A stretch of 64,000 nucleotides of DNA, from contig JAJDWI010000010.1 of the NCBI GenBank assembly GCA_022825665.1, positions 2,912 to 66,911 on the forward strand. Reading direction: 5' to 3'. The notes under the pieces were generated by a model. The model saw only the letters and a list, made by a program, of their open reading frames with translations, was not told the origin of the DNA and did not search any database. How positions within the stretch are numbered: the first letter of the stretch is position 1; every line of letters begins with the position of its first letter. The stretch is from Candidatus Poribacteria bacterium (lineage in GTDB: Bacteria; Poribacteria; WGA-4E; WGA-3G). Both the position numbers and the translations under genes were made by a program. This document shows, one piece after another, positions 1 to 64,000 of this stretch.

Positions 1-906
1 GGCGTTGCACATTATAATAGTAACGTGTTGCCACGTAGTAAGAAATTTACGCAATACGGAGACCAAATTGCGCAGTGTGTTGAGGCAGCACATAAACACA
101 AACTTCAGGTTCATGTGTGGAAGATTACGTGGAATTTGGAAGGTGCACCAAAAGAATTTGTAGATGAACTACGAAAGGCAGGACGTACACAGGTTTCATC
201 TACAGGAGAACCTATTGATTGGCTCTGTCCTTCACATCCAGAAAATGTTAAGTTAGAATTGAATAGTATCATGGAAATTGTGCAGAATTACGATGTTGAT
301 GGGATACATCTGGATTATATCCGTTATCCAGGAAGCCATGCTTGCTTTTGCAAAGGATGTCGTAAAAGATTTATGCTGGCGACACGACGTTATATTACAG
401 ACTTTCCCGCTTCTGTTTTACCTAAAACGGGAGAATACGGGGAATCCTACAATAAATGGCGAGTCCATCAGATAACACGTTTAGTTCGTTTAATCAGCAA
501 AAGGGTGCGTGAGATAAAACCTCATGTTAAGGTATCGACTGCTGTTTTCGGTGGCTATCCATCGTGTGTTACATCCATTGGTCAGGATTGGATTTCTTGG
601 GCAAAAGAAGGTTATATTGATTTTGTTTGCCCGATGAACTATACTGAGGATTCCAAATATTTTACGGATCTTTTGGAAAATCAACTTGCTCTAATGCCAA
701 AAGATGTTGCGATTTATCCGGGTATCGGTGCTACTGCTTCTAATTCCTTACTAACAGCGGATGCTGTCATTGGTCAGATACATCTCGCACGGTTCTTAGG
801 GGCTTCGGGTTGGACAATTTTCGACTACTCTGTGAACATCTCGGATACTATCTTACCTGCCATTCAGATGGGGGTTGGCAAACGAAAAGCAACACCTACG
901 CATTGA
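1..906 (+). CDS. Glycoside-hydrolase-like family 10 (GHL10/DUF187-type) protein, 5'-truncated by the window edge
   Basis: The frame is open from nt 1, with no stop upstream of the GTG at 25, and ends at TGA 904-906. Motifs DGIHLDYIRYP and IDFVCPMNY fit my recollection of the GHL10 TIM-barrel family. Confidence 0.55.
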   Translation, partial: GVAHYNSNVLPRSKKFTQYGDQIAQCVEAAHKHKLQVHVWKITWNLEGAPKEFVDELRKAGRTQVSSTGEPIDWLCPSHPENVKLELNSIMEIVQNYDVDGIHLDYIRYPGSHACFCKGCRKRFMLATRRYITDFPASVLPKTGEYGESYNKWRVHQITRLVRLISKRVREIKPHVKVSTAVFGGYPSCVTSIGQDWISWAKEGYIDFVCPMNYTEDSKYFTDLLENQLALMPKDVAIYPGIGATASNSLLTADAVIGQIHLARFLGASGWTIFDYSVNISDTILPAIQMGVGKRKATPTH

Positions 907-969
907 CATAGTCAATTACTAATCTAAACATGAGTTTGATAATTAAATCCAATTACGCCTGTAGGTTGA

Positions 970-1036
970 ATTGAGGGACGAAACCCAACAGATAATGCTC
1001 TATAATGAGGAAAGATGTTGGGTTTCGTCCCTCAAT
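970..1036. repeat. Perfect 21-bp inverted repeat hairpin with a 25-nt loop
   Basis: attgagggacgaaacccaaca (970-990) is the exact reverse complement of tgttgggtttcgtccctcaat (1016-1036). It lies downstream of the GHL10 gene. Confidence 0.85.
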
Positions 1037-1038
1037 CC

Positions 1039-1127
1039 ATAGGTGTCAACTCAGTGATTCTTGCTTGTCTGAATTGCTTGTTGTCTGAACCAGGATTTAC
1101 AAGATTTCAGGATTTCCAGGATGAGAG
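1039..1127. repeat. Dispersed intergenic repeat module ('ataggtgtcaa...ttgtctgaacc...ggatttcc')
   Basis: About 85 bp is closely similar to 48716-48805 in the same orientation. A shorter copy, ttgtctgaaccaggatttacagg, lies near 52889-52922. Confidence 0.8.
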
Positions 1128-1270
1128 TATTGACAATCACGTTCCTTGCCAAGTATCTACTGTTCTGTATCTACTATTAATGATTATGTTTCAATTATTA
1201 GAAGGTGCTTTTGATAAGAAGCATCCTGTAAATCCTGTAATCCTGGGGAATGCCAAAAGGCAGTGAGTAT

Positions 1271-1310
1271 GCGGGCGAGGAAACCTCGCCCCTACGGAAT
1301 GTAAGAGGTG
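1271..1310. repeat. GC-hairpin + CCTAC repeat module (gcgggcgaggaaacctcgcccctacggaatgtaagagg)
   Basis: The stem is cgagg/cctcg. Related copies lie at 48961-48995, 52750-52770 and 52871-52896, and the 'aatgtaagagg' tail recurs at 4178-4190 and 4268-4280. Confidence 0.8.
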
Positions 1311-1336
1311 CTTAACACATTTACGAAAAACCCAAC

Positions 1337-2863
1337 TCAAAATTCAAGCAGCAGCTGCGGTATTATAGCGGCACTTCGCGTGGATTTTTCAACGTTATTC
1401 ACTTGATAAACAACTCTTGCTAAAGCACCTTCTGCGAAATGCCATGACAATGCTCCGCCAAGTGTTGTCCAAACCTGTTCATCTTGTTCTCGGTTGAATG
1501 TCATCGTATTATATCTTGCTGTATTTGGATTCCAGACATCATATTTCAACCGAATATCTAAGGTTTCTGTTAACGGCAATTCAGCGTGTAAATAATATCC
1601 CTCCACCGTTGCCTTACGATCTTCCGCAGGTATGGGAATATTTAGGTATTTTAACAGTTGTGTATCCTGTCCACGAACCCATTCCGCTGCTAAGTCAAAC
1701 CTCCATAACTTAAAACTTGTTGCGAGACCGACGCGGCGTTTGTATAACAAAGTTGATGGGTTGACATCACCATTTATCGGATTAAATGGATAGCTATTGC
1801 CATCAAAATAGGATGTTCCAAGCCATATCCGTTTACCGAAAATCGGTAGTGTGCCATTTAAATGTAAGAACAGTGGAGGGCTGTTATTTCGTATCGGTTT
1901 CAAAACACCACCACCGCTTCCGTGTGGACCGATTCGGATACCTGTTGTTATTGTCCCATCAGTCACAGTGCGTAAGGAATCCGGTCCATCGGCAAGTGAT
2001 AATGTATAAGAGACGGGTCCAACGAATCCGTTGAGTTGTAACCCGCGATCAGAAATAAAACCGATATTTTTCCGCACCAGATTGTATAAAGGATTAGCCG
2101 CAGCATCTGATTTAGTGTCAATGCCGAAACCGTGTCGAAACCGTCCAACTTTCAGCGATGCTCCTTTTGGTAAAACGGGAAGTCCTGTCAAAATAGCGTA
2201 GATAAAACCGTGGTCGTCCGCAACCTGTGTTCCTAAATGCGAGGTTGTCAACAACTGTTCTCCCAATATACTGACATGATCACCAACATTCGTTGTTACG
2301 ACAAACTCTGCAACATGGATGAGTGTTGTGCCGGTATCCCAATTAGTGGCATCGGGTACTAAGTCTTGTCCGCGCGTAATTCGACGAATATCTAATGCAC
2401 CACCAAATACTAAGTTTCCAAACGCACCGCCAAGAAAGTCTGAACCACCAGTATCTCCTGATGCTTCTACGTCATTAAAACTAAAAACATCCTCATCACC
2501 ACTCTCAAAGGCATCTTCCGATTCAGAAAGTTCGTCTGGAGACTCAGTATTATCAGGGGTGCTGGCAGCGTCTCCAGGATAGGAACGAGCGATAATTTCA
2601 GCGATGTTGCTGAACCCGTCTTTATCTGAATCCACCTCTGCGATACGGACGAAGGTTGACAGGTTCATCCCGTTGTGTAAGAAGGCTCTGCCATAGGGGT
2701 TCGGAGAGTCACCACCCTTTTTGGAGAAATGGCATACATTACAACCTCCTGCCCACTCATATTTTGAGCGGAACATCTTGTAGAACGCTGGCAGAGCAAA
2801 GGACTGTTCAGCAATTAGAATAAAAAAGAAAGCAATTGAAAAAGAGACAATGAATTTTCGCAT
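1337..2863 (-). CDS. Secreted protein: N-terminal single haem-c motif module fused to a putative outer-membrane beta-barrel (porin-like)
   Basis: It has a signal peptide, then CNVCH at aa 41-45 (nt 2729-2743), a DSDKDGFSN Ca-binding-type motif and an acidic linker. The C-terminal ~370 aa has alternating beta-strand character and ends ...LLLEF, a terminal Phe typical of OM barrels. Confidence 0.5.
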   Translation of the reverse strand: MRKFIVSFSIAFFFILIAEQSFALPAFYKMFRSKYEWAGGCNVCHFSKKGGDSPNPYGRAFLHNGMNLSTFVRIAEVDSDKDGFSNIAEIIARSYPGDAASTPDNTESPDELSESEDAFESGDEDVFSFNDVEASGDTGGSDFLGGAFGNLVFGGALDIRRITRGQDLVPDATNWDTGTTLIHVAEFVVTTNVGDHVSILGEQLLTTSHLGTQVADDHGFIYAILTGLPVLPKGASLKVGRFRHGFGIDTKSDAAANPLYNLVRKNIGFISDRGLQLNGFVGPVSYTLSLADGPDSLRTVTDGTITTGIRIGPHGSGGGVLKPIRNNSPPLFLHLNGTLPIFGKRIWLGTSYFDGNSYPFNPINGDVNPSTLLYKRRVGLATSFKLWRFDLAAEWVRGQDTQLLKYLNIPIPAEDRKATVEGYYLHAELPLTETLDIRLKYDVWNPNTARYNTMTFNREQDEQVWTTLGGALSWHFAEGALARVVYQVNNVEKSTRSAAIIPQLLLEF

Positions 2864-2924
2864 GGTAAATTCCTTATATAAAATACTTTTCGGATGTTAC
2901 TATCAACACTAACTGTTCAAGCAT

Positions 2925-3902
2925 TTAATACGATTCAAGGTCAATTTCTTCTTCGCTAAAACGGATGTGTGCCTGTTTTATTAGGGCATCAATCGCTTCC
3001 CACTGCTTACGCGTGTCGTCAGTTATACCGTTTTTATCAATTGCTTCAGCAAATTCTTTGAGCATTTTGCTAAACTTATCCTGCATCTCAACATATTCTT
3101 CTTTCTGATCAGCATTCTTCGGTGGCTCAAATTGAGAGATTGCTTTAGTATAGGTCGCGAGTTTTTTGGCAGCTTCAACTGCTTCCGCTTTGCCTTCCTC
3201 TGTGTCAAAATAGTCATAGATGACAAAATATTCATCCACCATTAAGATCATGAGTTCCTTAAGGTCTTCAACTTCAGGTAACTCTTCTGGTTCTTCAGGT
3301 TGTGGTTTCTTTTCCACATCTGTCTTTGGTTTGCGTTTAAGGAAAAGGGCATAACTCATGACCAATGTTTTTTTGGGAAGCAACGCGACTGCTTTTGAGG
3401 CTTCTTCCTGTCCCTTAACAGCCTCAATATCATCACCTACCTTAAAAGCATCGTCTATGCCTTTATCTATGAACTGTTTTAGGAACTTCTCTGATGTAAT
3501 CGCATCCGATTCTTTATGTTCATAGACAGCAACTTTTACCACTTTTCCCTTCATATTGAGACCAACAGCACCATCAATAGTCCCGCGCGGTCCCTTCACA
3601 TCAACAAATAATATTAAACCCATAGGTTTCTTTAGTTCACTAATTGCGATATAGAAGATCGGTTTATGGTCTTCTTGTCGTAATTTTGATCCGAGTTCTT
3701 TCTCAATTGATGCGATTTTCTCTTTTGTAAGCACAACATTTCGTTGAACAAATTTCTTTGCTTTTGGGAATATAGCCGCAAGTTTCTCACCGGGCCATTC
3801 TGTTTCGTGAGCATTACTAAAGAGCGGTGAAATTACCATTAAGAAAACTAACGCAAACATAATGCTTGAACTTTTGGAACGGTAGTGTTGGAATAACATC
3901 AT
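2925..3902 (-). CDS. Secreted protein with an FMN_bind-like domain and a C-terminal helical domain
   Basis: It has a signal peptide. The segment GLILFVDVKGPRGTIDGAVGLNMKGKVVKVAVYEHKES resembles RnfG/NosR-type FMN-binding domains, but the SGAT flavinylation motif is not evident. An acidic linker and a helical C-terminus follow. Confidence 0.4.
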   Translation of the reverse strand: MMLFQHYRSKSSSIMFALVFLMVISPLFSNAHETEWPGEKLAAIFPKAKKFVQRNVVLTKEKIASIEKELGSKLRQEDHKPIFYIAISELKKPMGLILFVDVKGPRGTIDGAVGLNMKGKVVKVAVYEHKESDAITSEKFLKQFIDKGIDDAFKVGDDIEAVKGQEEASKAVALLPKKTLVMSYALFLKRKPKTDVEKKPQPEEPEELPEVEDLKELMILMVDEYFVIYDYFDTEEGKAEAVEAAKKLATYTKAISQFEPPKNADQKEEYVEMQDKFSKMLKEFAEAIDKNGITDDTRKQWEAIDALIKQAHIRFSEEEIDLESY

Positions 3903-3952
3903 TAATCTCCTTCTAATGTAGTTGTCTGCTGCCGCTGTTTTTTATTACAGTC

Positions 3953-4368
3953 TATCTCATAAATCGTTAAACTGATCTCTTGCAGAAAATCACATTTTCA
4001 TCGTAGGGTGAAGTTGCCTCACTCCATAAGCGTGAATTTTGCGAGGAACGTTAGTGCATCTGATACACCTTTCGCCCCTCTGGGGCTAAGGTTATAATGT
4101 ATCACGTGTTCTATACACCTTTCGCCTCTCCGAGGCTTTAGTGTGCATGTCGTAGGTCGCTATGCACCGACCTACGATAATGTAAGAGGCGCAATGAATT
4201 GCGCGACTACAAACGCATCTTCTCCTTAAACTGACGCTTATACGAACGGGGAGACCCGTCCCTACGATAATGTAAGAGGCGCAATGAATTGAGCGACTAC
4301 AAACGCATCTTCTCCTTAAATTGACGCTTATACGGGGAAACCCGTCCCTACAAGTGATTTATGAGATA
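3953..4368. repeat. TIR-bounded mosaic repeat block (MITE-like)
   Basis: tatctcataaatc (3953-3965) is the exact reverse complement of gatttatgagata (4356-4368). The interior is built from hairpin modules shared with 52698-52836 and 48900-49030. Confidence 0.75.
4171..4334. repeat. Tandem duplication of a 74-bp unit at a 90-bp period
   Basis: cctacgataatgtaagaggcgcaatgaattg.gcgactacaaacgcatcttctccttaaa.tgacgcttatacg occurs at 4171-4244 and 4261-4334 with 2 mismatches. A related unit lies at 48985-49030. Confidence 0.9.
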
Positions 4369-4394
4369 CGATCCAGCAACAGCAGAACAGTATT

Positions 4395-5405
4395 TTAGTC
4401 TACAACTTCGACCATGAAAGTAGGAAACAGAATTTGATCAGCATGCTTGAGCTGTCCGAAAATCTGATATTTTCCTGCCTTTGAAAAAGTGGTCATGAGC
4501 ATCACCTTAGGTCCAAATTTCTCTGGAGTAATACCTTGATGTTGATGCCCTGTTGATTCTTTCTTTTTCATTTTATGTTCAGCATGCGGATCTTTCTCTG
4601 CCATTTTTTCCATTTTCCCACTCATAGGAACTGTACCATGCGTATGTAGTATACCATCTAAACGGGTACTTACGATAGCAAAATGCATCGGTGCATCTAA
4701 AAATGGAACAAGATCGGTGATCGGTTTTCCATCACGTGAAAAATGATAGGTAATATGAACCATCTCACCCACCTTAATCTGTTCAGGCACTTCTATTTTC
4801 ACCTGATATTCGGAAGTGCCATTTTCATCGGTAACGGAAATCGCTTTTGTGAACCGATCTCCACCTTCTTCCTTATAACCGAAAACTGTTTTTTCCGTAC
4901 GAAGGTCTTCAGATATATCCGCCATCTTCTTCTCACCCGCGACATCTACATACAAGTATTTTGCGAATTCGTTATCTGCGGTCATCACATCAAGTGCTAA
5001 TATGTATCTGCCGGCAAAGGGAAATGTGAAGTGCACTGTATAAGTTCCTTCAAGTTCCGCCATCATATCACGCGACTCAAAATCTTCTGGGTGGACATGT
5101 CCAACAGTCTGTAAATTCTCACTGACGATTAGCACGTGGAGAATCCGATCATGATGTATCATCAAATCGGTAAACGGTTCACCCATTGCATCGGTGAGTT
5201 TGAACATGAGAGTTGCAGGTTTCCCAACCTCAATTTTCTGCGGTTCAGTGTGAAGTGCAACATTTAAGGTGCTGGTTTCTTGTTTCTTATGTGTGTCATG
5301 CTTTGCATGTTGTTCAGCATAACTGAAGTTTACAAATAACAACATGGTCAAGACGATTGCTATGGCATTACGAAAAATGTAAAACGTGAAATTCCGGGCT
5401 TGCAT
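4395..5405 (-). CDS. Secreted His/Met-rich protein with two tandem Ig-like repeats (possible metal binding)
   Basis: It has a signal/TM segment and an internal duplication: IEVGKPATLMFKLTDAMGEPFTDL...LHVLIVSENLQTVGHVHP versus IKVGEMVHITYHFSRDGKPITDL...MHFAIVSTRLDGILHTHG. A Met/His/Lys-rich loop (MSGKMEKMAEKDPHAEHKMKKK) is also present. Confidence 0.4.
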   Translation of the reverse strand: MQARNFTFYIFRNAIAIVLTMLLFVNFSYAEQHAKHDTHKKQETSTLNVALHTEPQKIEVGKPATLMFKLTDAMGEPFTDLMIHHDRILHVLIVSENLQTVGHVHPEDFESRDMMAELEGTYTVHFTFPFAGRYILALDVMTADNEFAKYLYVDVAGEKKMADISEDLRTEKTVFGYKEEGGDRFTKAISVTDENGTSEYQVKIEVPEQIKVGEMVHITYHFSRDGKPITDLVPFLDAPMHFAIVSTRLDGILHTHGTVPMSGKMEKMAEKDPHAEHKMKKKESTGHQHQGITPEKFGPKVMLMTTFSKAGKYQIFGQLKHADQILFPTFMVEVVD

Positions 5406-5521
5406 TATTATTCCTCCAAGTATAATCCTTAGTAAAATAGGTATAATTAATAGTCAATTTCCATTGCAAGTGTAAGTAGATGGACAGAATAGTCGTTAAA
5501 TCTTCTGATTGAATGTACTCT

Positions 5522-5947
5522 TTAAGAACGGGTATTAGGAGGACCGCGGCGGGAAAGGTTGCGGTTGAGTGATGAGATAACTAATTTTGGTGGAAGAGTG
5601 AAATGAAGTAATTGTTCCTGAGCAACTGGCTGAGTTAAAAATAATGGAACGTTAGGGACAAGGTGATGTTCCACAGGTTCACGAACAGAGTCGGCATTGT
5701 ATGTATCATTAGGAAGAACAATTTCTAAACCTAATACACAGCACGATGTGTCTGTCTCTGACGGCGTTTCAGACTCCTCTGTTGCATCAGTCTTCGCTTT
5801 TTGGCAACAAGACGAAATAGATTCAGCAGCCGACATACTTCTGTTGCACATTTTGTGTTCATAAGCCGCACAGAAAAGCGGACATACGAAAGTAACACAA
5901 ACCAGTGCAACAAGTAATATCTGATATTGCCAATATTTATGTGTCAT
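5522..5947 (-). CDS. Small Cys-rich membrane-anchored protein, function unknown
   Basis: It has an N-terminal TM helix with several Cys, and CC pairs at SSCCQK and TSCCV. It is the first gene of the minus-strand cluster and is divergent from msrP. Confidence 0.4.
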   Translation of the reverse strand: MTHKYWQYQILLVALVCVTFVCPLFCAAYEHKMCNRSMSAAESISSCCQKAKTDATEESETPSETDTSCCVLGLEIVLPNDTYNADSVREPVEHHLVPNVPLFLTQPVAQEQLLHFTLPPKLVISSLNRNLSRRGPPNTRS

Positions 5948-6179
5948 TGCTCAAAACTCCACTGCTTCTTAATGATAGGGAACAAATTTATTCTTTTAGG
6001 GTATTATACACCACAATCTGAAATAGTTGCAAGAAAATAAGTAACATCAAAACACAGTCCTAAATAAGGATTGCACATGAAACAGGTAACCTGTATAATG
6101 TGTATCATACAATTAACCCAAATATAATATAGTTTCACAGTGTGAACATATAAGAGAATAAAAGTCAAAGGAGAATCCG

Positions 6180-7139
6180 ATGGCAAACATAAAGATTCCA
6201 AAAGGATGGGAGATCCCAGAAAACCGTATTACTCCTGAATCAGTTTATATTAATCGTAGAAAGTTCATCAAAGACCTCGGCATAGTAGGAGCGGGGGCTT
6301 TATCACTGTTCGGTTCGAGTGCATGTGCACAGAATAAAGGTGTAGCAAAACAACTTGAAGCTTATCAAAAAGAAAAACTCTCAGCAGTAAAGAATGAAAA
6401 TTTCACTGTCACAAGACCACAAACTAAGGAAATCGTCGCTGCAACCTACAACAACTTCTATGAGTTCACATCCTCGAAAAGTACCGTCTGGAAACGCGTT
6501 GAAAGGTTCAAAACGCGTCCGTGGGAAGTTGAAATTACCGGTCATGTTGAAAATCCGATGACCATAGATGTGGATGACTTAATTAAACAGATGCCACTTG
6601 AAGAGCGTATCTATCGTTTTCGCTGTGTGGAAACTTGGGCAATGGTAGTACCGTGGATCGGTTTCCCGATGAAAGCACTCCTTGAAAAAGTGCAACCGAA
6701 ATCTTCTGCAAAATACGTTCGGATGGAGACGTTTTTTGACCCTGATGTGGCATCACATCAAAACGATGCGCGTCTGCCGTGGCCCTATGTTGAAGGCTTA
6801 ACGCTCGCGGAAGCCATGAATGAACTTACACTTATGGTTGTTGGTATCTACGGACATATTCTACCACCACAACACGGCGCACCTCTGCGATTGATTGCTC
6901 CTTGGAAATATGGGTTTAAAAGCATCAAATCAATTACCAGTATAGAACTGACTGACAAAAAACCACGTAACTTTTGGAATGTTATTCTTCCGAGGGAATA
7001 CGGTTTTGAAGCAAACGTGAATCCAAAAGTTCCACATCCCCGTTGGTCACAAGCTTCTGAATGGATGATTGGCTCAATGGACCGATATCCGACAAAGATA
7101 TACAACGGTTACGGTGAATATGTAGCGCACCTTTACTAA
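6180..7139 (+). CDS. msrP: Protein-methionine-sulfoxide reductase catalytic subunit MsrP (YedY, molybdopterin)
   Basis: It has a Tat-type signal (RRKFIKDLG). NNFYEF, EERIYRFRCVETWAMVVPWIGFP, QHGAPLRLIAPWKYGFKSIKSI and HPRWSQA track E. coli MsrP along its whole length. Confidence 0.9.
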   Translation: MANIKIPKGWEIPENRITPESVYINRRKFIKDLGIVGAGALSLFGSSACAQNKGVAKQLEAYQKEKLSAVKNENFTVTRPQTKEIVAATYNNFYEFTSSKSTVWKRVERFKTRPWEVEITGHVENPMTIDVDDLIKQMPLEERIYRFRCVETWAMVVPWIGFPMKALLEKVQPKSSAKYVRMETFFDPDVASHQNDARLPWPYVEGLTLAEAMNELTLMVVGIYGHILPPQHGAPLRLIAPWKYGFKSIKSITSIELTDKKPRNFWNVILPREYGFEANVNPKVPHPRWSQASEWMIGSMDRYPTKIYNGYGEYVAHLY

Positions 7140-7175
7140 GGACAACGCTAATTTACGAATTCTGACATTCTCAAA

Positions 7176-7240
7176 GGTAGGAGAGAACTCCGATTCCCGA
7201 CTACAAACAGGTCGCGATTCGGAGATCGCTCCTACAGAAA
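7176..7240. repeat. Pair of inverted hairpin + CTAC modules directly upstream of serpin 1
   Basis: gtaggagagaactccgattcccgactac is followed by gtcgcgattcggagatcgctcctacag, and the two are diverged reverse complements. The second matches 55219-55244 and 52929-52953. Confidence 0.75.
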
Positions 7241-7272
7241 TAGCAAATTACAAACAAAGATGGAGGAAGCAG

Positions 7273-8535
7273 GTGAATAACAAACACATAGTCGGAAAAT
7301 CCGTGCCAAGTTTGATGATTCTCGTATTTCTGTTATTTGCCGGATGTTTTGATTCTGTTGTGGATACACTTAACCAAGCGAAGGAGGATGCTGAAGTTGC
7401 CTCCATAGATTCCAACGTTCCATCTGGAAATACCGAATTCGGTTTTAACCTATTCAATACAATCTGGGAATCTGAACAGAACCAGAATATCTTTATTTCT
7501 CCGTTCAGTGTTTCCACAGCCCTTGCAATGACCTTAAACGGTGCAGCTGGTGAAACAGAAGAAGCAATGATTGATACGTTACAACTACAAGGTATTACCA
7601 CCAATTCAATCAATTCCAGTTACTATCAATTACTCCAGACACTTCAGACATCAGACCCGAAAGTTACACTCACAATAGCAAACTCGCTTTGGGCGCGCGA
7701 AGGGGTGCCGTTCAAGCAGGATTTCCAACAGCGAAATAGCCAATATTTCAATGCGGAAATCACAAGCTTGGATTTTGCAGATCCAAATTCCCTAACAACA
7801 ATTAATCAGTGGGTAAACACCAACACAAACGGCAAGATCAAAAAAATACTTGATGAGATTGAGTCGAATGCAGTGTTATTTCTCATAAATGCAATCTATT
7901 TCAAAGGTGAATGGAAAACAGAATTTGACCCGTCAGCAACGAGTGATAGAGATTTCCATCTTGTAACTGGTAGCACAAAGCAAGTGCCAATGATGGCGAG
8001 GAAAGGTAATTACGCATACTACGAAAATCACCACGATAATTTCCAAGCGATTAGCCTTCCTTATGGAGAAGGACAGATGGGTATGTACATCTTCCTCCCG
8101 TCCAACAAATCCAACCTAAATACCTTTTTAGATTCATTGAACGCAGAAAATTGGGAAAATTGGATTTCACAGCTGCGGGAACAGGAAGTGATGGTCTATA
8201 TTCCAAAGTTCAAAATGGAATACGGAACAAAGGAACTCAACGACGCGTTGACAAGTCTCAGTATGGGTATCGCTTTTGATGATGATAACGCTGATTTCAG
8301 CCGTATGGCATCTTTAGACGATATCGGTGGCAATCTATATATAGAAAAAGTAGCACATAAAACCTTCATAGAAGTCAACGAGGAGGGTTCAGAGGCTGCT
8401 GCTGCAACCAGTGTTGGGATAGGGATTAGATCAATCCTACGTACAGTATTTAATGCGGATCGACCATTTTTCTTTGCTATCCGTGATAACGAAACAAAAA
8501 CGATTCTGTTTATGGGAACTGTTGTGGACCCATAG
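7273..8535 (+). CDS. Serpin (lipoprotein-type signal), predicted P1 = Arg
   Basis: GTG start lies 5 nt after GGAGGA. A lipobox-like LFAGC is present. Serpin hallmarks are FISPFSVSTALAMTLNGA, the hinge EEGSEAAAAT and DRPFFFAIRD. Counting 17 residues from the hinge Glu puts P1 at Arg386 (nt 8428-8430). Confidence 0.9.
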   Translation: MNNKHIVGKSVPSLMILVFLLFAGCFDSVVDTLNQAKEDAEVASIDSNVPSGNTEFGFNLFNTIWESEQNQNIFISPFSVSTALAMTLNGAAGETEEAMIDTLQLQGITTNSINSSYYQLLQTLQTSDPKVTLTIANSLWAREGVPFKQDFQQRNSQYFNAEITSLDFADPNSLTTINQWVNTNTNGKIKKILDEIESNAVLFLINAIYFKGEWKTEFDPSATSDRDFHLVTGSTKQVPMMARKGNYAYYENHHDNFQAISLPYGEGQMGMYIFLPSNKSNLNTFLDSLNAENWENWISQLREQEVMVYIPKFKMEYGTKELNDALTSLSMGIAFDDDNADFSRMASLDDIGGNLYIEKVAHKTFIEVNEEGSEAAAATSVGIGIRSILRTVFNADRPFFFAIRDNETKTILFMGTVVDP

Positions 8536-8579
8536 GATGTACGAAGTAGAAGTATACATTAAAAAGGAGACCTACTCTG

Positions 8580-9836
8580 GTGAACACAAAATATAGAAAA
8601 ATATGTGAAATAAATCTTATCCTCATGATGTGTGGATTGACACTACTTATTTTCATAGGTTGTGAACGTGAATTAGATCCAGAAATCATCAAAAGTGAAC
8701 CTGGAACTTTTGACCCAAATGTCGTCTCTGCTAATACCAAATTCGGCTTTAATCTATTCAATGAAATCCGAAAAATTGACCAAGATAAGAATATCTTTGT
8801 TTCTCCGTTTAGTGTTTCCGTTGCGTTGGCAATGACGTTAAACGGTGCAGCAGGTGATACAGAGCAAGCGATGGTCAATACTTTGCAGCTACAAGGGTTA
8901 GGCAACGAGTTAATCAATTCCGGTTATTCATACTTGAATCAGACACTTCAGACAGCAGATCCGAAGGTGACACTCACGATAGCAAACTCACTCTGGGGAA
9001 AACAAGGGATACCATTTAATCAGGATTTCTTGGATAGAAACGCACAATATTTCAACGCAGAGATTACAACACTGGATTTTAGCGATCCGAGTGCATCACA
9101 AACGATTAATATGTGGGTTGATAACAGTACCAATGGCAGAATACAGAAAATCGTAGACGATAACATTGACCCTCAAATGGTGTTATTTCTAATCAATGCA
9201 ATCTATTTCAAGGGATCTTGGCAAACAAAATTTGATTCCGAAAACACGCGTGATGCGGCGTTCCATCTTGAATCAGGAAGCACTAAGCAAGTGCCGATGA
9301 TGAATAGGACAGATGAATATATGCACTACGTAAACCTTGAGGATAATTTTCAGGCAATTAGCCTTCCTTATGGTGATGGACAGATGAGTATGTATATCTT
9401 CCTACCCTCGCGTGAATCCGATCTTAATACATTTTTGGATAGTTTGAATGCAGAAAATTGGGAAAATTGGATTTCACAGTTCCAAGAACGTAAAATATGG
9501 GTGCAAATTCCGAAATTTTCATTAGAATATGAAACAAGTCTTATTGATACGTTAACATCACTTGGTATGTCGGTAGCATTTGATGAAGGAAAGGCAGATT
9601 TTAGCCGTATGGCATCATTTGAGAACTTGGATAGAAATTTGTATATTGCAAAGGTGAAACATAAAACTTTCATAGAAGTTAACGAAGAGGGTTCGGAAGC
9701 TGCCGCAGTGACCGGTATCGGTATTGCTGTTACATCACTTCCACCACAGTTTATTGCAGATAGACCATTTTTCTTTGCAATTCGCGATAACAAAACTAAG
9801 ACGGTGCTATTTATGGGTACTGTGGTAGATCCATAG
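8580..9836 (+). CDS. Serpin paralogue (lipoprotein-type signal) with a different, one-residue-shorter reactive-centre loop
   Basis: The body is highly similar to the upstream serpin. It has lipobox-like FIGC and the hinge EEGSEAAAVT, and its RCL is GIGIAVTSLPPQF compared with SVGIGIRSILRTVF in serpin 1. Confidence 0.9.
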   Translation: MNTKYRKICEINLILMMCGLTLLIFIGCERELDPEIIKSEPGTFDPNVVSANTKFGFNLFNEIRKIDQDKNIFVSPFSVSVALAMTLNGAAGDTEQAMVNTLQLQGLGNELINSGYSYLNQTLQTADPKVTLTIANSLWGKQGIPFNQDFLDRNAQYFNAEITTLDFSDPSASQTINMWVDNSTNGRIQKIVDDNIDPQMVLFLINAIYFKGSWQTKFDSENTRDAAFHLESGSTKQVPMMNRTDEYMHYVNLEDNFQAISLPYGDGQMSMYIFLPSRESDLNTFLDSLNAENWENWISQFQERKIWVQIPKFSLEYETSLIDTLTSLGMSVAFDEGKADFSRMASFENLDRNLYIAKVKHKTFIEVNEEGSEAAAVTGIGIAVTSLPPQFIADRPFFFAIRDNKTKTVLFMGTVVDP

Positions 9837-9848
9837 GCGTAAGCATGT

Positions 9849-10769
9849 ATGACGTTTCAAATGAAATACGTTGTTTTTGTTTTATTATTACTTCCGTCAT
9901 TCTCCGTAGGTGCTTCATGGGAAACATCAGAAAGCACGCATTTTCGCTTATACTACAGAGAAAACACAGCAGATCCCGCGTCTATACTCGAAATAGCGGA
10001 AGATTTCTATGCTGAGATGCCTCGGATAACACGTCATATTCCAGATGAAACGATTAAAATATATATTTGTGATACCCAAAGAGCGTTTCAAGCCTTTGTT
10101 CATGCACCAATACAGGATTGGGCGGTTGGATGTGCGTTTCCGTTGAGTCGGCGTATTGTCATCCAAAATCCGAAACAGATAACAGTGGCGAAACTCCAAT
10201 TAGCGCAAGTTCTTCGACACGAAATTGCCCATGTTCTTTTTGGACAATATACTAAGAAAGCGGTTAAAGGAATGCCGTTATGGTTTGTGGAAGGTATTGC
10301 AATTCACTTCTCAAAGGAATGGGTGCCCGGTCGGCACGAAACCTTACTGAAAAATGTCTTCACAAAATCTATTTTACCGCTTAATGAGTTAACAAATAAA
10401 TTTCCAGTTTCACAGAATGGTGCGGATTTGGCTTATGCACAAAGTCAAGATGCCCTACGTTGGTTCGTTGAAGTTAATGGTACAGAACCATTATGGGCAG
10501 TTATTGACCTACTACATACAGGATCGAATCTCAACACTGCATTTAAATCAGTTCTCGGCTATGATCTTACAATCTTTGATATGCAATGGCGAGAATCACT
10601 ACCAAAACGTTATCATTGGGCATCTCTGCTATCCAGTTCATACATTTTTTGGGGTGGTTTGGCAGTGTTATTTTTGTTTTTCTATTTTATCAGTTGGAAT
10701 CGTAGACGAATGCGACTCAATAAACTTGCACAACAGGAAGAAGTCGTAGATGCCTTCTTCAGAAAGTAA
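9849..10769 (+). CDS. Peptidase MA-like zinc metalloprotease (HEXXH) with a C-terminal membrane anchor
   Basis: It has a signal peptide, LRHEIAHVLF (HEXXH) followed by WFVEGIAIHF, and a C-terminal TM helix with a basic tail. It starts 12 nt after serpin 2. Confidence 0.65.
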   Translation: MTFQMKYVVFVLLLLPSFSVGASWETSESTHFRLYYRENTADPASILEIAEDFYAEMPRITRHIPDETIKIYICDTQRAFQAFVHAPIQDWAVGCAFPLSRRIVIQNPKQITVAKLQLAQVLRHEIAHVLFGQYTKKAVKGMPLWFVEGIAIHFSKEWVPGRHETLLKNVFTKSILPLNELTNKFPVSQNGADLAYAQSQDALRWFVEVNGTEPLWAVIDLLHTGSNLNTAFKSVLGYDLTIFDMQWRESLPKRYHWASLLSSSYIFWGGLAVLFLFFYFISWNRRRMRLNKLAQQEEVVDAFFRK

Positions 10770-10775
10770 ATACCT

Positions 10776-11753
10776 ATGAATACTTACCTTTTTCCCCTCA
10801 CCCTTTTGCTCGTATGTTTCACAATGGTTGCAAATACACAACCGAAAAACCTATCACAATATCCTAATGAGTACACACGAGATGGACACGTAGTCGTCCT
10901 GCCTGACCACGGCACTGTCTATATTATTGCTGACCTACATGCACACTGGAACGATTTTAATCAGTGGCTTGGACAAACACGACTGATTGAACGTATAGAA
11001 GCAGGTGAAGATGTTTATGGAATTATGCTTGGGGATGTGATTGATTATAAACCTGATGAAAAGCCTGAACCACCTTATGGCGACATACAAATTGTTAACC
11101 GTGTGATTGAAATACAGCAACAACTTGGGGATAATGGGAAGAGACTTATCTATATTAGAGGAAACCACGAATTCGCGGCAGCAGACACTTACGCTGTGAT
11201 GAAAAGAAGCGGAATGTCCGATGATAATAGAAAGATTTTCATTGATAGATTATACAACAGCATAAACGGTAGTTACTATAAACAATTTAATTTCATTGAG
11301 CGAATGAATGATACACATTTTGATTTCATTATGAACCTTCCAACGGTCGTTATCGGTAAAAAGGGATTTGTGGCAGTTCATGCAGGTCCAGCGCGTAATA
11401 TTAATAGCATATCAGACCTTGTTACACCCGCTAAAGATACACTGGATGAGATGCTATGGGACCGATCAAAAATAGTCATGTTTGGCGGATATACATTGAA
11501 ACATACCGAGAACTTTCTCAACGCTCTCAATGCAAGATTTTTAGTTGTTGGACATACCCCCGTGGGACTTTTCCCACCAAGAAATGTTAAAGATGGTGTA
11601 GTCAGACTCGGAGGAAAACAGCTCATCTTTTCCACAGGTTACAGCGGAACCAAAGGTGGACAAACCTATATAGAAATTGATTTAGCCAAAAACTATTCCT
11701 CTGTTGATGAATTACAATTCGGTGTTAACATTCATCTTCTCTACCCGAAATAA
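10776..11753 (+). CDS. Secreted calcineurin-like metallophosphoesterase (PPP-type)
   Basis: It has a signal peptide and the motifs IIADLHAH, GDVIDY, RGNHEF and VGHTP. Confidence 0.75.
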   Translation: MNTYLFPLTLLLVCFTMVANTQPKNLSQYPNEYTRDGHVVVLPDHGTVYIIADLHAHWNDFNQWLGQTRLIERIEAGEDVYGIMLGDVIDYKPDEKPEPPYGDIQIVNRVIEIQQQLGDNGKRLIYIRGNHEFAAADTYAVMKRSGMSDDNRKIFIDRLYNSINGSYYKQFNFIERMNDTHFDFIMNLPTVVIGKKGFVAVHAGPARNINSISDLVTPAKDTLDEMLWDRSKIVMFGGYTLKHTENFLNALNARFLVVGHTPVGLFPPRNVKDGVVRLGGKQLIFSTGYSGTKGGQTYIEIDLAKNYSSVDELQFGVNIHLLYPK

Positions 11754-11770
11754 TAGTAGAGTGTCGTTGT

Positions 11771-12673
11771 ATGCGTGCGTTAATCTACATAATGACCCCT
11801 ATTCTGATTCTGACGATTATTCTTGCATCGCGCTTCGTATCATGGGAAAGACTAAAAGGGTTTGACAGTGATGCAGATAAACACCTAACTGACGGAACAC
11901 AATTGCTTGGAAAAGGGAAATTTTACCGATCCATATCCGAACTTACCCGTGCAATTGAGATTGAGCCAAAATATGCAGAAGCATACATCAATCGTGGACG
12001 TGCATACTACTATCTGGCACGATACAAAGATGCAATAGCAGATTATACACAGACCATATCACTCAATCAGTATATAGCCGATGCTTATGCCAGTCGTGGG
12101 GACGTTTATCGCGTCTTAAATGATATTCCACAGGCTATTGACGATTACACCGAATCACTCAAAGCAAGAAAAAATGCTCTTGTCCTGTCAAAACGCGCAA
12201 AATGTTATCTGCTGTCAGGAAAACCTGATGAGGCAATTCGCGATTATACTGACATTGTTAAGCATCGTCCTACCGCAATTGCCTACAACAACCGTGGCAT
12301 AGCATACCATAAAAAGTATCTATTATCAGATAAGAACGATAAATCGCAAAAGCACGCCTTAGCGGATTTTGACAAAGCCATTGAAATGCAACCACACTTC
12401 GCAATTGCGTATCTGAATCGTAGCGATATTCATGGAGATTTGGGGCAACAAAATTTGAAAGATGCCGATTTAACCAAGTCTATTGAACTGCTAACAGAGG
12501 CAATTGATAACTGGGAAAATGAACAGTATGAATTAATCCCTATTTATCTATGGCGTGCCGTAGCATTAAAGAAAAACAACCAGATTGACAAAGCACGACA
12601 CGATGTTAAGAGGATTTACGTGCTCATCAGCCAATTTTTCTTGAATAATATAAAGAATTTTGATATACTATAA
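11771..12673 (+). CDS. Membrane-anchored TPR-repeat protein
   Basis: It has an N-terminal TM helix and repeated 34-aa TPR signatures (AEAYINRGRAYYYLARYKDAIADY, ADAYASRGDVY, AIAYNNRGIAY, AIAYLNRSDIH). Confidence 0.8.
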   Translation: MRALIYIMTPILILTIILASRFVSWERLKGFDSDADKHLTDGTQLLGKGKFYRSISELTRAIEIEPKYAEAYINRGRAYYYLARYKDAIADYTQTISLNQYIADAYASRGDVYRVLNDIPQAIDDYTESLKARKNALVLSKRAKCYLLSGKPDEAIRDYTDIVKHRPTAIAYNNRGIAYHKKYLLSDKNDKSQKHALADFDKAIEMQPHFAIAYLNRSDIHGDLGQQNLKDADLTKSIELLTEAIDNWENEQYELIPIYLWRAVALKKNNQIDKARHDVKRIYVLISQFFLNNIKNFDIL

Positions 12674-12786
12674 GACAGATTACAAATTCGATAGGGTTAT
12701 TTAGTTTAGGACTTACGTATTTTCCATGATTTATCCAATAATTATGAACAAAATGGTTCAATTTTCAGTTGAATAGTGAGTATTTT

Positions 12787-12810
12787 GCGCGCTTACAAAG
12801 CGCGCCTACC
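12787..12810. repeat. gcgcgcttacaaagcgcgc + CTAC hairpin module
   Basis: The same module occurs at 25868-25890 and 31225-31247. Here it sits inside a longer imperfect palindrome (taggacttacg...gcataagtccta, about 12707-12830). Confidence 0.8.
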
Positions 12811-12938
12811 GTTCATGCATAAGTCCTATAGTTTTAAGATTTCTAAGTAGATGGGTGTTACTTAAGCGTTTATATGGATTGTGAAAACTATATAACTCGG
12901 TAAATTCCACAACACACAATTAGGAGAAACAGGTATCA

Positions 12939-13211
12939 ATGACTGGAGAAGCATTAGGATTGGTTGAGACAAGAGGATTGGTTGGCAGTATTGAGGCAGC
13001 TGATGCAATGGTAAAGGCTGCGAATGTTCGACTCGTCGGGTACCAACAGATTGGTGGTGGATATGTCACTGTGATGGTGCGTGGAGATGTAGGTGCTGTA
13101 AAAGCTGCTACAGATGTTGGCGCAGAAGCTGCTGCACGTGTAGGCGAAGTTGTTTCAGTCCATGTGATCCCAAGACCACACAACGATGTTGAAACTATTC
13201 TACCAAGTTAA
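12939..13211 (+). CDS. Bacterial microcompartment shell protein, BMC-H (PduA/EutM/CcmK-type hexamer)
   Basis: [27 protein letters not shown]...[20 protein letters not shown] is a canonical single BMC domain. AGGAG lies upstream of the ATG. Confidence 0.9.
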
Positions 13212-13267
13212 CCTTAATTTCAGGAACAATCCTTAGGAATGTTTGAATACATAGAAACATAGTTAAG

Positions 13268-13975
13268 ATGCATGACCAAGACTTAGTCAAACTAATTACC
13301 CGCAGAGTAGTGGATCAATTGTCTAATGACCAATCTTGCAGCGGGTGTGCTTTGCGAACTTGTGATGCGGGTAATCGTGCATGTGATGTCGCATTAGCGA
13401 ATCAGAAAATACCGGTCGGTGTTTCTGCCAGACATGCACACGTGACACAGGAAGACCTTGAAATCCTTTACGGTGCTGGACATCAACTTACCGTCTATGC
13501 GCCACTATATCAACCCGAAGCTTTTGCTGCAAATGAAACAGTTACTGTCGTTGGTAAACGGATGCGTGCAATTGAACATGTTCGTATTCTTGGTCCGGTA
13601 CGAGATTATTCACAAGTAGAGGTCGCAAAGACAGAGGCAATCCGCCTCGGTATAGACCCACCTATAAGGGATTCAGGCGATCTTGATGGGGCTGAAGCGA
13701 TAACACTCGTAGGTCCTGCTGGAAGTGTTTATTTAGAAGAAGGTGCAATCTGTGCAGCGAGACATATTCACATGAAACCTGAGCAGGCTGTAGCGTTTGG
13801 TATCACAGAATCAGATGAATTAAAAATTCGTATACCGGGTGAACGTGCATTAACATTTGAAAATATCCGTCCGAAAATTCATGAATCTTATGTGCTTCAG
13901 ATGCATCTGGACACTGATGATTCAAACGCCGCTGGTTTGAAAGGTGGCGAAGCTGTTGAACTACTACGCGACTAA
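13268..13975 (+). CDS. pduL: Phosphate acyltransferase PduL with an N-terminal encapsulation-peptide-like helix
   Basis: It carries two PduL repeats (PVGVSARHAHVTQEDL and ICAARHIHMKPEQA). An extra ~35-aa N-terminus contains the amphipathic DLVKLITRRVVDQLS. Confidence 0.85.
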   Translation: MHDQDLVKLITRRVVDQLSNDQSCSGCALRTCDAGNRACDVALANQKIPVGVSARHAHVTQEDLEILYGAGHQLTVYAPLYQPEAFAANETVTVVGKRMRAIEHVRILGPVRDYSQVEVAKTEAIRLGIDPPIRDSGDLDGAEAITLVGPAGSVYLEEGAICAARHIHMKPEQAVAFGITESDELKIRIPGERALTFENIRPKIHESYVLQMHLDTDDSNAAGLKGGEAVELLRD

Positions 13976-13977
13976 AC

Positions 13978-14718
13978 ATGACACCAGAACAGATCGAACA
14001 AATTGAAAAAATAGTTGAGCGAGTGCTTCAAGAACATAACAATAGCACCCAAGAATCCGAAAAACATCTACTGTCAATACTTGGCGCAACACAACTCCCA
14101 TTAGAACAGATACTTCAACAATTCCAAACATGTATGCAGGAAGGATGGAATATTCGAATTATTTTATCCGAACTTGCAACTAAAGTATTAAATCTTGAGT
14201 CTATTAATTCGACTTTTGGTAAAGAAAACATATTGCTGGAAAACGAGTTAACTGATATTCCATCTATTGTTGAAAGTTATTCGCAGATTGTACTACCCGC
14301 ACTTTCCTATCCAATGGCTGGAAAATTGGCTTTGAAGTTAGTTGATACGCCTTGTACCTATTTGGTCTACCAAGCACTGTGTTGCGGAAAACGGGTTATA
14401 GCAGCATCAGATCTTACGAATACAAAAAAGTATGTAGATAAAAAATCACAGACTCTTGACCAAATTGAACTGGAGCATGTAAACACGTTAACCGAATTTG
14501 GCGTTCAATGGATAACAGTTGATCAGATTGCGGAAACAGTTCGTGAAGGTGGTTTGCCAAATCGAGCAAATATATCAACACCTGTCATCAGTGCATCTAC
14601 TATCTCGAATCTGACATCTGATGTCCAAGAGTTGGTTTATACAGAACCTACTATCATTACACCTCTGGCGCGCGAGCAAGCGCAAAAACGGGGTATCAAA
14701 CTCACACCAAAGTCGTAA
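13978..14718 (+). CDS. Hypothetical BMC-associated protein with an encapsulation-peptide-like N-terminus
   Basis: It starts 2 nt after the pduL stop. The N-terminal PEQIEQIEKIVERVLQEH is an amphipathic helix followed by a polar linker. I recognise no domain in the rest, apart from a weak Rossmann/flavoprotein-like pattern. Confidence 0.4.
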   Translation: MTPEQIEQIEKIVERVLQEHNNSTQESEKHLLSILGATQLPLEQILQQFQTCMQEGWNIRIILSELATKVLNLESINSTFGKENILLENELTDIPSIVESYSQIVLPALSYPMAGKLALKLVDTPCTYLVYQALCCGKRVIAASDLTNTKKYVDKKSQTLDQIELEHVNTLTEFGVQWITVDQIAETVREGGLPNRANISTPVISASTISNLTSDVQELVYTEPTIITPLAREQAQKRGIKLTPKS

Positions 14719-14875
14719 TATAATATGTGGTAAATTAGAAAAATAAATATACACTTTTCCAACGGTAGGTAAGGTTTTCTAACCTCGCAGATGCAAAGTG
14801 TCCAATTTGATTCTAATATTTACCATAGTCGGATTTCAAAGAGAAACTTCTGTAATCTGACGCGTATTATGACCC

Positions 14876-14904
14876 TTGACAATTTTGTGAAGAAATAGTA
14901 TAAT
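14876..14904 (+). promoter_or_regulatory. Consensus sigma70-type promoter (TTGACA-17-TATAAT)
   Basis: Both hexamers are exact and the spacer is 17 nt. It lies about 190 nt upstream of the 15095 CDS. Confidence 0.55.
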
Positions 14905-15094
14905 TTTAGCAATTATGATAGAAAAGCGATATTAAGATGGAAACCTTATTTATATCAGATCCACAATAACCTAAAACAAGGACGAGTAATAACAGAATTA
15001 ATTGAGATAGAACAGAAGAAATAGATATATTAATTGATCTTGTTAACCATCAATTATCCATGATGGTATAAGATGCTTACTTAGGAGAGTTCTC

Positions 15095-16672
15095 ATGATA
15101 AAACGAATTTTTACTTTAACAATCGCAGGACTCCTCGGCTGCATGCTATTAGGAACGTTAGCATCAGTGAGTTTAGCCGATTACGACTATTACACTGACA
15201 GACTGAGTCGTGAACATAGAATCGCAAGTGACGTAGATGAATGGATAGAACGCGGCAACGCAACAATCACTGCAAGCCCTATATTTGAAAACGGAATGCG
15301 TCTTACCGCATGGGCAAGTACACATCAAGAACCGGATAACTATGAATTTGCAATCGCAAGTGGTGTATACCTTTTTGAGATACCAAGCAGTGCACAATCT
15401 GTTGAAATAGTAGTACGATACAAAGGTGAACCCAACAAGTTTGAAATAAACGATCATTATGAACCTGTTGCAGGACGTGTTTGGATTCGTAACCTCAAAC
15501 GTGAAACGACACGTCGGGGGTACAACGACCAAAATGCATCGGAAACAAGGTATGGTGATACCTTTGTCCTACGGGCAAAAAACCGTTCTGAAACTATCAA
15601 GATACCGGTCGCAGGACATGTTGACCGAGGGTGGATGGAGCTTCATATTGTTGCTGAAGGTGGTGAACAACTTGATGTTGAATATATTGAAGTTTCAACA
15701 TATCGCAGAGCACCTAAAGTCCGTGTAGTTCAGCACTATACCCCAACGTATCGTTGGCGTCCATGGCATAGATATACTTATCTATACTTTTACGATGGAC
15801 CTATTTTTTACCACTCTGGATACAACTCCTACCTGTGTTGGAGTTACCCAGTCTACGATCATAATTTCCTTACAATTCGTTCTTATTATGGCGGATACTT
15901 AGGACGTTACCGTACATACTACCCATCACGATATGTGTATTACCACTCACCTTATTATTATGGTAGTTACGGTAGAGTTACACCAGTATATCGGAAACGG
16001 ACACAGTTAAATAGATGGAGTGCAAAACACGAATCGGTACGCAAGCAATATTCTCGGAGTCGGTTGGCAACACCTTCGCGAACTGCAGAACGAACACAAA
16101 CTCAGACTGATGTTCGTGCTGTAGTCGAAAACCATCGAAGGCAAGCACCGCCCTCAACAGAACGTGTTAGCAGGTCAACCATCATTTCTCAGAAACAACG
16201 AGCATCAGTGGCAAGGTTGACACCTCAACAGAATAATACTGTCCGGTCATATAGTAGTAGAACACGTTCTTCAGTCCAGACAACAGATAGACAACGGAGA
16301 CTGATCCTTAATTCACGCTCAAGTGTGAATACAAACAGGAGTAGGACTTCAGCAATAAATGATAGATCTTCCACATATCAAAGAAGATCATTATCTTCTT
16401 CAAGTCGGACGAGTACTTCCTCAAGTTCACGGACGAGTAGTACCATAGACCGAACAAAACAACGCAACTCAACTGTTACGTCATCAAGGTCTACTCCGAC
16501 GCGGACCCAATCACAAAGGGTTAGTCGTACGCCATCGTCCAGTTCACGCACTCGGTCGTCAACCTCTACTCGAACATCAACAAGTTCAAGTTCGAGTAAT
16601 GATGACGATGACGATAAGAGTACTACCCGGAGTCGGACATCAACATCCGAAAGGTCAAAACGAAGAAGATAA
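15095..16672 (+). CDS. Secreted or lipoprotein-like protein with a Tyr-rich segment and a long Ser/Arg/Thr-rich basic tail
   Basis: It has a signal peptide (LLGC), a ~190-aa N-terminal domain and a Tyr-rich stretch (YYHSPYYYGSYGR). The last ~220 aa are dominated by S, R and T, with SSSSNDDDDDK near the end. Confidence 0.5.
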   Translation: MIKRIFTLTIAGLLGCMLLGTLASVSLADYDYYTDRLSREHRIASDVDEWIERGNATITASPIFENGMRLTAWASTHQEPDNYEFAIASGVYLFEIPSSAQSVEIVVRYKGEPNKFEINDHYEPVAGRVWIRNLKRETTRRGYNDQNASETRYGDTFVLRAKNRSETIKIPVAGHVDRGWMELHIVAEGGEQLDVEYIEVSTYRRAPKVRVVQHYTPTYRWRPWHRYTYLYFYDGPIFYHSGYNSYLCWSYPVYDHNFLTIRSYYGGYLGRYRTYYPSRYVYYHSPYYYGSYGRVTPVYRKRTQLNRWSAKHESVRKQYSRSRLATPSRTAERTQTQTDVRAVVENHRRQAPPSTERVSRSTIISQKQRASVARLTPQQNNTVRSYSSRTRSSVQTTDRQRRLILNSRSSVNTNRSRTSAINDRSSTYQRRSLSSSSRTSTSSSSRTSSTIDRTKQRNSTVTSSRSTPTRTQSQRVSRTPSSSSRTRSSTSTRTSTSSSSSNDDDDDKSTTRSRTSTSERSKRRR

Positions 16673-16758
16673 ACCAGCAGAAGTAATATAGTGATATTGA
16701 CATATACGATGCCTCGTGCATTTTTTGCGCGGGGCATCGTCAACAATAAGAGGAATTA

Positions 16759-17310
16759 ATGCGTTTTTTATTGACCCTTCTGATTTTGTTGTTGAGCATA
16801 CAATTTTGTTTCGCTCAAGAGGTTAACAACCTAAATGTTCCCGCTGAACCTGAAAAATCCATAAGACTTATTTCACCTATTGGTACAATGGTCCGTTCAA
16901 CTGTTTTTCCCAGTTGGGGACAATTTCATAGTCGCAACTACTTTCGTGGAGGTTTAATTCTTCTCGGAATTGGAACTTCAGCAGTTGGAGCATATTTCGC
17001 AAATCAATCTTTACAAAGTCAATATGACAACTACATACTTACCGCAAGTTATGAACCAGATAATTCTGACCTTGTATTAGCAAGTTACGACAAGGCAAAT
17101 CAGAGATATAAACTCAGAATGTTTTTTATTTATACAGGTATAGGAATCTGGGCATATAGTATTATAGATTCTTATGTAAGTGCGAACTTTTATAATGCTA
17201 ACTCACAAGTTCGTTCAATTCAAGAGGATGCACAAAATATTGAGAAATTGGGGCTCCAAGTTGGAATCAATCCATCACGACTTTATTTAGGAGTCGTCAA
17301 GACATTTTAA
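16759..17310 (+). CDS. Membrane protein, DUF5683-like
   Basis: It has a signal peptide. FPSWGQFHSRNYFRGGLILLGIGTSAVGAYF and a second TM helix resemble the DUF5683 architecture as I remember it. Confidence 0.4.
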   Translation: MRFLLTLLILLLSIQFCFAQEVNNLNVPAEPEKSIRLISPIGTMVRSTVFPSWGQFHSRNYFRGGLILLGIGTSAVGAYFANQSLQSQYDNYILTASYEPDNSDLVLASYDKANQRYKLRMFFIYTGIGIWAYSIIDSYVSANFYNANSQVRSIQEDAQNIEKLGLQVGINPSRLYLGVVKTF

Positions 17311-17328
17311 TTTGGAGGTTAGATTACT

Positions 17329-17889
17329 ATGTTAAAGGAATTAGGAAAAATAAGCAGTGTGCTCGTTTTAGTAGCATTTATTATTGGATGCGGAGATGTT
17401 GATAAAGTGAATCAAGTGCCACCCGAAGACTTTTTGGCTATTAACGGGGTTTTGAAACGGTGGCGAGAAGGTTATGAAACTGAAGACGTTGAAACCTATA
17501 TGAGTGCCTATTGGGCACAAGGGTTCCGCTACGTATCTGATATGGGAACTGATGGCGACAAAACTGATGATCTGGAGTTTGACGATATCAGAGATGAACG
17601 TGATTCTGCAACTCGCGTCTTTAGCAGGTTTCAGGATATTGAAATAGAACTTTCTGTCCCCCCCGAAATATCTATCAATGAAGACGGGGATCAAGCCGAA
17701 GTTAGAAATCATTACCGAATCCAAGGATTTGTAGCAGATGGCGAATCGCTTGAAGGTGGATACACAGGCTGGTTCGCAGAAGGTGATAATCTGTTTATCT
17801 TTGAGAAAAGAGATGGCGAATGGCGTATTACCGAATGGTATGACGAAGCCTTCAACGATGAAGAAATTCGCATTGCTAACAATTTATAA
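17329..17889 (+). CDS. Lipoprotein with an NTF2-like (SnoaL/DUF4440-type) domain
   Basis: It has the lipobox IIGC. The pattern WREGYETEDVETYMSAYW...EKRDGEWRITEW is typical of NTF2-like folds. Confidence 0.5.
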   Translation: MLKELGKISSVLVLVAFIIGCGDVDKVNQVPPEDFLAINGVLKRWREGYETEDVETYMSAYWAQGFRYVSDMGTDGDKTDDLEFDDIRDERDSATRVFSRFQDIEIELSVPPEISINEDGDQAEVRNHYRIQGFVADGESLEGGYTGWFAEGDNLFIFEKRDGEWRITEWYDEAFNDEEIRIANNL

Positions 17890-17943
17890 AGTTATACAGT
17901 CTTAAGGAAGGAGGACAATTTTCTCTCGATTCTTCGACGAAAA

Positions 17944-19359
17944 TTGACATACATGCCTCAAAAAGAGGAACCGTTGCATGACTACCTACATTTTGTTCGG
18001 AAGCATATATTTGTAATTTGCTTGTGCACATTATTGGTTTTAGGAACTGCCTTGGTCATTTCACTTCGTATTCCTAAAACATATTCGGCTTCCACGTCAA
18101 TGCGTCTGATCCAATCAAGTTCCGCCTCTCCTATCTCTTCTGCTAACTTGTTTCAATCGGTATTTTCAGGTGGTATGAACAGGAGAGATATGGCAACAAT
18201 TAGTAAAAGATTTTCAACGGAATCAATGCTAAACGCTGCAGTTGAAAACTTGGAAGAAAATAACTTGGGAGGTATACGACACTTCCCAAGTGTTGGGAAC
18301 CTAAAGCGTAAACTGAAAGCGCAGATAGACCCTGAGGCTGATTATATTGAACTGTCAATTGAATTAACGGAATCCGAAGGGGGAGAACGTAACGCAGCAC
18401 TTCTGGTTAACCAACTGGCACGAGACATGCAAACGCTACGGAGCGAAGATGAAAAAACGAAGTTGGCAAGACGTCAGAAATTCTTACAGCAGAAACGAAC
18501 GGAAATTGACATAGAAATACAACAACTCATAAGCGAAACCCGTAACTTCATCCGTGAAAATAGGAGTCCTGAGACGTGGTACCCTATGTTAGCAAATTTG
18601 TTGGAACAGCATCGGAAATTGCAAGAACGTCTTGGGATCTCTGAACAGGCACTTCACACAGCACGTGGACAATTAACCCATTATAAAACCCAACTTGAAA
18701 ACCTTCCAAAACAGGCACAAATCTCAGAAACCCATAATCTGAATCCACTTTGGCTACACCAGCAAGAGAAAATTATTGATTTAGAAACTCAGCGCATCGG
18801 TGATAGTGAAAAAGTTGGAAAAAGTTCCCATGAAATTGCGGGTTTAGATGCGCAAATAGATAATATCCAAAATCAAATTGAAACAACTCCCCAAACAACC
18901 ACTACCAATACATTTGGAACCTCTGCACATTATACCTATATACAAAATCAACTAATCGAATTGCCACCAATCATAGATGGTTATGAGAACGAAACAATAC
19001 AACTCAGGAAAGAACTACGAGATATCAACGGAGAACTACAAAAGTTATTAAACCAAATCCCTGAAAATCAACATACCTTGACGCAATTACGCACAAAAAT
19101 AGAACTTGCTGGATCAATAAAGGAAGAAATTGAAAAACGTTATCTTGAATCCGAGATTATAAGTGCTGAGACCGATGTTACACCTAACCAGAAGGGTGGA
19201 ATTGAGATTGTTGATATCGCTGTACCGAGAAAAGTTCCAGTTAGTCCACAACACAAACTGATTGTTATATTGGCAGGAGTTGTTGGATTATGTCTCGGTA
19301 TTACTCTTGCTTTGTTAATTGAATATATTACCCATACTAAAAATAGTTTCCAAAGTTGA
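17944..19359 (+). CDS. Polysaccharide chain-length determinant (Wzz/GumC-like) without a kinase domain
   Basis: It has an N-terminal TM helix followed by PKTYSASTSMRL, a long coiled-coil periplasmic region and a C-terminal TM helix. The start is uncertain: TTG at 17944 or ATG at 17953. Confidence 0.65.
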   Translation: MTYMPQKEEPLHDYLHFVRKHIFVICLCTLLVLGTALVISLRIPKTYSASTSMRLIQSSSASPISSANLFQSVFSGGMNRRDMATISKRFSTESMLNAAVENLEENNLGGIRHFPSVGNLKRKLKAQIDPEADYIELSIELTESEGGERNAALLVNQLARDMQTLRSEDEKTKLARRQKFLQQKRTEIDIEIQQLISETRNFIRENRSPETWYPMLANLLEQHRKLQERLGISEQALHTARGQLTHYKTQLENLPKQAQISETHNLNPLWLHQQEKIIDLETQRIGDSEKVGKSSHEIAGLDAQIDNIQNQIETTPQTTTTNTFGTSAHYTYIQNQLIELPPIIDGYENETIQLRKELRDINGELQKLLNQIPENQHTLTQLRTKIELAGSIKEEIEKRYLESEIISAETDVTPNQKGGIEIVDIAVPRKVPVSPQHKLIVILAGVVGLCLGITLALLIEYITHTKNSFQS

Positions 19360-19497
19360 ATCACAATTCCCAATGTCATTTCGTTGATTTGGGAGTTTTT
19401 GTGTACTTTGGAAATATTTTTTTATTGTTGCAATATTTTGACACTTATGGTATGATTTTTCTGAATTATATAGTTACGATCATTTACTTTTGATAAC

Positions 19498-19526
19498 TTG
19501 ACAAAAAATTACATCTTTGATATTCT
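19498..19526 (+). promoter_or_regulatory. Sigma70-like promoter (TTGACA-17-TATTCT)
   Basis: This is a hexamer match only. It lies about 315 nt upstream of the 19842 CDS, inside a 480-bp AT-rich intergenic region. Confidence 0.4.
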
Positions 19527-19841
19527 AAACACTTAATAAGCGTTTTGTGGAGAGTTACTCCCAAAACATCCTTAAATAATGGAGAGAACCAATTTCTGCT
19601 TATCAATAATATCAAATATCATAGGCAGATATGAAATATAACCGAATGGTGTGTAAATAACTAAAATACGGTATCTGTTACAAGACATAACGGGTATTTT
19701 CTCTTTCGGTTTACAAATAATAATTACTGGTTCAATTCATTATAAGGTTTCGGAAACCAGATGCCAGCACATAACCGTTACATATTATTGTAGGTTTCTA
19801 ATATCCGAACTAATATTTTCCTAAGGAGGAATACCAAACTA

Positions 19842-22800
19842 ATGAACAAGTTAAAACGAATTATTGATGTTTTGCTTGTAGTTACTTGCATCCTAAGCAT
19901 AATTGTGCTATACGGTTGTGGAGCACAAAGTCTTGGACCGCAAGAACCTCTCTTGCCTACTATTGAGGGAGACTCTAAATTCTCAGACCGTTTCCGATTA
20001 GAAGAGGAACCGAAGTTCTTCTATGACCTATTTGGTAAAGAACTACTGGAAGGTAGTGAAGTACACAACTACCGTGAAGAGAAACAGTTTAATCAGAACG
20101 GTGAATTGGTTGTCGGTTGGACAGGTCAGCTTGATAGTGAACGTTTCACAATACAGTTGGACCGGACAATCTTGACAGAAGATTCGTACAGAGGTCGATA
20201 TACTGAGTTTGCAATTGGTGACCACATACGTCTTAAACCGTCTACCCTATTCCCAAATAGGTATGCAATATACAAAACAGAATTTGATGGATTTCGGTGG
20301 GATATCTCTTTTGCACAAGAAAGACATCTCTTTACCCTAATCAATTCACGTATCTCAAACCCTGTGCAACTTGCAGACGCAGCAGCAAACCTTGCACCTA
20401 ATCTTGGGCGTAGAAATGGGTTAAATGAAGATGCAGGTTTACGACATATTGAAAATGCACGTCTTGTAGGTTTCCGTGGACAAGGTCTTTTAGGAGACAT
20501 TTTTCGTGTCGGGTTTACCTATATCAACTTGCATAAAGAACATCCAGAACGCGTAGAAAACCCGTTTATGGGAACCGTTGCAAATACCCCACCAGAAAGC
20601 ATTACTGTCGTCTTTCGTGATGATTCTCCTGAAGACAATCACCTATATGAAACCTTTATTAATACGAATGACCGAGCAGGACTTTCGGGAGATGAACTCC
20701 AGAATATCCTTCAGGATAGGTTCCAAGGTGGTGTCGGTGCGGCTTTCAAAATGATGAAAATCACGGTTATTACACAAGCACTTGAAGAAATAAGCGCAGA
20801 TGACATTGAAGCGGGAATTGAACCTAATCTTCTACCTGAAGCGCAACAAGAAATTGATATTTTTATTGATGACATAGAACCTGTTGATCCTGCAGTTGAC
20901 CAAGTACAGGATTCCGTTGATGGTGAATGGAAAATCGCTGAAGGTTTCAGTAAAATGAAATATGACCTAATATTTGCTGATCACGATATTGACCCGCGGA
21001 CAGTTAAAGATGTGATGTTTGAAATGGTCGTTGCGGGTGATTACAACATTGCCGTTATCGGTTTTAGTGAGGCAAATTTAGCCGAATCCGATCCCGAAAT
21101 TCAAGAATGGATTAAAACTGAAGATGGGCATATTCAAATGCCGTATCGTGACATTATTGAAGCTCCCGGAAACTACGGTCAGTCTTCGGATTATACTGAC
21201 AACAGAGCAAGTCTCCGTCATAATCCTGCTAATTGGGAAGGTGAGGGAAGACCTCGAAAAGTCACATACCGTTATGGTGCCGCAAGAGCTGCGCTTCTCT
21301 ACGGTTTAGACCTGGAAGGCACAGTTGGAAATGTATTTGTAAGGGCACACTATTCCATTAATGGAAAATATAAACAGTATCCTACTATTCCTAAGGATCA
21401 GGTTGGATTTAGTCGTGTCAAAACCGTTATTGAAACAGAAGACGGGGAAGAAACGACTAATATTTCAATCGGTGCAGATGGAGTTGCCATTGATGCCAAC
21501 GGTATACCGACATACTCAGAAGCCACGGGTGAACGTTTTGAAGCGAGGCTCGGTGGAGATGGCACAGATGAAGACGGAGATGGAATGTTGGGAAGAGAAA
21601 CCGCATGGTTCGTCCAACTGAAATCACGTTTTGGCAAACTTTATCTTGAAGGTGTCTTATACCACATTGATCCTGGTTATACTACCACTTATTTAAACTT
21701 CGGTTCAAATGGTGGACGTGACCAAACATATACTCTTCCTCCTGCTGGACCTTCTACGGAACGAGCTCCGTGGGATGAAACTAATTATGCGTTAGTTGAA
21801 GACGACGATGATGATGACGATTGGCCTGATGATTTTGACTTTGATGGTGTTCTCCCTCGCGCTGATGATAGGGATCAGAACGGTATCTTAGACTACCAGG
21901 AAGATTTCCTTATTTTTGAGGCAGACCCACCGGTCTTTACTGACTTAATCGATTTGAATAATAACGGAACCATCGATTCGTTGGAAGATGATTTTGAGCC
22001 ACAATACGAATACGGCATTGACCGAGAAGGTTATCACCTCAAAGCAGAATACGACTTACTTGATAACCTATCCCTTCATGTCGGATGGTTGAATGAAAGT
22101 GAAGTCTCAAGCCGTCGAAAAAATGACTCTAAATACCTACACGTCATCTATCAACGGGACATTCCCGATTTCGGTACTGTTCTCTTCCAAAATAGATTCG
22201 TCCGCGTAAGAGATGATATCCCTGATTACACCATCACACTGCAGGTAGGTGAATTGGAAGCCGAACAAACCGAGGATGAACTTGATTACTACAATGCTCG
22301 CGTAAACACAACAACGTTGCAATTCCTCTATCAGGCAATACCAAACCTGACACTGGAAGCAAAACTTCTCGTCGTTTTGCAGAAGCAATTTGAACTTGAT
22401 GAAGAAGATGCAATATTTTTGGATGTTGAATACGATTCGGGAGCTGAGTTGTTTGAACCGGATGAACGGATAGATTTCCTTGTACCTGATGAACAAGTTC
22501 GAACAAGTGGACAAAGGAGAGAATATCCTTTCTATCCTGACCATGGCATTAACGCACTTGATCCTTCTGATACCGGTCTAATTTACGATGTAGATAACTG
22601 GAAGTTACGTCGTTACCCCGAAAGGAACATACGTAGCCAACAGACTATTCTCAAGGCAAAATATGAAATCCCACTCGGGGATCTTCCGTATGTAGATAGA
22701 ATCGGTGAAGATTTGACGTTGACACCGATGGTCAAATATATATGGGACCGTGCTTTTGATAGAACTGCAGAAGAAATTGGTGAAGTTCTCAACGCACGGC

Positions 22801-23174
22801 ACTTCGTTCCTACAGACGATGAACCAGTTGAATATCTGCGTTTCAACCGTAGAAGTAGAGAAGATGTCCTTGGTATACGTCTCGATTACCAATTTTCACC
22901 GAGGATGAACATCTTAGGTGGATTCCAATACAGAAAGTTTACGAACCGGGACAATAACTTTAGAGTCTATCTGGCTAAATTCGGTCCAGATCAACAGGTG
23001 CCAATTCGCTATAGACCAGATTTGCGGACTCGGATATTTGAAATACAAGCAATTAACAGAGGTGAATGGCTTGGTTTCAATATCGTCATTCTGGCTGGTT
23101 ACCGCAGAACAACTATTCTACTTGAGAACACAACCAGTAATACAACGTTTGTCCGAGCAATGATGGGTTTCTAA
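19842..23174 (+). CDS. Large (1110 aa) lipoprotein-signal outer-membrane protein with acidic Ca-binding-type repeats
   Basis: It has AGGAGG upstream and the lipobox LYGC. The central DDDDDDDWPDDFDFDG...DDRDQNGILDY...DLNNNGTIDSLEDD repeats are thrombospondin-3-like. The C-terminal ~350 aa is beta-rich and ends ...AMMGF, a terminal Phe. Confidence 0.5.
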   Translation: MNKLKRIIDVLLVVTCILSIIVLYGCGAQSLGPQEPLLPTIEGDSKFSDRFRLEEEPKFFYDLFGKELLEGSEVHNYREEKQFNQNGELVVGWTGQLDSERFTIQLDRTILTEDSYRGRYTEFAIGDHIRLKPSTLFPNRYAIYKTEFDGFRWDISFAQERHLFTLINSRISNPVQLADAAANLAPNLGRRNGLNEDAGLRHIENARLVGFRGQGLLGDIFRVGFTYINLHKEHPERVENPFMGTVANTPPESITVVFRDDSPEDNHLYETFINTNDRAGLSGDELQNILQDRFQGGVGAAFKMMKITVITQALEEISADDIEAGIEPNLLPEAQQEIDIFIDDIEPVDPAVDQVQDSVDGEWKIAEGFSKMKYDLIFADHDIDPRTVKDVMFEMVVAGDYNIAVIGFSEANLAESDPEIQEWIKTEDGHIQMPYRDIIEAPGNYGQSSDYTDNRASLRHNPANWEGEGRPRKVTYRYGAARAALLYGLDLEGTVGNVFVRAHYSINGKYKQYPTIPKDQVGFSRVKTVIETEDGEETTNISIGADGVAIDANGIPTYSEATGERFEARLGGDGTDEDGDGMLGRETAWFVQLKSRFGKLYLEGVLYHIDPGYTTTYLNFGSNGGRDQTYTLPPAGPSTERAPWDETNYALVEDDDDDDDWPDDFDFDGVLPRADDRDQNGILDYQEDFLIFEADPPVFTDLIDLNNNGTIDSLEDDFEPQYEYGIDREGYHLKAEYDLLDNLSLHVGWLNESEVSSRRKNDSKYLHVIYQRDIPDFGTVLFQNRFVRVRDDIPDYTITLQVGELEAEQTEDELDYYNARVNTTTLQFLYQAIPNLTLEAKLLVVLQKQFELDEEDAIFLDVEYDSGAELFEPDERIDFLVPDEQVRTSGQRREYPFYPDHGINALDPSDTGLIYDVDNWKLRRYPERNIRSQQTILKAKYEIPLGDLPYVDRIGEDLTLTPMVKYIWDRAFDRTAEEIGEVLNARHFVPTDDEPVEYLRFNRRSREDVLGIRLDYQFSPRMNILGGFQYRKFTNRDNNFRVYLAKFGPDQQVPIRYRPDLRTRIFEIQAINRGEWLGFNIVILAGYRRTTILLENTTSNTTFVRAMMGF

Positions 23175-23515
23175 ATACCTTAATTTTATGCTGTGCTGGG
23201 GGCAATTCTTTCTTTGCATCCAGCACCACATATTCAAATAATATGGTTATGTTTTTACGTCTATTATCAAATGTAGCGCAACTCCATATCCATTCAGGTG
23301 TTACCTTATATGAGTATATTGTTCAGGAAAATTACTTTAACCTATAGCGTAAATAGTCTAAAGACAACGTTTCTTTTGAAGTTATCATGTGTTGATAATT
23401 CAGAAGTAACTCATAAACTATAGCACATTTGGAGATGTGCTGTTTATATTATTAGATTGTTCTTATTGATAATATACTGCCGAATAGGCATTTTAATAAA
23501 GGAGAACCAGGACGA

Positions 23516-24574
23516 ATGACTCGTTTAAGTTTAATTCTAATGTTAGTAGCATGTATGTTTATGTCTGCTGGCATAGTTTTTGCCCAAGATGAAGAAGTCG
23601 AAGCACCGACTGTTGATGCTGCAGAGGAAAGTGCAGAAGATGTCGATACTATGGGTGTTGGCGCAACAATTAAAGGTGAAATTATTGATACTTCTACAGA
23701 ACAGAAACCAATTGAAGATGTTACCGTTAAAATCGTGAATAGTGCTGATGGACAAGAGTATATAGTGAATACAGACAAAGACGGTATCTATGAAAAAACA
23801 GGTCTACCCGCTGGACGTTATACGATTAGTGTTTCAAAAGAAGGTTATGGTGACAGATTTGGTAAGTCTAAGGTCGTTGCAGCTGGTGGTGAAATTTTTG
23901 ACCGTATCAAAATGAGAGAAAAAGATAACATTATATCTTTTTTCAAGAAATTTGGTTTTGTGTTCTACCCGTTAGCAATATGCTCTGTTGTAGCATTAAC
24001 CTTCATTATTGAAAGACTTTTCACATTTGTTCGTAGCCGTTCACGAATTGGCACTGAGCAGTTCATTGCAAGCATTGCTGATTCATTACGCAAAGAGAAC
24101 ATTATGGAAGCGGTCTCAACTTGTGAAGAAGCTGGAGGTCCACTCGCTAACGTTTTAAAGGCTGGGTTACTCAGATATAGTCAAGCCCAGATTGAGGAAA
24201 GAGATATTACAAAAGAGGAAATCCAAGAAGCCATAGAAGAAGCAAGTCTTCTGGAAATTCCGGAATTAGAACGGAATCTCCCAGTGCTTGGAACAGTCGC
24301 AGTTGTTTCACCTCTGTTCGGTCTGCTTGGAACTGTTACAGGTATGATTACAGCCTTTACCACAATCGCACTTGAAGGTACTGGTGATCCGCAACAGCTT
24401 GCAGGCGGTATCTCACAGGCTCTTCTAACGACTGCTGGTGGTTTGACAGTTGCTATTCCTTGCTTGATTTTCTTCCAACTTTTTGATAGTTGGGTTAATA
24501 GGCACATGGTTGAAATCTCACAGGTTTCAACGGAAATTGTCAACCAGTTGATTGTTGGTGAAGCAAACGCGTAA
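23516..24574 (+). CDS. exbB: MotA/TolQ/ExbB-family proton channel with an N-terminal CarboxypepD_reg-like domain
   Basis: After a signal peptide comes IKGEIIDTSTEQKPIEDVTVKIVNSADGQEYIVNTDKDGIYEKTGLPAGRYTISVSKEGY, a carboxypeptidase-regulatory-like beta-sandwich. Three TM helices follow, with the ExbB signature GLLGTVTGMITAF...ALLTTAGGL. Confidence 0.8.
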   Translation: MTRLSLILMLVACMFMSAGIVFAQDEEVEAPTVDAAEESAEDVDTMGVGATIKGEIIDTSTEQKPIEDVTVKIVNSADGQEYIVNTDKDGIYEKTGLPAGRYTISVSKEGYGDRFGKSKVVAAGGEIFDRIKMREKDNIISFFKKFGFVFYPLAICSVVALTFIIERLFTFVRSRSRIGTEQFIASIADSLRKENIMEAVSTCEEAGGPLANVLKAGLLRYSQAQIEERDITKEEIQEAIEEASLLEIPELERNLPVLGTVAVVSPLFGLLGTVTGMITAFTTIALEGTGDPQQLAGGISQALLTTAGGLTVAIPCLIFFQLFDSWVNRHMVEISQVSTEIVNQLIVGEANA

Positions 24575-24635
24575 TTATAGCCTGGCGCGGGGCTTTGGCT
24601 CCACGTCTTGCTCCTAAATAAGGGAGAATCCTGAA

Positions 24636-25085
24636 ATGCAACAACTTGGTGAAGCCAAATTAAGCCTTATGGCAACGCGAATACGCGAACGTAAACCGCC
24701 TACGCTCAGTATGGCTCCTATGATTGATTGTGTATTCCTGCTCCTGATTTTCTTCATGGTGTCCACAACTTTTGCTCCTATGCCGGGTATTCGGGTGCAA
24801 CTACCACCTCCGGGTGAACCTTCAAAGGACAAACCAAAAGGACTTGTTGTCAAAATCGATAACCCTACTGTTAGCGATAAAGATGGCACAATGCTCTTGA
24901 ATGGAGTGGTTGTACAGTTTGATGAAATGTTTTCACTCCTTCTGAATGCACCTGAAGAACAGAAAACAATGCTTATTATCCAATCCCAACGTGACGTGCT
25001 TCATGAACAGATTGTTAGGGTAATGGATACAGCAAAAGATGCGGGTATTGATAAAATTGGATTTGCTATTACCGCGCGAGAATGA
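24636..25085 (+). CDS. exbD: ExbD/TolR-family protein
   Basis: It has the motif APMIDCVFLLLIFFMVS and a C-terminal periplasmic domain. Confidence 0.85.
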   Translation: MQQLGEAKLSLMATRIRERKPPTLSMAPMIDCVFLLLIFFMVSTTFAPMPGIRVQLPPPGEPSKDKPKGLVVKIDNPTVSDKDGTMLLNGVVVQFDEMFSLLLNAPEEQKTMLIIQSQRDVLHEQIVRVMDTAKDAGIDKIGFAITARE

Positions 25086-25133
25086 CGCGTGTAATCTGAT
25101 TACAGTTCCAACCATTATGGAAGGAGGATACAC

Positions 25134-25574
25134 ATGGCTCTCCAAATGAGACGTAGACGAAATACCGGTAGTGATGACGATATACCGATGGCTCCTATGA
25201 TTGATTGTGTGTTTCTATTACTCATTTTTTTCATGGTGTCTGCCATCATGCGGGTTCCACCGCCATTTAGCGTCACTTTGCCGGATTCCTCGACAGAACA
25301 CGAATTTCCGAGGAAAAAATATAACTTGTTTATCAGCAGCGATGGTAGAATCGCTATTGATGATCGTGAGATGCAAACTTTGGAAGAGGTAGGACTCTTT
25401 ATAGCTGCCAATGAACACCAAATTAGCACTTTGATTATTAAAGCAGATAAACGTGCAAAACATGGACGTGTCATTGACGTGGTTGAACGAGCAAAGATGC
25501 GATCCGCTAAAGTTGAAGGACTTGAAGTTGCATTCGCTGTTGCTGAAGACGAAGGCGGCGGATCAGCTAATTGA
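25134..25574 (+). CDS. exbD: ExbD/TolR-family protein (second paralogue)
   Basis: It has the motif APMIDCVFLLLIFFMVS and an acidic C-terminus. Confidence 0.85.
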   Translation: MALQMRRRRNTGSDDDIPMAPMIDCVFLLLIFFMVSAIMRVPPPFSVTLPDSSTEHEFPRKKYNLFISSDGRIAIDDREMQTLEEVGLFIAANEHQISTLIIKADKRAKHGRVIDVVERAKMRSAKVEGLEVAFAVAEDEGGGSAN

Positions 25575-25688
25575 AAGCACGATGCATAGATTGTGAGTTA
25601 GACTCTTTGTCCTAAAATCATTGCATTATATGCTACTCTCATACTTTAGTATCACTATTCAGTGAAGTTAGATTAGAACAAATAGCAT

Positions 25689-25727
25689 AAAGCCTCTTAT
25701 GAAATTTCATAGAGGCTTTTTGTTTTT
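25689..25727 (+). terminator. Rho-independent terminator downstream of the exbB-exbD-exbD genes
   Basis: aaagcctct(t)atgaaa pairs with tttcatagaggcttt to give a long hairpin, which is followed by ttgtttttc. Confidence 0.7.
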
Positions 25728-25744
25728 CTGACACTACAATGGTT

Positions 25745-25988
25745 TATAGTAAAATTCGTAATTACTTATATACACTTGGTAGGTTGGGTTAGGAAACCGA
25801 ACCTGTGTAAAGAGTGCGGTTAGATGAAGATTAAAAAATAGATTCGGTAAGTTATTATTGAAGTCCAGCGCGCTTACAAAGCGCGCCTACAGGTATTCGG
25901 AAATTAAAATTACCGAAAGAATAAATTAATCTTCATGAAACCGCACCTATCATGGAGTGTGCACATATTTTTGGATTTCACAATATTA
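25745..25988. repeat. Intergenic repeat element, a copy of 39618-39746 that carries a nested insertion
   Basis: Both flanks align with 39618-39746: tatagtaaaattcgtaattactt...ggtaggtt...gtgcg on one side and aaaccgcacct...catatttttg.atttc on the other. Confidence 0.8.
25824..25937. mobile_element. 114-bp TIR-bounded MITE-like insert nested inside the 25745-25988 repeat
   Basis: It has perfect 11-bp terminal inverted repeats, atgaagattaa (25824-25834) and ttaatcttcat (25926-25936). It interrupts the gtcg.ttag|aaaccgcac hairpin that is intact at 39686-39704. A related copy lies at 31200-31297. Confidence 0.6.
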
Positions 25989-26018
25989 GGAAATTGGTTG
26001 AATTTGATGAGAAATTAG

Positions 26019-29000
26019 TTACTTTTTCTTACGAGGAGTCCTTCTTGTTCTGCGATTCAGCGTTGGAGGTGGCGGTGTAACTATTTTCCAGAAAAGAGGA
26101 AAAAACTTATCCCATTCAGCGAGGATATGTTCTGAACGTTGGCTTCCAGTCAACTCAAGATGCTTTTGTATCAATCCAACCAACGTATCTTCATCCACTT
26201 TTTCAGTAATACGTTCTAACTTGATTAGTTGTGGATTAATTTTATTTTCAAATTGTTGGTTTTCATCAAGTACATAGCCTGTTCCTCCTGTCATTCCTGC
26301 ACCGAAGTTTCGTCCTGTTTCGCCCAGGATGACGATGGTGCCCCCTGTCATATATTCACATCCATGGTCTCCTACTCCTTCAACAACAGCAGTTGCTCCG
26401 CTGTTCCGGACACAAAAACGTTCACCGGCTGTACCTGCGGCGTATAGGGACCCGTTTGTAGCACCGTATAGCACAGTGTTACCAATGATGGTATTTTCAT
26501 GGGTTTCGAATCGGACATCAGGTGAAGGTTTAATAACCAGTTCCCCACCTGCCATTCCTTTACCGACATAATCATTTGCTTCACCAGTTAAAACAAGCTG
26601 GATACCGTTGATACAGAAAGCCCCAAAACTCTGTCCTGCACTACCCGTAAAGTAGATTCGGATAGTTTCTTTGGGCAAAGGGGCATCTCCATACCGATAG
26701 GCAATTTCACCAGACAACTTAGCACCCACCGTTCGGTGGGTATTGCGAATCGGATATGAGAGTTGAATTGGTTCTTTCTTCTCAATTGCAGTTGCAGCAT
26801 CAACCAAAATCTGATCATCTAAGGGAATATCTACACGGTCATTACGTTCTTGTAAATGATAACGAGGCATCTCTCCTGTTGGATCAGCAGATGAGAGGAT
26901 TTCCGTAAGGTCAAGGGTTGCTGCCTTTGGATATTCAACTAAGTCAGCAAGTTCTAACAACTCAGGACGACCGATAATATCATTGAGACAACGATGTCCA
27001 AGATTTGCAAGGATTGATCGGACTTCATTTGCTACACCGAGCATAAAGTTGACAACCATTTCAGGAGTGCCAGGATATTTTGCCCGAAGTGCTGGGTCTT
27101 GTGTAGCAACACCGACAGGACAAGTGTTTAAATGGCATTGTCGTGCCATTACACATCCTGTTGCAACCATTGCGGTTGTACCAAAGCCGTATTCCTCAGC
27201 ACCTAACATAGCCGCAATGACGATATCACGACCAGAACGCATACCACCATCAACCCTTAGTACAACACGGTCACGCAATTCATTTTCAACGAGGCGATGT
27301 TGTGTTTCTGCAAGACCGAGTTCCCATGGTGTTCCAGCATTTTTGATGGAGCTAAGTGGAGAAGCCCCAGTTCCACCTTCATGTCCACTTATCTGGATCA
27401 CATCTGCGTATCCTTTCGCAACGCCTGATGCAATTGTCCCTATCATAAATTCTGATACGAGTTTTACAGCGACTTTTGCCCGCGGGTTCACCTGTTTTAG
27501 GTCATAAATTAACTGTGCGAGGTCTTCGATCGAATAGATATCGTGATGTGGTGGTGGTGATATTAAGGGGACCCCAGGAATTGAGTGGCGAATCTTTGCT
27601 ATCTCAAGTGTAACTTTGTGTCCAGGAATTTGTCCACCTTCTCCAGGTTTTGACCCTTGCGCCATCTTAATTTCCAATTCCCGTGCGGATGCGAGATACT
27701 GCGGTGTTACGCCAAAACGTCCAGAGGCAACCTGTTTGAGAGCACTGGATGCCAGATCACCATTCGGTTGTTTTTCGAATCGACCACTGTCTTCTCCACC
27801 TTCACCACTACCTGATTTGGCACCGAGACGGTTCATTGCAATAGCCAAGGTTTCGTGTGTTTCACGGCTTAACGCACCAAAAGACATACTTCCAGTGGTA
27901 AATCTACGAACAATATCTTCTGCGGGTTCTACCTCTTCAATAGGTATGGGAGTACTTGGCTTGAAAGCGAGCAAATCTCGTAGACTGGAAGGTTCTCCCA
28001 CTTCTACTGCTTCAGCGTATTCGGTGTAATCTTCAGCATCCCCGCTTTTTACGAACTTGTGTAATGCTTTGAACACGGTCGGATTAAATGCGTGAAATTC
28101 ACCGTTTCTCCGAAATCGGAAATAACCTGCTTCTTGTAATGTTTTTCTATCATCAACCCCACCAAACGCTTTAGTATGGAAATGGAGTGTTTCTGCGGCA
28201 ATATGCTCAAAACCGATACCACTTAACCTTGATGGCGTTCCGACAAAACATCTATTGATAACAGAAGAATTGATGCCTATTGCCTCAAAAATCTGTGCGC
28301 CGCGATAACTCGACACAGTAGAAATGCCCATCTTTGCCATAATTTTCAAGATACCTTTTTCAACCGCTTCTTTATAGTTATGTATTGCTTGCTCTGATGA
28401 AAGTTCCTCAAATTCGTCGTTCTCGGCAAGTTGAACAATGGTTGAGAAGGCGAGGTAGGGATTGATAGCATCCGCCCCATATCCAAGTAGGACGGCATAA
28501 TGATGTTCTTCACGCGGATCTCCTGCTTCAACGATTAGACTGACCTGTCTACGTTTACCTACACGGATCAAGTAGTGATGGACCGCACCAACCGCGAGTA
28601 GCATTGGTATCGGAGAGAAATCAGCGTTGACATCTTTGTCACTCAAAATCAATAGTGTATTCCCAGCGGTTACAGCATCTGAAACTGTATCACACAAAGT
28701 ATCTAAAGCACTTTCCAATCCCTGTGTTCCTGAAGCAACAGGAAAATAGACAGGTATAGTGGTATGCTTGAACTCAGGTAATTCTTGTGTTTTTAATGCT
28801 TCCAATTCTTCATTTGTCAATATTGGTGAGGTCAATCGGATTACGTGGGAATGTTTATCGGTCTCTGTCAGCAGACTGTGTCGCTTTCCGAGATAGGTCG
28901 TCAGAGACATTACCAATCGTTCACGTAGGGAATCAATTGCTGGATTGGTAACTTGTGCAAAAAGTTGTTTAAAATAGTGATAGAGTAAACGTGGATGCCG

Positions 29001-30491
29001 TGAAATGACTGCAGGAGGTGTATCATCACCCATTGATCCAACCGCTTCCTTTGCTTGCAGAACCATCGGTTTAATAAAACGTTCCACATCTTCAATCATA
29101 TATCCGAATGCTTTCTGTTGTGTCTGCAAGTTATCGGGTACTGAGGTTATTGTTCCTATGGGTTTAGGTTTTAATTCATCTAAATGCGTAATCTGTTTAA
29201 CCCATTTGCTGTATGGCTTTTGATTCGCCACTTCAGTTTTGATGTCTGTATTCATGAGCAATTGCCCGCGTAAAGTATCAACAGCGATCATCTGTCCTGG
29301 ACCTAAACGTCCTTTTTTGACGACACGGCTATCGTCCAATTCAATAATCCCTACCTCAGAACCCATTACAACAAGTCCATCATCAGTAACTTTATAGCGA
29401 GCCGGTCTGAGACCGTTTCTGTCTAAACTGGCACCAACGACGTTCCCATCTGTGAATGCTACTGCAGCCGGACCATCCCACGGTTCACTTACACAAGAGA
29501 GGTATTCATAGCACGCTTTTAGAGCGGGAGGCATGTCTGGTATTTGTTCATAAGCTTCTGGCATTAGACACATCATTGAATGGAGAATACTACGATCAGA
29601 ATGTGTTAGCAACTCCAAGACGTTATCAAGACTCATAGAATCGCTGCCGTGCGGGTTAATAATCGGGGCAAGTTTCTTGATATCTTCATTCCATACAGGT
29701 GAGTTCATTTCGGCTTCACGTGCGCGCATCCAATTCCTATTTCCCATCAACGTGTTTATTTCACCATTGTGTGCAAGCGTTCTGAAAGGTTGTGCCAATG
29801 CCCAAGTTGGTGATGTATTTGTACTGTAACGTTGGTGAAAAACTGCTAATGATGCTTCAAAGTCTTCGTCTTGCAAGTCTGAATACAACGTTGCAAGTTG
29901 AGAGGCAACAAGTAGTCCTTTATAGACAATAGTCCGATGTGAAAAAGAGGCGATGTGGAATCCATCAAGGTTCTCATCTGTAATTTTATGTTCCAATTCT
30001 TTACAGATAAGATAGAGACGACGTTCAAACTGGTCAGTGTGTATATGGGTTGGTCTACCAATAAGTACCTGCTGAATTAATGGCAATGTAGCTAACGCCT
30101 TTTCACCGAGAGCGGAAACATCAATTGGGACTGAACGCCATCCTAAGAGTGGGAATCCGTATTGTTGTAAAATGTTAGCGACGATTTCACGTCCCCGTTC
30201 TTGTGCAACAGGGTCATTCCTTGGCAGGAAAATCATACCAACTGCGAGGTCGTTACTTGAATCCAGGTTTACTCCGAGTTTCTCTAATTCTTTTTTAAAT
30301 AGTTTCTCCGGAATCTGTGTCAGGATGCCTGCACCGTCCCCTGTTTTTGCATCAGCAGCAACTGCCCCTCGGTGTGTCAGATTTGTGACTGCTTGTATCG
30401 CCATTTTCAGGATTTCATGACTTTTACTCCCTGAACGATTTGCAATAAAACCGACACCGCAAGCATCTTTTTCATATAATTGCTCGTACAT
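26019..30491 (-). CDS. gltB: Glutamate synthase large subunit (GltB-type, 1490 aa)
   Basis: The N-terminal Ntn amidotransferase begins at CGVGFIA. The central, FMN/Fe-S (GEGGED, PPPHHDIYSIEDL) and C-terminal GXGXG domains are all present. No gltD is adjacent. Confidence 0.95.
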   Translation of the reverse strand: MYEQLYEKDACGVGFIANRSGSKSHEILKMAIQAVTNLTHRGAVAADAKTGDGAGILTQIPEKLFKKELEKLGVNLDSSNDLAVGMIFLPRNDPVAQERGREIVANILQQYGFPLLGWRSVPIDVSALGEKALATLPLIQQVLIGRPTHIHTDQFERRLYLICKELEHKITDENLDGFHIASFSHRTIVYKGLLVASQLATLYSDLQDEDFEASLAVFHQRYSTNTSPTWALAQPFRTLAHNGEINTLMGNRNWMRAREAEMNSPVWNEDIKKLAPIINPHGSDSMSLDNVLELLTHSDRSILHSMMCLMPEAYEQIPDMPPALKACYEYLSCVSEPWDGPAAVAFTDGNVVGASLDRNGLRPARYKVTDDGLVVMGSEVGIIELDDSRVVKKGRLGPGQMIAVDTLRGQLLMNTDIKTEVANQKPYSKWVKQITHLDELKPKPIGTITSVPDNLQTQQKAFGYMIEDVERFIKPMVLQAKEAVGSMGDDTPPAVISRHPRLLYHYFKQLFAQVTNPAIDSLRERLVMSLTTYLGKRHSLLTETDKHSHVIRLTSPILTNEELEALKTQELPEFKHTTIPVYFPVASGTQGLESALDTLCDTVSDAVTAGNTLLILSDKDVNADFSPIPMLLAVGAVHHYLIRVGKRRQVSLIVEAGDPREEHHYAVLLGYGADAINPYLAFSTIVQLAENDEFEELSSEQAIHNYKEAVEKGILKIMAKMGISTVSSYRGAQIFEAIGINSSVINRCFVGTPSRLSGIGFEHIAAETLHFHTKAFGGVDDRKTLQEAGYFRFRRNGEFHAFNPTVFKALHKFVKSGDAEDYTEYAEAVEVGEPSSLRDLLAFKPSTPIPIEEVEPAEDIVRRFTTGSMSFGALSRETHETLAIAMNRLGAKSGSGEGGEDSGRFEKQPNGDLASSALKQVASGRFGVTPQYLASARELEIKMAQGSKPGEGGQIPGHKVTLEIAKIRHSIPGVPLISPPPHHDIYSIEDLAQLIYDLKQVNPRAKVAVKLVSEFMIGTIASGVAKGYADVIQISGHEGGTGASPLSSIKNAGTPWELGLAETQHRLVENELRDRVVLRVDGGMRSGRDIVIAAMLGAEEYGFGTTAMVATGCVMARQCHLNTCPVGVATQDPALRAKYPGTPEMVVNFMLGVANEVRSILANLGHRCLNDIIGRPELLELADLVEYPKAATLDLTEILSSADPTGEMPRYHLQERNDRVDIPLDDQILVDAATAIEKKEPIQLSYPIRNTHRTVGAKLSGEIAYRYGDAPLPKETIRIYFTGSAGQSFGAFCINGIQLVLTGEANDYVGKGMAGGELVIKPSPDVRFETHENTIIGNTVLYGATNGSLYAAGTAGERFCVRNSGATAVVEGVGDHGCEYMTGGTIVILGETGRNFGAGMTGGTGYVLDENQQFENKINPQLIKLERITEKVDEDTLVGLIQKHLELTGSQRSEHILAEWDKFFPLFWKIVTPPPPTLNRRTRRTPRKKK

Positions 30492-30788
30492 TTGTAAGCT
30501 AATACTCCAAGTAATATAAATTATTGGTATCCGTTAAAATTATGTATAATAAGAAAATAAAGATAATATATGATTTGGATACCGATTCGTTAGCACGTAT
30601 AGGCTTTTCTGCCTTCAATTCTCCTTAGGTTAACTCTTTTATCAAGTTAATAGTATATCCTAAATCCATTAAATCGTCAAGTATATTTTCCTAATGAACG
30701 AGGTCGTTTATGGTGAATTATTGAATAAGTTGACCTTATATTCGACATGTGTTTCCTCCAAATTTATTGGCAATTTCCTCCTTTAAAA

Positions 30789-30808
30789 AAGATACCGTAC
30801 GGTATCTT
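30789..30808. promoter_or_regulatory. Perfect 20-bp palindrome aagataccgtacggtatctt in the gltB upstream region (candidate operator)
   Basis: The sequence is self-complementary. Further GGTATC/GATACC copies lie at 30526-30531, 30578-30583, 30822-30827 and 30915-30920. Confidence 0.4.
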
Positions 30809-31199
30809 ATTTTTGCATCACGGTATCTTTTGGTGCAATGGGTCTGAGTATAGTCTCCATCTATGTTTACGGGTTGTAAAAATCGGTTTTTTCAGTGTAA
30901 AAAATTTTAAATTTGGTATCTTTTGTATTTGCTGTGTATTTTTCGATTTTTGGCTGCGATTCTGTGTATTTTTTCCTTTATTTATAATTTGGACAATGTG
31001 AAATGTTGACATCAATACATTTCCTGAAAACTAACAATTATAAATGATATACATATTATAACATAAGTAAATAATTAACGTCAAGTTAATTTTCACATAT
31101 ATGTTATATTTTTCTCAAAATTTGCGTATTTTCATTTGAAACACATAAATTTCATATCTACTACAGAGGGAACAATTCCAGAATCAGATGTAGGCTGGG

Positions 31200-31297
31200 T
31201 TCGGTAAGTCAATATTGAAGTCCAGCGCGCTTACAAAGCGCGTCTACAGGTTTTGGGACATTAATATTACCGAAAGAATAAATTAATCTTCATCTAA
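31200..31297. repeat. Copy of the 25843-25937 element (ttcggtaagt...gcgcgcttacaaagcgcg.ctacagg...ttaccgaaagaataaattaatcttcat)
   Basis: It has about 85-90% identity by eye, in the same orientation as the copy on the other side of gltB. Confidence 0.8.
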
Positions 31298-31337
31298 CTG
31301 CTCTGTATTAGGTGCGAGATCACATTTTTGTTCTTTT

Positions 31338-31556
31338 TTAACGCTCTTCATCCAGAATTGCGCTCTCCGCTGCATCCATAACAAGTTGGAGTGAGTGGAG
31401 ATATGCCATCTCTGCTTTGATAAGACGACTCGTCTCTCCTAAGCCTCCATTTGCACGCATCTTCACAAGCATGTTCCAGTTTTGCGCCAGTCGCTGATTT
31501 GCTTGTTCAAGTTGACTAAAATGTAAATCAGAAATCATATTTTTCTCAGCAGCCAT
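31338..31556 (-). CDS. Small helical hypothetical protein (72 aa)
   Basis: This is an ORF with an ATG start and no recognisable domain. Coding status is uncertain. Confidence 0.3.
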   Translation of the reverse strand: MAAEKNMISDLHFSQLEQANQRLAQNWNMLVKMRANGGLGETSRLIKAEMAYLHSLQLVMDAAESAILDEER

Positions 31557-31926
31557 AGTTATGTATTTTCCTTTTCTGTTCTGACGGGACAGGACTATTC
31601 ACTATAAGGCAGTATCCAACCACAACAATCTGTTTCAGAGGTTTACCTTCCTGATTACTACTCCAGTAGTTATAGCAAACTCCACCAAAGATGATCATTT
31701 AAGTTGATGATTTTTTCTCGCGCTTGTGTGATTTTCCCATAATAGATTTTTCGATCAACAGCCATTTCTTACCTCAACCAACTTCTTAAGTGATTAATTA
31801 ATGATAACGTATGTTAATAGTTTTAGCAACAAAAAAAATAATAAAAAGTTAACATAAAGGTTTTTTGTTTGTTGATTTTGACTTTATTTTACCAAATATG
31901 TTATTATGTGATTAAAACCTTATTGA

Positions 31927-32373
31927 TATATTAACCAACCAAACGGTCAACAAATTCTGTATACGGAAGCAGATTTGCATATCATTGAAAATGTAAATGA
32001 GAACGGTGGTAAAAATATCAGTATTAGACCTGCAGGGACATATTGATATATTATCCGCAATGTAGATGGTGGTGGTGAAAGAATCTTAGATATTCCGAAA
32101 GGTTGGTGGGATCATTCTGTCGCTTGGATGGATAATGGCGAGGCGGTGCTTATCTGTGCTTTTGATGATGTTGATCACATAAGAGATCCGGATCGTTCTA
32201 CGCAACTCTATAGATATGATCTCGCGATGGATGAAATCACGCAGTTAACACATAACCTTGAATCTAAAATGCATGTAGATTGGATTAATGATGAGGTGTA
32301 TGCTGTCTCTCCGACAGGTAAGTATCCAGTTCGGTGGGGTGAACTCAAGAAGACTTATTCAAATACACAGTGA
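31927..32373 (+). pseudogene. Remnant of a beta-propeller-type periplasmic protein (no N-terminus, in-frame stop)
   Basis: Translation in frame with the 32128 ORF gives ...HIIENVNENGGKNISIRPAGTY*YIIRNVDGGGERILDIPKGWWDHSVAWMDNGEAVL..., with TGA at 32044-32046 and further stops upstream. No start, signal peptide or RBS is present. Confidence 0.4.
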
Positions 32374-32463
32374 TAAATGTCCAAGTTTCAGACACAATAC
32401 AGTTAACCTAATTGATAGGGCTGACAGGTTCATTCTAATACCATTTCTAATTGACAAATTGTC

Positions 32464-32565
32464 ATAATGTCCTGTAGGTCGGGTTGAGGAACAAAATCCG
32501 ACAGGACACTCTAAAAAGTCGGGTTTCGCTACCGCTTCTACCCGACCTACGAAATAATGTCCTGT
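32464..32565. repeat. Palindromic intergenic repeat block
   Basis: It contains the direct repeat ataatgtcctgt (32464-32475 and 32554-32565), the inverted pair gtaggtcggg (32474-32483) and cccgacctac (32541-32550), and an inner gtcctgt/acaggac hairpin. Confidence 0.75.
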
Positions 32566-32592
32566 TATCATATAGAAATGGTATAAATTGGT

Positions 32593-33384
32593 TCACTGGG
32601 TTCTTTTTGCTTTAACTGCGTACATGGGCCAAGAAAAATGGAAATCATCACCATCGGGTTCAATAGTATAATGTTTTTTTGCTTCCTCAGTTGAAAGTTG
32701 CGCGAATGCTTCGCGGATTTCTCGTACCACTTCTGGCGGATTTTTCTGGGGACGCACCCACCATAAAAATGACATCTGCGCGTTTCGCGTATGTGTTGTC
32801 TTTTCAATTTCAAATCCAGTATTGGAAATCATTGTATCCCACTGGGATGGTGGATACCCAAACACATGAGAATCGTCGCGTAATTTCTCAACATAATTCT
32901 GCCACTTTATCATTTTTTCTGATTCAGGAGAAACAGAATCAACAAAACAAAAAAGTCCGTCCTTTCGTAGAACGCGATGGACCTCGCTTAAGAATTTTGG
33001 GACATCTTGAAAGTGGTGGGGTGCAAGTCGGACGGTCACTAAATCAAATGAAGCAGTAGCAAATGGCAAAGATTCCGCAGCGGCAACAGAGAAAGTGATG
33101 TTTTTAATCGCTTGTTCTTGTGCTAACTCAGATGCTTTAGTGACCATCTCGGGGGTTAGGTCTGTAGCGACTACATGCGAAACTTTGGGTGCAAGTGCAA
33201 ATGCTGTAAATCCAGTGCCTGTTGCGATATCCAGCGTTTTTTCTGTTCCCTTAGGATCTGCAAAGTCAAGAATTACATCAAGGGTGTCGCCTTTGGCATG
33301 TGCGCTACTTTGCGCGTAGTATTCAGCATGTTGGCTAAACTGCTCACGGACAGATGTGTGGATGGACTTCATTTTAGTGTCCAT
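32593..33384 (-). CDS. Class I SAM-dependent methyltransferase
   Basis: It has motif I LDIATGTGFTAFALA and a Methyltransf_11-like core (DLVTVRLAPHHF, LRKDGLFCFVD). Confidence 0.8.
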   Translation of the reverse strand: MDTKMKSIHTSVREQFSQHAEYYAQSSAHAKGDTLDVILDFADPKGTEKTLDIATGTGFTAFALAPKVSHVVATDLTPEMVTKASELAQEQAIKNITFSVAAAESLPFATASFDLVTVRLAPHHFQDVPKFLSEVHRVLRKDGLFCFVDSVSPESEKMIKWQNYVEKLRDDSHVFGYPPSQWDTMISNTGFEIEKTTHTRNAQMSFLWWVRPQKNPPEVVREIREAFAQLSTEEAKKHYTIEPDGDDFHFSWPMYAVKAKRTQ

Positions 33385-33401
33385 TGATTGTTACATGAGT
33401 G

Positions 33402-34505
33402 TTAATTAAAGGTGATAACACCGCGTGCGTTTTCACCGGCTTCCATATCAGCGAACGCTTCATTGATCTGATCAAGTTGATAGTGTTTTGTAATCAGTTC
33501 GTCTAACTTCAACTTTCCTTCGGTATAAAGATTGAGGAGTTTCGGCATGTCAACACGGGGTTGACATGAACCGTAGAACGAACCGATTATCTGTCTTTCA
33601 GTTGCGACGAAATGCTGCGCTGGAATGCTGAATTCCTTTTGATGGTGTGCCATTCCGACAATTACAGCAGTGCCAGCAGCCCGTACCATGCGATATGCTT
33701 GAACGATAGTATCTGGATTTCCAATTACTTCAAACGCGTAATCTACACCGCGACCTTCTGTCAACTCACGAACCGCTTCAACAGGATCATTGTCTGTAGC
33801 GTTGACGACATCTGTAGCCCCAAAGCGTTTGGCGAAGTCGAGTTTTTTCTCAGCAATGTCAACAGCGATAATCTTTTTTGCTTTTGCAAGCACTGCCCCT
33901 TGTATTGCGTTTAGACCGACACCGCCAGTTCCGATAACTGCAACAGAACTACCGGGTTCAACTTTTGCTGTGTTAAGAACTGCACCGACACCGGTTGTCA
34001 CGCCACATCCCACAAGTGCTGCTTTTTCTAATGAATGGCGATCATCAATTTTAACGAGGTTTTGATGGGGTACGACCATATATTCTGACATCGTTGCAAT
34101 CCTTGCCATCTGAAGGATACCTTGTCCTGATTTGTTGTATAAGCGATATGTACCATCCAATTGATACCCGCGTGGCACGTCGTAGGACTCGCATAGGCAA
34201 ACTTTTTCCATTCGGCACATTTTGCAATCGCTACAATAAGTAACAAAAGAGAGGATAACATGGTCTCCAACATGGAAGTCAGTCACATCTTTTCCAACAT
34301 GCTCAATTATGCCAGCACCTTCATGTCCGAGAACAACAGCAGCATCGTAGTAGATGGCACCCGTAACGACCGATAGGTCAGAGTGACAAACACCGCTTGC
34401 AGCAGTACGCACAAGCACCTCGTTTGCCTTCGGATCTTCTAACTCCAAATCTTCAACAACCACAGGTTGGTTGTGCTCATACATAACAGCAGCGCGTGTT
34501 TTCAT
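33402..34505 (-). CDS. Zinc-dependent alcohol dehydrogenase (MDR family)
   Basis: It has GVCHSDL, GHEGAGIIEHVG, a structural-Zn Cys cluster (CSDCKMCRMEKVCLC) and the NAD fold VIGTGGVGLNAIQGA. Confidence 0.85.
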   Translation of the reverse strand: MKTRAAVMYEHNQPVVVEDLELEDPKANEVLVRTAASGVCHSDLSVVTGAIYYDAAVVLGHEGAGIIEHVGKDVTDFHVGDHVILSFVTYCSDCKMCRMEKVCLCESYDVPRGYQLDGTYRLYNKSGQGILQMARIATMSEYMVVPHQNLVKIDDRHSLEKAALVGCGVTTGVGAVLNTAKVEPGSSVAVIGTGGVGLNAIQGAVLAKAKKIIAVDIAEKKLDFAKRFGATDVVNATDNDPVEAVRELTEGRGVDYAFEVIGNPDTIVQAYRMVRAAGTAVIVGMAHHQKEFSIPAQHFVATERQIIGSFYGSCQPRVDMPKLLNLYTEGKLKLDELITKHYQLDQINEAFADMEAGENARGVITFN

Positions 34506-34538
34506 TTTTCCCTCTACGATTAGTAATTTGCCATCGGA

Positions 34539-35036
34539 CTATTCTTTCATAGTAGCATTGTTGGGATTGGGTGGTGGTGGTTCATTAAATGGGATTCCCT
34601 TCTCAGCTGCATCCTGCTTTCGTTTTTCCCACTCAGTATACCAAGCGTGGTATACTTCAATGCGTCCCTGTTCAATGCCTTGTTTTATGCCTTGTTCAAT
34701 GCCTTGTTTTATGCCTTGGGCGATAGCTTGTTGTATTTTATGCGTGTAACGAAGCATGATTTCACCTCCTATTTCAAATGCCCCTACTATATAGATGAGT
34801 GCAAGTTGGAAGAAAGGGACAACTTCCTTTATAGTAATTTTAAATGTTTCTAATCCTGTTTGTGATGTTTTTCCACTCTCATCTATCCAAATTATTACGG
34901 TATAAACAACGGTAGCAACGAATAGTATAAATATCTCCAGAACAATCCAATCTATCCGTGCGGATAACAACGGCGATCTTGTATTTGTTTTCAAAGTTTT
35001 CCTTTGTTCGGATTCTATATATTTTATTCTATCCAA
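34539..35036 (-). CDS. Membrane protein with a QGI(K/E) repeat and a Pro-rich C-terminus
   Basis: It has two TM helices, then AQGIKQGIEQGIKQGIEQGRIEVYHAWYTEWEKRKQDAAEKGIPFNEPPPP. Function is unknown. Confidence 0.45.
   Translation of the reverse strand: MDRIKYIESEQRKTLKTNTRSPLLSARIDWIVLEIFILFVATVVYTVIIWIDESGKTSQTGLETFKITIKEVVPFFQLALIYIVGAFEIGGEIMLRYTHKIQQAIAQGIKQGIEQGIKQGIEQGRIEVYHAWYTEWEKRKQDAAEKGIPFNEPPPPNPNNATMKE
34670..34717. repeat. Perfect 2 x 24-bp tandem repeat inside the 34539-35036 CDS
   Basis: gttcaatgccttgttttatgcctt occurs at 34670-34693 and 34694-34717. It encodes the QGIKQGIE repeat on the minus strand. Confidence 0.9.
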
Positions 35037-35132
35037 TTTCTTGAGATATCAAAGTTAGAATTGGAATAGTGTGTATAGTATTTTTCAATTGCCTCCCCTA
35101 TATATGATTTTATTATTTCATCTACAATTTAT

Positions 35133-35933
35133 TTAAAGTAAGGATTCCAGATAACTTCTTGCTTTACGCATTGATTCAATTGGATCGGATTGACCTTCAT
35201 ATACAACTGAAAGACATCCGTTATAACCGACACCTCGCAATATTTCCAAAACCCTCGGATAGTCTAACCATTCCTCAACGCCGCTATCAATCTGATAAAA
35301 CTTGGTTCGGACATAAACGGCATGAGGTGCTGTCTGTTCAATACTTGCATAGCAGTCGTAATCAGGATGTGGTGAACCGCGATGTCCACTTGCCCCCGGA
35401 GAACCTGCGTATTGTCCTGTATCCAAGATGTGTGTGAAATATGGATGATCAGTTTCATTTAGTGCCCGTAGTACCGCATCTCCATCGCGAGTCACATTAT
35501 TGTGGTTGTGGTTTTGTAGACCGACAAGGATCCCAGATTCATATCCGTATTCAGCGACCTCTTTGAAACCTTCAATCATTGGTTGCCATAAAGTCTCCTC
35601 ATCTTCGCAGTCTGCTGGTACATAAGCCGCAAAAACACGGACTATAGGACAACTCATAAATGCTGCTACATCAATCCATTTTTTAATAAGATCGATCTGT
35701 TCGGGATGTTCTGCGACAGGCTTACCAAAATTATTGCTGATACCAATGTAACCTAATGGTAAACCTTTACGCATAAGGTCTTTCTTCAGTTCACGTAAGT
35801 AGTTTACATCGGTGGATTCAAATGCTCCGTAATGCAGTTCAATCACATCAAAGCCGAGGTCATATACGATCTGTGCAAATTCAGTTGCAGTAGTGCCTTT
35901 TACATTCAAAGACATAGTGCCAATTTTCATCAT
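35133..35933 (-). CDS. Sugar phosphate isomerase/epimerase (xylose-isomerase-like TIM barrel)
   Basis: The AP_endonuc_2-type pattern is present (FDVIELHY, VRVFAAY, LVGLQNHNH, LSVVYEG). Confidence 0.75.
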   Translation of the reverse strand: MMKIGTMSLNVKGTTATEFAQIVYDLGFDVIELHYGAFESTDVNYLRELKKDLMRKGLPLGYIGISNNFGKPVAEHPEQIDLIKKWIDVAAFMSCPIVRVFAAYVPADCEDEETLWQPMIEGFKEVAEYGYESGILVGLQNHNHNNVTRDGDAVLRALNETDHPYFTHILDTGQYAGSPGASGHRGSPHPDYDCYASIEQTAPHAVYVRTKFYQIDSGVEEWLDYPRVLEILRGVGYNGCLSVVYEGQSDPIESMRKARSYLESLL

Positions 35934-35976
35934 AAAACGGCACTCCTTTCAGCATTTATTTCAAGTTTAGTCGGGG

Positions 35977-36888
35977 TTAATTTTCTGGGTTGAAATCATC
36001 AGGTTCATTACTGACTTCTTTTAGCAATGCTTGTGTCTGCCGGGTTGATGTTCTAAAGTAGGTTGCTAAGGTATGATGTAACTTCTCAAGTTGTTGACGG
36101 TCAGTTTCAAGAGAATTAAGGCGTTTATCAAAGTTATTCATATTGTTGAGTTGATCGAAAATGTCTTGTAGCAGTTTATCTTGTTCTTGGATACGTTGTC
36201 GTTCTTCCTCTAATAATTGGACTCTTTCAGCTAATATAGCGAGATTTTCCGTTGTTTCTTTCAATTCAGACTGCAGTGTCCGCGTAAAAGTGATTAATTT
36301 TTCTAATGTATTTGTTGTTTTATATACAGGTACTTCTGTATCCGTAGTAGAGAAACTTTTTGGAATAACGGATTTTTTACTTTTATTTTGTATCTCTTGT
36401 GGCGTGTCTTCTTCAGGAATAGTAGTATTAGTTATTTCAGTTTGTTCGGGAATATCAGTTGCTGGAACTTGTGAATCCGCATGTTGAATCTGAGAGGTGC
36501 CTAACAATTTGATATTATATGAAGCCGCAGTATAACTCTCTTTTCGTTCCGAATAAGTAATTTGGACACGAAGTTCCTGGTCAATTCGTAGAGAATTCAG
36601 ATGGGTGTGGATGTTCCTGATTGCAACTTCATTATATCCGAATGCTTTATTTGATTTTGGATTTAATTGTCGAAGATATCGGTAGAGCTCCATCACATCG
36701 GTGCTTTCTCGTGATATGCCTTCTTTCGTTAAAACGCCGATTATATCCTCATCCTCAGAATCCAATGTAGGCATATTCGGTATAACAATGTCCAAGGGAA
36801 CTTCCCCTTGAATTGCTTTCATTCCGATAGTCCATTTGTTTTCTGCAATCCTACCACTGAATGCAATGAAGTCATAAGTAATTGTCAT
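35977..36888 (-). CDS. Hypothetical protein with a C-terminal coiled coil
   Basis: This 303-aa ORF has a Thr/Pro/Glu-rich linker and heptad-like C-terminus (LAERVQLLEEERQRIQEQDKLLQDIF). I recognise no domain. Confidence 0.45.
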   Translation of the reverse strand: MTITYDFIAFSGRIAENKWTIGMKAIQGEVPLDIVIPNMPTLDSEDEDIIGVLTKEGISRESTDVMELYRYLRQLNPKSNKAFGYNEVAIRNIHTHLNSLRIDQELRVQITYSERKESYTAASYNIKLLGTSQIQHADSQVPATDIPEQTEITNTTIPEEDTPQEIQNKSKKSVIPKSFSTTDTEVPVYKTTNTLEKLITFTRTLQSELKETTENLAILAERVQLLEEERQRIQEQDKLLQDIFDQLNNMNNFDKRLNSLETDRQQLEKLHHTLATYFRTSTRQTQALLKEVSNEPDDFNPEN

Positions 36889-36920
36889 TATTTTTCCAAT
36901 TTTATCATTTCCTAACCATT

Positions 36921-37253
36921 TTATAGTTCAAACACGGGTTCCATTTGTGCCCACCATTCATTTGGTTGTGCTTCGTCAACAGGTTCCTGAAAGGTACGCA
37001 TTAATTCATCCCACTCTCTACACTTTGGATGTTGTTCAAGATAACGCGGAAAATCGCGTTCTAAATCAAAGGTATCAACGGTCTCCATTGCCATAAACAG
37101 TCGTCTTCCTATCAGGTATATATTCATTTTTGTTATACCGACTGCTTTCAGTCCAGCTAATGTTTCTGACCAAGCCTCCCGATGATAAACTTTATATTCT
37201 TCAATGATATTTGGATCATCTTTTAGGTTTATTGTTAAGCCGAAGTGTTTCAT
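36921..37253 (-). CDS. rhaM: L-rhamnose mutarotase family protein
   Basis: It is 110 aa. MKHFGLTINLKDDPNIIEEYKVYH...W and FMAMETVDTFD fit the RhaM/YiiL family. Its ATG overlaps the upstream NUDIX stop as ATGA. Confidence 0.7.
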   Translation of the reverse strand: MKHFGLTINLKDDPNIIEEYKVYHREAWSETLAGLKAVGITKMNIYLIGRRLFMAMETVDTFDLERDFPRYLEQHPKCREWDELMRTFQEPVDEAQPNEWWAQMEPVFEL

Positions 37254-37678
37254 TTTAGTCTTTTTAATGCAGTGTGAATGATTTCATTATGGTCAAATGC
37301 GATTTGAGGCAAATCTGATGTTGGAAACCATGTAACTTCCGATGCATCGGAACCGGCTATGGCTATATGTTGTTCAGATTTTACTATACCGAGGTAAGCC
37401 ACGGTGATTACCCATCCGCGTGGATCACGGTTTGGATTCCCAAACACACCTATCTGTGTCAATTGGACGTTTGATATACTTGTTTCCTCGTGTAACTCGC
37501 GAAGTGCAGCCGTCTCAAGGGTTTCATCCATTTCCAGAAACCCTCCTGGTAATGCCCACAAGCCTTTAAACGGTGTATTCTTACGACGAATTAATAGAAC
37601 TTGTGGATGCGGGGACTCATCCGTGAAAAGCACAATATCAACAGTAACAGAGGGGCGTGGATAATCATAACAATACAC
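37250..37678 (-). CDS. NUDIX hydrolase
   Basis: The Nudix box is GGFLEMDETLETAALRELHEETS. Confidence 0.85.
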   Translation of the reverse strand: MYCYDYPRPSVTVDIVLFTDESPHPQVLLIRRKNTPFKGLWALPGGFLEMDETLETAALRELHEETSISNVQLTQIGVFGNPNRDPRGWVITVAYLGIVKSEQHIAIAGSDASEVTWFPTSDLPQIAFDHNEIIHTALKRLK

Positions 37679-37811
37679 TTACAACGTATAATATCAGATT
37701 TTAATCGTTTTTGTCAATTATTTTTTACCTCTGGATTTCACTTGCCTTAAGTGCCAGAATTAACTATACTTTAATAAAATATAAATTTCATAAATGGTAA
37801 AAAGGAGAGAG

Positions 37812-38561
37812 ATGTACGAGATTGACAAATTAAAAATCAAAGACCTCCCCAAAGATGAACGACCCAGGGAACGACTATACAAACACGGACCTTCACATTT
37901 AAAAACATCAGAACTGATAGCACTTATTCTTAAAAGTGGTTTCAAAGGAACTACAGCACTCCAACTCGGTGAACAGATACTGACTGAATATAATAACGAC
38001 TTAAAACGGATGGCAGAAAACCGTCCGAAACAATTTGAATCGATCAAAGGTGTTGGTGCTGCGAAGGCTGCACAACTCGTAGCTGCTTTTGAATTAGGAC
38101 GTCGTTTAGCTCGTTCACATGCTGATCGTGTTAAGATATCTTCTCCAAGCGATGTTGCTGATTTATTGATGCCACTCATGCGCGATCTACGAAAGGAGGT
38201 CGTTTGCGTGATGTGCCTTGATACGAAAGGTGGTATCACAACGCGCGGCATCGCTGGTGACGCTGATAATGAGATTCAGTGGGGCAAAAAACTTCTCTCT
38301 GAAGATACAGTGTTCGAAGGAACACTAAACGCAAGCGTATTTCATCCCAGAGAGATTTTCCGATTTGCAATTGAGGAGTCCGCTAACTCGATTGTCTTGG
38401 CACATAATCATCCTTCTGGTGATCCAAAACCGAGTCAAGAAGATATACGAGCAACAAAGCAGTTAATTGAAGCGGGAAACTATGTTGGTATCAAAGTGTT
38501 AGATCACATAATAATAGGTGACGGTATTTTTTATAGTTTAAAGGAGGAGGGTATTATTTAG
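37812..38561 (+). CDS. radC: RadC-family JAB-domain protein
   Basis: It has IKDLPKDERPRERL, a helix-hairpin-helix region and the JAMM motif AHNHPSGDPKPSQED. I prefer the ATG at 37812, which is preceded by AGGAG, over the ORF-track start at 37794. Confidence 0.85.
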   Translation: MYEIDKLKIKDLPKDERPRERLYKHGPSHLKTSELIALILKSGFKGTTALQLGEQILTEYNNDLKRMAENRPKQFESIKGVGAAKAAQLVAAFELGRRLARSHADRVKISSPSDVADLLMPLMRDLRKEVVCVMCLDTKGGITTRGIAGDADNEIQWGKKLLSEDTVFEGTLNASVFHPREIFRFAIEESANSIVLAHNHPSGDPKPSQEDIRATKQLIEAGNYVGIKVLDHIIIGDGIFYSLKEEGII

Positions 38562-39291
38562 GAGCACGTTGTCGGAGAATTTCGTACAGTAGTACCCCTG
38601 CTGTAACAGATACATTTAGTGAGGAGATTTGTCCTAACATCGGTAGATGTACGAGATAATCACATTTTTGCTTAACCAGTCTACGAATTCCATCACCCTC
38701 GTTACCTAAAACGATGCAAGTTGGCACTGTAAAGTCTGCAGAAGTATATTGCATTTCGGCATCCTCAGCAGTACCTACAACCCATATTCCAACTGCTTTG
38801 AGTTTTTCGATGGTTTGGGCGAGATTCGTTACTTTGGTAATAGGTGTATATTCAGTACTTCCTGCCGCCGCTTTGTGAACAGCAGCGGTAATCTCTACTG
38901 AATTGTTTTTCGGTATTAGCACACCATCTGTATTCGTAGCGTTGGCAGTCCGTAAAATCGCACCTAAATTTCTTGGATCATGGATCTGATCTAACATGAT
39001 TAAGACTGCCGGAATATCCTTTTTCTTCTGAACATTTTTAAGTAAGGAGGATAAATCCGTATATTGGAATTCGCTGATGTAAGCAATGATACCTTGGTGA
39101 TTCGGATGCATTCTATCAAGTTGATGTCTTGGACAACGTTGATAGGGAATTCCTTTCCGTTTTGCGGTATTAATTATTTCATGTAGCCGCTTATGTTCAT
39201 TACCTTGAACAATCCATATTTTTTCTATCTGTCGCGCACCGCTACGGAGTGCTTCAATGACCGGATTCCTACCGACTATTTTTTCCGACAT
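38554..39291 (-). CDS. rlmB: SpoU/TrmH-family rRNA 2'-O-methyltransferase (RlmB-like)
   Basis: It has an N-terminal substrate-binding domain (GRNPVIEAL) and SpoU motifs (DPRNLGAILRTA, VLGNEGDGI, SLNVSVTAGVLLYE). Confidence 0.8.
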   Translation of the reverse strand: MSEKIVGRNPVIEALRSGARQIEKIWIVQGNEHKRLHEIINTAKRKGIPYQRCPRHQLDRMHPNHQGIIAYISEFQYTDLSSLLKNVQKKKDIPAVLIMLDQIHDPRNLGAILRTANATNTDGVLIPKNNSVEITAAVHKAAAGSTEYTPITKVTNLAQTIEKLKAVGIWVVGTAEDAEMQYTSADFTVPTCIVLGNEGDGIRRLVKQKCDYLVHLPMLGQISSLNVSVTAGVLLYEILRQRAPK

Positions 39292-39337
39292 AAGGCTTCC
39301 TCATCAAATGAGCATACAATAGCGGCTTGTGTTTATG

Positions 39338-39577
39338 TTAATCTCCGCGAACAAATTTGACATCAGGTCCGCGCGGTGTAATCTTAATATCAGGATCGTC
39401 CACTTGACATTGAACACAAGTGATAGCACCTACATTTACGTTTTCCATGTGAGGTGCGAGTTTTCCTAATTTGAAGGCAAAATTCATCATCTCATCAGCG
39501 GGAATTGTGCCTTCACAGTTGTCACAAGGAATATCTTCACCTGCCTTAAGTTTGTTCAACAGCTCTGATGCTTTCAT
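39338..39577 (-). CDS. Small Cys-pair protein (possible zinc ribbon), function unknown
   Basis: It is 79 aa and contains CDNC...CVQC. Confidence 0.4.
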   Translation of the reverse strand: MKASELLNKLKAGEDIPCDNCEGTIPADEMMNFAFKLGKLAPHMENVNVGAITCVQCQVDDPDIKITPRGPDVKFVRGD

Positions 39578-39617
39578 ACCTTTTGATTCTCCTTTTATAG
39601 ATATGTTAGATTCAAAT

Positions 39618-39746
39618 TATAGTAAAATTCGTAATTACTTGGACACTTTGGTAGGTTCGGTTTCCTAACCGAACTTATGTAAATAGTGCGATTAGAAACC
39701 GCACCTACCAAGGGGTGTAGACATATTTTTGAATTTCGCTATAATA
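39618..39746. repeat. Intergenic repeat element, the 'empty' version of 25745-25988
   Basis: The sequence is tatagtaaaattcgtaattactt..ggtaggttcggtttcctaaccgaac...gtgcgattagaaaccgcacctacc...catatttttgaatttc. Confidence 0.8.
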
Positions 39747-39809
39747 GACATCACAGTAGGCGTACTATGTTGTGAATCTATTTGAGTTGTTTCATAATTT
39801 GTAATGGTA

Positions 39810-41678
39810 TTAACTAAGGAAATATCGCTCTTTCTGTTTTGCTTCCTCATAGTCTTGATATGCTTGTTTTGCAGTATCTACTTCTGACACTTCTGCGACA
39901 GGTACATCCCACCACGACTCGTACTGGGGAACCCTTGTGTCAAAATGGACATCAATCTTGACGACAGTTGTTCGGTCTGCATCTCTTGCATCTTGCAGTG
40001 CAGCCTTTAACATCTGTAGCGTTGATACTTCAATAACATTTGCACCGAGACTTTTCGCATTTGCTGCAAGGTCAACGGGTAGAATGTCACCTTCAAGTTC
40101 TCCAGAGTTATCATCACGGTAACGGAATCGGGTTGCAAAACCTTGTGCTCCAGTTGCATCTGATAATCCACCGATACTGCTGTGTCCATCGTTATTTATC
40201 AGTACAATAATCAATTTGTAGTTTTCCTGAATTGATGTGATGATTTCTTGTGCTAACATTAGATATGAACCGTCTCCGACAAGGACGTAGACATCGCGCG
40301 TGGGGTCCGCCATTTTTATTCCCAATCCTCCAGCAATTTCATAACCCATGCAGGAATAACCGTATTCCAGATGAAATTGTTTAGGATTACGAGTCCGCCA
40401 CAGTTTATGTAGGTCCCCAGGAAGGCTACCAGCTGCACAGACAACAACATCTTCTGGACGCGAAAACTCGTTAACAATTCCGATTACTTCACTCTGACTT
40501 GGTAATGGTTGGTTATCAAGATGGAAAAGCCGTTCGACTTCTTCCTCCCAAGCATCTCGGTAATTTTCGATCTGTGTTGCGTAATCGTTATTGATATGAT
40601 ATGTGCCAATAGCCTGAGATAACTCAGACAGCGTGACACGAGCATCGGCAACTAACGGTAAGGCTGCGTGTTTTGCTGCGTCAAATTCAGCAATATTAAT
40701 ATTGATAAACCGTACATTCGGATTTTGAAAGGCTGTTTTAGAAGCGGTTGTGAAATCACTCAGTCGTGTTCCGATGGATATGATTAAGTCGGCTTCGCGT
40801 GCAGCTATATTTGCACCGGGAGTTCCGGTTGCACCAATTGCACCGAGATTTTGTGGATGGTCATATCTTAATGAACCTTTACCAGCAAATGTCTCACCTA
40901 CGGGGATTCCAGTCTGCTCTGCAAATCTTGCTAACTGTTCAGTTGCTTCGCTATATATTACACCACCACCCGCGATGATCAATGGACGTTCACTGGATGA
41001 AATCCATTCTATTGCACGTTGGCGTAGGTTCTCATCAGCACGCGGTCTTGGAATGGAATAGACTCGTTTTTCAAATAGTTGTTCAGGGTATAGGTATGCT
41101 TCTGCTTGAACGTCTTGCGGTAATGCTAAGGTAACGGTTCCTGTTTCCGCTTGTGATGTGAGTACACGCATTGCTTCTGGAAGTGCGGTAATTATCTGCT
41201 CAGGACGGTTGATGCGGTCCCAGTAGCGAGAAACTGGTTTGAAGCAATCGTTGACTGAAAAATCTTGCGAATTGGGGGATTCTAACTGCTGCAATACAGG
41301 CGCGACTAAACGCGTCGAGAAAATATCTCCCGGCAATAGCAGTACAGGGAGTCGGTTGATGGTCGCTCCCGCAGCACCTGTGAGCATGTTAGTTGCTCCA
41401 GGTCCAATAGAGGAGGTACAAGCAAAAGTGCTTAGCCGATTTGACATCTTGGCATAGGCGGCTGCAGTATGTACCATTGATTGTTCATTGCGTGTCTGAT
41501 AAAATCGGAATACATCTGAATATTGGTGCAATGCTTGACCAATCCCCGCGACATTTCCATGTCCAAATATGCCAAACATACCTGCAAAGAAAGCCGTTTC
41601 AATTCCATCACGTTCAACGTATTGATGTCTGAGAAATTGTATTATAGCCTGCCCCATTGTTAGTTTACGTGTTTTCAT
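39810..41678 (-). CDS. iolD: 3D-(3,5/4)-trihydroxycyclohexane-1,2-dione acylhydrolase (TPP enzyme IolD)
   Basis: It resembles B. subtilis IolD from end to end as recalled (LTMGQAIIQFL, FGHGNVAGIGQAL, KPVSRYWDRINRPEQ, HLEYGYSCMGYE, SWWDVPVAEVS). Confidence 0.9.
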   Translation of the reverse strand: MKTRKLTMGQAIIQFLRHQYVERDGIETAFFAGMFGIFGHGNVAGIGQALHQYSDVFRFYQTRNEQSMVHTAAAYAKMSNRLSTFACTSSIGPGATNMLTGAAGATINRLPVLLLPGDIFSTRLVAPVLQQLESPNSQDFSVNDCFKPVSRYWDRINRPEQIITALPEAMRVLTSQAETGTVTLALPQDVQAEAYLYPEQLFEKRVYSIPRPRADENLRQRAIEWISSSERPLIIAGGGVIYSEATEQLARFAEQTGIPVGETFAGKGSLRYDHPQNLGAIGATGTPGANIAAREADLIISIGTRLSDFTTASKTAFQNPNVRFININIAEFDAAKHAALPLVADARVTLSELSQAIGTYHINNDYATQIENYRDAWEEEVERLFHLDNQPLPSQSEVIGIVNEFSRPEDVVVCAAGSLPGDLHKLWRTRNPKQFHLEYGYSCMGYEIAGGLGIKMADPTRDVYVLVGDGSYLMLAQEIITSIQENYKLIIVLINNDGHSSIGGLSDATGAQGFATRFRYRDDNSGELEGDILPVDLAANAKSLGANVIEVSTLQMLKAALQDARDADRTTVVKIDVHFDTRVPQYESWWDVPVAEVSEVDTAKQAYQDYEEAKQKERYFLS

Positions 41679-41709
41679 TTTCTAATCCTTTATCATGTGT
41701 CAAGATATA

Positions 41710-42720
41710 TTATAACCCACCTTTCTGTTCAACAAAGGTGTTGACTTCTGCCATGGTAGGCATGAAGTTTGCACATCCGTGTCGTGTGACAACAATTGCT
41801 CCGGTTGCATTACCAAGACGAGCTGCTTTCTGCCAACCCCATCGGTTTAAGATGCCGTAGATAAATCCACTTGCGAACGCATCCCCTGCACCGAGAGTAT
41901 TATATATTTCGACTGGAAAAGGTTCTGCGTGTAGGATTTTACCATCTTTTAGATAGATATCTGCCCCGTCACTACCACGTTTCACGACAAGCGCATTAGC
42001 ACCTGCATTCAGTATTGTTGCGACAGCAATGTCCATATCTCCTTCAATTGTTGGATTTGAGATTTGAGAATGTTCTATTGACATCTGTGAAACATCGGTA
42101 AGAGACGCAGCCTTAATCTCCTCCTCTGTTCCAATTGCAATATCAACATTGCATAAGATAGCTCGAACACAGACACCGAAAGCGCGTGGGTCATGCCACT
42201 GGTCTGCGCGAAAATCCAAATCCAGAAATACTTGACATCCCATCGCTTTTGCCTGTTCTGCTGCATACATCGTAGCACTTCGACTGGGTTCCTTACTGAG
42301 ACCTGTTCCAGATATCAACACGGCGCGGCTTTCTGCAATTGGTGAAGCAATCACATCGTCAATTGTGAGTTCAATATCCGCACAGTTATCACGGTAATAA
42401 ATAAGTGGAAATCGATCAGGTGGTTCAATTCCGAGAACAACAGCACTTGTGCGATGCCCAGGTTTATTGACAATGAATTGTGTTTCAACACCTTCATCAT
42501 TTAAGAATTTAAGCAAGAATTCCCCGACAGGATCATCACCAACTGCGGTGAGAAGGACTGATCTAAGTCCAAGACGCCGTGTTCCAACACTTATGTTTGT
42601 AGGACATCCTCCGACGAATGCTCCAAAACTCGTAATTTCAGGAAAAGGTCTCCCAACATCGTTGGAATACAGATCTATGGAACTCCTACCTATCGCAAGA
42701 ATATCATATCTATCTACCAT
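41710..42720 (-). CDS. iolC: 5-dehydro-2-deoxygluconokinase (PfkB family, IolC-like)
   Basis: It has YDILAIGRSSIDLY, VGGCPTNI, LIYYRDNCAD and GAGDAFASGFIYG. Confidence 0.8.
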   Translation of the reverse strand: MVDRYDILAIGRSSIDLYSNDVGRPFPEITSFGAFVGGCPTNISVGTRRLGLRSVLLTAVGDDPVGEFLLKFLNDEGVETQFIVNKPGHRTSAVVLGIEPPDRFPLIYYRDNCADIELTIDDVIASPIAESRAVLISGTGLSKEPSRSATMYAAEQAKAMGCQVFLDLDFRADQWHDPRAFGVCVRAILCNVDIAIGTEEEIKAASLTDVSQMSIEHSQISNPTIEGDMDIAVATILNAGANALVVKRGSDGADIYLKDGKILHAEPFPVEIYNTLGAGDAFASGFIYGILNRWGWQKAARLGNATGAIVVTRHGCANFMPTMAEVNTFVEQKGGL

Positions 42721-42877
42721 ATCCTGACCAATAGAGCGAACTGGTTGTTACTCGAACACCATAGACACTGTTATTCAGTTTTAACAGGCGGTAGAGATTT
42801 CTGTCCCACCTACAGTTTACGTACTCCAGGTCTTGTGTGATCTGGAACACCCATACCGGGTGTTTTTACAAAAGGAC

Positions 42878-44872
42878 TCAACCAGTATTTTCTTTCCATA
42901 TTTCTTCGACTAATTTTTGTGCCTCAATGACGGATCTTGGAGGGTTTTGTAGATTCTCTCCGATTGATAGGATACGCATACAATAATCGTATGCAGTTTG
43001 TAGATCTCCATTGAGATGTGCGCTTTCGGCTGCGTTGAAATAGCAAACGGTAGCGGAGGATTCGCACTTTTCTTCTTCCAGTTCAAGTTGTGCAAAACGG
43101 TAGTTATCTGCAGCGAGGATATATGATTTACCCGCTTCTGTCCATGCACGTTGCATCTCTAATTGTCGTGCCAAATGGACGTAATATACAGCACCGTTTT
43201 TTGCATTTTTCCTTGCTATTCGGTGCTTTTTTGAGGCAGTATAGGCAAACCGTGCCCGCGTATAACAATTTGCAACGAGTTCTACCTCGTCCATTTTTAT
43301 GAAACGTCTTGCGTGTCTGTGGTAAAAAGCCCCCAGTCTCCTATATTGGTTGAGACATTGACGTGTGTTTTCTTGTTGGGTGTAAATTTGTGCTTGTTGG
43401 TAAATATAAGCTGCTTCTTCTTCGTGATGGTATTGAATATCTTGATGAACTTTATCCAACAGAAATTCAGGAGATGCTTCCTCTATAAGGACACGATAAT
43501 CACCTGCAGATTGCCCTCGATGTTTAGATAAATAGGGTTTAACATATTCTTCTTGCTCAACAAATTCATCGTCAAACTGTTCTTCTGGTATAGGTTGTTT
43601 TTCTGGCTTAAGTATTTCTTCAACTAAACTGAACCTGTCAAGGAGATTCATTTTATCTGATTCAGACAATTTCTGAATCAACTCAGCGATTTCATTGACG
43701 GTCAGTGTATTTGAGTCTGGAACGATAGTGGTTAGTTCCTTAAAGAGTATATCTGCTTGTGCAACAAATTCAGCATCTTGTAAAAAGAGGTTATGTGCTT
43801 TATGAAGTTCATGAAGTGTTGCATCTATATCTTGTTTTTGAGCGTATTCTATTGCATCTGCGTAGTGTTGTTTAATACGTATCTGTACTCTTTCGCGATT
43901 CTCTTTTTCGACCTTACTTCGCATTTCAAAGAATAGGTTTTGATTGATTTGCTCTGCAATATCAATATGTAATCTGAATGTTTTTCGACAACGTTCAAGT
44001 GCACCTGCCAATTCGGTTTCAGGTGAATCAGCACTTTCCGCAATCAGCACAGAGGCTTGTTGTTCATATTGCCAGCGTCGTATCCTGTCAAGTTCGTCGT
44101 ACATTTCCTCCGCGGTTTGGAACCGTTTATCGACCTCTCTATGAAGTGCTTTTATGGCAAAGTTTCTAAATTCCTCTGGACATTTTTCAAGGTTTTCTAT
44201 TTCTCCAGAGGCTTTTTTTCTATCTATTTCATCGGCTTCACCGGAAAAAGGAAACTGTTTTGTCATCGCTTCATATAGTACTAAGCCTGTTGCATACAGG
44301 TCTGCCCGATAATCATAAGCACCATAATTTTGTTCTGGTGCCATATAGCGTCGTGTTCCAGTCATTGTGACAGCAAATTCAGTAGATTCTCCGAAGATAC
44401 GAGCGATGCTAAAGTCGGCTATTTTTGCTTCTTTCTTTGAAGTAAGTAATATATTTTGTGGTTTTATATCTCGGTGCAGGATATTATGGGCATGTGCTGC
44501 TTTTAAACCGTTGCAAATATCAATTCCTATATTTAGGACATCTGTTAAAGTCAAGTCCCCTTTTTGAACAAGTTTTTGAAGGTTATCTCCCTCAATATAT
44601 TCCATCACTATCCAAGCGAGATATTTATCTTTACCCGGTTCAACAGTGTGGATTGAAACAATGTTTGGATGTCCCCAGATATTTGACATTGCTTGAAGTT
44701 CAGTTAACAGATAGCGCATTCTGTCTGCAGGGTAAGCATCTCTGGAAATTGCCTTGAGAGCAACGGTACGATTCGTCATTTCTTCGCGTGCACGAAAAAC
44801 AGACGAAAAACTACCCGAATTGAGAAATTCAAGCAGTCTATATTTACCTAATATCAATTCGTTAATCTTCAT
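42878..44872 (-). CDS. Ser/Thr protein kinase with a C-terminal helical-repeat (TPR-like) region
   Basis: Hanks kinase motifs are present: the VALK lysine, HRDIKPQNILL, DFS and APE. About 380 helical residues follow. Confidence 0.85.
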   Translation of the reverse strand: MKINELILGKYRLLEFLNSGSFSSVFRAREEMTNRTVALKAISRDAYPADRMRYLLTELQAMSNIWGHPNIVSIHTVEPGKDKYLAWIVMEYIEGDNLQKLVQKGDLTLTDVLNIGIDICNGLKAAHAHNILHRDIKPQNILLTSKKEAKIADFSIARIFGESTEFAVTMTGTRRYMAPEQNYGAYDYRADLYATGLVLYEAMTKQFPFSGEADEIDRKKASGEIENLEKCPEEFRNFAIKALHREVDKRFQTAEEMYDELDRIRRWQYEQQASVLIAESADSPETELAGALERCRKTFRLHIDIAEQINQNLFFEMRSKVEKENRERVQIRIKQHYADAIEYAQKQDIDATLHELHKAHNLFLQDAEFVAQADILFKELTTIVPDSNTLTVNEIAELIQKLSESDKMNLLDRFSLVEEILKPEKQPIPEEQFDDEFVEQEEYVKPYLSKHRGQSAGDYRVLIEEASPEFLLDKVHQDIQYHHEEEAAYIYQQAQIYTQQENTRQCLNQYRRLGAFYHRHARRFIKMDEVELVANCYTRARFAYTASKKHRIARKNAKNGAVYYVHLARQLEMQRAWTEAGKSYILAADNYRFAQLELEEEKCESSATVCYFNAAESAHLNGDLQTAYDYCMRILSIGENLQNPPRSVIEAQKLVEEIWKENTG

Positions 44873-45124
44873 GTCAGTATTGCGCTAAAAGTATTTAAAA
44901 TTATTAGTTGGTGAGGAAGGCGTTTGTGTATATTAATGAAATTATCAAATAATCTATTAACTGTCAATACAAAAATGATTGTCTAATCCAATTAATGTAA
45001 GTCACGGTTAATTATACTGCATCCATGGGATTATTATAAAAGGAACACATTCAAAATGTTTACCGAATATTACAAAATATGTAATTGATTATGTGACGTT
45101 GATCGCGCCATTTATGTTTATCTG

Positions 45125-45778
45125 TTACTTGACAGATTTTACGGCAGCAACCAATTTTTCTGCTCTTTCAGTTAGCACAGTAAAGTTTCCCGAATCAATA
45201 ATATCACTACTAACGAGTGCGCTTCCGACTCCAAGTGCGGATGCACCCGCCTTAAGGAATTCTGCTGCATTGTTAACATTGATACCACCGGTTGGAATTA
45301 GCGGTATCTGTGGCAGCGGAGCTTTTATATCTTTGATGTAGGATGGACCGACACCGCTTGAAGGAAACACTTTAACATAGTCAGCCCCTGTTTCCCAAGC
45401 ATATAAAATCTCTGTAGGGGTAAATGCCCCAGGAATAACCGCTTTACCATAACGATTGCAGATTTCAATGATGTCTGGCTTTGTAACGGGACTAACGACA
45501 AATTCTGCGCCAGCCAGCATTGCTGCCCGTGCTGTTTCAGCATCCAGAACCGACCCAACCCCAATTAAAACTGCATTCCCTAAGCGTGCAGATACCTCTC
45601 CAATAACTTGTAACGCATCAGGTGTCGTCATCGTTATCTCAATAACGTCAACACCCCCCGTTTGAATAGCTACTGCTGCTTCAATCAGTTCATTTGAACT
45701 ATTTGCGCGAATTATTGCGACTATGCCACATTCCTCAATACGTTGCATCTGTTCTAATTTTGTCATAGGCTGCCTCAT
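45125..45778 (-). CDS. eda: KDPG/KHG aldolase (Eda family)
   Basis: It has GIVAIIR, IEITMTTP, GVGSVLD, FVVSP, the VKVFP lysine and IPTGGI. Confidence 0.85.
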   Translation of the reverse strand: MRQPMTKLEQMQRIEECGIVAIIRANSSNELIEAAVAIQTGGVDVIEITMTTPDALQVIGEVSARLGNAVLIGVGSVLDAETARAAMLAGAEFVVSPVTKPDIIEICNRYGKAVIPGAFTPTEILYAWETGADYVKVFPSSGVGPSYIKDIKAPLPQIPLIPTGGINVNNAAEFLKAGASALGVGSALVSSDIIDSGNFTVLTERAEKLVAAVKSVK

Positions 45779-45871
45779 TTTTGTATAGTTTGACGTAATA
45801 TTAGTATCTTCATTTAGCGGTTTAAATGCAACTATAATTTTGTAGGAGATTTCAGTGTTGATATATTATTG

Positions 45872-45900
45872 TTGCGTTTAACTTGTTAACATGTTATAAT
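45872..45900 (+). promoter_or_regulatory. Sigma70-like promoter (TTGCGT-17-TATAAT)
   Basis: This is a hexamer match about 110 nt upstream of the 46009 CDS. Confidence 0.4.
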
Positions 45901-46008
45901 ATTAACACTAAATTGTTCATTTGTCATTGAACGTGCATTTTTATAACACCAGAAACTGAGGTTTAGCACCCTGGACGAATATCTTATCAACCATCGTCAC
46001 TCAAAAAA

Positions 46009-47352
46009 ATGGAAGTCCCACTACTATATTATCTGATTGGTTTGGTAGGTTTACTCCTCCTCTCCGGTTTTTTCTCTGGTTCTGAGACGGCACTGTGTGC
46101 TCTAACACAGGTACAGATTGAAAAAATACGTCTCAAACGGGGAAGTACATCGGCAATTGTCAGTTTTGTTGACAATCCGCGCCGGTTGTTTATTACTGTC
46201 CTACTTGGTAATAATCTGGTTAATGTCACCTTTGCGATATTAATGTTACAACTTGTGTCGCAAGAGTTTAGTCAATTCGCTGAAACAATTCGGTTTGTAA
46301 TTGCGACAGCACTGAGTGTAATTCTCATGCTTATTTTTGGTGAGATGACCCCGAAAACTTACGCGATTAAGCATGCAGAGTCCTTTTCCAAAATAACCGC
46401 CCCACCTTTATGGGTATTTTCCATCTTTATTTCTCCCTTACGCGCATTATTGCGTAAAATCATTGATTTCCTTGTTCCAATATTTGGTGGACAGTCAACG
46501 TCGAAGGAAGAACTCACTACAACAGATTTACACGAATTCTTTAAGACCTTCCCTGAAGAAGCCCTTCCATCCGATGAACGTGAAATTGTCAGCAACATTT
46601 TTCAATTACGAGAGATTGAAGCAAAAGAAATTATGGTACCCAGAACCGATGTTGTTGCCGCAGCTACTTCAAACACAATCCAAGATACCTTAACCCAAGC
46701 AAAAGAGTATGGAATATCTCGGATACCTGTCTATCGTGAAAATATAGATAAAATCTGTGGAATCTTCTATGTCAAAGATTTTGTCAAATGGCGGCATGTT
46801 GGGGTCAATTCACTTACCATTGATGAATTTATTGCAAAGCGAGAGCAAATCCAAGGAATTGCAGAAAGTGCTCCGCTCATACGCGAACCTATTTTGGTCC
46901 TCGAGACTCGGAAAATCGGAGTGTTGTTGCTACAACTCAAGCGTGAAAAAACGAAAATTGCGATCCTCCTTGATGAATATGGTGGAACTTCGGGTATTGT
47001 CACGACTGAAGATATAATTGAACAGGTCGTCGGTGACATAGCGGATGAACATGACAAGGACGATTCTCCACCTGAATATATAAAACGATCAGAAGATCCG
47101 CTGGTAATTGAAACTACTGGTCGTCTGAGTATTCGAGAACTCAACCAGCAATTAGAACTAAAAATAGAGGAAGATGATGTAGATACTATCGGTGGCTATA
47201 CCATCGGTCTCTTCGGACACATTCCTTCTGTAGGTGAATCCCGCATTGACGAAAATGGCATTGAATTTGAAATTACATCCACTGAAGGCAACCAAATTAC
47301 GGGGTTGTTAATTAGAGTTCCTTCACCTGAAACGTCCGAAATGCAAGTCTAA
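46009..47352 (+). CDS. CNNM/CorC/TlyC-family transporter (DUF21 + 2 CBS + CorC_HlyC)
   Basis: It has an N-terminal 4-TM DUF21 (SGSETAL, GEMTPK), a CBS pair and a C-terminal transporter-associated domain. Confidence 0.85.
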   Translation: MEVPLLYYLIGLVGLLLLSGFFSGSETALCALTQVQIEKIRLKRGSTSAIVSFVDNPRRLFITVLLGNNLVNVTFAILMLQLVSQEFSQFAETIRFVIATALSVILMLIFGEMTPKTYAIKHAESFSKITAPPLWVFSIFISPLRALLRKIIDFLVPIFGGQSTSKEELTTTDLHEFFKTFPEEALPSDEREIVSNIFQLREIEAKEIMVPRTDVVAAATSNTIQDTLTQAKEYGISRIPVYRENIDKICGIFYVKDFVKWRHVGVNSLTIDEFIAKREQIQGIAESAPLIREPILVLETRKIGVLLLQLKREKTKIAILLDEYGGTSGIVTTEDIIEQVVGDIADEHDKDDSPPEYIKRSEDPLVIETTGRLSIRELNQQLELKIEEDDVDTIGGYTIGLFGHIPSVGESRIDENGIEFEITSTEGNQITGLLIRVPSPETSEMQV

Positions 47353-47366
47353 CTGGAAAAGTTAAA

Positions 47367-48692
47367 TTGAAACCATTCTTATTATTTTTTATTATAATCG
47401 GTGCTGGAAGTTCTATACCTATAACAATACTTATCAGTTTGTTGGCATTTGCTGTACTTGTATGCCTTGTCCTGTCAGCATTCTACTCCGGTTCAGAAAC
47501 AGCCCTCGTCTCTGTCAATAAAACCTACATTAATCAACTTGTTGAAACTGAAGATACAAAGGCAAAAATAATCCATCGTATAGTTGATTCACCCGATAGA
47601 ATGCTTGCTCTCGCTTTGGTAGGAACAAACCTTGCTAATGTCCTGATTTCACTATTTGGTGATCGCTTGACTGTAAATATATTACCTGAACTTCCAGAGA
47701 ATTTACAAAGTTCAATTTCAGTTATATACATAACTGTTTTACTGCTTATCTTTGGTGAAATCCTTCCAAAGACTATATTTCGGGTTAAGGCAGATGTTCT
47801 TGCACTCCGTTTCGCTTATGTTTTACGGTTATCTGAGTATGTATTAGCACCTCTTATTGTATTTGTGCAAACAGTGACTAAATTTCTCGTCAAAATAATT
47901 GATAGAGGTACGAATCAAACAAACCCCGATGCACAACGCGAAGAGTTACGGTTACTTGCTACAATGGGTGAACAATCAGGTAACTTGCTAGCAGAACAGC
48001 GGCGAATGATCCACAGTCTCCTCAACTTCCAAAACCGGACTGTTGCACAAGTTATGGTCCCCCTTGTTGATATTGTGGCAATTGAAAAAACAACTAAATG
48101 TGAAGAATTTTTACAAATTGCTGCTGAGTCTGGATATTCCCGGATCCCTGTTTATGAAGGACGTATTTACGATATTGTTGGTATTGTCAATCTTTTAGAT
48201 GTTATATATGCAGATAATCTACCTGAAACGGTAGAACCGTTTATCCGTACAGATCTGCATGTCGTGCCTGAATCCAAGAATATCAACTCTCTACTAAAAG
48301 AAATTCAGAATACGCATCATACGATGGTATTCGCTGTTGATGAATACGGTGGCACTGTTGGACTTGCAACTGTGGAAGACCTTGTTGAAGAGATAGTAGG
48401 TGAATTTGCCGATGAACGCGATGACCCTGATTTGGTCCGTATTATCGCACCTGATATCCTTGAATGTGAAGGAAGAACTGAAGTTGACATTTTGCAGGAG
48501 CATTACGGACTTTCTATTCCACAAGGTGATTACGAAACGATTGCTGGCTATATCCTTGAACGGACAGGAACTATACCCGAAACTGACTCAGAACTTGACC
48601 TTGGTGATTCGGTTATCACTATTTTAGATGCTGATACCCGCGCAATTCGTAAGATTCGTATTCGACGACGGCTTGGGAGATTCAATAGCTGA
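47367..48692 (+). CDS. CNNM/CorC/TlyC-family transporter (paralogue)
   Basis: The architecture matches the upstream gene (SGSETAL, GEILPK, CBS pair, CorC_HlyC). Confidence 0.85.
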   Translation: MKPFLLFFIIIGAGSSIPITILISLLAFAVLVCLVLSAFYSGSETALVSVNKTYINQLVETEDTKAKIIHRIVDSPDRMLALALVGTNLANVLISLFGDRLTVNILPELPENLQSSISVIYITVLLLIFGEILPKTIFRVKADVLALRFAYVLRLSEYVLAPLIVFVQTVTKFLVKIIDRGTNQTNPDAQREELRLLATMGEQSGNLLAEQRRMIHSLLNFQNRTVAQVMVPLVDIVAIEKTTKCEEFLQIAAESGYSRIPVYEGRIYDIVGIVNLLDVIYADNLPETVEPFIRTDLHVVPESKNINSLLKEIQNTHHTMVFAVDEYGGTVGLATVEDLVEEIVGEFADERDDPDLVRIIAPDILECEGRTEVDILQEHYGLSIPQGDYETIAGYILERTGTIPETDSELDLGDSVITILDADTRAIRKIRIRRRLGRFNS

Positions 48693-48715
48693 AAACTATT
48701 GGGAATTACGACAAG

Positions 48716-49030
48716 ATAGGTGTCAATTTAGTGATTCTTGTCCATCTGAATTGCTTGTTGTCTGAACCAAGATGGACAGGATTACAGGATTTCCAAGATT
48801 AGGAGTTGGTGAGTATATATTCCGTTGTCCAGGATGAAAGGTTACCTTTTGCAAAGGAACATTGGCATACAAGTCTCTTATCCTGAAAATCTTAGTTCAG
48901 ACATAATACATGTCGTAGGTCGTTTTGCTCGTTCCGACCTACGGGACTGTATGTGAACATACAGGCGAGGAAACCTCGCCCCTGCGGAATGTCCGAGACG
49001 TAATGAATTAAGCGACTACAAACACATTTC
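48716..49030. repeat. Mosaic of dispersed repeat modules
   Basis: Region 48716-48805 matches 1039-1127. tgtctgaaccaagat pairs with atcttagttcagaca (about 48889-48903). The hairpins gtcgtaggtcg...cgacctacgg and caggcgaggaaacctcgcccctgcgg, and the tail gtaatgaattaagcgactacaaac, match modules in 3953-4368. Confidence 0.8.
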
Positions 49031-49051
49031 GTTCTTTGGTGCGGTCTCACG

Positions 49052-49804
49052 TTACAATATTCCGAGCGGTGGCATTACAACAATCTCTTCTGTAACCATT
49101 CCTAATGGCTGTTGGCATACTGACAACACAGTATTTGCGACATGTTCCGGTTTGAGCATTTTTTCAAAGTCAGGATGTTGCGGAATATCGTCCCAAAATG
49201 GAGTTTCAACGGAGCCGGGTAGGACTGCTGTCACTCGGATATTCTGATGACGCACCTCAGCAGCCAGAACTTTGGTTAATGCAAGCGCGCCTGCTTTTGC
49301 AGCACAATAGGCACTTGATGCAGGAAATGCAACTTTCGCAGCGACTGAAAGCACGTTGATAATTTGTCCTCCACCATTTGCTAACAGATGCGGAAGGGCA
49401 TATTTTGCACAGAGAAAAACACCTTTCAAATTGGAATTGATGACACTGTCCCAATCTGTAGGATCAAAATCTTCAACAGTTCCAAATATTCCATTTCCTG
49501 CGTTGTTGATTAGAATATCTATATTTTGATAGGTGTCTACTGTTTGTTGTATGAGATTCTGAACAGCGTCAACATCCGTTACATCGGTGGGGACAGCAAT
49601 TGCCTTCGCGCCTGTGTTTCTTAGGTCTGCTGCGGCTTGTTCAACAACATCTCGTGTACGCGCTGCGAGAACAACCTTTGCTCCAGCACCTGCTAAGGAA
49701 TCAACTATTGCCTTTCCAATACCTTTAGATGCCCCAGTGACAACCGCAACTTTTCCTTTTAGATTATATGGTTGTAATGTGTTGATACTGTTTTGTTTGG
49801 ACAT
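49052..49804 (-). CDS. Short-chain dehydrogenase/reductase (possible sepiapterin-reductase-like role)
   Basis: It has TGASKGIG, NNAG and the YCAAK catalytic Tyr/Lys. I prefer the ATG at 49804 (MSKQNS...), which avoids overlap with folE. Confidence 0.8.
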   Translation of the reverse strand: MSKQNSINTLQPYNLKGKVAVVTGASKGIGKAIVDSLAGAGAKVVLAARTRDVVEQAAADLRNTGAKAIAVPTDVTDVDAVQNLIQQTVDTYQNIDILINNAGNGIFGTVEDFDPTDWDSVINSNLKGVFLCAKYALPHLLANGGGQIINVLSVAAKVAFPASSAYCAAKAGALALTKVLAAEVRHQNIRVTAVLPGSVETPFWDDIPQHPDFEKMLKPEHVANTVLSVCQQPLGMVTEEIVVMPPLGIL

Positions 49805-49848
49805 GTTATATCTCAATGGGTCGTTGGATAAGGGTGTGCCTACTACTA

Positions 49849-50457
49849 TTAAGAAACTTGGATACACCTCAGAAATTCAGAGCGCGTTAAACTGTCACTA
49901 CGAAAAGTGCCCCGCATAGCATTTGTTGTCATCTTTGAAGTTTGTTTCTTAACACCGCGTGCCATCATACACATGTGTTGTGCCTCCATTACGACTCCGA
50001 CTCCTGTTGGATCCAGAGTTTCTTGCAGTGCTTCAGCAATTTCGCGGGTTAAGCGTTCCTGTACCTGCAAGCGTCTCGCAAACATGTCCACAATTCTCGG
50101 AATTTTACTAAGACCGATAATCCGTTTTCGTGGAAGGTAACCGACATGGCATTTCCCCCAAAACGGTAGGATATGATGTTCACAAAGACTATAAAACTCA
50201 ATATCCTTGACAATGACCATTTCATCAAAATCTTCGTCAAAGATAGCTTCATTTAATATTTTATTTAGATCTTGATTATAGCCACTGGTTAGAAATTCTA
50301 ACGCTTTTGCTGCACGGAGTGGTGTCTTTATCAAGCCTTGACGTTTGGGATCTTCATCCAGATTTTCAAGAATCTGTGTGTAAAGCGATTCTAAATTCGC
50401 TGTCGTATCCTGCAAATCGTTTTTATGATCTGCTTCACTATCTTGCTCAGTATTCAT
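49849..50457 (-). CDS. folE: GTP cyclohydrolase I (FolE type I)
   Basis: It has [44 protein letters not shown] and HMCMMARGV. Confidence 0.9.
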
Positions 50458-50463
50458 AAATTA

Positions 50464-51294
50464 TTATGATTCTCCGTAGTAATCAAAATGGTTCTTAGGT
50501 GTTTCTCTCAAGCGTAGTCGGTGCAAAACCGCAGGTCGTAAATTCGGTTCTAACACATCCCAGAGAACTTTTACAAAGTTTTCAGATGTTGGATTGAGCG
50601 TTTCGAATTCTGGTGCATCAAGATTTAGATGTTTGTAATCAAAACGGGTATAAACCTGTTTTTCTACTGCCTCGTCAAGAACATTCAAACCAACCACCAG
50701 ACCCGTTTTCTCATCAACTTTACCTTTCACGGTAACTTCAAGGACATAGTTATGTCCATGTCCAGCAGGATTATTACACTTTCCAAAGATTTCTTGATTT
50801 TCTTCGTCAGTGAGAACTTGGCTATGTAAACGATGTGCTGCACTGAATTCGTAGACCTTAGTGTGATAAACCATCCGATCTTCCCCGTAATAGTCGACAA
50901 ATGTGGTTGAACTCTCATACAACCGTACTCGGTGCAATAACCCCTCTGTGAGAGATGTTGCGAGTCGTTGCCATATATCAATAGTGATGTTTTCACATGT
51001 CGGTAGCAAATGTGGATTCGCAGAAAAAACAGGGTGTTGACTATTCAAATGCTTATGGTCGTAATTGGCATTTACTTCCGACTTCAACAATGCATCTAAA
51101 TCCGTTAAATTTATGACCATTCCATCATTTGCGTCTACGTTGCCTTTAACCATTACCTCAAGCACATAGTTGTGCCCATGGCTATTTGGATTTGCTGCAG
51201 CACCGAACAGTTCATAGTTCTCGGTGTCGCTCAACTCAGAAATCCGATTGTAATGAGATGCTTCAAAGGCAATTTGCCGAGTTAGATAATACAT
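50464..51294 (-). CDS. Tandem (two-domain) 6-pyruvoyl-tetrahydropterin synthase, eukaryote-like PTPS
   Basis: The second half (FGKCNNPAGHGHNYVLEVTVKGKVDEKTGLV) nearly matches the mammalian PTPS motif CNNPNGHGHNY. The first half (FGAAANPNSHGHNYVLEVMVKG) has Ala in place of the catalytic Cys. Confidence 0.85.
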   Translation of the reverse strand: MYYLTRQIAFEASHYNRISELSDTENYELFGAAANPNSHGHNYVLEVMVKGNVDANDGMVINLTDLDALLKSEVNANYDHKHLNSQHPVFSANPHLLPTCENITIDIWQRLATSLTEGLLHRVRLYESSTTFVDYYGEDRMVYHTKVYEFSAAHRLHSQVLTDEENQEIFGKCNNPAGHGHNYVLEVTVKGKVDEKTGLVVGLNVLDEAVEKQVYTRFDYKHLNLDAPEFETLNPTSENFVKVLWDVLEPNLRPAVLHRLRLRETPKNHFDYYGES

Positions 51295-51328
51295 GGGACA
51301 TTTGAAAATAAGTGTTTATCAAAGACAC

Positions 51329-51622
51329 TTAATGTGTTTGTGTTGGTGTTGGTGTTTTGAGTTCATCACCAACCGATTCGTATTGAACCGTCATGACCCA
51401 TTCGCCGGTTCCTCGCAATTGCACGTTGCATTTCTTCAACCACTCAATGAGTGTAATTTTATCACGCGCTTCCCATTCGCATATCATTCTTCCTGATAAT
51501 GTATCACACAACACACGGATGTTATTGACATCATCGTTCGCTTCTTCTTGGAATCGTTTCAGTAGTCGTGTTACATCTTGCCGTGTCATACATGCGATTG
51601 CGTGTGCAGAAAGTAATCTCAT
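51329..51622 (-). CDS. Small hypothetical protein, possibly DUF4242-like
   Basis: The ATG at 51622 (MRLLSAH...) is preferred. The pattern IRVLCDTLSGRMICEWEARDKITLIEWL weakly recalls DUF4242. Confidence 0.3.
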   Translation of the reverse strand: MRLLSAHAIACMTRQDVTRLLKRFQEEANDDVNNIRVLCDTLSGRMICEWEARDKITLIEWLKKCNVQLRGTGEWVMTVQYESVGDELKTPTPTQTH

Positions 51623-51682
51623 AATGACTCTTTCGCATTTGCCATAAAAATAGAGTAATATCAACACTACCCCATTTTATAT

Positions 51683-52531
51683 TTAATCACGCGCAATAGG
51701 TGCACCGACCAGATTACCCCATTCTGTCCAGCTGCCATCATAGTTGCGAACTTTCTCATAACCGAGTAGGTATTTTAGGACAAACCATGTATGCGATGAA
51801 CGTTCACCAATTCGGCAATAAGCGATTGTCTCTTTGGTATTGTCTACACCTGCGCCGCCGTAGATAGTTTCTAATTCATCATGAGACTTAAATGTGCCGT
51901 CTTCAGCGACCGCGGTTGCCCATGGGATATTCGCTGCGCCGGGGATGTGTCCGCCTCTTTGTGCTGTCTCGTTCATTCCTGGCGGTGCAATCACTTCACC
52001 AGAAAATTCTGCGGGTGAGCGAACGTCAACAAGATTGATAACACTTTGCTCAAGTGTAGGTAGAATATTGTCTTTTGTAGCACGGACGTTGTCATCTGGA
52101 AATTTTGCTTGATACCCAGTAGCAGCATAAGAAGGAACGTCTTTAACAAGGTCTCTGCCTTCATCAATCCACTTTTGTCGCCCACCGTTCATCACTTTTA
52201 ACAAGCTTTCATCGTGTCCATAGTAGCGGAATTGCCACAATGCATAAGTAGCGAACCAGTTGTTGTTATCACCATAGAAAATGACGGTGGTGTCGTTTGC
52301 TATACCGCTGTCGTTGCAGAGTGCTTCAAACTGATCTCTTGTTAGGATATCGCGTCGAACTTGATCGCAAAGCTGCGTCTGCCAATTCAATCCGACTGCT
52401 CCAGCAATATGTCCTTCTCCATAAGCAGAGGTATCCACATCCACTTCAAGTAGACGGATACCAGCATCACTGCCGTGTTCCGCGACCCATTCCGTACTTA
52501 CTAACACATCTGGATTAGCGTAATCAGCCAT
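51683..52531 (-). CDS. Two-domain rhodanese (thiosulfate sulfurtransferase type)
   Basis: It has the active-site loop CRIGERSSHTWF in the C-terminal rhodanese domain. I prefer the ATG at 52531, which lies 8 nt after GGAGGA, over the TTG at 52570. Confidence 0.85.
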   Translation of the reverse strand: MADYANPDVLVSTEWVAEHGSDAGIRLLEVDVDTSAYGEGHIAGAVGLNWQTQLCDQVRRDILTRDQFEALCNDSGIANDTTVIFYGDNNNWFATYALWQFRYYGHDESLLKVMNGGRQKWIDEGRDLVKDVPSYAATGYQAKFPDDNVRATKDNILPTLEQSVINLVDVRSPAEFSGEVIAPPGMNETAQRGGHIPGAANIPWATAVAEDGTFKSHDELETIYGGAGVDNTKETIAYCRIGERSSHTWFVLKYLLGYEKVRNYDGSWTEWGNLVGAPIARD

Positions 52532-52697
52532 ATCTGTCTTTCCTCCATTTACCGGACTCTGTCCGGACAATAATCATAAGTAACTTATGTATATAAATAT
52601 CGCATTAATCGTATTCATGCTTGTAATTGTTTATATTATACGCTTTTGAATTTGATTTGTCAAATATTGGTGGTTTTTCTCAGGATTATTTATAGTA

Positions 52698-53006
52698 TAT
52701 CTTAAAAATCGTTTACCCGATCTCTGCAGAAGATCATATCTTCATCGTAGGGGCGAGGTTTCCTCGCCTCAGAATCAGAAAGGGAGTTTCTAATCGGGCG
52801 GGGAGACTCCGTCCCTACAAGTGATTTATGAGATACGCTCGCTCCGACCTACAGGACTGAATGTGAGAATGCGGGCGAGGCAACCTCGTCCTACGATGTT
52901 GTCTGAACCAGGATTTACAGGATAAGAGGTCGCGATACGGAGAGTTCTCCTACAAAGGGAAGCTTAATATTGAAAATAATAGGATTTGGAAAACTAAATG
53001 GCTCTA
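52698..53006. repeat. Mosaic of dispersed repeat modules
   Basis: Region 52698-52836 is a short version of the 3953-4368 element, with the same ends (tatcttaaaaatc...gatttatgagata). Hairpin + CTAC modules follow, then a 78-bp module (52929-53006) that matches 55219-55296. Confidence 0.8.
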
Positions 53007-53015
53007 TATTTGCAC

Positions 53016-53044
53016 TTGTCACACTTCCTTATAAATGCTAAACT
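53016..53044 (+). promoter_or_regulatory. Sigma70-like promoter (TTGTCA-17-TAAACT) abutting the 53051 start codon
   Basis: This is a hexamer match. The -10 element ends 6 nt before the ATG and no SD sequence is visible, so the transcript could be leaderless. Confidence 0.35.
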
Positions 53045-53050
53045 GAAAAC

Positions 53051-53956
53051 ATGAGAGTTTTTATTCAAATAGGTCATGGCATTATTGGAGCTGGTGTAAT
53101 ATCGTTCCTCTGTATCTTCCAAGCAGGTAGTTTCGGTGAAGCGCGGCATACTATTAGCATCATAGGGGCAATTGCTATTCTTATTGCAAGTCTCTATCTT
53201 CTGAGAAGTCGTTGGATACGGTGGGGGAATCGACAGTTATGGCTAAAATACCATCAACGGCTTGCGTCTCTTGGTCTGTGTCTTGTGCTGTTCCATTCTG
53301 CATTTTATCCGCTTGCGTGGCATTCGTGGCTAACCTTTATTCTGGCATTGTCAAATTTAGGCACAGGAATAGCCGTCAGTCTTACTGCTCGTAAAACACG
53401 CCAGATACTGCTGAGATTCCATCTCATACTCGCACCAATTCTGTTGATTAGTATAGTCTTTCACGGACAAGCAAAACTTGACCATGATGACTTCTTTCCA
53501 CTTTCCGATGTGCATGATGTTCCGTGTGCGAAATGCCATACATCTGATCCCTTACTTTTTCATGTTGATACCACACCACAAAATGATTTGGACACTTCGG
53601 ATACGATTCCAGAAGATTTACATTGGTGGTTCATACAACACGATATAAAGATATCTCCGTCTGCTAAAATATCGGTCAGGGAAATCAGCAAGACATGGAA
53701 AATTGATGATGAAGAAAATCACCGTAGTTATATTGCCAAGAAAAAAACGGATCAACTTGCACTCTTTGCCGATTCTCCTTACCGCAGTTACACCTGCATC
53801 ACCTGCCACGAACATAACACACCAGAAATAATTTCTGCCCATGAACTGCACGGTGTTACTGATTATCACAGATGTCTTGTTTGTCATCAGACTGAATTAA
53901 ACGGTACACGATACGGCAGACAACGCACAAATTGGGACTACGACCCGAATTGGTAG
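53051..53956 (+). CDS. Membrane protein: 5 TM helices with conserved-looking His residues, fused to a C-terminal tri-haem c domain
   Basis: TM helices span about aa 1-140 (LVLFHSAFYPLAWHSW, ISIVFHGQ). Three CxxCH motifs are present: CAKCH 159-163, CITCH 249-253 and CLVCH 275-279. Confidence 0.5.
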   Translation: MRVFIQIGHGIIGAGVISFLCIFQAGSFGEARHTISIIGAIAILIASLYLLRSRWIRWGNRQLWLKYHQRLASLGLCLVLFHSAFYPLAWHSWLTFILALSNLGTGIAVSLTARKTRQILLRFHLILAPILLISIVFHGQAKLDHDDFFPLSDVHDVPCAKCHTSDPLLFHVDTTPQNDLDTSDTIPEDLHWWFIQHDIKISPSAKISVREISKTWKIDDEENHRSYIAKKKTDQLALFADSPYRSYTCITCHEHNTPEIISAHELHGVTDYHRCLVCHQTELNGTRYGRQRTNWDYDPNW

Positions 53957-53970
53957 ATTCCCCAACCAAT

Positions 53971-54009
53971 AAAAAAGGCTTGAACCCAGTGTAATACCGA
54001 ATTCAAGCC
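53971..54009 (-). terminator. Rho-independent terminator for the LamG gene
   Basis: The ggcttgaa/ttcaagcc stem (53977-53984 and 54002-54009) is followed on the minus strand by a T6 run (A6 at 53971-53976 on the plus strand). Confidence 0.5.
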
Positions 54010-54035
54010 AACAACAAAAACTGACTTCTAAAGTA

Positions 54036-54818
54036 TTATTGTGCCTTAATGTTTCCCCAAGTTGTTGTGAGTTTGTCAGCGGGTTTCACATCAAGAAATC
54101 CACCGTCTTTAACCTCGTTAATCTCATTTTCGGATAAAGCACGACCAAATAGGTAGTACTCATCCAGCAATCCAATATACCAACGATCATTTTTATGATG
54201 TCCGATTCCTGCTGTAACACTCCAATCATCTGATAGTTTTCCGTTGCCTTTCGCAGCGTGAGTTTCCTTACCATCAACGTAGATTTTTATATCTCCGCTA
54301 CCGCTATCATAAGTTCCAGCGAAATGGACCCATTTATTGGCTTCAAGTACAGGACCCGGGTTGATATTAAAGACTTCAGTGTTTGTGTTATCACGATGGA
54401 AAAATCTAAAACCGGCAGGACGAATTTCCATGTGGTAGAGTCCGCTTGCATGTCCCCCACCTATTGCGTCAAGCAGCGTTTGTGGATTGCCGGAACCGGT
54501 ATGGTTAACCCATACTGCCAGTGTGAATCCATCAACCGGACCGTTCTTAAATTCCGGTCCATTCATATTTATCCACACGTTGTTCTCTAACTTAATAGCT
54601 TTACCAATAACACCTTCCTCCCAATCAGTCTGTCCTTCCAATTTTCCATCGTTACCGTTCGGTGATCCATCTTCAATAGTTCCACCTTCTTTGTCAAAAC
54701 TATAGTAGACAGATAAGGCAGGGTCTTTAAGGTCAGCATTGACCGAGAGTACAAACGCTCCCATAAATAACATTACGATTATATAGATGTAAATAGATCT
54801 TATCATATCAAAACGCAT
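54036..54818 (-). CDS. Secreted LamG (Laminin_G_3, concanavalin-like) domain protein
   Basis: It has a signal peptide. GNDGKLEG...W.EGVIGKAIKL, FTLAVWVN, WVHFAGTYD and IYVDG are typical of LamG_3. The C-terminus is VKPADKLTTTWGNIKAQ. Confidence 0.75.
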   Translation of the reverse strand: MRFDMIRSIYIYIIVMLFMGAFVLSVNADLKDPALSVYYSFDKEGGTIEDGSPNGNDGKLEGQTDWEEGVIGKAIKLENNVWINMNGPEFKNGPVDGFTLAVWVNHTGSGNPQTLLDAIGGGHASGLYHMEIRPAGFRFFHRDNTNTEVFNINPGPVLEANKWVHFAGTYDSGSGDIKIYVDGKETHAAKGNGKLSDDWSVTAGIGHHKNDRWYIGLLDEYYLFGRALSENEINEVKDGGFLDVKPADKLTTTWGNIKAQ

Positions 54819-54840
54819 TATGTTCTCCTATATGTTTTCT

Positions 54841-54961
54841 AACGTGAGTTTGATAATAGGTATATGAACTTCATTTTTCAAAAAATCACCCTTATAGACC
54901 CCGGTAGATGCGATTTCCTAACCGCACCGAATATAAAAATCTGATCTATCAAACTCACGTT
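54841..54961. repeat. 121-bp TIR-bounded MITE-like element
   Basis: It has perfect 15-bp terminal inverted repeats, aacgtgagtttgata (54841-54855) and tatcaaactcacgtt (54947-54961). The interior ggtagatgcgatttcctaaccgcacc is related to the 39650-39705 modules. Confidence 0.7.
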
Positions 54962-55218
54962 TTTCTATTTATAAATAGGCAGAGAAATGATATCCTAACA
55001 GGATTATCAGATGATCAATTCTCATGCAAATCGTTCCATAGACTGTTTATTACCAATTCTCTGGTATGAGTAATTTCTATCCTTCAATCCTTATGCAACA
55101 GTACTATGAGACATAAAGAATTGTCCTAAATTTATCAGATAACAACATTTTTATCAAGTAATATTAAAGTGAGGCAGAGCCATTCACTTTTCGTTAATTC
55201 ATAGAAATATATCGTAAA

Positions 55219-55296
55219 GTCGCGATTCGGAGAATCGCTCCTACAAAGGAAGGCTTAATATTGAAATGAATAAGATTTGGAGAACTGAATGGCTCT
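55219..55296. repeat. 78-bp repeat module (gtcgcgattcggagaatcgctcctacaaagga.ggcttaatattgaaa...ggctct)
   Basis: It has about 85% identity by eye to 52929-53006, in the same orientation. Both copies end about 10 nt before a promoter-like -35 hexamer. Confidence 0.85.
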
Positions 55297-55304
55297 CTGC
55301 TAAT

Positions 55305-55333
55305 TTGACAACCTTACCTTGATGTGATAGAAT
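55305..55333 (+). promoter_or_regulatory. Sigma70-like promoter (TTGACA-17-TAGAAT) for lpdA
   Basis: The -35 is exact, the spacer is 17 nt and the -10 is good. It lies 29 nt upstream of the ATG, with AGGAG at 55352-55356. Confidence 0.55.
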
Positions 55334-55361
55334 TGTATTCATTCAGAGAATAGGAGCAGAT

Positions 55362-56738
55362 ATGTCTACTTATGATGTCGGGATTATTGGTGGAGGACCT
55401 GGGGGTTATGTTGCTGCCATAAGAGCAGCTCAGTTGGGAGGCACTGTTTGTCTCATTGAAAAAGGTCAGTGGGGTGGTACTTGCCTAAATAGAGGATGTA
55501 TTCCTACAAAGACCCTGTTTTCTATAGCACATCTTGCGGAGCAGGTTCGCAATACACCTGCTCTAAATGCCCAAAACACAACCGTTGACTATTCACAAAC
55601 ATTGACACATAAAACGGAAGTCATTGAAAAGTTAACAGGTGGGATAAGTCAACTTCTTAAACGGAATAAAATCCAAACCTTGATTGGTAATGCCTCGCTT
55701 ACGGATAAAAACACAATTGTGGTCAATAAAACAGATGGGACATCCGAACAAATTAAGGTGAAAAACGTTATTATCGCTACTGGGTCTGAACCTGCAGATC
55801 CGCCTGTTTTTGAGATTGATGAGACCGATGTGTTGACAACGACTGGAATCCTTAACCTGACAGAACTACCTGAAAGTCTAATTATCGTTGGAGGTGGTGT
55901 TTCAGGTTGTGAATTTGCTTCTATCTTCAATGCATTTGGTTGTAAAGTGACCGTGTTGGAATTGCTTCCTACCATTTTGGCAACAGAAGATGTTCAAGTT
56001 GTTCGTCATATCCAACTTTTCATGAAACGAAAAGGTATTTCTATCCAGACAGGTGCAAAAATTACCAGTGTCAAGAAGTCGGAAGAGGGTGTTACTGCTG
56101 TTCTTGAATCTGGTGAAAGTGTTAAAGCAGAAAAGATGTTGGTATCAATCGGTAGACGTTACAATTCGGAAGGAATAGGGTTGGAAAAGGTTGGCATCCA
56201 CATAGACAACGGCAAAATCGTTGTGAATGAAAAGATGCAGACGAACATTCCCGGAATTTACGCTGTCGGTGATGTCGCGAGTCGATATCTGTTGGCACAT
56301 GTTGCTTCTGCTGAAGGAAAGGTTGCCGCGCAAAACTGCCTTGGTGAAACAACTGAGATGGATTATCAAGTTATCCCATGGTGTGTTTTCACGTTACCGG
56401 AAATTGGGCATGCTGGTATGACAGAAAAAGAGGCTACAGATGAGGGTTATGAGGTTAAGGTCGGTAGATTCCCTTATGGTGCAAGTGGCATGGCGTTAGG
56501 GATGGGAGAAGCAGACGGATTCGTGAAGACTGTCATGGATGCTGATAGTGGTGATATACTCGGGGCACATATTGTTGGTGTCCATGCTTCAACGCTTATT
56601 CATGAGGCTGCAGTTGCAATACGTATGGGTGCATCTGCGATGGATATTGCGCATACTGTGCATGCACATCCTACGCTTTCTGAGATGGTGATGGAATCTG
56701 CTGAGGCTGCGTATGGTAGGGCAGTGCATGTGTTTTAG
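55362..56738 (+). CDS. lpdA: Dihydrolipoyl dehydrogenase (E3)
   Basis: It has GGGPGGYVAAIRAAQLG, the redox-active CLNRGCIPTK and HAHPTLSE. No E1 or E2 genes are adjacent. Confidence 0.9.
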   Translation: MSTYDVGIIGGGPGGYVAAIRAAQLGGTVCLIEKGQWGGTCLNRGCIPTKTLFSIAHLAEQVRNTPALNAQNTTVDYSQTLTHKTEVIEKLTGGISQLLKRNKIQTLIGNASLTDKNTIVVNKTDGTSEQIKVKNVIIATGSEPADPPVFEIDETDVLTTTGILNLTELPESLIIVGGGVSGCEFASIFNAFGCKVTVLELLPTILATEDVQVVRHIQLFMKRKGISIQTGAKITSVKKSEEGVTAVLESGESVKAEKMLVSIGRRYNSEGIGLEKVGIHIDNGKIVVNEKMQTNIPGIYAVGDVASRYLLAHVASAEGKVAAQNCLGETTEMDYQVIPWCVFTLPEIGHAGMTEKEATDEGYEVKVGRFPYGASGMALGMGEADGFVKTVMDADSGDILGAHIVGVHASTLIHEAAVAIRMGASAMDIAHTVHAHPTLSEMVMESAEAAYGRAVHVF

Positions 56739-56816
56739 GTTGTGGTCAGTCAACAATTATGATAAAATATATCAAGATTACAACAAGTATTCACTTATTC
56801 AAAAAAGGATTGCAAT

Positions 56817-57908
56817 ATGACAGCTTATGCATTTTGGAATAACAAAGGTGGTGTCGGTAAGAGTTTTTTAAGCTTTGTTGCAGCAACTGAGTATGCCCGT
56901 ACTTACCCGGATACAGATGTCTATGTAATAGATCTTTGTCCACAGGCAAATATTTCCGAGATGCTGTTATTATATTCCGAAATTTTAATTAATACCAGTG
57001 AACAACATCCAATGTTTACTTATGATGTCCTACGCGAAAATTTTGATCCAATACATAAACTGATTGGACAGACACCACGGGCTACAGTCGCGGGGTACCT
57101 TGAAGCACGTCTAAATTCTCCGTTTGAACCAATCAAGAATGTGTCTCCTTATGTGTGCCGACCTATAGATTTTAACAAAAAATTACCAGTAAATTTACTT
57201 TTAGTTTGTGGGGATTACCTGTTAGAAATCTTATCAGAAGCGATCCGTCAAACATCTCAACTCGCTGTCCCAGTAGATGCTTGGAAACAAGTCCTCAGTT
57301 GGGTCAAAGATTTAACAGTTGCATTACGTAAGCAGAGTGGAAACAGAGATGCCCTTTTTATTCTTGACTGTAATCCGAGTTTCGCTATCTATACCCAATT
57401 AGCTCTTGTGGCAGCTGACAACCTTGTTGTCCCGCTTACTCCTGACGACAGTTCGCGTCGAGCTGTAGAAAATGTCGTTGCTTTACTTTATGGGTACAGT
57501 ATAGATGACCCAAAAATAGAAACTTATGCAAGTATCAACTTTGCCAATAAGGCAAAGGAAGAAGGCTTAGATGTTCCAAGGCTACATACTTTCGTCAGCA
57601 ATCGTGTAACTCTCTATCGTAACAAAGCGAGTAGAGCTTTTGAGGCAGTAAGCAAGTCAATTAAGGAGACAGTGGATGTACTTCATAAAAAACATCGACA
57701 AATCTATGCAACTCCAAAAGAGTTACCAAGTAAAAGGTTCATAGAGATACCAGACTATCATAGTGCTTGTGTCGTTATGACAGTTAAAGGCATACCCTTA
57801 AGTAGTCTTCGACACAATTTTATGGTTCATGGCGAACCAGTTCAACTTGATCCTAAACGTCTAGAACGGTATCGAAAAGCACTCACAGAATTTGTTGATT
57901 GTCTCTAA
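56817..57908 (+). CDS. ParA/MinD-superfamily P-loop ATPase, unusually long (363 aa)
   Basis: It has a deviant Walker A with signature Lys (NNKGGVGKSF), a Walker-B-like LFILDCNPSF and VVPLTPDDSS. Extra insertions and a C-terminal extension distinguish it from ~210-260-aa ParA proteins. Confidence 0.75.
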   Translation: MTAYAFWNNKGGVGKSFLSFVAATEYARTYPDTDVYVIDLCPQANISEMLLLYSEILINTSEQHPMFTYDVLRENFDPIHKLIGQTPRATVAGYLEARLNSPFEPIKNVSPYVCRPIDFNKKLPVNLLLVCGDYLLEILSEAIRQTSQLAVPVDAWKQVLSWVKDLTVALRKQSGNRDALFILDCNPSFAIYTQLALVAADNLVVPLTPDDSSRRAVENVVALLYGYSIDDPKIETYASINFANKAKEEGLDVPRLHTFVSNRVTLYRNKASRAFEAVSKSIKETVDVLHKKHRQIYATPKELPSKRFIEIPDYHSACVVMTVKGIPLSSLRHNFMVHGEPVQLDPKRLERYRKALTEFVDCL

Positions 57909-57917
57909 AGGTATCTC

Positions 57918-58496
57918 GTGTCATCACCAGCAGCATCAACGTATATAACAGCAGTAGAACGTATACAAACACTTCGTAAGACAGCAACGGATAAGCGATT
58001 GCGCCCAATGTCGCGTGATGAGATACAGGTTTTCTACCACGCAGCACTTACTGCTTACGTAGCTGCATGGAACGCGTATATAAAAAACTTGATTACTGAT
58101 TTCTACGATGTAATATCAGATCCATCGCAATCTAAATTTCGCGCCATTTACACAATCGCTCGAAAAAGAGCAGAAAACGCAATAACAAGATTTAACACGC
58201 CAAATTCTGAGAATACACGTAATATTCTTATTCAATACACAGGATATGATCCAATTAACACCACACTTTGGATTCAACGTAGAAAATTAGATGATATAGT
58301 AGAAGTTCGCCATAGTTTCGCACACGGTTTTGATATGCCATCTAATGTTTGGACACAATCATTAAGCAGAAGAGGACAGTTAACAAGTAAAGCCATTCAA
58401 GAAACTGAGATGTTCTTCAGAAAGCTTGTTAAAATTACGGATAAGGGTATGAAAAAACATATTTTGTTAACTTACGGACTGACAGGATTTTGGTAA
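57918..58496 (+). CDS. Hypothetical helical protein with a HEPN-like Rx4H motif
   Basis: GTG start lies 9 nt after the ParA-like stop. It carries EVRHSFAHG (R131...H136, nt 58308-58325). The HEPN assignment is inferred from the motif and its context only. Confidence 0.45.
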   Translation: MSSPAASTYITAVERIQTLRKTATDKRLRPMSRDEIQVFYHAALTAYVAAWNAYIKNLITDFYDVISDPSQSKFRAIYTIARKRAENAITRFNTPNSENTRNILIQYTGYDPINTTLWIQRRKLDDIVEVRHSFAHGFDMPSNVWTQSLSRRGQLTSKAIQETEMFFRKLVKITDKGMKKHILLTYGLTGFW

Positions 58497-58527
58497 TTAA
58501 ACAAGAAATTAGCATATAGATATTTGT

Positions 58528-58794
58528 ATGAACCGTAGAAAAATACCGCAAATAGACTCAATTCAAGAACTCGCCAATTTTTGGGATACACATGATTTAA
58601 CCGAATTTGAAGATGATCTTGAGGAAGTGGAAGAACCTGTGTTTGAACTTCAAACTGAACTGATTGTTCCATTACAACCTGATGAGTTAGAAGCTCTAAC
58701 AATACTTGCGAAAACCCATGACACTTCTCCTGTAAATCTAATTCGTGAATGGGTTCTTGAACATATTGATAATACAGCCGCAGAAGTTCAATGA
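58528..58794 (+). CDS. BrnA/CopG-type ribbon-helix-helix protein (antitoxin-like)
   Basis: It has an N-terminal FWDTHDLTEFEDD box and a C-terminal RHH pattern (LIVPLQPDELEALTILAKTHDTSPVNLIREWVLEHI), as I recall for PF12441-type antitoxins. Confidence 0.6.
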   Translation: MNRRKIPQIDSIQELANFWDTHDLTEFEDDLEEVEEPVFELQTELIVPLQPDELEALTILAKTHDTSPVNLIREWVLEHIDNTAAEVQ

Positions 58795-58842
58795 TTGAAT
58801 TATATTAAAAATAAAGGATTCGGAGTGAGTCTGATTACACTC

Positions 58843-59751
58843 TTAGAAACGCACCGCTTCCTGCAGTTCCTCATACCGCGCCTCAATTTCGCTAAACTGC
58901 ACAGACTTCTGCCGATTGATGCTGAAATCTTCAATGTTAAACGAGGCGACAACAGTACCATACATCATCGCTTTACGGATTGAACCTTCCGATACATCAT
59001 CTACAGATGCCAAATAACCCATAAAACCACCTGCGAAACTATCGCCTGCGCCTGTAGGATCAGTAACTTGTGTAAGTGGATATGCTGGTGCGCTAAAAAA
59101 GGATGATTCCGTGATACTGATTGCACCGTGTTCCCCTTTTTTGACAATAACTCGCTTAGGTCCATAACGTAAGATTGCACGTGCTGCCAGCAATAGATTA
59201 GATTCACCCGTGAGTAATTTTGCCTCACTATCATTTAGGATAAGTATGTCCACGCGTTCTATTGTTTTCTCTAACGCTTCTCGTTCCTCATTTATCCAGA
59301 AATCCATCGTATCACAGACAACCAGTTTAGGGTTTGATGTTTGCTCAATAATGCTCAGCTGCAATTGCGGAGGGTCGTTCGCTAAAAATAGGTAAGAAGT
59401 GTCTTTGTAGGAATTGGGTAAGGTCGGGTGAAAATCAGCAATAACATTCAATTCTGTGAAAAGCGTGTCGCGCACGTTAAAATCTTCAGAGTATCTACCA
59501 CCCCATCGGAAAGTTTTACCATTTTCCACACGTGTCAGTCCTTCAAGGTCAATTCGCTTGTCATTGAGAGAGTCTGTATATGTCTGTGGAAAATCAGCCC
59601 CAACTACACCGACGAGACGGACAGGACTACAAAAAAAACTTGCGGCAACGGCAGCATAAGTACCAGAACCTCCAAGGACATCTTCAACCCGTTTCTGTGG
59701 GGTTTCTACGGTATCTAAAGTAACCGTTCCGACAACTAAAACTCCCATCAT
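58843..59751 (-). CDS. PfkB-family carbohydrate/nucleoside kinase (adenosine-kinase-like by context)
   Basis: It has VVGTVTLD, GGSGTY and the C-terminal TGAGDSFAGGF. I prefer the start at ATGATG 59751, which is preceded by GGAG. It is the last gene of the metK-ahcY operon. Confidence 0.7.
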   Translation of the reverse strand: MMGVLVVGTVTLDTVETPQKRVEDVLGGSGTYAAVAASFFCSPVRLVGVVGADFPQTYTDSLNDKRIDLEGLTRVENGKTFRWGGRYSEDFNVRDTLFTELNVIADFHPTLPNSYKDTSYLFLANDPPQLQLSIIEQTSNPKLVVCDTMDFWINEEREALEKTIERVDILILNDSEAKLLTGESNLLLAARAILRYGPKRVIVKKGEHGAISITESSFFSAPAYPLTQVTDPTGAGDSFAGGFMGYLASVDDVSEGSIRKAMMYGTVVASFNIEDFSINRQKSVQFSEIEARYEELQEAVRF

Positions 59752-59767
59752 TTCTCCATTCTTATTG

Positions 59768-59998
59768 CTAAAATGGTCCTGGACGGTTTTTGTTTTCACG
59801 CATAGCACTAATAACTCGTCGCACACGTCTCACTAAAATAACAGCAAGCACGAGTATAAGCGGGATACGTAGATACTCAAGTATAGTGAAAATGGTCGGA
59901 GGGAATTCGACTTTTCCAGACTGTGCTAACCATATTGGCAGCAGGAGCACTGCTGCAAGAAGTAAAATTACTCCCTCCCAAATTTCTGCCTTTTTCAT
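59768..59998 (-). CDS. Small two-TM membrane protein
   Basis: The ORF lies between ahcY and the kinase gene and has two hydrophobic helices. The start is uncertain (MKKAEI... preferred). Confidence 0.35.
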   Translation of the reverse strand: MKKAEIWEGVILLLAAVLLLPIWLAQSGKVEFPPTIFTILEYLRIPLILVLAVILVRRVRRVISAMRENKNRPGPF

Positions 59999-60088
59999 AA
60001 GAATGGTTATGGGTGCTTGACAGGTTGAGATAGGTTCATTATGCACGTCGTCAGGTGCCTTACACACCCGTGTACAAAATGGAGTTGC

Positions 60089-61351
60089 TTACGTCCCCAT
60101 TTCCCATGAGTTAAGGTATTTTTCTTGCTCAGCCGTTAACGTGTCAATCTCAACACCGAATGCCGCTAACTTTAATCTGGCTACTTCCTCGTCAATGGAT
60201 GTAGGGACATCATAGACCCTATTTTCAAGTTTTTTCTGGTTCTGTGCAATAAATTCAAGGGATAATGCTTGGTTAGCAAAACTCATGTCCATGACACTTG
60301 CCGGATGTCCTTCTGCTGACGCTAAGTTTACCAATCGACCTTCCCCGATGAGAAACAGTGTTCGTCCATCGTCAAGTGTGTAGGATTCTACGTATTCGCG
60401 TGCTGTTGCTTTTTCAACTGCAAGTTCTTCAAGTGCTGGAATATCTATTTCAACATTAAAATGACCTGAATTAGCAATGATTGCCCCATCCTTCATAGCT
60501 TCAAAATGTTCTTTACGAAGGACATGAATATCGCCTGTTAGTGTGATTACAAGGTCTGCTTCTTGAACGGCTTTTTGCATAGGCATCACTCTGAATCCAT
60601 CCATTACTGCTTCCAATGCCTTCAATGCGGTTACTTCCGTTACAATAACGTTAGCACCTAATCCACGTGCCCGACTTGCGACACCTCTGCCACACCAACC
60701 GTAACCTGCTATAACGACAGTCGTTCCTGCGATGAGTAGGTTCGTTGCGCGGATAATGCCATCTAAAGTACTTTGCCCAGTGCCGTATCGGTTATCAAAG
60801 AAATGTTTAGTATCTGCATCATTTACAGCGATAATGGGATATTTCAGTACACCTTCCGCAGCCATGCTTTTAAGCCTGATAACACCAGTGGTTGTTTCTT
60901 CTGTTCCCGCAACAACCTGTTCGACAAGTGCTGGATTTGTTTCTTCTGAATGTAGTTGCGATACCAAATCAGCACCGTCATCCATTGTGATATTAGATTG
61001 TGTTTCAAGTGCTGCCTGTATATGTTGATAGTAGGTTTTGGTATCCTCACCGTTAATAGCAAATACCGCAATGTTGTCATTAACAACGAGAGATGCAGCA
61101 ACATCATCTTGCGTACTAAGCGGGTTAGATGCACATAACGCCAATTCGGCACCACCTGCCTTTAAAGTTTGCATTAGGTTTGCTGTTTCCGTTGTAACAT
61201 GTAAACACGCGGCAACTTTTAATCCTTGCAACGGTTGTTCTTTGGCAAAACGTTCACGGATAGTTGTTAAAACAGGCATAAACCTGTTTGCCCAATCAAT
61301 TCGCTGCTTACCCACATCTGCAAGGTCTGTATTCTTGATATCGTAGTCCAT
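60089..61351 (-). CDS. ahcY: Adenosylhomocysteinase
   Basis: It has the short-type (420 aa) AhcY pattern, with [30 protein letters not shown] and the DxxVTEV NAD fold. Confidence 0.95.
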
Positions 61352-61359
61352 CTTCCTCC

Positions 61360-62487
61360 CTATACTTTAAGCTTTTCAACATAATCAGTTTTTTCCCACG
61401 TGAACCCTTTTCCAGTGCGTCCAAAATGCCCGTAAGCAGCAGTATTTCTGTATATTGGTTCTCGTAGTTTCAATCTTTCAATGATGCCTTCTGGGGTTAA
61501 ATCGAAGTGTTGGTTGACTAATTTAGCAGCCAATTCATCATCGCCTGTTCCAAATGTATCAACCATAACCGAGACAGGTGCTTTACATCCGATTGCATAA
61601 GCAATTTGGATTTCGCATCGTTCTGCTAATCCAGCAGCCACAAGATTTTTAGCTGCATGTCGTGCAGCATAGGTAGCACTTCTGTCAACTTTTGTTGCAT
61701 CTTTTCCAGAGAGTGCACCGCCACCATGTCGTCCAGTACCTCCATAGGTATCCACGATGATTTTCCGTCCAGTTAATCCGGCATCCCCATGGGGTCCTCC
61801 TGTAACGAAACGACCTGTCGGGTTAATATGGTATACAACATCAGGACTCATCAAGTCGTCGGGAATAATTTTTTTGATTACTTCTTCTATTATTCCTTCT
61901 TTGAGATCAGAATCTGCAACATCAGGATCGTGCTGTGATGAAACGACTACAGTGGTTACTCGTGTAGGTTTGTTGTCAACATATTCAACTGTTACTTGGG
62001 ATTTTCCATCGGGGCGGATGTAATCAAGGATACCCTCTTTGCGCACTTGAGCTAAACGGTGGGTCAATTGGTGTGCTAAAGTGATCGGCAAAGGCATTAG
62101 TTCAGGTGTCTCTGTGCATGCATAACCAAACATTAGACCTTGGTCACCAGCACCTCCTGGATTGACACCCATTGCAATATCTGGAGATTGTTTGTCAATT
62201 GTAACTAATATTGCACTATGCTCTGCATCAAATCCGTAGTTTGCATCGGTATATCCAATGTCTGCTATGACTTCACGAGCAATCTCTTGCAAATTTGGAC
62301 TGGCTGTGGTTGTTATTTCTCCTGCAATAATGACAAGTCCAGTTGTAACGAGCGTTTCACATGCCACTCTTCCTAACGGGTCTTCTGTTAGAATGGCATC
62401 AAGAACAGCGTCAGAAATCTGGTCAGCGATTTTGTCCGGATGCCCTTCTGTTACAGATTCGGACGAAAACAAAAAATTACGACTCAA
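61360..62487 (-). CDS. metK: S-adenosylmethionine synthase
   Basis: It has [42 protein letters not shown] and DTYGG. The start is TTG, preceded by AGGAG. Confidence 0.95.
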
Positions 62488-62818
62488 TTCAGTTCTCCTG
62501 TCAACATATTTTTCTTATCTCCTACATATTTTCGTTGAAAGAACGCGTTTTTGTACATAACTTACCCAATGTCATCCAGAAATACCTCAGTGTTAAACGA
62601 ATACAAAAGATATTAATCTAACATACTTACTTGCGACAATACATAATGAGGTAGTATCCTGATAACTACACCCTACCCAATAATTCATTTGATGCATAGG
62701 GTTCGGTATGTCTCGCATTTAGGTATTCACGAGGGGTGGGTACAAAACAGAAAAGATGTAGGCATCATTGCATAAAACTAAATTAACTATAGGAATCCTC
62801 AGTCATCCCAGGTGAATA

Positions 62819-64000
62819 TTAACCCTCAGGATTTTCAGAAGTCTCAGTTTCTTCCGTGTCTGCGGATGCTTCCGAATCTTCAGAAGTTTCAGTTTCTTCA
62901 ATGTCTTCAGCTACCTTAGAAGTATCAGTTTCATCGGAAACACCTATGTCTTCAGGCACCTCTGGTGCAACAGAATCTTCGGTAACCTCAGTATCTTCAG
63001 TGCTTTCAGGGGCATCGGGAATCTCATTTTCCTGAGAATTCATAAGATTATCTACATTGTTTTTTCCCATTTCCTGCTTGAGCAGAGCACCCATAATGGT
63101 TTCCTCTTCCTCAACAGGTTTAGGACGTCTTGGTTGACGTTCACGTACAGGACGTTCACGTCTGGGTCTTTCTTGACGTTCCTCTGGAGGCGTGGTAGCC
63201 CGTTCCTGATCAGCGATTGCAGCTTTCAGACTCAATCCAATACGTCTTCCTTTTGGATCAAGGTTGATGACTTTGACATCTAATTCATCTCCTACTGAAA
63301 CAACCTCTTCTGGTCTTTCAATACGTCGATCAGCAATTTCAGAGATGTGAATTAATCCATCTATACCTTCCTCAAGTTTCGTGAAAGCCCCAAAACTGGT
63401 TAAGTTGACAATCTGTCCTCTTACAACAGAACCGACCTTGTATTTTTCTGGCACTTCATCCCAAGGGTCAGGCTGTGTCTGTTTAAGTCCCAATGAGACA
63501 CGGCGTTCAGATGCATCAATTTGCAGCACAACGACTTCTACTTCGTCACCTTCCTTGAGCATTTCTTGTGGATTGGAGGCACGATCAGTCCAAGATAGAT
63601 CAGATGTATGAATTAAACCGTCAATACCCTCTTCAATTTCAACAAATGCCCCAAAATTAGTTAGATTCCGGATACGTCCAGTTATTTTTGTACCTACAGG
63701 ATACTTTTGTTCTAAAAGTTCCCACGGATTCTGTTGTAATTGTTTAATTCCTAATGAGATTCTTTTTTCCTCTTTAGAAATTTCAAGGACAATCGCCTCA
63801 ATTTCATCACCTTTGGTAACAATGCGTGACGGTGCGACATTACGTCGAGTCCATGCCATTTCAGAAACGTGAATCAATCCCTCAACCGCTTCTTCAAGCT
63901 GAACAAACACACCGTAATTGACAATGTTCACAACCGTTCCACTAACTTTAGAACCGATGATATATTTTTCTTCAACGTTTTCCCAAGGATCGCTTGTTTT
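62819..64000 (-). CDS. rpsA: 30S ribosomal protein S1, 5'-truncated by the window edge, with an Arg/Glu/Pro linker and an acidic C-terminal tail
   Basis: It has four or more S1 domains (G.V..I..FGAFV..EEGIDGLIH.S). The frame stays open to nt 64000. The tail is ERQERPRRERPVRERQPRRPKP followed by acidic TE(D/E)-rich repeats. Confidence 0.9.
   Translation of the reverse strand, partial: KTSDPWENVEEKYIIGSKVSGTVVNIVNYGVFVQLEEAVEGLIHVSEMAWTRRNVAPSRIVTKGDEIEAIVLEISKEEKRISLGIKQLQQNPWELLEQKYPVGTKITGRIRNLTNFGAFVEIEEGIDGLIHTSDLSWTDRASNPQEMLKEGDEVEVVVLQIDASERRVSLGLKQTQPDPWDEVPEKYKVGSVVRGQIVNLTSFGAFTKLEEGIDGLIHISEIADRRIERPEEVVSVGDELDVKVINLDPKGRRIGLSLKAAIADQERATTPPEERQERPRRERPVRERQPRRPKPVEEEETIMGALLKQEMGKNNVDNLMNSQENEIPDAPESTEDTEVTEDSVAPEVPEDIGVSDETDTSKVAEDIEETETSEDSEASADTEETETSENPEG

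Follow-up and report, generated by a model that had tools for sequence, protein, structure and literature searches.

A candidate copper-linked envelope cassette with a haem-type module joined to a predicted porin in a Poribacteria bacterium

In MtrAB/MtrCAB and the Geobacter Pcc complexes, an 8–10-haem cytochrome is threaded through a 20–26-strand barrel and spans the membrane, as the decahaem MtrA spans the outer membrane inside MtrB. The joining of cytochrome and porin in one polypeptide is not a new concept either, Cyc2 being such a fusion already (PMC8406198), with Fe(II) oxidases of this type described from Acidithiobacillus ferrooxidans, Mariprofundus (Cyc2PV-1) and Ghiorsea (Cyc2TAG1) (PMC8406198, PMC13692758). 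For copper, the CuA-assembly factor CtaK shares a family with the YtkA domain (PMC13344008). The window analysed here, a stretch of 64,000 nucleotides from a Candidatus Poribacteria bacterium, carries a four-gene cluster that, on sequence comparison and with a probability of roughly 0.55, would be the Poribacteria version of a conserved haem-containing envelope cassette tied to copper homeostasis.

Gene order and distribution of the cluster

Poribacteria are sponge symbionts, and all relatives compared here are uncultured metagenome-assembled genomes. The ORF list of the window contains four co-oriented minus-strand frames (1337–2863, 2925–3902, 4395–5405 and 5522–5947), with coordinates and lengths as the initial annotation described them. 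Judged by their homologues and kept gene order, these are real genes and not chance frames, since the 508-aa product has 77 close homologues in Poribacteria (distant homologues, ~35% identity) and the order 141-aa Cys-rich protein, YtkA-like protein, FMN_bind-like protein and barrel protein is retained in four divergent Poribacteria genomes. Co-occurrence elsewhere, proposed as a check on the cluster, was thus found in this gene order and also as an exact match between the barrel and YtkA-like proteins, which are both present in 35 and both absent in 17 of the 52 family genomes. For haem-c maturation, the genome has CcmF/CcsA-type genes.

The YtkA-like and FMN_bind-like genes are separated by a 416-bp MITE-like block (3953–4368, unstranded), which had been noted as splitting the cluster and is real, with perfect terminal inverted repeats of 13 nt and a tandem duplication of 90 nt. 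Because a 98%-identical relative carries the block but in a 92% relative the match to the spacer ends after its first 41 nt, it is, on this comparison, a recent mobile-element insertion and not an ancestral operon boundary. The gap between the two genes is ~50–130 nt in more distant Poribacteria (L012–L015).

Predicted carrier proteins

The 141-aa Cys-rich, membrane-anchored protein (5522–5947, minus strand) has five cysteines that are invariant in an alignment of homologues (C22, C34, C47, C69 and C70) and a C-terminal PP motif. Of the CC pairs originally pointed out in this protein, C69–C70 is kept, but the partner of C47 varies. The protein keeps its position at the edge of the island in barrel-type and CusCBA-type Poribacteria alike, and a similar Cys-rich protein occurs in cassette L021. 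The 336-aa secreted His/Met-rich protein (4395–5405, minus strand) consists of two tandem YtkA(CtaK)-like Ig domains that arose by internal duplication. Its match to PF13115 (YtkA-like) scores 31 bits, above the cut-off of 25.9, and its halves are related to each other (33% identity over 51 aa, E = 6e-6), in agreement with the two Ig-like repeats first proposed for it. Eleven His residues are invariant among 26 homologues (H84, H85, H90, H103, H105, H241, H254, H256, H287, H289 and H321). Both proteins may carry copper, in the periplasm or at the membrane.

The 325-aa FMN_bind-like periplasmic protein (2925–3902, minus strand), recognised by profile match and cross-phylum alignment, scores 21.6 bits against FMN_bind, just short of the 22-bit cut-off, and ends in a helical C-terminal extension of ~130 aa. 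Its sequence is weakly similar to PF04205 and rnfG, the family of RnfG, NqrC, NosR and PplA; the Thr that is flavinylated within their [ST]GA[ST] motif is replaced in 27 of 27 homologues here. The motif itself is found in none of the 27 stand-alone homologues, nor in the 325-aa protein, which bears out the missing flavinylation site. Unlike FMN_bind domain proteins, these homologues have a conserved N-terminal His-Glu-x-x-Trp-Pro: the mature N-terminus of the 325-aa protein is His32 (codon 3807–3809), followed by E-x-x-W-P, and all 27 stand-alone homologues carry [A/G]|H[EDQ]xx[WF]P after the signal peptide. This His recalls the copper sites of CopC and YcnI, and by analogy with them the mature protein may bind Cu(II) through it. 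The residue is changed to Q, D or R in the three barrel-less Poribacteria genomes examined.

The 508-aa protein and its likeness to fused cytochrome-porins

The 508-aa protein (1337–2863, minus strand) is composed of a signal peptide, a CxxCH/DxDxDG module, an acidic linker and a porin barrel, as delimited from the ORF, its homologues, AlphaFold2 and Foldseek. The CNVCH (residues 41–45), DSDKDGFSN (residues 78–86) and terminal LLLEF initially picked out were all found. The barrel (~aa 148–508; 1340–2422, minus strand), which ends in the LLLEF beta-signal, is modelled with 18 strand segments (residues 149–507, pLDDT ~80–90), and its best fold matches in Foldseek are OprP (2o4v), OprO, OmpU, PorB, DcaP and Omp32 (probability 1.0; E ~1e-11 for OprP/OprO). 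No sequence match to the barrel domain was found in Pfam or the PDB. Residues invariant among 42 sequences include G154, D158, R160, H183, E186, E202, R241, R243, D249 and D253; the invariant His, Asp, Glu and Arg fall on strands 2–5 and the loop that follows, the L3 position of classical porins. The C-terminal region is accordingly modelled as an outer-membrane porin barrel and not as a soluble fold, and its predicted structure places the protein among outer-membrane porins, in a distinct family with strong sequence conservation. The phosphate-specific porins OprP and OprO are the best fold matches, yet have no sequence-family match to the barrel, and its conserved His, Asp, Glu and Arg make no arginine ladder like that of OprP.

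The haem-type module (~aa 24–105; 2549–2794, minus strand), delimited by conservation across 64 diverse modules and an AF2 model, contains the CNVCH codons (2729–2743) and the DSDKDGFSN calcium-type loop (2606–2632). C44, H45 and E89 never vary among the 64 aligned modules, and C41, Y35, D78, D80 and D82 are retained in ≥90%, so that the CxxCH is conserved in homologues. Modelled in isolation, the ~85-aa module is all-helical (pLDDT 86.5), whereas its pLDDT is low in the full-length model. The module has weak, below-cut-off matches to NCBIfam diheme_GEGP and Pfam Temptin_C. As the 64 modules show no conserved Met or His as sixth haem ligand and a structure search with the AF2 model found no PDB fold neighbour, it is the CxxCH alone that suggests the binding of one c-type haem. 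More than 700 library matches hit the CxxCH module alone, it occurs in fusions with numerous unrelated surface proteins, and it is repeatedly found joined to the barrel, in four or more lineages (Poribacteria, P0078, P0238 and P0231). The barrel is haem-less in ~30 loci of Bdellovibrionota, Myxococcota, Nitrospirota and others. Module and barrel are, to judge from these sequences, separable families, always encoded together. The Asp/Glu-rich linker that joins them (~aa 100–147, ~45 aa; 2423–2566, minus strand) is disordered by composition and pLDDT (<50 at residues 105–145).

The 508-aa protein had been proposed as a one-polypeptide porin-cytochrome conduit. It would share with MtrAB/MtrCAB and Pcc a cytochrome c functionally coupled to an outer-membrane barrel, but would have a single haem-type module, of low pLDDT in the full-length model, tethered outside a 16–18-strand porin. 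A conduit is unlikely, since a lone haem held by a long flexible linker on the periplasmic side of the barrel, at the N-terminus, cannot span the outer membrane. The likeness to Cyc2 is closer: signal peptide, single N-terminal CxxCH and C-terminal porin barrel in one polypeptide, with OprP (2O4V) the best structural template for both Cyc2 (PMC8406198) and this barrel. In function, the 508-aa protein might be a divergent member of the fused cytochrome-porins and act as a metal oxidase or electron gate of the Cyc2 type: Fe(II), Mn(II) or Cu(I) would pass into the porin and lose electrons to the attached haem, and carriers in the periplasm would take these up, either to gain energy or for detoxification. 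This would fit the shared architecture, the repeated and independent origin of the module-barrel fusion, the occurrence of cassette members in Candidatus Manganitrophaceae and an 'A-x-P-x-F-x-R' upstream of the CxxCH that resembles part of the Cyc2 motif. However, among 126 proteins that bear the module, 0 have the signature PXFAR[Q/K][T/Y] and 3 have PXL at +4, and the A-x-P-x-F-x-x core mostly lies ~11 residues from the CxxCH instead of 5. The ~85-aa module with its DxDxDG loop is separable and predicted to sit unpacked against the barrel on its ~45-aa disordered acidic linker, module and barrel are independent families in which most barrels lack haem, and barrel sequence is strongly conserved here as opposed to poorly in Cyc2 (PMC8406198). 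Moreover, no Cyc1-like or other downstream cytochrome partner genes lie within the cluster, and the neighbourhood is one of copper homeostasis and resistance, not of iron oxidation or lithotrophy. A Cyc2-type function is therefore doubtful.

Gene context and comparison with copper systems

The Poribacteria cluster is probably a local version of a wider, apparently undescribed envelope gene set. In 32 non-Poribacteria loci the barrel occurs with a CxxCH-FMNb fusion, a second FMN_bind-like protein (FMNb1) and Aq_1264_TM, a His/Met-rich membrane protein with invariant His, Met, Asp and Trp residues; four Rosetta-stone proteins (P0288, P0284, P0326 and P0353) join CxxCH, FMNb and Aq_1264_TM in one chain. 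CsoR-like repressors, which like Aq_1264_TM were not found in the Poribacteria cluster, are present in at least eight other-phyla loci and often head the cassette. The Cu(I) fingerprint Y-C...(24 residues)...H-x3-C is carried by 7 of 7 complete repressors, whose best NCBIfam match is the copper sensor RicR, above RcnR or FrmR. The top families among 235 neighbouring proteins include P-type ATPases with HMA, HMBD or YHS domains (n = 13), multicopper oxidases (n = 6), RND pumps (n = 6) and DUF305 (n = 4), and CopC, CopD and DsbD adjoin locus L019. Sister Poribacteria without the barrel have a CusCBA-like pump in the same chromosomal slot: in the three such genomes examined, the genes between the 141-aa and FMNb homologues encode CusA, CusB(HMBD) and OEP components of the pump, together with a YHS protein and a small protein of the outer membrane.

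Because the related gene set sits in copper-defence regions of other bacteria, the most likely role of the cluster is in copper handling and not in electron transfer to the outside, and the CsoR-type Cu(I) repressors, copper ATPases and multicopper oxidases nearby make the alternative offered initially (copper or another metal) the better reading. The link is one of gene context only; for Poribacteria it consists of the YtkA domain, the richness of the proteins in His, Met and Cys, and what the island holds in its alternative form. That the cassette is under CsoR in relatives speaks for a function when copper is in excess. The porin would be a copper-selective channel, for export or controlled entry, with its invariant His, Asp, Glu and Arg on strands 2–5 and the L3-position loop; the tethered haem might convert copper between Cu(I) and Cu(II) where the pore opens to the periplasm, so that copper could be passed on or expelled. 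As a counterpoint, many cassettes adjoin multicopper oxidases, which would leave a second cuprous oxidase partly redundant.

His-rich sites fit Ni, Zn or Co too and do not imply copper specificity, and the cluster could instead be an envelope system for one of these metals, or a general cation porin, in which the CxxCH is a metal- or disulfide-type site and not a haem site. The lack of a conserved distal haem ligand, the weak similarity to Temptin_C, a disulfide-bonded domain, and the many unrelated surface proteins that carry the module as a fusion would agree with this. It is nonetheless improbable, given that a His directly follows the second Cys in every module copy, including 4–7 tandem copies, as in the haem-c signature, and that the Cu(I)-type fingerprint, the ranking of RicR over RcnR and FrmR, and the copper-type neighbours (including CusB-like proteins) point to copper.

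The gene for the periplasmic methionine-sulfoxide reductase MsrP (6180–7139, plus strand; NCBIfam MsrP, 427.7 bits) is divergent from the cluster, as a neighbour and not as one of its core parts. The two lie within ~5–15 kb of each other in the majority of relatives that allow both to be located, and no MsrQ or Ferric_reduct gene was found in the 95%-complete genome. SorAB, of the same molybdoenzyme family, uses a monohaem cytochrome c partner, a precedent for the haem module and its partners replacing the missing MsrQ as electron supply to an orphan MsrP. That role is very improbable: MsrP is present in 56 of 56 family genomes against 35 of 52 for the barrel and YtkA-like protein, and thus works without them, msrP and cluster are megabases apart in several genomes, Oxidored_molyb is absent from the 25 commonest neighbour families listed for the 32 other-phyla loci, and E. 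coli msrP is regulated by copper and HOCl stress, which would explain the adjacency.

With copper handling as the preferred reading, the cluster is best compared with PcoB/CopB, CopC/CopD, YcnI/YcnJ/CtaK(YtkA), CusCBA-CusF and CueO/PcoA, which likewise combine periplasmic His/Met/Cys carriers with an outer-membrane channel and with which it has the YtkA/CtaK-type domain in common (PMC13344008). The cassette is linked to CsoR, CopA-type ATPases, multicopper oxidases and Cus-like pumps. Pfam and NCBIfam profile searches found no sequence relation of the cluster proteins to CopB/PcoB, CopC, CopD or CusF. Neither an FMN_bind-like carrier nor a c-type haem module is, to our knowledge, known in copper systems, and, unlike those systems, the cluster would use an FMN_bind-like fold as presumed carrier together with a c-type haem module.

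A four-gene envelope cluster and its repeat block

The four co-oriented genes of the minus strand were recovered exactly as the initial annotation had placed them and encode a haem-module/barrel protein (1337–2863, 508 aa), an FMN_bind-like protein (2925–3902, 325 aa), a YtkA-like protein (4395–5405, 336 aa) and a Cys-rich protein (5522–5947, 141 aa), within a genome assembly of 4.5 Mb estimated to be 95% complete. The sequence details read at that stage were borne out, including the CNVCH motif (residues 41–45), the DSDKDGFSN motif (78–86) and the C-terminal LLLEF of the 508-aa protein, the His/Met-rich loop of the 336-aa protein and the CC pairs of the 141-aa protein. Promoter and terminator scans of the cluster returned nothing above chance, and an Rfam scan of positions 1–9000 returned only chance miRNA-like matches.

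A 416-bp block (3953–4368) lies between the YtkA-like and FMN_bind-like genes; its 13-nt terminal inverted repeats are perfect, and a 90-nt segment is duplicated inside it. It occurs in a 98%-identical relative, in a 92% relative the match to the spacer is confined to the first 41 nt, and in distant Poribacteria the flanking genes are ~50–130 nt apart. The block is thus a young insertion that interrupts an ancestral unit, and not a boundary of the cluster. As it was found in the closest relative only, it behaves like a young MITE. Its ends are shared with a short copy at 52690–52840 (~52.7 kb), and fragments also match 48966–49027. Adjoining the short copy is a gene (53051–53956) for a 301-aa protein that gave weak matches to cytochromes c7/c3; its N-terminal part is a multi-helix membrane region, and three CxxCH motifs lie in its C-terminal part.

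A porin barrel, an autonomous CxxCH module and an FMN_bind-like partner

The beta-rich C-terminal region of the 508-aa protein had been proposed to form an outer-membrane barrel, and structure prediction agrees. In an AlphaFold2 model built with a 42-sequence alignment, residues 149–507 were all-beta with 18 strand segments (pLDDT ~80–90), preceded by a disordered acidic linker (105–145) and a helical N-terminal part of low confidence. A Foldseek search of the PDB returned outer-membrane porins only and no soluble fold (top matches OprP 2o4v, OprO, OmpU, PorB, DcaP and Omp32; E ~1e-11, probability 1.0), and the modelled barrel would have 16 or 18 strands. No sequence family for the barrel exists in Pfam, NCBIfam or the PDB: PDB sequence searches with the protein and with its family profile gave no match, Pfam gave nothing significant for distant barrels, and the Pfam CopB model matched neither the window protein nor four distant barrels. 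The relation to OprP/OprO (Porin_O_P) is one of fold only, with no Pfam or PDB sequence match for the 508-aa protein.

The barrel is rare (~25 clusters in a library of 1.84 billion proteins) and its conservation is unusually high for a porin. Invariant residues, including G154, D158, R160, H183, E186, E202, R241, R243, D249 and D253, sit on strands 2–5 and on the loop after strand 5, which, from the secondary-structure string, probably corresponds to the L3 constriction loop of classical porins. Most distant homologues (~35% identity) are haem-less, measure 380–440 aa, have a signal peptide of their own and carry LYLPF or LLSF at the C-terminus, though module–barrel fusions resembling the Poribacteria protein were also found in P0078, P0238 and P0231.

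The N-terminal part of the protein, behind a signal peptide read by eye, is an autonomous module (residues ~24–105). Most of the 756 significant matches in a representative library cover this module alone, and it heads many unrelated secreted proteins, with Big-like, FG-GAP/VCBS-like or C-terminal SLH-type repeats as judged by eye. Its most frequent setting is at the head of ~260–290-aa proteins that continue into an FMN_bind-like domain. Tandem arrays of 4–7 copies make up proteins such as P0220, P0232 and P0242, with a CxxCH in every copy of the two that were read (P0220, P0232); judged by their motifs, these would be multihaem proteins in which each haem is paired with a calcium-type loop, and this tandem CxxCH/DxDxDG class appears to be undescribed. 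Modelled alone, the module is a confident small helical domain (mean pLDDT 86.5) for which Foldseek found no fold neighbour in the PDB. Profile searches gave insignificant matches only: the CxxCH region resembled cytochromes c, the DxDxDG loop EF-hand proteins and lanmodulin, and the fused FMN_bind-like part RnfG.

Among 64 diverse modules, C44, H45 and E89 are invariant and C41, Y35, G58, D78, D80 and D82 are present in ≥90%, such that the CxxCH motif is firmly conserved among homologues. This conservation, together with the CcmF/CcsA-type maturation genes present in the genome, makes it likely that the module binds haem c. The same alignment shows no conserved Met or His beyond the CxxCH, which may leave the haem five-coordinate, or ligated by Tyr35 or by a partner.

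The 325-aa protein scored 21.6 bits against FMN_bind (PF04205), just under the Pfam gathering cut-off of 22. In all of 27 stand-alone homologues from across phyla, the hydrophobic leader closes with a cleavage-type site (small-x-[A/G]) followed directly by H-[E/D/Q]-x-x-[W/F]-P, from which the mature protein is predicted to start with His. An N-terminal His is a hallmark of copper sites in CopC, YcnI, PmoB and LPMOs, and by analogy that of the FMN_bind-like proteins may be a copper site. The lack of a flavinylation site noted for the window protein extends to the group, as none of the 27 homologues holds the [S/T]GA[S/T] motif and the position of the flavinylated Thr is Glu or Lys; flavin-based electron transfer was rejected on the absence of this motif. 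A later x-H-x-E motif is kept in 19 of the 27. The Poribacteria version has an additional C-terminal helical domain of ~130 aa. This extension also occurs inside unrelated 505–528-aa Poribacteria ORFs (G032:C1:1114412, G024:C1:2887869 and G079:C1:2949440) and is therefore a separate, mobile domain.

Copper-linked context in Poribacteria and other phyla

Outside Poribacteria, 32 loci carrying the barrel were taken from species-representative genomes, all of them MAGs of uncultured organisms, from the Bdellovibrionota (including Bacteriovoracales and Silvanigrellales), Myxococcota, Nitrospirota/Candidatus Manganitrophaceae, Omnitrophota and Marinamargulisbacteria. Purpose-built HMMs run over the ORFs of these loci showed that, wherever the flank suffices, the barrel has three partners: an FMN_bind-like protein that stands alone (FMNb1), a fusion of the CxxCH module to an FMN_bind-like domain, and Aq_1264_TM. 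The last, a Pfam-defined membrane protein (PF27139) of ~210–250 aa, usually overlaps the barrel start codon and has invariant His (an SHAH motif and one earlier His), Met, Asp and Glu residues and a WW-x2-K motif; it is absent from the genome of the window (best E-value 0.32). Four single polypeptides (P0288, P0284, P0326 and P0353) combine Aq_1264_TM with the CxxCH module and the FMN_bind-like domain and are thus Rosetta-stone fusions of cassette members; with the module–barrel fusions, they suggest that the four parts work together. An apparent fusion of Aq_1264_TM to the barrel (P0079; L030, 3625–5633) was rejected as a probable frameshift or gene-call artefact, since the stop of one gene and the start of the other usually overlap by a few bases and an inner-membrane helical domain joined to an outer-membrane barrel is implausible.

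Bdellovibrionota cassettes (L003/L022; 5559–6332 in L003 coordinates) contain an extra His-rich, beta-rich protein of ~257 aa between the CxxCH–FMN_bind-like gene and Aq_1264_TM, with an N-terminal HEH...HHALVHPFLTHMGMPD segment, an SFH end and no Pfam match, which may be a second small outer-membrane protein. No description of the cassette was found in the literature, the Poribacteria and copper literature being covered at the level of titles and abstracts, and searches for ‘Aq_1264’ and ‘GEGP diheme’ found no publications.

The neighbourhood of these loci ties the cassette to copper regulons. A CsoR-family repressor lies within the cassette at at least eight loci (counting L003/L022 and L020/L050 once each), and all seven complete repressors have a Y-C pair, 24 residues and H-x3-C, the Cu(I)-ligand fingerprint of Mycobacterium tuberculosis CsoR. 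In NCBIfam they matched the copper sensor RicR best, with FrmR and RcnR scoring lower. No CsoR-type gene occurs in the window cluster. The Pfam families matched most often among the 235 proteins encoded within 5 kb of the cassettes were P-type ATPases with HMA, HMBD or YHS domains (n = 13), multicopper oxidases (n = 6), RND pumps (n = 6), DUF305 (n = 4) and Cupredoxin_1 (n = 2). Individual loci combine several of these functions, including a multicopper oxidase and a YHS/HMBD ATPase (L020), CopC, CopD, DsbD and a thioredoxin (L019), and a CusB/CzcB-type pump with an ATPase (L003).

Within Poribacteria, one link to metal comes from the 336-aa protein, which passes the YtkA-like model (PF13115; 31.0 bits, cut-off 25.9, residues 197–236). 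It is an internal duplication, its first half being related to the half that matches PF13115, and has eleven invariant His. A copper-delivery role in this family is known only for the Bacillus subtilis proteins CtaK (YtkA) and YcnJ, whose YtkA domain, like CtaK, supports CuA assembly (PMC13344008). Co-occurrence with the barrel is strict, both proteins being present in the same 35 of 52 family genomes; the barrel occurs in all 28 genomes of the window's genus, is patchy elsewhere in the family and is absent from the other families of the order. The FMN_bind-like homologue (52/52) and msrP (56/56) are present in all family genomes. The msrP of the window (6180–7139) is without its partner, as no MsrQ/Ferric_reduct gene was found in the 95%-complete genome.

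In three barrel-less genomes of the sister genus (L054 [G075:C2:535000–554500], L055 and L056), the interval between the genes for the Cys-rich and FMN_bind-like proteins instead encodes a CusA-like, HMBD-containing RND pump, a CusB-like fusion protein in which the HMBD domain occurs four times, two OEP proteins, a His-rich protein with a YHS domain and a small outer-membrane protein resembling MetA. The N-terminal His of the FMN_bind-like protein is Gln, Asp or Arg in these genomes and is retained only where the barrel occurs. The msrP-adjacent chromosomal island thus has two alternative metal-handling contents, this CusCBA-like set and the barrel-type one, which for sponge symbionts points to alternative metal-defence gene sets at a single site. 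One genome (G053) has a barrel remnant directly after the FMN_bind-like gene. Another has, beside an intact copy, a second, decayed haem-porin copy with in-frame stops (G035:C7:50569–51288).

Interpretation and comparison with known systems

Given the copper-regulon context, copper handling, which had been raised as the alternative to an electron conduit, is the best reading of the cluster, and we put the probability that it encodes a copper-handling envelope system with a haem-tagged porin at a little over one half (about 0.55). As porin N-termini are periplasmic, the haem module would hang in the periplasm. FMNb1, the YtkA-like protein and the Cys-rich protein would serve as copper carriers, the porin would be the outer-membrane route for copper, and the haem could interconvert Cu(I) and Cu(II) close to the pore; this specific mechanism of redox at the pore is considerably more doubtful than the copper-handling reading as a whole. 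CsoR control in relatives suggests expression under copper excess, which would favour detoxification or export, or a PcoB-like role.

A bolder possibility, which we hold only tentatively, is that the N-terminal-His FMN_bind-like protein, haem module, Aq_1264_TM and dedicated porin form a hitherto unknown haem-dependent copper redox/transport machine spanning the whole Gram-negative envelope. On this view, the Poribacteria rebuilt it: the haem module was fused to the porin and a CtaK-like protein was recruited. The cassette ties to copper regulons, in at least five phyla, four families that are unnamed or barely named: the new porin, the CxxCH/DxDxDG module, which is very widespread, a de-flavinylated FMN_bind whose N-terminal His is invariant, and Aq_1264_TM. 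This connection predicts that the module carries haem, that His1 binds Cu(II) and that the pore is selective for cations.

The nearest architectural parallel is the iron oxidase Cyc2, in which a monohaem cytochrome is joined to a porin of 16 strands, likewise modelled on OprP 2O4V (PMC8406198, PMC13692758). Both have a single CXXCH near the mature N-terminus and a fused porin barrel (~148–508 in the window protein). Cyc2 is defined by AXPXFAR[Q/K][T/Y] 5 aa upstream and PXL 4 aa downstream of the CXXCH (PMC8406198). Of 126 module-bearing proteins, none has the upstream PXFAR[Q/K][T/Y], in place of which the window protein has ALPAFYKMF and 9 further residues, and three have PXL at +4, which the window protein lacks; by the published motif criteria alone, it is not a member of the Cyc2 family. 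Unlike Cyc2, it has a separable 85-aa module with a calcium-type loop and a long linker, and its barrel family is mostly haem-less and well conserved. The module does keep a loose ‘A-x-P-x-F-x-R...Y...CxxCH’ resemblance, making distant homology of the haem segment with Cyc2 possible. The 508-aa protein is probably a new, independently assembled cytochrome–porin variant within an undescribed copper-linked cassette, and domain shuffling would then have produced the fusion known from Cyc2 a second time, in another functional context. For metagenome surveys, this cautions that a CxxCH-porin need not be an iron oxidase or an electron conduit.

The one-polypeptide analogue of porin–cytochrome conduits initially proposed is not the best reading, as MtrAB/Pcc conduits are multihaem with barrels of ≥20 strands, whereas one CxxCH and a small barrel (18 segments; matches to 16–18-strand porins) rule against an Mtr-like trans-membrane conduit.

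Among copper systems, CopB/PcoB, CopC/D and CusF have no sequence relation to the cluster proteins. The handful of systems to which copper handling in the Gram-negative envelope is today ascribed (Cue, Cus, Pco/Cop, CopCD and PCuAC/Sco/CtaK) are not known to employ haem or the FMN_bind fold. If the bolder reading of an envelope-spanning redox/transport machine is true, this would be the first copper-homeostasis system with a c-type haem and with an FMN_bind fold turned into a histidine-brace-like copper carrier.

Follow-up and report, generated by a model that had tools for sequence, protein, structure and literature searches.

Prokaryotic serpins have been linked to defence against proteases in more than one host-associated setting. 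Miropin, a surface-exposed bacterial serpin, inhibits through three bonds of its loop, V367-K368, K368-T369 and T369-S370, and has been proposed to defend its producer against proteases from the host and from neighbours (PMC13692248). Sponge Thaumarchaeota (Ca. Nitrosospongia ianthellae, Cenarchaeum symbiosum) are enriched in serpins, for which protection against host proteases (PMC7848895) or against amoebocyte digestion has been proposed (PMC6790972, PMC7848895).

Outside prokaryotes, mammalian SERPINA clusters and insect serpin loop variants combine tandem duplication with P1 and loop divergence on a retained hinge and scaffold. Protein phosphatase 5 (PP5), in which TPR is fused to a PPP catalytic domain, is a further known system with which the phosphatase and TPR genes of the locus analysed here can be compared.

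Our locus is a five-gene block (7273-12673) of the window, i.e., the 64,000-nt stretch of DNA that was analysed, from Candidatus Poribacteria, a sponge symbiont. A literature search for Poribacteria serpins found no paper. The best natural PDB match of its two serpins is miropin of Tannerella forsythia (E 4e-70 and 3e-66; entries 5NCS, native, and 5NCT/5NCU/5NCW, cleaved), with conservation concentrated in core motifs in the HMMER alignment. In both cases the serpin belongs to a bacterium living with a host and is envelope-tethered or exposed, as predicted for the Poribacteria proteins, and the miropin hinge, EEGTEAAAVT, is like theirs. The miropin ...VKTS aligns with ...AVTS of serpin 2, and several orthologues within the genus, from sister species, carry an identical VKTS loop. 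However, miropin offers three scissile bonds in the loop of one gene product, whereas here two paralogues differ in P1, and the host is a mammal in one case and a sponge in the other. The Thaumarchaeota share the sponge-symbiont lifestyle but are Archaea; a lipoprotein tether and a P1 analysis are given here for the Poribacteria serpins, and the available text of the Thaumarchaeota reports makes no mention of either. The SERPINA and insect pattern is similar, yet the Poribacteria pair is prokaryotic and lipoprotein-anchored, and its loop, a hotspot between the two copies, ranks only 83 of 357 windows in variability across the genus.

Organisation of the locus

The block consists of five co-directional ORFs separated by 44, 12, 6 and 17 nt (Table 1). 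Pfam assigns the first two to Serpin (415 and 417 bits, both over the full model), the third to Peptidase_MA_2 (86.7 bits) and the fourth to Metallophos (46.3 bits), while the fifth product matches multiple TPR families. The layout, gaps and gene calls of the preliminary description are thereby borne out by the ORF listing and Pfam. A search for a + strand terminator within 7273-12673 found none. Gene structure was read directly; the serpins are probably co-transcribed with the peptidase-phosphatase-TPR row in this genome, as we infer.

Table 1. Features of the serpin locus and its flanks, with positions in the window.
Feature	Position	Strand	Details and evidence
MsrP-like molybdopterin oxidoreductase gene, upstream neighbour	6180..7139	+	Pfam Oxidored_molyb, 121 bits; synteny
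Imperfect palindrome, ~59-nt hairpin in msrP-serpin spacer	7177..7235	+	Both arms match GTAGGAGNGANCTCCGA; without U-tract
Serpin 1, lipoprotein-type inhibitory serpin (predicted), 420 aa	7273..8535	+	GTG start; GGAGGA Shine-Dalgarno upstream; lipobox LFAG/C25
Serpin 1 reactive-centre loop, P17 E370 to P6'	8380..8448	+	Hinge EEGSEAAAAT; P1 R386 (codon 8428-8430), P1' S387
Serpin 2, lipoprotein-type inhibitory serpin (predicted), 418 aa	8580..9836	+	GTG start; AAGGAGA Shine-Dalgarno upstream; lipobox IFIG/C28
Serpin 2 reactive-centre loop, P17 E369 to P5'	9684..9749	+	Hinge EEGSEAAAVT; P1 T385 (codon 9732-9734), P1' S386, then LPPQF
Peptidase_MA_2 gluzincin, 306 aa	9849..10769	+	N-terminal signal-like segment; HEIAH 124-128 (10218-10232); E148 (10290-10292); basic tail
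Peptidase C-terminal TM, ~258-284	10620-10700	+	Hydropathy
PPP-fold metallophosphoesterase, 325 aa	10776..11753	+	N-terminal hydrophobic segment 1-19; motifs DLHAH, GDVIDYK, GNHE, VHAG, GHTP
TPR-repeat protein, 300 aa	11771..12673	+	N-terminal TM or signal-anchor segment 1-25; Pfam and hydropathy
GC-rich 8-bp hairpin GCGCGCTT-ACA-AAGCGCGC	12787..12805	+	113 nt past TPR stop codon; without U-tract; sequence and fold

Two serpins with different reactive-centre loops

Hinge and P1 can be read directly in both proteins. Serpin 1 was aligned to conserpin (alpha-1-antitrypsin numbering), and serpin 2 aligns gap-free with conserpin carrying the alpha-1-antitrypsin loop graft and with miropin; P17 to P1 comprises 17 residues, and the serpin 2 loop is shorter by one residue, on the P' side. 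These alignments agree with the earlier proposal of P1 Arg386 for serpin 1 and Thr or Val for serpin 2, placing P1 at R386 and T385. Both hinges fit the inhibitory P17-P9 consensus ExGTEAAAA (PMC8233489), and hinge conservation within the genus reaches a mean major-residue frequency of 92%.

The pair is 65% identical overall. It had been described as sharing a highly similar body and differing exactly in the loop, which holds for the loop as a hotspot (4/14 identical residues from P8 to P6') but not for the rest: the body is only 67% identical (215/319) and other differences exist, with the C-terminal strands at 25/28. The loop is a local hotspot of divergence between the copies, not the sole difference.

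The lipobox-like signals reported for both serpins are likewise upheld. Export signals were read from hydropathy and conservation: the N-terminal hydrophobic segment ends in FAGC or FIGC, and a [G/A/S]-Cys near the N-terminus is visible in essentially all 66 Poribacteria serpins collected (45/66 by a deliberately narrow regular expression, the remainder reading, e.g., SLGC, YTGC or FNGC).

In the serpin tree, the K/R-bearing copies group together, with 100/100 support, as a subclade of the genus clade, the Thr-type copies being basal; both types persist as distinct clades across the genus radiation. Judged from these sequences, the pair would stem from a duplication older than that radiation. 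In tandems of sister families, recent duplications were followed by changes from K to D, E or Q, and duplications with P1 switches appear to have arisen there independently. Throughout the phylum, serpins have repeatedly been duplicated in tandem and then switched P1, a course that is classical for serpins.

Peptidase, phosphatase and TPR protein

The peptidase places its third ligand, E148, 20 residues past the second His, and H124, E125, H128 and E148 are invariant in 30 orthologues. Its true start may be Met5. The protein is a gluzincin predicted to face the periplasm from an inner-membrane anchor. All three downstream products had been regarded as exported or membrane-anchored, and the hydrophobic segments listed in Table 1 for each of them are in accordance with this.

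The motif residues of the phosphatase include positions invariant among orthologues in the alignment. Its AF2 model (pLDDT 85.7) finds PP5, PP1, PP2A and calcineurin as best Foldseek matches (E ~1e-9 to 1e-10), and these modelled fold similarities support its earlier designation as PPP-like, although motifs I and II (DLHAH, GDVIDYK) are non-canonical. With the TPR gene it makes up a separate conserved pair, the only pairing kept together in sister families (genomes G037, G038, G032 and G025). The conserved TPR partner and the presence of PP5 among the top fold matches recall PP5; however, here TPR and PPP are two separate genes, both with N-terminal hydrophobic export or anchor segments, and the two non-canonical motifs set the phosphatase apart. 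We take the resemblance as an analogy only.

A variable serpin slot

Synteny, also read directly, places a collinear row in all six genera of the family: the MsrP-like gene, zero, one or two serpins, peptidase, phosphatase, TPR, BMC-H, PduL and onward, over more than 10 kb. Serpins are present at this junction in three genera. Nothing occupies the slot in g9, g10, g11 or several species of g13, all of which retain intact peptidase, phosphatase and TPR genes; in serpin-less relatives 17-114 nt separate the msrP-like gene from the peptidase gene. Some species additionally carry a vWA lipoprotein in the slot, one (G001) has its serpin interrupted by a transposase gene, and G147 and G175 keep a serpin at another locus. 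In families f2, f3 and f4 there is no linkage between serpins, peptidase and phosphatase-TPR pair, and their neighbours are unrelated genes: sister-family serpins occur between sucC and pgk or beside RNase J, and the peptidase adjoins ECF sigma/anti-sigma, HIT, Iso_dh or MR_MLE genes.

The preliminary description treated the five genes as a coupled module, which these data do not support: the arrangement is confined to one family, within which the serpin number varies, and the loci are separate in sister families. Conservation of the five-gene order, proposed there as a test, is absent beyond family depth and uninformative within the family; since the row also takes in the msrP-like and microcompartment genes, collinearity does not single out these five. 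We regard the serpins as accessory genes in a variable slot between the msrP-like gene and a conserved peptidase-phosphatase-TPR row, and the best explanation is that they are not functionally dependent on that row.

Proposed function and alternatives

We consider it likely that the serpins are competent-looking, miropin-type lipid-anchored envelope inhibitors, accessory and aimed at exogenous proteases. The reactive-centre loop of each would be the bait for a serine protease, and cleavage at P1-P1' would trap the enzyme as an acyl-enzyme upon loop insertion into beta-sheet A. Serpin 1, with P1 Arg, would act on trypsin-like enzymes. Serpin 2, with P1 Thr, P1' Ser and then LPP, might act on enzymes favouring residues that are small or beta-branched, for instance those of the elastase or subtilisin type, a target class that is a guess because P1 Thr is unusual. 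Together, the two would widen the range of exogenous proteases shielded against at the cell surface or periplasm, most plausibly those of the sponge host or its phagocytic cells.

Tk-serpin and cellulosomal serpins are thought to act on proteases of their own organism, and the genome analysed here has candidates for such a role in two subtilases (~1340 aa each) and about ten genes of the chymotrypsin fold, whose products would reach the compartment where the serpins are tethered. That the serpins control serine proteases which the bacterium itself secretes or keeps in its periplasm (subtilases or HtrA-like) is nevertheless rather unlikely: no protease gene of this kind adjoins the serpins in the contexts examined across four families, whole genera freely lose them, and a P1 that has switched again and again (among K, R, T, E, D and Q) is easier to reconcile with external targets that change than with one constant partner of the cell's own. 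That one or both serpins are non-inhibitory, as binding or chaperone-type proteins or decaying duplicates, is scarcely probable at all. Few characterised inhibitors have Thr at P1, copies are often lost and one is split by a transposase gene, but the canonical inhibitory hinge is conserved, frames are intact, the loop has the right length and the two types have been retained over the genus radiation.

A single dedicated envelope module, whose products would target one another or share a substrate (the peptidase might, for instance, process or inactivate the serpins, with the phosphatase-TPR pair regulating them), would fit the co-directional genes with short gaps from serpin 2 onward, the terminator-free interior, the export or anchor signals on all five products, the hairpins that bracket exactly this block and the occupation of this very junction in three genera. 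We hold it to be very unlikely in view of the empty slots beside an intact row, the relocated serpins, the unlinked loci of sister families and a collinearity that extends to unrelated genes. Moreover, trapping by a serpin depends on an acyl intermediate of the target enzyme, and metallopeptidases form none; the zinc peptidase is not a serpin target.

Hairpins flanking the block

RNA folding places hairpins on both sides of the block. The upstream palindrome, for whose GTAGGAGNGANCTCCGA arm matches 0.06 are expected by chance, lies in a spacer that folds at -36.4 kcal/mol (z = -4.4) and may mark a transcript boundary. The downstream hairpin may, tentatively, mark the transcript 3' boundary, the caution being due to the z of -1.55 for the region as a whole.

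Two observations speak against a purely accessory role: the spacing of only 12 nt that separates the peptidase gene from serpin 2 and the family-wide persistence of serpins at this site would both fit co-regulation with the downstream genes.

Gene Order across Poribacteria

The two serpin genes and the peptidase, phosphatase and TPR genes downstream of them are adjacent only inside the family of the window (f1), where their flanks are collinear too, and they are unlinked in the sister families f2, f3 and f4. The preliminary description had taken these five genes for an undescribed, coupled envelope module. Ten genomes of the window's genus share one row (MsrP-like, serpin(s), peptidase, phosphatase, TPR, BMC-H, PduL, orf246 and orf525), and since this collinearity reaches far past the five genes, their conservation at the genus level says nothing specific about them; synteny within the genus was therefore rejected as evidence of a module. 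The row persists in the remaining five genera of the family, with a variable serpin slot, i.e., the space between the msrP-like and peptidase genes. Three genera (g9, g10 and g11) and several species of a fourth (g13) have an empty slot, with 17–114 nt between the msrP-like and peptidase genes; a single serpin occupies the slot in g12 and most of g13, and one or two do so in the window's genus. Two genomes (G147 and G175) carry a solitary serpin at another locus, among sugar-metabolism genes.

In the sister families, one to three tandem serpins are found in a housekeeping row composed of sucC, the serpin(s), pgk, in some cases panB or a DNA methylase gene, proS and sucD, while those of f4 adjoin RNase J; none of these neighbors is a conserved serpin partner. 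The peptidase orthologue of the sister families, 46–53% identical, adjoins either an ECF sigma/anti-sigma pair with a HIT gene, Iso_dh or MR_MLE, and conserved peptidase neighbors were rejected because these genes vary by family. Of the five genes, only those for the phosphatase and the TPR protein are still neighbors there (genomes G037, G038, G032 and G025); all other adjacency is lost where the surrounding synteny breaks. Taken together, slot variation and dispersal in the sister families indicate that the five-gene set consists of three units placed side by side at the level of the family, the serpins being a facultative insert, and they give no support to the proposed new module. What looks like a tidy five-gene operon is a conserved row with one slot for optional insertions, which calls for caution when function is inferred from adjacency in one genus.

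Other inserts were observed in the slot. A 516-aa YfbK-like vWA lipoprotein (vWF_A, VWA and YfbK_C domains) is encoded between serpin and peptidase in some species, and its signal peptide, MKTKFGNL...LLIYTGC, is close to the serpin-2 type, a likeness that suggests recombination at signal-peptide sequences within the slot. In genome G001, the sole serpin is split by a gene for a 425-aa DDE transposase (DDE_5/DDE_Tnp_1) and the downstream row is intact, making this genome a natural serpin knockout.

Gene Calls and Transcription Signals in the Window

The five ORFs are co-directional, as described before, with gaps of 44, 12, 6 and 17 nt (coordinates are listed in the table). Pfam searches returned Serpin for the first two products (415.2 and 417.4 bits, model positions 2–370 of 370), and Peptidase_MA_2 (86.7 bits), Metallophos and many TPR families, respectively, for the other three; NCBIfam holds a specific model for none of the five. 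Both serpin genes start with GTG, preceded by the Shine–Dalgarno sequences GGAGGA (serpin 1) and AAGGAGA (serpin 2), and the N-termini are conserved among orthologues. Alignments of peptidase orthologues open at about residue 4–5 of the listed ORF (9849–9861 in the window), and translation may in fact begin at Met5 (ATG at 9861), in which case the gap to serpin 2 would grow from 12 to 24 nt.

Consensus scans found no + strand intrinsic terminator inside the block, and sigma-70 promoter-like matches were at chance level (17 vs. 19.1 expected). The spacer between the msrP-like gene and serpin 1 folds strongly (−36.4 kcal/mol, z = −4.4) around a palindromic hairpin without a U-tract, present in a single copy within the window, which is a candidate terminator, processing site or REP-like element. 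Given the tight gaps, the block free of + strand terminators and the flanking hairpins, it is plausible that the five genes are co-transcribed in this genome.

Coordinates of genes and elements in the window and in related genomes (G, genome handle; L, locus handle)
Feature	Location	Strand	Position	Remark
msrP-like gene	Window		6180–7139	Upstream of serpin 1
Imperfect palindrome	Window		7177–7235	59 nt; between msrP-like gene and serpin 1; arms GTAGGAGNGANCTCCGA...
Serpin 1	Window	+	7273–8535	
Serpin 2	Window	+	8580–9836	
30-nt exact match	Window		8143–8172 and 9447–9476 (approximate)	Between the serpin genes; within the stretch coding for FLDSLNAENWENWISQ
Peptidase	Window	+	9849–10769	306 aa
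Phosphatase	Window	+	10776–11753	
TPR gene	Window	+	11771–12673	
GC-rich hairpin	Window		12787–12805	After TPR gene
vWA lipoprotein	L017		8801–10351	
vWA lipoprotein	L018		6938–8488	
vWA lipoprotein	L019		7889–9496	
vWA lipoprotein	L107		8127–9668	
Split serpin	G001, L023		4889–7550	
DDE transposase gene	G001, L023		5526–6803	Inside split serpin
Three tandem serpins	G032, L070		7605–11476	
Divergent serpin	G169, L106		5137–6492	Loop EEGTEASTGSFVFFDADVTTALAEESVPP
Peptidase_MA_2-like domain protein	G000:C126		9320–10048	About 970–1010 aa

Fold, Hinge, Reactive Loop and Predicted Lipid Anchor of the Serpins

Serpins of the PDB match both window proteins, with E values down to 1e-77, and the two are 65% identical to each other. 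Alignment of serpin 1 to conserpin reads EEGSEAAAATSVGIGIR/SILRTVF (a slash marks the scissile bond), which places P17 at E370 and confirms Arg386 as P1. Serpin 2, for which Thr or Val had been put forward, aligns without gaps to conserpin carrying the alpha-1-antitrypsin loop (M358 to T385, S359 to S386, IPPEF to LPPQF), and P1 is therefore Thr385; on the P′ side, serpin 2 has one residue fewer than serpin 1, as described before. The serpin 2 loop also aligns to the miropin segment ...MVKTS.... From P17 to P1 there are 17 residues in both (E370–R386 and E369–T385), and the scissile bond is a sensible one.

The inhibitory hinge consensus from P17 to P9 is ExGTEAAAA (PMC8233489). Alignment to reference serpins shows an inhibitory-type hinge in both window proteins: EEGSEAAAA in serpin 1 and EEGSEAAAV in serpin 2 fit ExG(T/S)EAAA(A/V), with small residues at P12–P9, and these columns are 92% conserved within the genus. 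By fold, hinge and loop length, as read from sequence, both carry the features of inhibitory serpins (PF00079, MEROPS I4).

Lipobox motifs end at Cys25 in serpin 1 (LFAG-C25) and Cys28 in serpin 2 (IFIG-C28), in line with the lipoprotein signals noticed before. When N-termini were read by eye, a hydrophobic segment ending in Gly, Ala or Ser followed by Cys was seen in essentially all 66 Poribacteria serpins collected, 45 of which match a narrow lipobox regular expression. This shared arrangement, together with hydropathy, supports predicted lipoprotein anchoring.

The two serpins had also been said to differ exactly in the bait loop. Identity is 4/14 over P8–P6′, against 215/319 in the body and 25/28 in the following strands, so the loop is a local hotspot of difference; exclusivity, on the other hand, was overstated, since loop entropy across the genus ranks only 83 of 357 windows, and the loop is thus rejected as the most variable part of the serpin genus-wide.

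Serpin Evolution

Serpins occur in 141 of the 176 Poribacteria genomes and in 15 of 31 genera, and the window's genome has only serpins 1 and 2. Close relatives of this genome are Candidatus Poribacteria MAGs, with isolate names that suggest sponge (and one coral) metagenomes. Every source-named entry among the best 120 matches in a large protein search with a serpin was also from Poribacteria. All serpins of the window's genus form one clade in the maximum-likelihood tree (100/100), in which the copies with basic loops (GIR/S, GxK/S and IVKT/S), including serpin 1, make up a subclade (100/100 support), and the copies of Thr type, serpin 2 among them, take a basal position. This placement of the two loop types indicates that the serpins duplicated before the genus radiated. 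Species differ in which of the two types lies nearer to the peptidase, and the usual loop in g12 and g13 is VT/SVPPPP.

Sister copies in the sister families differ at aligned P1 as well: K vs. D (G032), K vs. E (G031 and G040) and K vs. Q (G038). Poribacteria serpins thus follow the classical serpin pattern of tandem duplication and subsequent change of the reactive center. Genome G032 has three tandem serpins, in the order sucC, pgk, three serpins, methylase and proS; two of them are near-identical sisters, with branch lengths of 0.03–0.09, that carry K and D at aligned P1; this duplication is very recent and involved a switch of the loop.

The window's serpin genes share a 30-nt exact match, compared with 68% DNA identity elsewhere, for which gene conversion over a short tract or strong constraint may be responsible. 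Genome G169 (g13) has six serpin matches, one of which is a divergent protein with a long atypical loop and a hinge without the Ala run; it may therefore be non-inhibitory.

Possible Targets

The proteases that serpins trap are those with an acyl-enzyme intermediate, i.e., serine and some cysteine proteases. A zinc peptidase can only cleave serpins, and the adjacent gluzincin was rejected as their target on these mechanistic grounds and for lack of co-occurrence. We favor the reading in which the tethered serpins would act on exogenous proteases, since they are freely lost in whole genera, have no linked protease in four families and have switched P1 repeatedly. Alternatively, the serpins could regulate proteases of the bacterium itself: the window's genome does encode two large subtilases and about ten chymotrypsin-fold genes; however, none of these is near the serpins. 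Action on exogenous proteases also agrees with what was proposed for miropin, namely protection from exogenous proteases (PMC13692248), and for sponge thaumarchaeal serpins (PMC7848895, PMC6790972). Like tethered serpins of the miropin type, the window serpins have a predicted lipoprotein signal with a lipobox Cys, but the multi-site V-K-T-S loop, by which a single protein attains broad specificity, is absent from both (GIR/SIL and AVT/SLP); VKTS is found only in orthologues of other species.

A broader conjecture, which we regard as quite improbable, is that in this family the msrP-like gene, the serpin(s), the gluzincin, the exported PPP-like phosphatase and the TPR protein constitute a co-regulated envelope-defense island in sponge tissue or phagosomes. 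Were it true, MsrP would mend oxidized envelope proteins and the tethered serpins would inhibit serine proteases of the host; remodeling of the envelope, or signaling of damage to it, would fall to the peptidase and the split PP5-like phosphatase–TPR pair. The slot, with its serpins or vWA lipoprotein, would then be the part that is exchangeable and specific to the host.

As tethered bacterial serpins, the window proteins add to a known class and evolve as known serpin clusters do; our literature search found no paper on Poribacteria serpins. Few proteins have a plausible direct part at the symbiont–host interface, and serpins are among them. Their presence in most Poribacteria genomes, predicted lipid anchors and repeated duplication with P1 change make them good candidates for the means by which these symbionts, abundant in sponges, withstand host proteolysis or digestion.

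Peptidase and Phosphatase–TPR Pair

PDB sequence searches with the peptidase and the phosphatase gave no significant match, and AF2 models were therefore compared using Foldseek. In the peptidase, H124, E125, H128 and E148 are invariant among 30 orthologues, i.e., an HExxH motif followed, about 20 residues on, by Glu as third ligand, which together with the Pfam score places it among clan MA(E) gluzincins of thermolysin-like fold (Peptidase_MA_2, PF13485). Its model (pLDDT 80.6) is nearest to the peptidase domains of clostridial (ColH) and Vibrio M9 collagenases and to M1 catalytic domains, with TMq of about 0.5; as modeled, it is a generic gluzincin that these comparisons tie to no particular MEROPS family. 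From the signal-like N-terminus, the C-terminal TM helix and the basic tail, it is predicted to face the periplasm. A larger protein with a Peptidase_MA_2-like domain, 25–29% identical to the window peptidase, is present in all 41 relatives and in each genome across the order, even in family f4, where the 306-aa peptidase is absent.

The phosphatase has a canonical motif III (GNHE), while motif I is DLHAH, without GDxHG, and motif II is GDVIDYK, without the Arg of GDxVDRG; D53, G86, D87, N130, H131, E132, H202, G259 and H260 are invariant. The top 50 matches to its model (pLDDT 85.7) are PP5, PP1, PP2A, PPZ1 and calcineurin, with E values from 4e-10 to 2e-8 and TMq of about 0.5. The model thus has the PPP catalytic fold, and with non-canonical motifs I and II, we call the protein PPP-like. 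In the large protein search, the peptidase and phosphatase orthologue groups retrieved only unnamed or Poribacteria entries, and the phosphatase and TPR families appear to be restricted to Poribacteria. PP5 is a fusion of TPR and PPP domains, and the PPP-like gene described here always travels with a TPR gene; the difference is that these are two proteins, both predicted to be exported or anchored. The link to PP5 is drawn by analogy. The exported PPP-like phosphatase and its TPR partner constitute a small, separate lead.

Follow-up and report, generated by a model that had tools for sequence, protein, structure and literature searches.

A single gene for a hexameric shell protein, followed by a phosphotransacylase gene and an open reading frame of 246 codons, raises the question of whether so few genes represent a compartment in themselves or one part of a larger system, and of what the third gene encodes. 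The original prediction for this Poribacterial DNA regarded the three as an orphan bacterial microcompartment (BMC) mini-locus, either a satellite of a main locus elsewhere or an unusually minimal arrangement, with the 246-aa protein as an uncharacterised cargo of the lumen. The gene order on which it was based, BMC-H, then pduL and, 2 nt past the PduL stop, the 246-aa ORF (hereafter ORF246), was confirmed at the predicted coordinates. The genes lie head to tail on the + strand, with an AGGAG 13 nt upstream of the BMC-H ATG. The features are as follows:

12939..13211, + strand: BMC-H hexamer shell protein, PduA/PduJ/EutM-like, 90 aa (PF00936, E 1.1e-30)
13268..13975, + strand: PduL-type phosphotransacylase, 235 aa, with N-terminal extension (PF06130, E 2.5e-67)
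13277..13327, + strand: PduL N-terminal amphipathic helix, ~aa 4-20, candidate encapsulation peptide (conservation, hydrophobic moment)
13337..13384, + strand: Cys4 insert C-x2-C-x4-C-x6-C in the PduL linker, aa 24-39 (invariant in Poribacteria)
13978..14718, + strand: ORF246, BMC-associated flavoprotein-fold protein of the PduM-slot type, 246 aa (hhalign, AF2)
13981..14037, + strand: amphipathic helix at the ORF246 N-terminus (aa 2-20), candidate encapsulation peptide, and variable linker after it (aa 19-30)
14563..14715, + strand: ORF246 C-terminal module, ~aa 196-246, containing IITPLAREQAQKRGIKL, candidate shell-binding region
14876..14904, + strand: sigma-70 consensus TTGACA-17-TATAAT downstream of the trio (12/12 match)

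The window, by which we mean the whole stretch of 64 kb that was analysed, had been predicted to encode no BMC-P, BMC-T, AldDH or signature enzyme. None was found in Pfam scans, which took in nearly every ORF of 130 aa or more, and when the whole window was searched by tblastn, the one screen that covered the small ORFs, with genuine BMC-P, AldDH, PduS, PduO, PduC and EutJ-like queries, the only matches were one BMC-H and one PduL. A weak tblastn match to BMC-P at 51347-51499 (E 0.012), obtained with EutN/CcmL/PduN queries, was attributed to chance; the ORF at 51329-51667 has no Pfam match and is unlike BMC-P, and genuine BMC-P sequences do not match there. The next transcription unit probably starts at the perfect sigma-70 consensus at 14876..14904, which agrees with the single polycistronic transcript reported for BMC-H and PduL by Jahn 2016 (PMC5087111); high transcription was reported there too. 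Searches for intrinsic terminators, tRNAs and Rfam families gave no match in the locus or its vicinity. The spacer upstream of BMC-H contains a GC-rich hairpin, which we did not take as a conserved element since no T run follows it and the length of this spacer ranges from 44 to 265 nt among genomes.

The trio was found in nine distinct Poribacterial loci, in which ORF246 identity falls to as little as 56%. Gene order in GCA_022394755.1 is identical to that of the window, and even at ORF246 identities of just 56-58% the trio retains the same neighbours, namely a lipobox protein, DUF5683, Wzz/GNVR, a 1110-aa protein and ExbB/ExbD; the neighbourhood is partly retained in the pelagic lineage L008. 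Purifying selection acts on each of the three genes (dN/dS 0.02-0.33), with values of 0.02-0.07 for BMC-H, 0.04-0.07 for PduL and 0.22-0.33 for ORF246. A dN/dS of 0.86 between ORF246 and a metagenomic copy (L052) was rejected as an artefact of the in-frame stop, at codon 50, in the contig carrying that copy.

The locus is the Poribacterial BMC-A, or FRAG2 fragment, known since 2014. In BMC-A, one pfam00936 gene is followed by a PduL gene, then by hypothetical and exopolysaccharide genes with ExbB/ExbD nearby (Kamke 2014, PMC3909097; Jahn 2016, PMC5087111), and the same order is seen at positions 6180-25574 of the window. In those papers the third gene is a "hypothetical protein", and neither the N-terminal helices nor the Cys4 insert is described; use of 1,2-propanediol at the membrane was proposed. 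"Satellite-like" loci, some of them encoding PduL or AldDH, were also noted in Poribacteria and BRC1 (Axen 2014, PMC4207490). In the later classification, FRAG2 comprises dispersed shell genes, with a BMC-P triplet and two standard BMC-H, and has its pentamer genes and further components at other sites of the genome; its main phylum is Poribacteria, with 21 of the 33 loci (Sutter 2021, PMC8217296, Supplementary Data 2). Our locus shows this dispersal, the 64-kb window having a single BMC-H and lacking BMC-P, and its host is Poribacterial; the BMC-P triplet, second BMC-H and AldDH to which we refer below are those reported in the literature for other Poribacteria. The text on FRAG2 differs from our locus in having no flavoprotein, and FRAG6 and FRAG7 have one adjoining BMC-H (Sutter 2021, PMC8217296). 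Thus, the expectation of a mini-locus whose remaining parts lie elsewhere was supported, but the locus is neither an orphan nor a new minimal arrangement; it belongs to a published type from a lineage that has no main locus.

The first two genes match their families above the curated thresholds. BMC-H matched PF00936 with 105.9 bits (cutoff 24.5) over residues 5-80 of 90, as expected of a single-domain shell protein, and the NCBIfam EutM model NF012018 with 133.5 bits (cutoff 133), and is 91-99% identical to its orthologues in other Poribacteria. It contains DAMVKAANV and IPRPH, identical to those of the PDU-operon BMC-H of two other loci (L009 and L010), and so has both the edge Lys and the PRPH-type motif that we take to be the defining interface residues of a standard BMC-H. 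PduL matched PF06130 with 226.5 bits (threshold 25) over residues 49-225 and NCBIfam NF011652 with 233.9 bits (cutoff 209). As the phosphotransacylase domain begins at residue 49, the protein has an N-terminal extension, and this contains the helix DLVKLITRRVVDQL. The extra amphipathic helix predicted for PduL is therefore present, and it is conserved in 10/10 Poribacteria and can be aligned to its N-terminal counterpart in classical PDU-operon PduLs, such as LVKLITQKVIEKL in L029. Although no other 14-residue window of PduL has a higher hydrophobic moment than this helix (0.58), the value was reached by 235 of 2000 shuffled sequences and does not by itself attain significance. The linker that joins the helix to the catalytic domain contains the Cys4 insert, which is invariant in 10/10 Poribacterial PduLs, including that of the deep-branching L008, and missing from 23/23 classical PDU PduLs. 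At the level of sequence, this insert in the Poribacterial PduL linker is a small new point.

ORF246 is not a protein of unknown family, as had been supposed. Aligned by hhalign to a BMC-associated PF02441-like family, it gave a probability of 100% (E 5.8e-49) over its full length and 244 columns, and we consider it from its sequence to be a divergent member of this known flavoprotein-like family (PvmL in Sutter 2021), for which encapsulation-peptide HMMs are already in the published library (PMC8217296). The structure prediction that the original prediction had called for was consistent with this: in the AF2 model (pLDDT 80) the protein has an HFCD/UbiX flavoprotein fold, with best PDB matches at E 3e-6, and the FMN enzymes PPC decarboxylase, UbiX, EpiD and DmrB are matched at E 3e-6 to 1e-4. 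The members of the family (HMM02441_01-09, Sutter 2021) and ORF246 have in common an N-terminal helix, a Rossmann-like core, a C-terminal module and a BMC context. ORF246 differs in scoring 13.6 bits against Pfam PF02441 (E 0.053), below the gathering threshold of 22.7, whereas at E <= 0.01 PF02441 recognises 45 of the 52 family members sampled, and in the degeneracy of two motifs.

The PASANT-type motif has a role in the flavin site of HFCD enzymes. In our alignments the EpiD PASANTINK corresponds to PvLTqNTaaK of the wider family (PASANT-like, PxLTxNTAAK) and to PALSYPMAGK in ORF246 and its orthologues, in which the Asn and Thr of the motif are replaced by the invariant P112 and M113. The FTGG loop reads GAT in the Poribacterial subfamily. 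ORF246 may thus have lost flavin binding, as judged from the one motif, and because the flavin-site motif is degenerate a structural linker is likelier than a catalytic cargo.

We identified 364 close homologues of ORF246, and those with a named source (56-96% identity) are all from Poribacteria. A profile search returned 764 family representatives at E <= 1e-3; only 20 proteins were obtained in a word-based protein search using the broad alignment A3. Homologues common outside BMC contexts had been named as a finding that would count against a compartment role; wherever the flanking DNA sufficed, they were found in BMC contexts. In a genome scan that used the narrower alignment A5 and was biased to PDU-type operons, the PF02441-like family followed pduL (or a eutJ-like gene) and preceded pduN, and so occupied the pduM slot, in 40/40 Bacillota-type PDU loci, with BMC-P immediately downstream in 39 of these. 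The same J/K-L-M-N-type order occurs in L010, and the family was also found in other BMC types. Our trio resembles the pduJ/K-pduL-pduM-pduN block in that a BMC-H is followed by a helix-bearing PduL and then by a helix protein with an (I/V)(I/V)T-x-(L/M)-A-x-(D/E) C-terminus. The Poribacterial block differs in ending before the pentamer gene and in having no eutJ-like, diol dehydratase or PduO/P/S/T genes nearby.

Besides operon position, profiles also connect PduM with the family. The PduM profile matches the family profile with a probability of 96% (E 3e-9, 106 columns), and with 93% over the C-terminal 47 columns. ORF246 itself matches PduM (TIGR04493 / PF15953) at the C-terminus only, in residues 202-242 (E 7e-4, 19.5 bits against a cutoff of 50); a PF15953 scan of ORF246 gave no match, and direct hhalign of the Poribacterial ORF246 family with PduM gave 74%. 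The two have in common the slot adjacent to pduL, a C-terminal module of the TALAR(D/E) type and an N-terminal amphipathic helix, MNGETLQRIVEEIVSRL in PduM and MTPEQIEQIEKIVERVL in ORF246, but in PduM, which is 163 aa long, the first half of the fold is missing. A Foldseek search of the PDB with the PduM model gave nothing significant (top match UbiX, E 0.03), so that the link between PduM and the flavoproteins is drawn from profiles and operon position. The best NCBIfam match of ORF246 was TIGR02536, the "eut_hyp" protein of Firmicute eut operons (E 1e-8, residues 73-241, 35.1 bits against a cutoff of 152.6), a model matched by 52/52 sampled family members; to judge from the match offset, the N-terminal helix and first strand appear to be missing from this model. 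A literature search yielded nothing useful on PvmL, TIGR02536 or a connection of PduM with the flavoproteins.

The C-terminus of ORF246 had been said to resemble a motif of other BMC proteins, and this proved correct. T228, P229, L230, A231, R232, A235, K237 and G239 are invariant in alignment A1, and the ITPLAR module matches the C-termini of PduM (115-153) and TIGR02536 (164-203) and, weakly, the N-terminus of EutQ (7-46). When the family profile was compared with E. coli EutQ(1-106), EutQ 2-47 matched the C-terminal module with a probability of 91.7% (E 8e-7); for ORF246 itself the match to EutQ was weak (E 0.16; direct hhalign 22%). The common element is a module of ~45 residues, LIT..DI...IITP.ARE.A...G..I, which differs in EutQ in being N-terminal and fused to a cupin acetate kinase. 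The links of ORF246 to PduM and EutQ are thus transitive, by way of the wider family. The idea that the C-terminal "ARD" motif belongs to Co_AT_N (adenosyltransferases) was rejected, as Pfam scans gave no Co_AT_N match.

The N-terminus of ORF246 likewise has the properties attributed to it in the original prediction, being an amphipathic helix followed by a linker. The protein begins with MTPEQIEQIEKIVERVLQEH, followed by a polar linker, and this helix has the highest 14-residue hydrophobic moment of the protein (0.76), a value reached by 1 of 2000 shuffled sequences. Its amphipathicity equals that of validated encapsulation peptides. Column identity averages 0.81 in the helix vs 0.52 in the linker, and AF2 placed a helix at residues 3-22, with pLDDT below 50 in the segment 19-27. 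Absence of the N-terminal helices from orthologues would have spoken against a targeting function; both the PduL and the ORF246 helix are instead conserved, and the latter type is also found across the wider family.

Taken together, we consider it reasonably probable that the trio is one metabolosome "J-L-M" operon of a scattered, FRAG2-type compartment, in which PduL would be lumen cargo and ORF246 a PduM-like link between core and shell. BMC-H would build the hexagonal facets of the shell. The N-terminal amphipathic helix would bring PduL into the enzyme core, where it would convert acyl-CoA and phosphate to acyl-phosphate, freeing CoA for an AldDH encoded elsewhere. ORF246 would be a long-form relative of PduM, with an HFCD/UbiX flavoprotein fold and a decayed flavin-site motif, whose encapsulation-type helix may anchor it in the cargo core while its C-terminal ITPLAR module contacts the shell, so that it would serve as a low-abundance link between the two rather than as an enzyme. 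PduM(1-23) is a validated signal that targets GFP to the MCP core (PMC12108088), loss of PduM leaves core and shell partly separated (PMC9132943), and EutQ H1/H2 (residues 9-41) binds the shell (PMC12487888); core localisation and shell-core association are established for Salmonella PduM only.

Alternatively, ORF246 may be an active flavoenzyme or electron shuttle, serving in cofactor recycling or as a redox partner, with the helix merely delivering it as cargo. Its predicted fold is that of FMN enzymes, the wider family retains the PASANT-like motif and in large part matches PF02441, and flavin-related families are a recurring theme in BMC loci, where a cofactor-recycling or redox role was suggested for PF02441 proteins (Axen 2014, PMC4207490). 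However, in ORF246 itself both the PASANT-type motif and the FTGG loop are degenerate and the Pfam score is sub-threshold, its dN/dS is 3-10 times that of the neighbour enzyme PduL, and its same-slot relative PduM has lost half the fold and is structural; we therefore regard an enzymatic role as unlikely. Less likely again, in our estimation, is that the trio is a distinct minimal assembly core, with PduL and ORF246 as its two unusual parts. The Cys4 insert would then be a lineage-specific metal or redox centre by which encapsulation could be gated or, as the shell lacks PduS/PduT, electrons could be carried. ORF246 may represent an evolutionary stage between BMC flavoproteins that bind a cofactor and the truncated PduM, in which case a single shell-binding module, common to PduM, the flavoprotein-like family and the N-terminus of EutQ, would act as a general core-to-shell linker across metabolosomes.

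A different view of the locus would be that no closed icosahedra are formed, and that BMC-H sheets or patches at the cytoplasmic membrane organise the chemistry of PduL beside envelope and TonB-type genes. This is the model of Jahn 2016 (PMC5087111), and it would account for the BMC-H antibody signal, seen in that study as rings at the cell membrane and co-localised with ExbD, and for the envelope neighbours that the trio keeps at 56-58% ORF246 identity and, in part, in L008. Yet Poribacteria encode the BMC-P triplet, which is needed only for shell closure, the PduL and ORF246 helices are homologous to core-targeting helices of classical closed metabolosomes, and between the trio and the genes that follow lies a perfect promoter consensus; conservation of gene order alone is no proof of a functional link. 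We find membrane sheets quite improbable. Decay is hardly probable at all: that the mini-locus is a decaying remnant of a PDU-like operon with no present compartment function would fit the single local shell gene, the degenerate flavin motif, the interrupted L052 copy and the possible lack of function raised by Kamke 2014 (PMC3909097), but not the purifying selection on all three genes across phylum-wide divergence, the invariance or strong conservation of the Cys4 insert and both helices, or the BMC-H transcript, which exceeds housekeeping level in sponge metatranscriptomes (Jahn 2016, PMC5087111).

The locus itself adds nothing beyond the literature since 2014, but its "hypothetical" BMC-A gene can now be read as encoding a PduM-slot, flavoprotein-fold protein of the linker type. 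FRAG-type microcompartments occur in many candidate phyla, and Poribacteria are dominant sponge symbionts. The second small new point, suggested by sequence comparisons, is the module that links PduM, the flavoproteins and EutQ. PduM was described in a 2025 paper as having no known homologues outside Pdu compartments; the comparisons suggest that its C-terminal module also occurs in a large family of flavoprotein-like BMC proteins and at the end of EutQ that binds the shell. If so, a single conserved module would account for the coupling of core and shell in several types of compartment and would provide a handle for engineering.

The microcompartment trio of the window was annotated as follows, and the coordinates originally given for all three ORFs were reproduced exactly:

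12939-13211 (+): BMC-H, 90 aa; PF00936, E 1.1e-30; EutM-like by NCBIfam
13268-13975 (+): PduL, 235 aa; PF06130, E 2.5e-67, domain from residue 49
13978-14718 (+): ORF246, 246 aa; start codon 2 nt past the PduL stop

We were also able to corroborate that the 64 kb hold no further microcompartment gene. Pfam revealed no other BMC gene among essentially all window ORFs of at least 130 aa, and tblastn of the entire window with BMC-P, AldDH, PduS, PduO, PduC and EutJ-like queries, all genuine sequences from classical operons, matched nothing but the BMC-H and PduL of the trio. A weak EutN-like match at 51347-51499 was judged spurious.

The locus itself is already known in the literature. Kamke et al. 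(2014; PMC3909097) described a Poribacterial "BMC group A" in which one pfam00936 gene is followed by PduL, hypothetical and exopolysaccharide genes, with pfam03319 pentamer genes in two other regions; this BMC-A region has the same neighbourhood as the window, including the Wzz/GNVR gene and the ExbB/ExbD genes. Every Poribacterial locus was classed as "satellite-like" by Axen et al. (2014; PMC4207490), with PduL or AldDH present in some satellite-like loci of Poribacteria and BRC1, and Poribacteria account for 21 of the 33 loci of the fragmented "FRAG2" type, which consists of a BMC-P triplet and two standard BMC-H scattered over several genomic sites (Sutter et al., 2021; PMC8217296). BMC-H is transcribed above housekeeping genes, apparently on one polycistron with PduL (Jahn et al., 2016; PMC5087111). 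Our additions are incremental: the annotation of the third gene, a module common to PduM, flavoprotein-like proteins and EutQ, and a Cys4 insert in PduL.

The three genes of the trio lie side by side in nine distinct Poribacterial loci (the window, L003, L004, L006, L051, L052, L053, L054 and L056). In L008, from a deep-branching pelagic "Poribacteria" MAG (GCA_002168185.1, NHBU01000104.1, 1-2119), the PduL-ORF246 pair is kept and BMC-H is not directly upstream; the conserved unit may be this pair rather than the trio. Upstream of the pair, L008 has a MinC-like gene on the opposite strand and then the contig end. In the metagenomic copy of L052 (LXNI01004876.1, 1534-2271), codon 50 of ORF246 is an in-frame stop, which reflects either a sequencing error or pseudogenisation. 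An order of about 16 genes around the trio is shared by Poribacteria (L003, L004, L006 and L008), also where ORF246 identity is just 56-58%, and its downstream half is retained even in the pelagic MAG:

6180-25574: molybdopterin oxidoreductase, serpin(s), Peptidase_MA_2, Metallophos, TPR, BMC-H, PduL, ORF246, 525-aa protein, DUF5683, SnoaL-like, Wzz/GNVR, unknown protein of ~1110 aa, ExbB, ExbD

The 376-nt spacer between the trio and the 525-aa gene contains a perfect (12/12) sigma-70 consensus (TTGACA-17-TATAAT, 14876-14904, +). The 525-aa protein (15095-16672, +) adjoins ORF246 in every Poribacterial locus examined; it has no Pfam match. Its N-terminal signal includes an LLGC lipobox, its middle part is rich in Tyr, and its long tail, rich in Ser, Thr and Arg, finishes with a run of Asp. 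Two full-length tandem serpin genes (7273-9836, +; 420 and 418 aa; Pfam Serpin E ~1e-124) keep their position in other Poribacteria; bacterial serpins are uncommon. A GC-rich hairpin without a following T run (GCGCGCT-TACAA-AGCGCGC, ~12786-12808) lies in the 265-nt spacer 5′ of BMC-H, and is probably not conserved, since this spacer is merely 44-113 nt in L003, L004 and L006.

Farther from the trio, in a 2.1-kb AT-rich stretch (30492-32592, GC ~0.35) downstream of a glutamate synthase gene, no ORF was convincing and Rfam gave no match. A pterin or queuosine-type pathway is represented at 49052-51294 (-) by GTP cyclohydrolase I, a double-domain 6-pyruvoyl-tetrahydropterin synthase and a short-chain dehydrogenase; their genes adjoin a rhodanese gene and a 112-aa ORF that Pfam did not match. 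At 56817-58496 (+), the gene of a ParA-like AAA_31 ATPase precedes a HEPN RiboL-PSP gene, and the two may act in defence or as toxin and antitoxin.

A protein identical to ORF246 is encoded on a 136-kb ENA metagenome scaffold, and there are 364 close homologues of about 246 aa each; among the best 120 of these, all with a named source are from Candidatus Poribacteria. ORF246 matched nothing above threshold in Pfam (Flavoprotein PF02441, E 0.05), and in NCBIfam it weakly matched TIGR02536 (E 1e-8) and the PduM C-terminus (E 7e-4). Its AF2 model (27 orthologues, pLDDT 80) begins with a helix at residues 3-22; a low-confidence linker leads from there to a Rossmann-like core, and a small beta-alpha subdomain forms the C-terminus. 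The best PDB matches are HFCD/UbiX flavoproteins such as PPC decarboxylase, UbiX, EpiD and MrsD, with E values of 3e-6 or weaker and a TM of ~0.6 when normalised to the target. A profile search of 1.84 billion representatives gave 764 relatives at E <= 1e-3, mostly full-length (240-290 aa) among the matches listed. When 52 members of this wider family of BMC-associated flavoprotein-like proteins were sampled, all matched TIGR02536 (weakly), 45 PF02441, 12 the NCBIfam PduM models and eight PF15953 (Pfam PduM). By hhalign, the Poribacterial and wider families are alignable from end to end (100%, E 5.8e-49).

Distant members are located within classical microcompartment operons. The order in L010 is pduA-B-C-D-E-G-H, two BMC genes, PduL, the family member, PduN, PduO, PduP, PduS and PduT, which places the member in the pduM slot. 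A genome scan gave 40 loci, mostly in Bacillota and skewed to PDU-type loci by the query alignment, with BMC-H in all 40, BMC-P immediately downstream in 39, PduL in 37 and an EutJ-like gene directly upstream in 34. Further contexts are a purine-type BMC (L007) and metagenome contigs with PduL, BMC-H, AldDH and PduS. This "Flavoprotein" bears the gene name PvmL in Sutter et al. (2021; PMC8217296), where nine BMC-specific HMMs are listed for it; it already has entries in their EP-HMM library and adjoins a BMC-H in FRAG6 and FRAG7 loci. Given the family homology, these contexts and the published HMMs, ORF246 belongs, as a divergent member, to a known BMC accessory family and is no orphan.

When a PduM profile built from 15 sequences was compared with the family, the match was 96% for the wider-family profile (E 2.9e-9; PduM residues 58-163), 93% for the PDU-slot subgroup (final 47 residues) and 74% for the Poribacterial subgroup. 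The family C-termini in our broad alignment (A3), PduM 115-163 and residues 2-47 of E. coli EutQ have in common a module, LIT..DI...IITP.A(R/K)(D/E).A...GI.I, about 45 residues long; EutQ is encoded as follows:

L067:18303-19004 (-): E. coli EutQ

The wider-family profile matched EutQ(1-106) at 91.7% (E 8e-7, 36% identity over 44 columns), and the Poribacterial profile alone did so weakly. An AF2 model of PduM (pLDDT 91) had no significant match in the PDB (top UbiX, E 0.03). PduM has been described as without known homologues outside Pdu compartments (PMC12108088); we found no link between PduM and the flavoprotein family in the searchable literature, and no paper stating the module common to these proteins and EutQ.

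The N-terminal helix is found throughout the wider family. Among ORF246 orthologues its mean column identity is 0.81, versus 0.52 for the linker that follows, the least conserved part of the protein apart from one loop. Its hydrophobic moment, 0.76, is the maximum of the protein and was reached by one of 2000 shuffles; that of PduM(1-23) is 0.81. The PduL helix, kept in all ten Poribacteria, aligns with classical PDU PduL helices such as LVKLITQKVIEKL; its moment of 0.58 is likewise the protein maximum, yet not significant against shuffles. About 20 residues are inserted between this candidate targeting helix and the catalytic domain, and four cysteines among them are invariant: C-x2-C-x4-C-x6-C (CSGCALRTCDAGNRAC; window 13337-13384, PduL aa 24-39). 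The insert is present in 10/10 Poribacterial PduLs (the window, L003, L004, L006, L008, L051-L054 and L056) and in 0/23 classical PDU PduLs, and may serve as a metal or redox site.

ORF246 most likely works like PduM, by analogy with a protein whose first 23 residues suffice to target GFP to the Pdu core (PMC12108088) and whose loss partially separates core and shell (PMC9132943). An active flavoenzyme is the likeliest of three alternatives. EpiD PASANTINK aligns with PvLTqNTaaK of the wider family, and a PASANT-type motif contacts FMN in HFCD enzymes. The Poribacterial equivalent is PALSYPMAGK, with Pro and Met invariant, and the FTGG loop of the wider family is replaced by GAT; from these sequences we infer that ORF246 has lost flavin binding.

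Second in likelihood are membrane-associated sheets; the BMC-H antibody signal is ring-shaped and membrane-associated (Jahn et al., 2016; PMC5087111). The least likely alternative is a decaying remnant: the trio is conserved and under selection, with dN/dS against two relatives (L051 and L053) of 0.02-0.03 for BMC-H, 0.05-0.07 for PduL and 0.22-0.33 for ORF246.

The PduM-like model draws on the experimental literature on PduM and EutQ; in the latter, residues 9-41 (H1/H2) bind the shell and H3/H4 bind cargo peptides (PMC12487888). PduL would be the lumen enzyme that recycles CoA, and ORF246 would insert its helix in the core and place its C-terminal module on the shell. In this lineage, whose compartment is fragmented, the mini-locus is the J-L-M core block known from metabolosome operons, detached from the genes for pentamers and enzymes.
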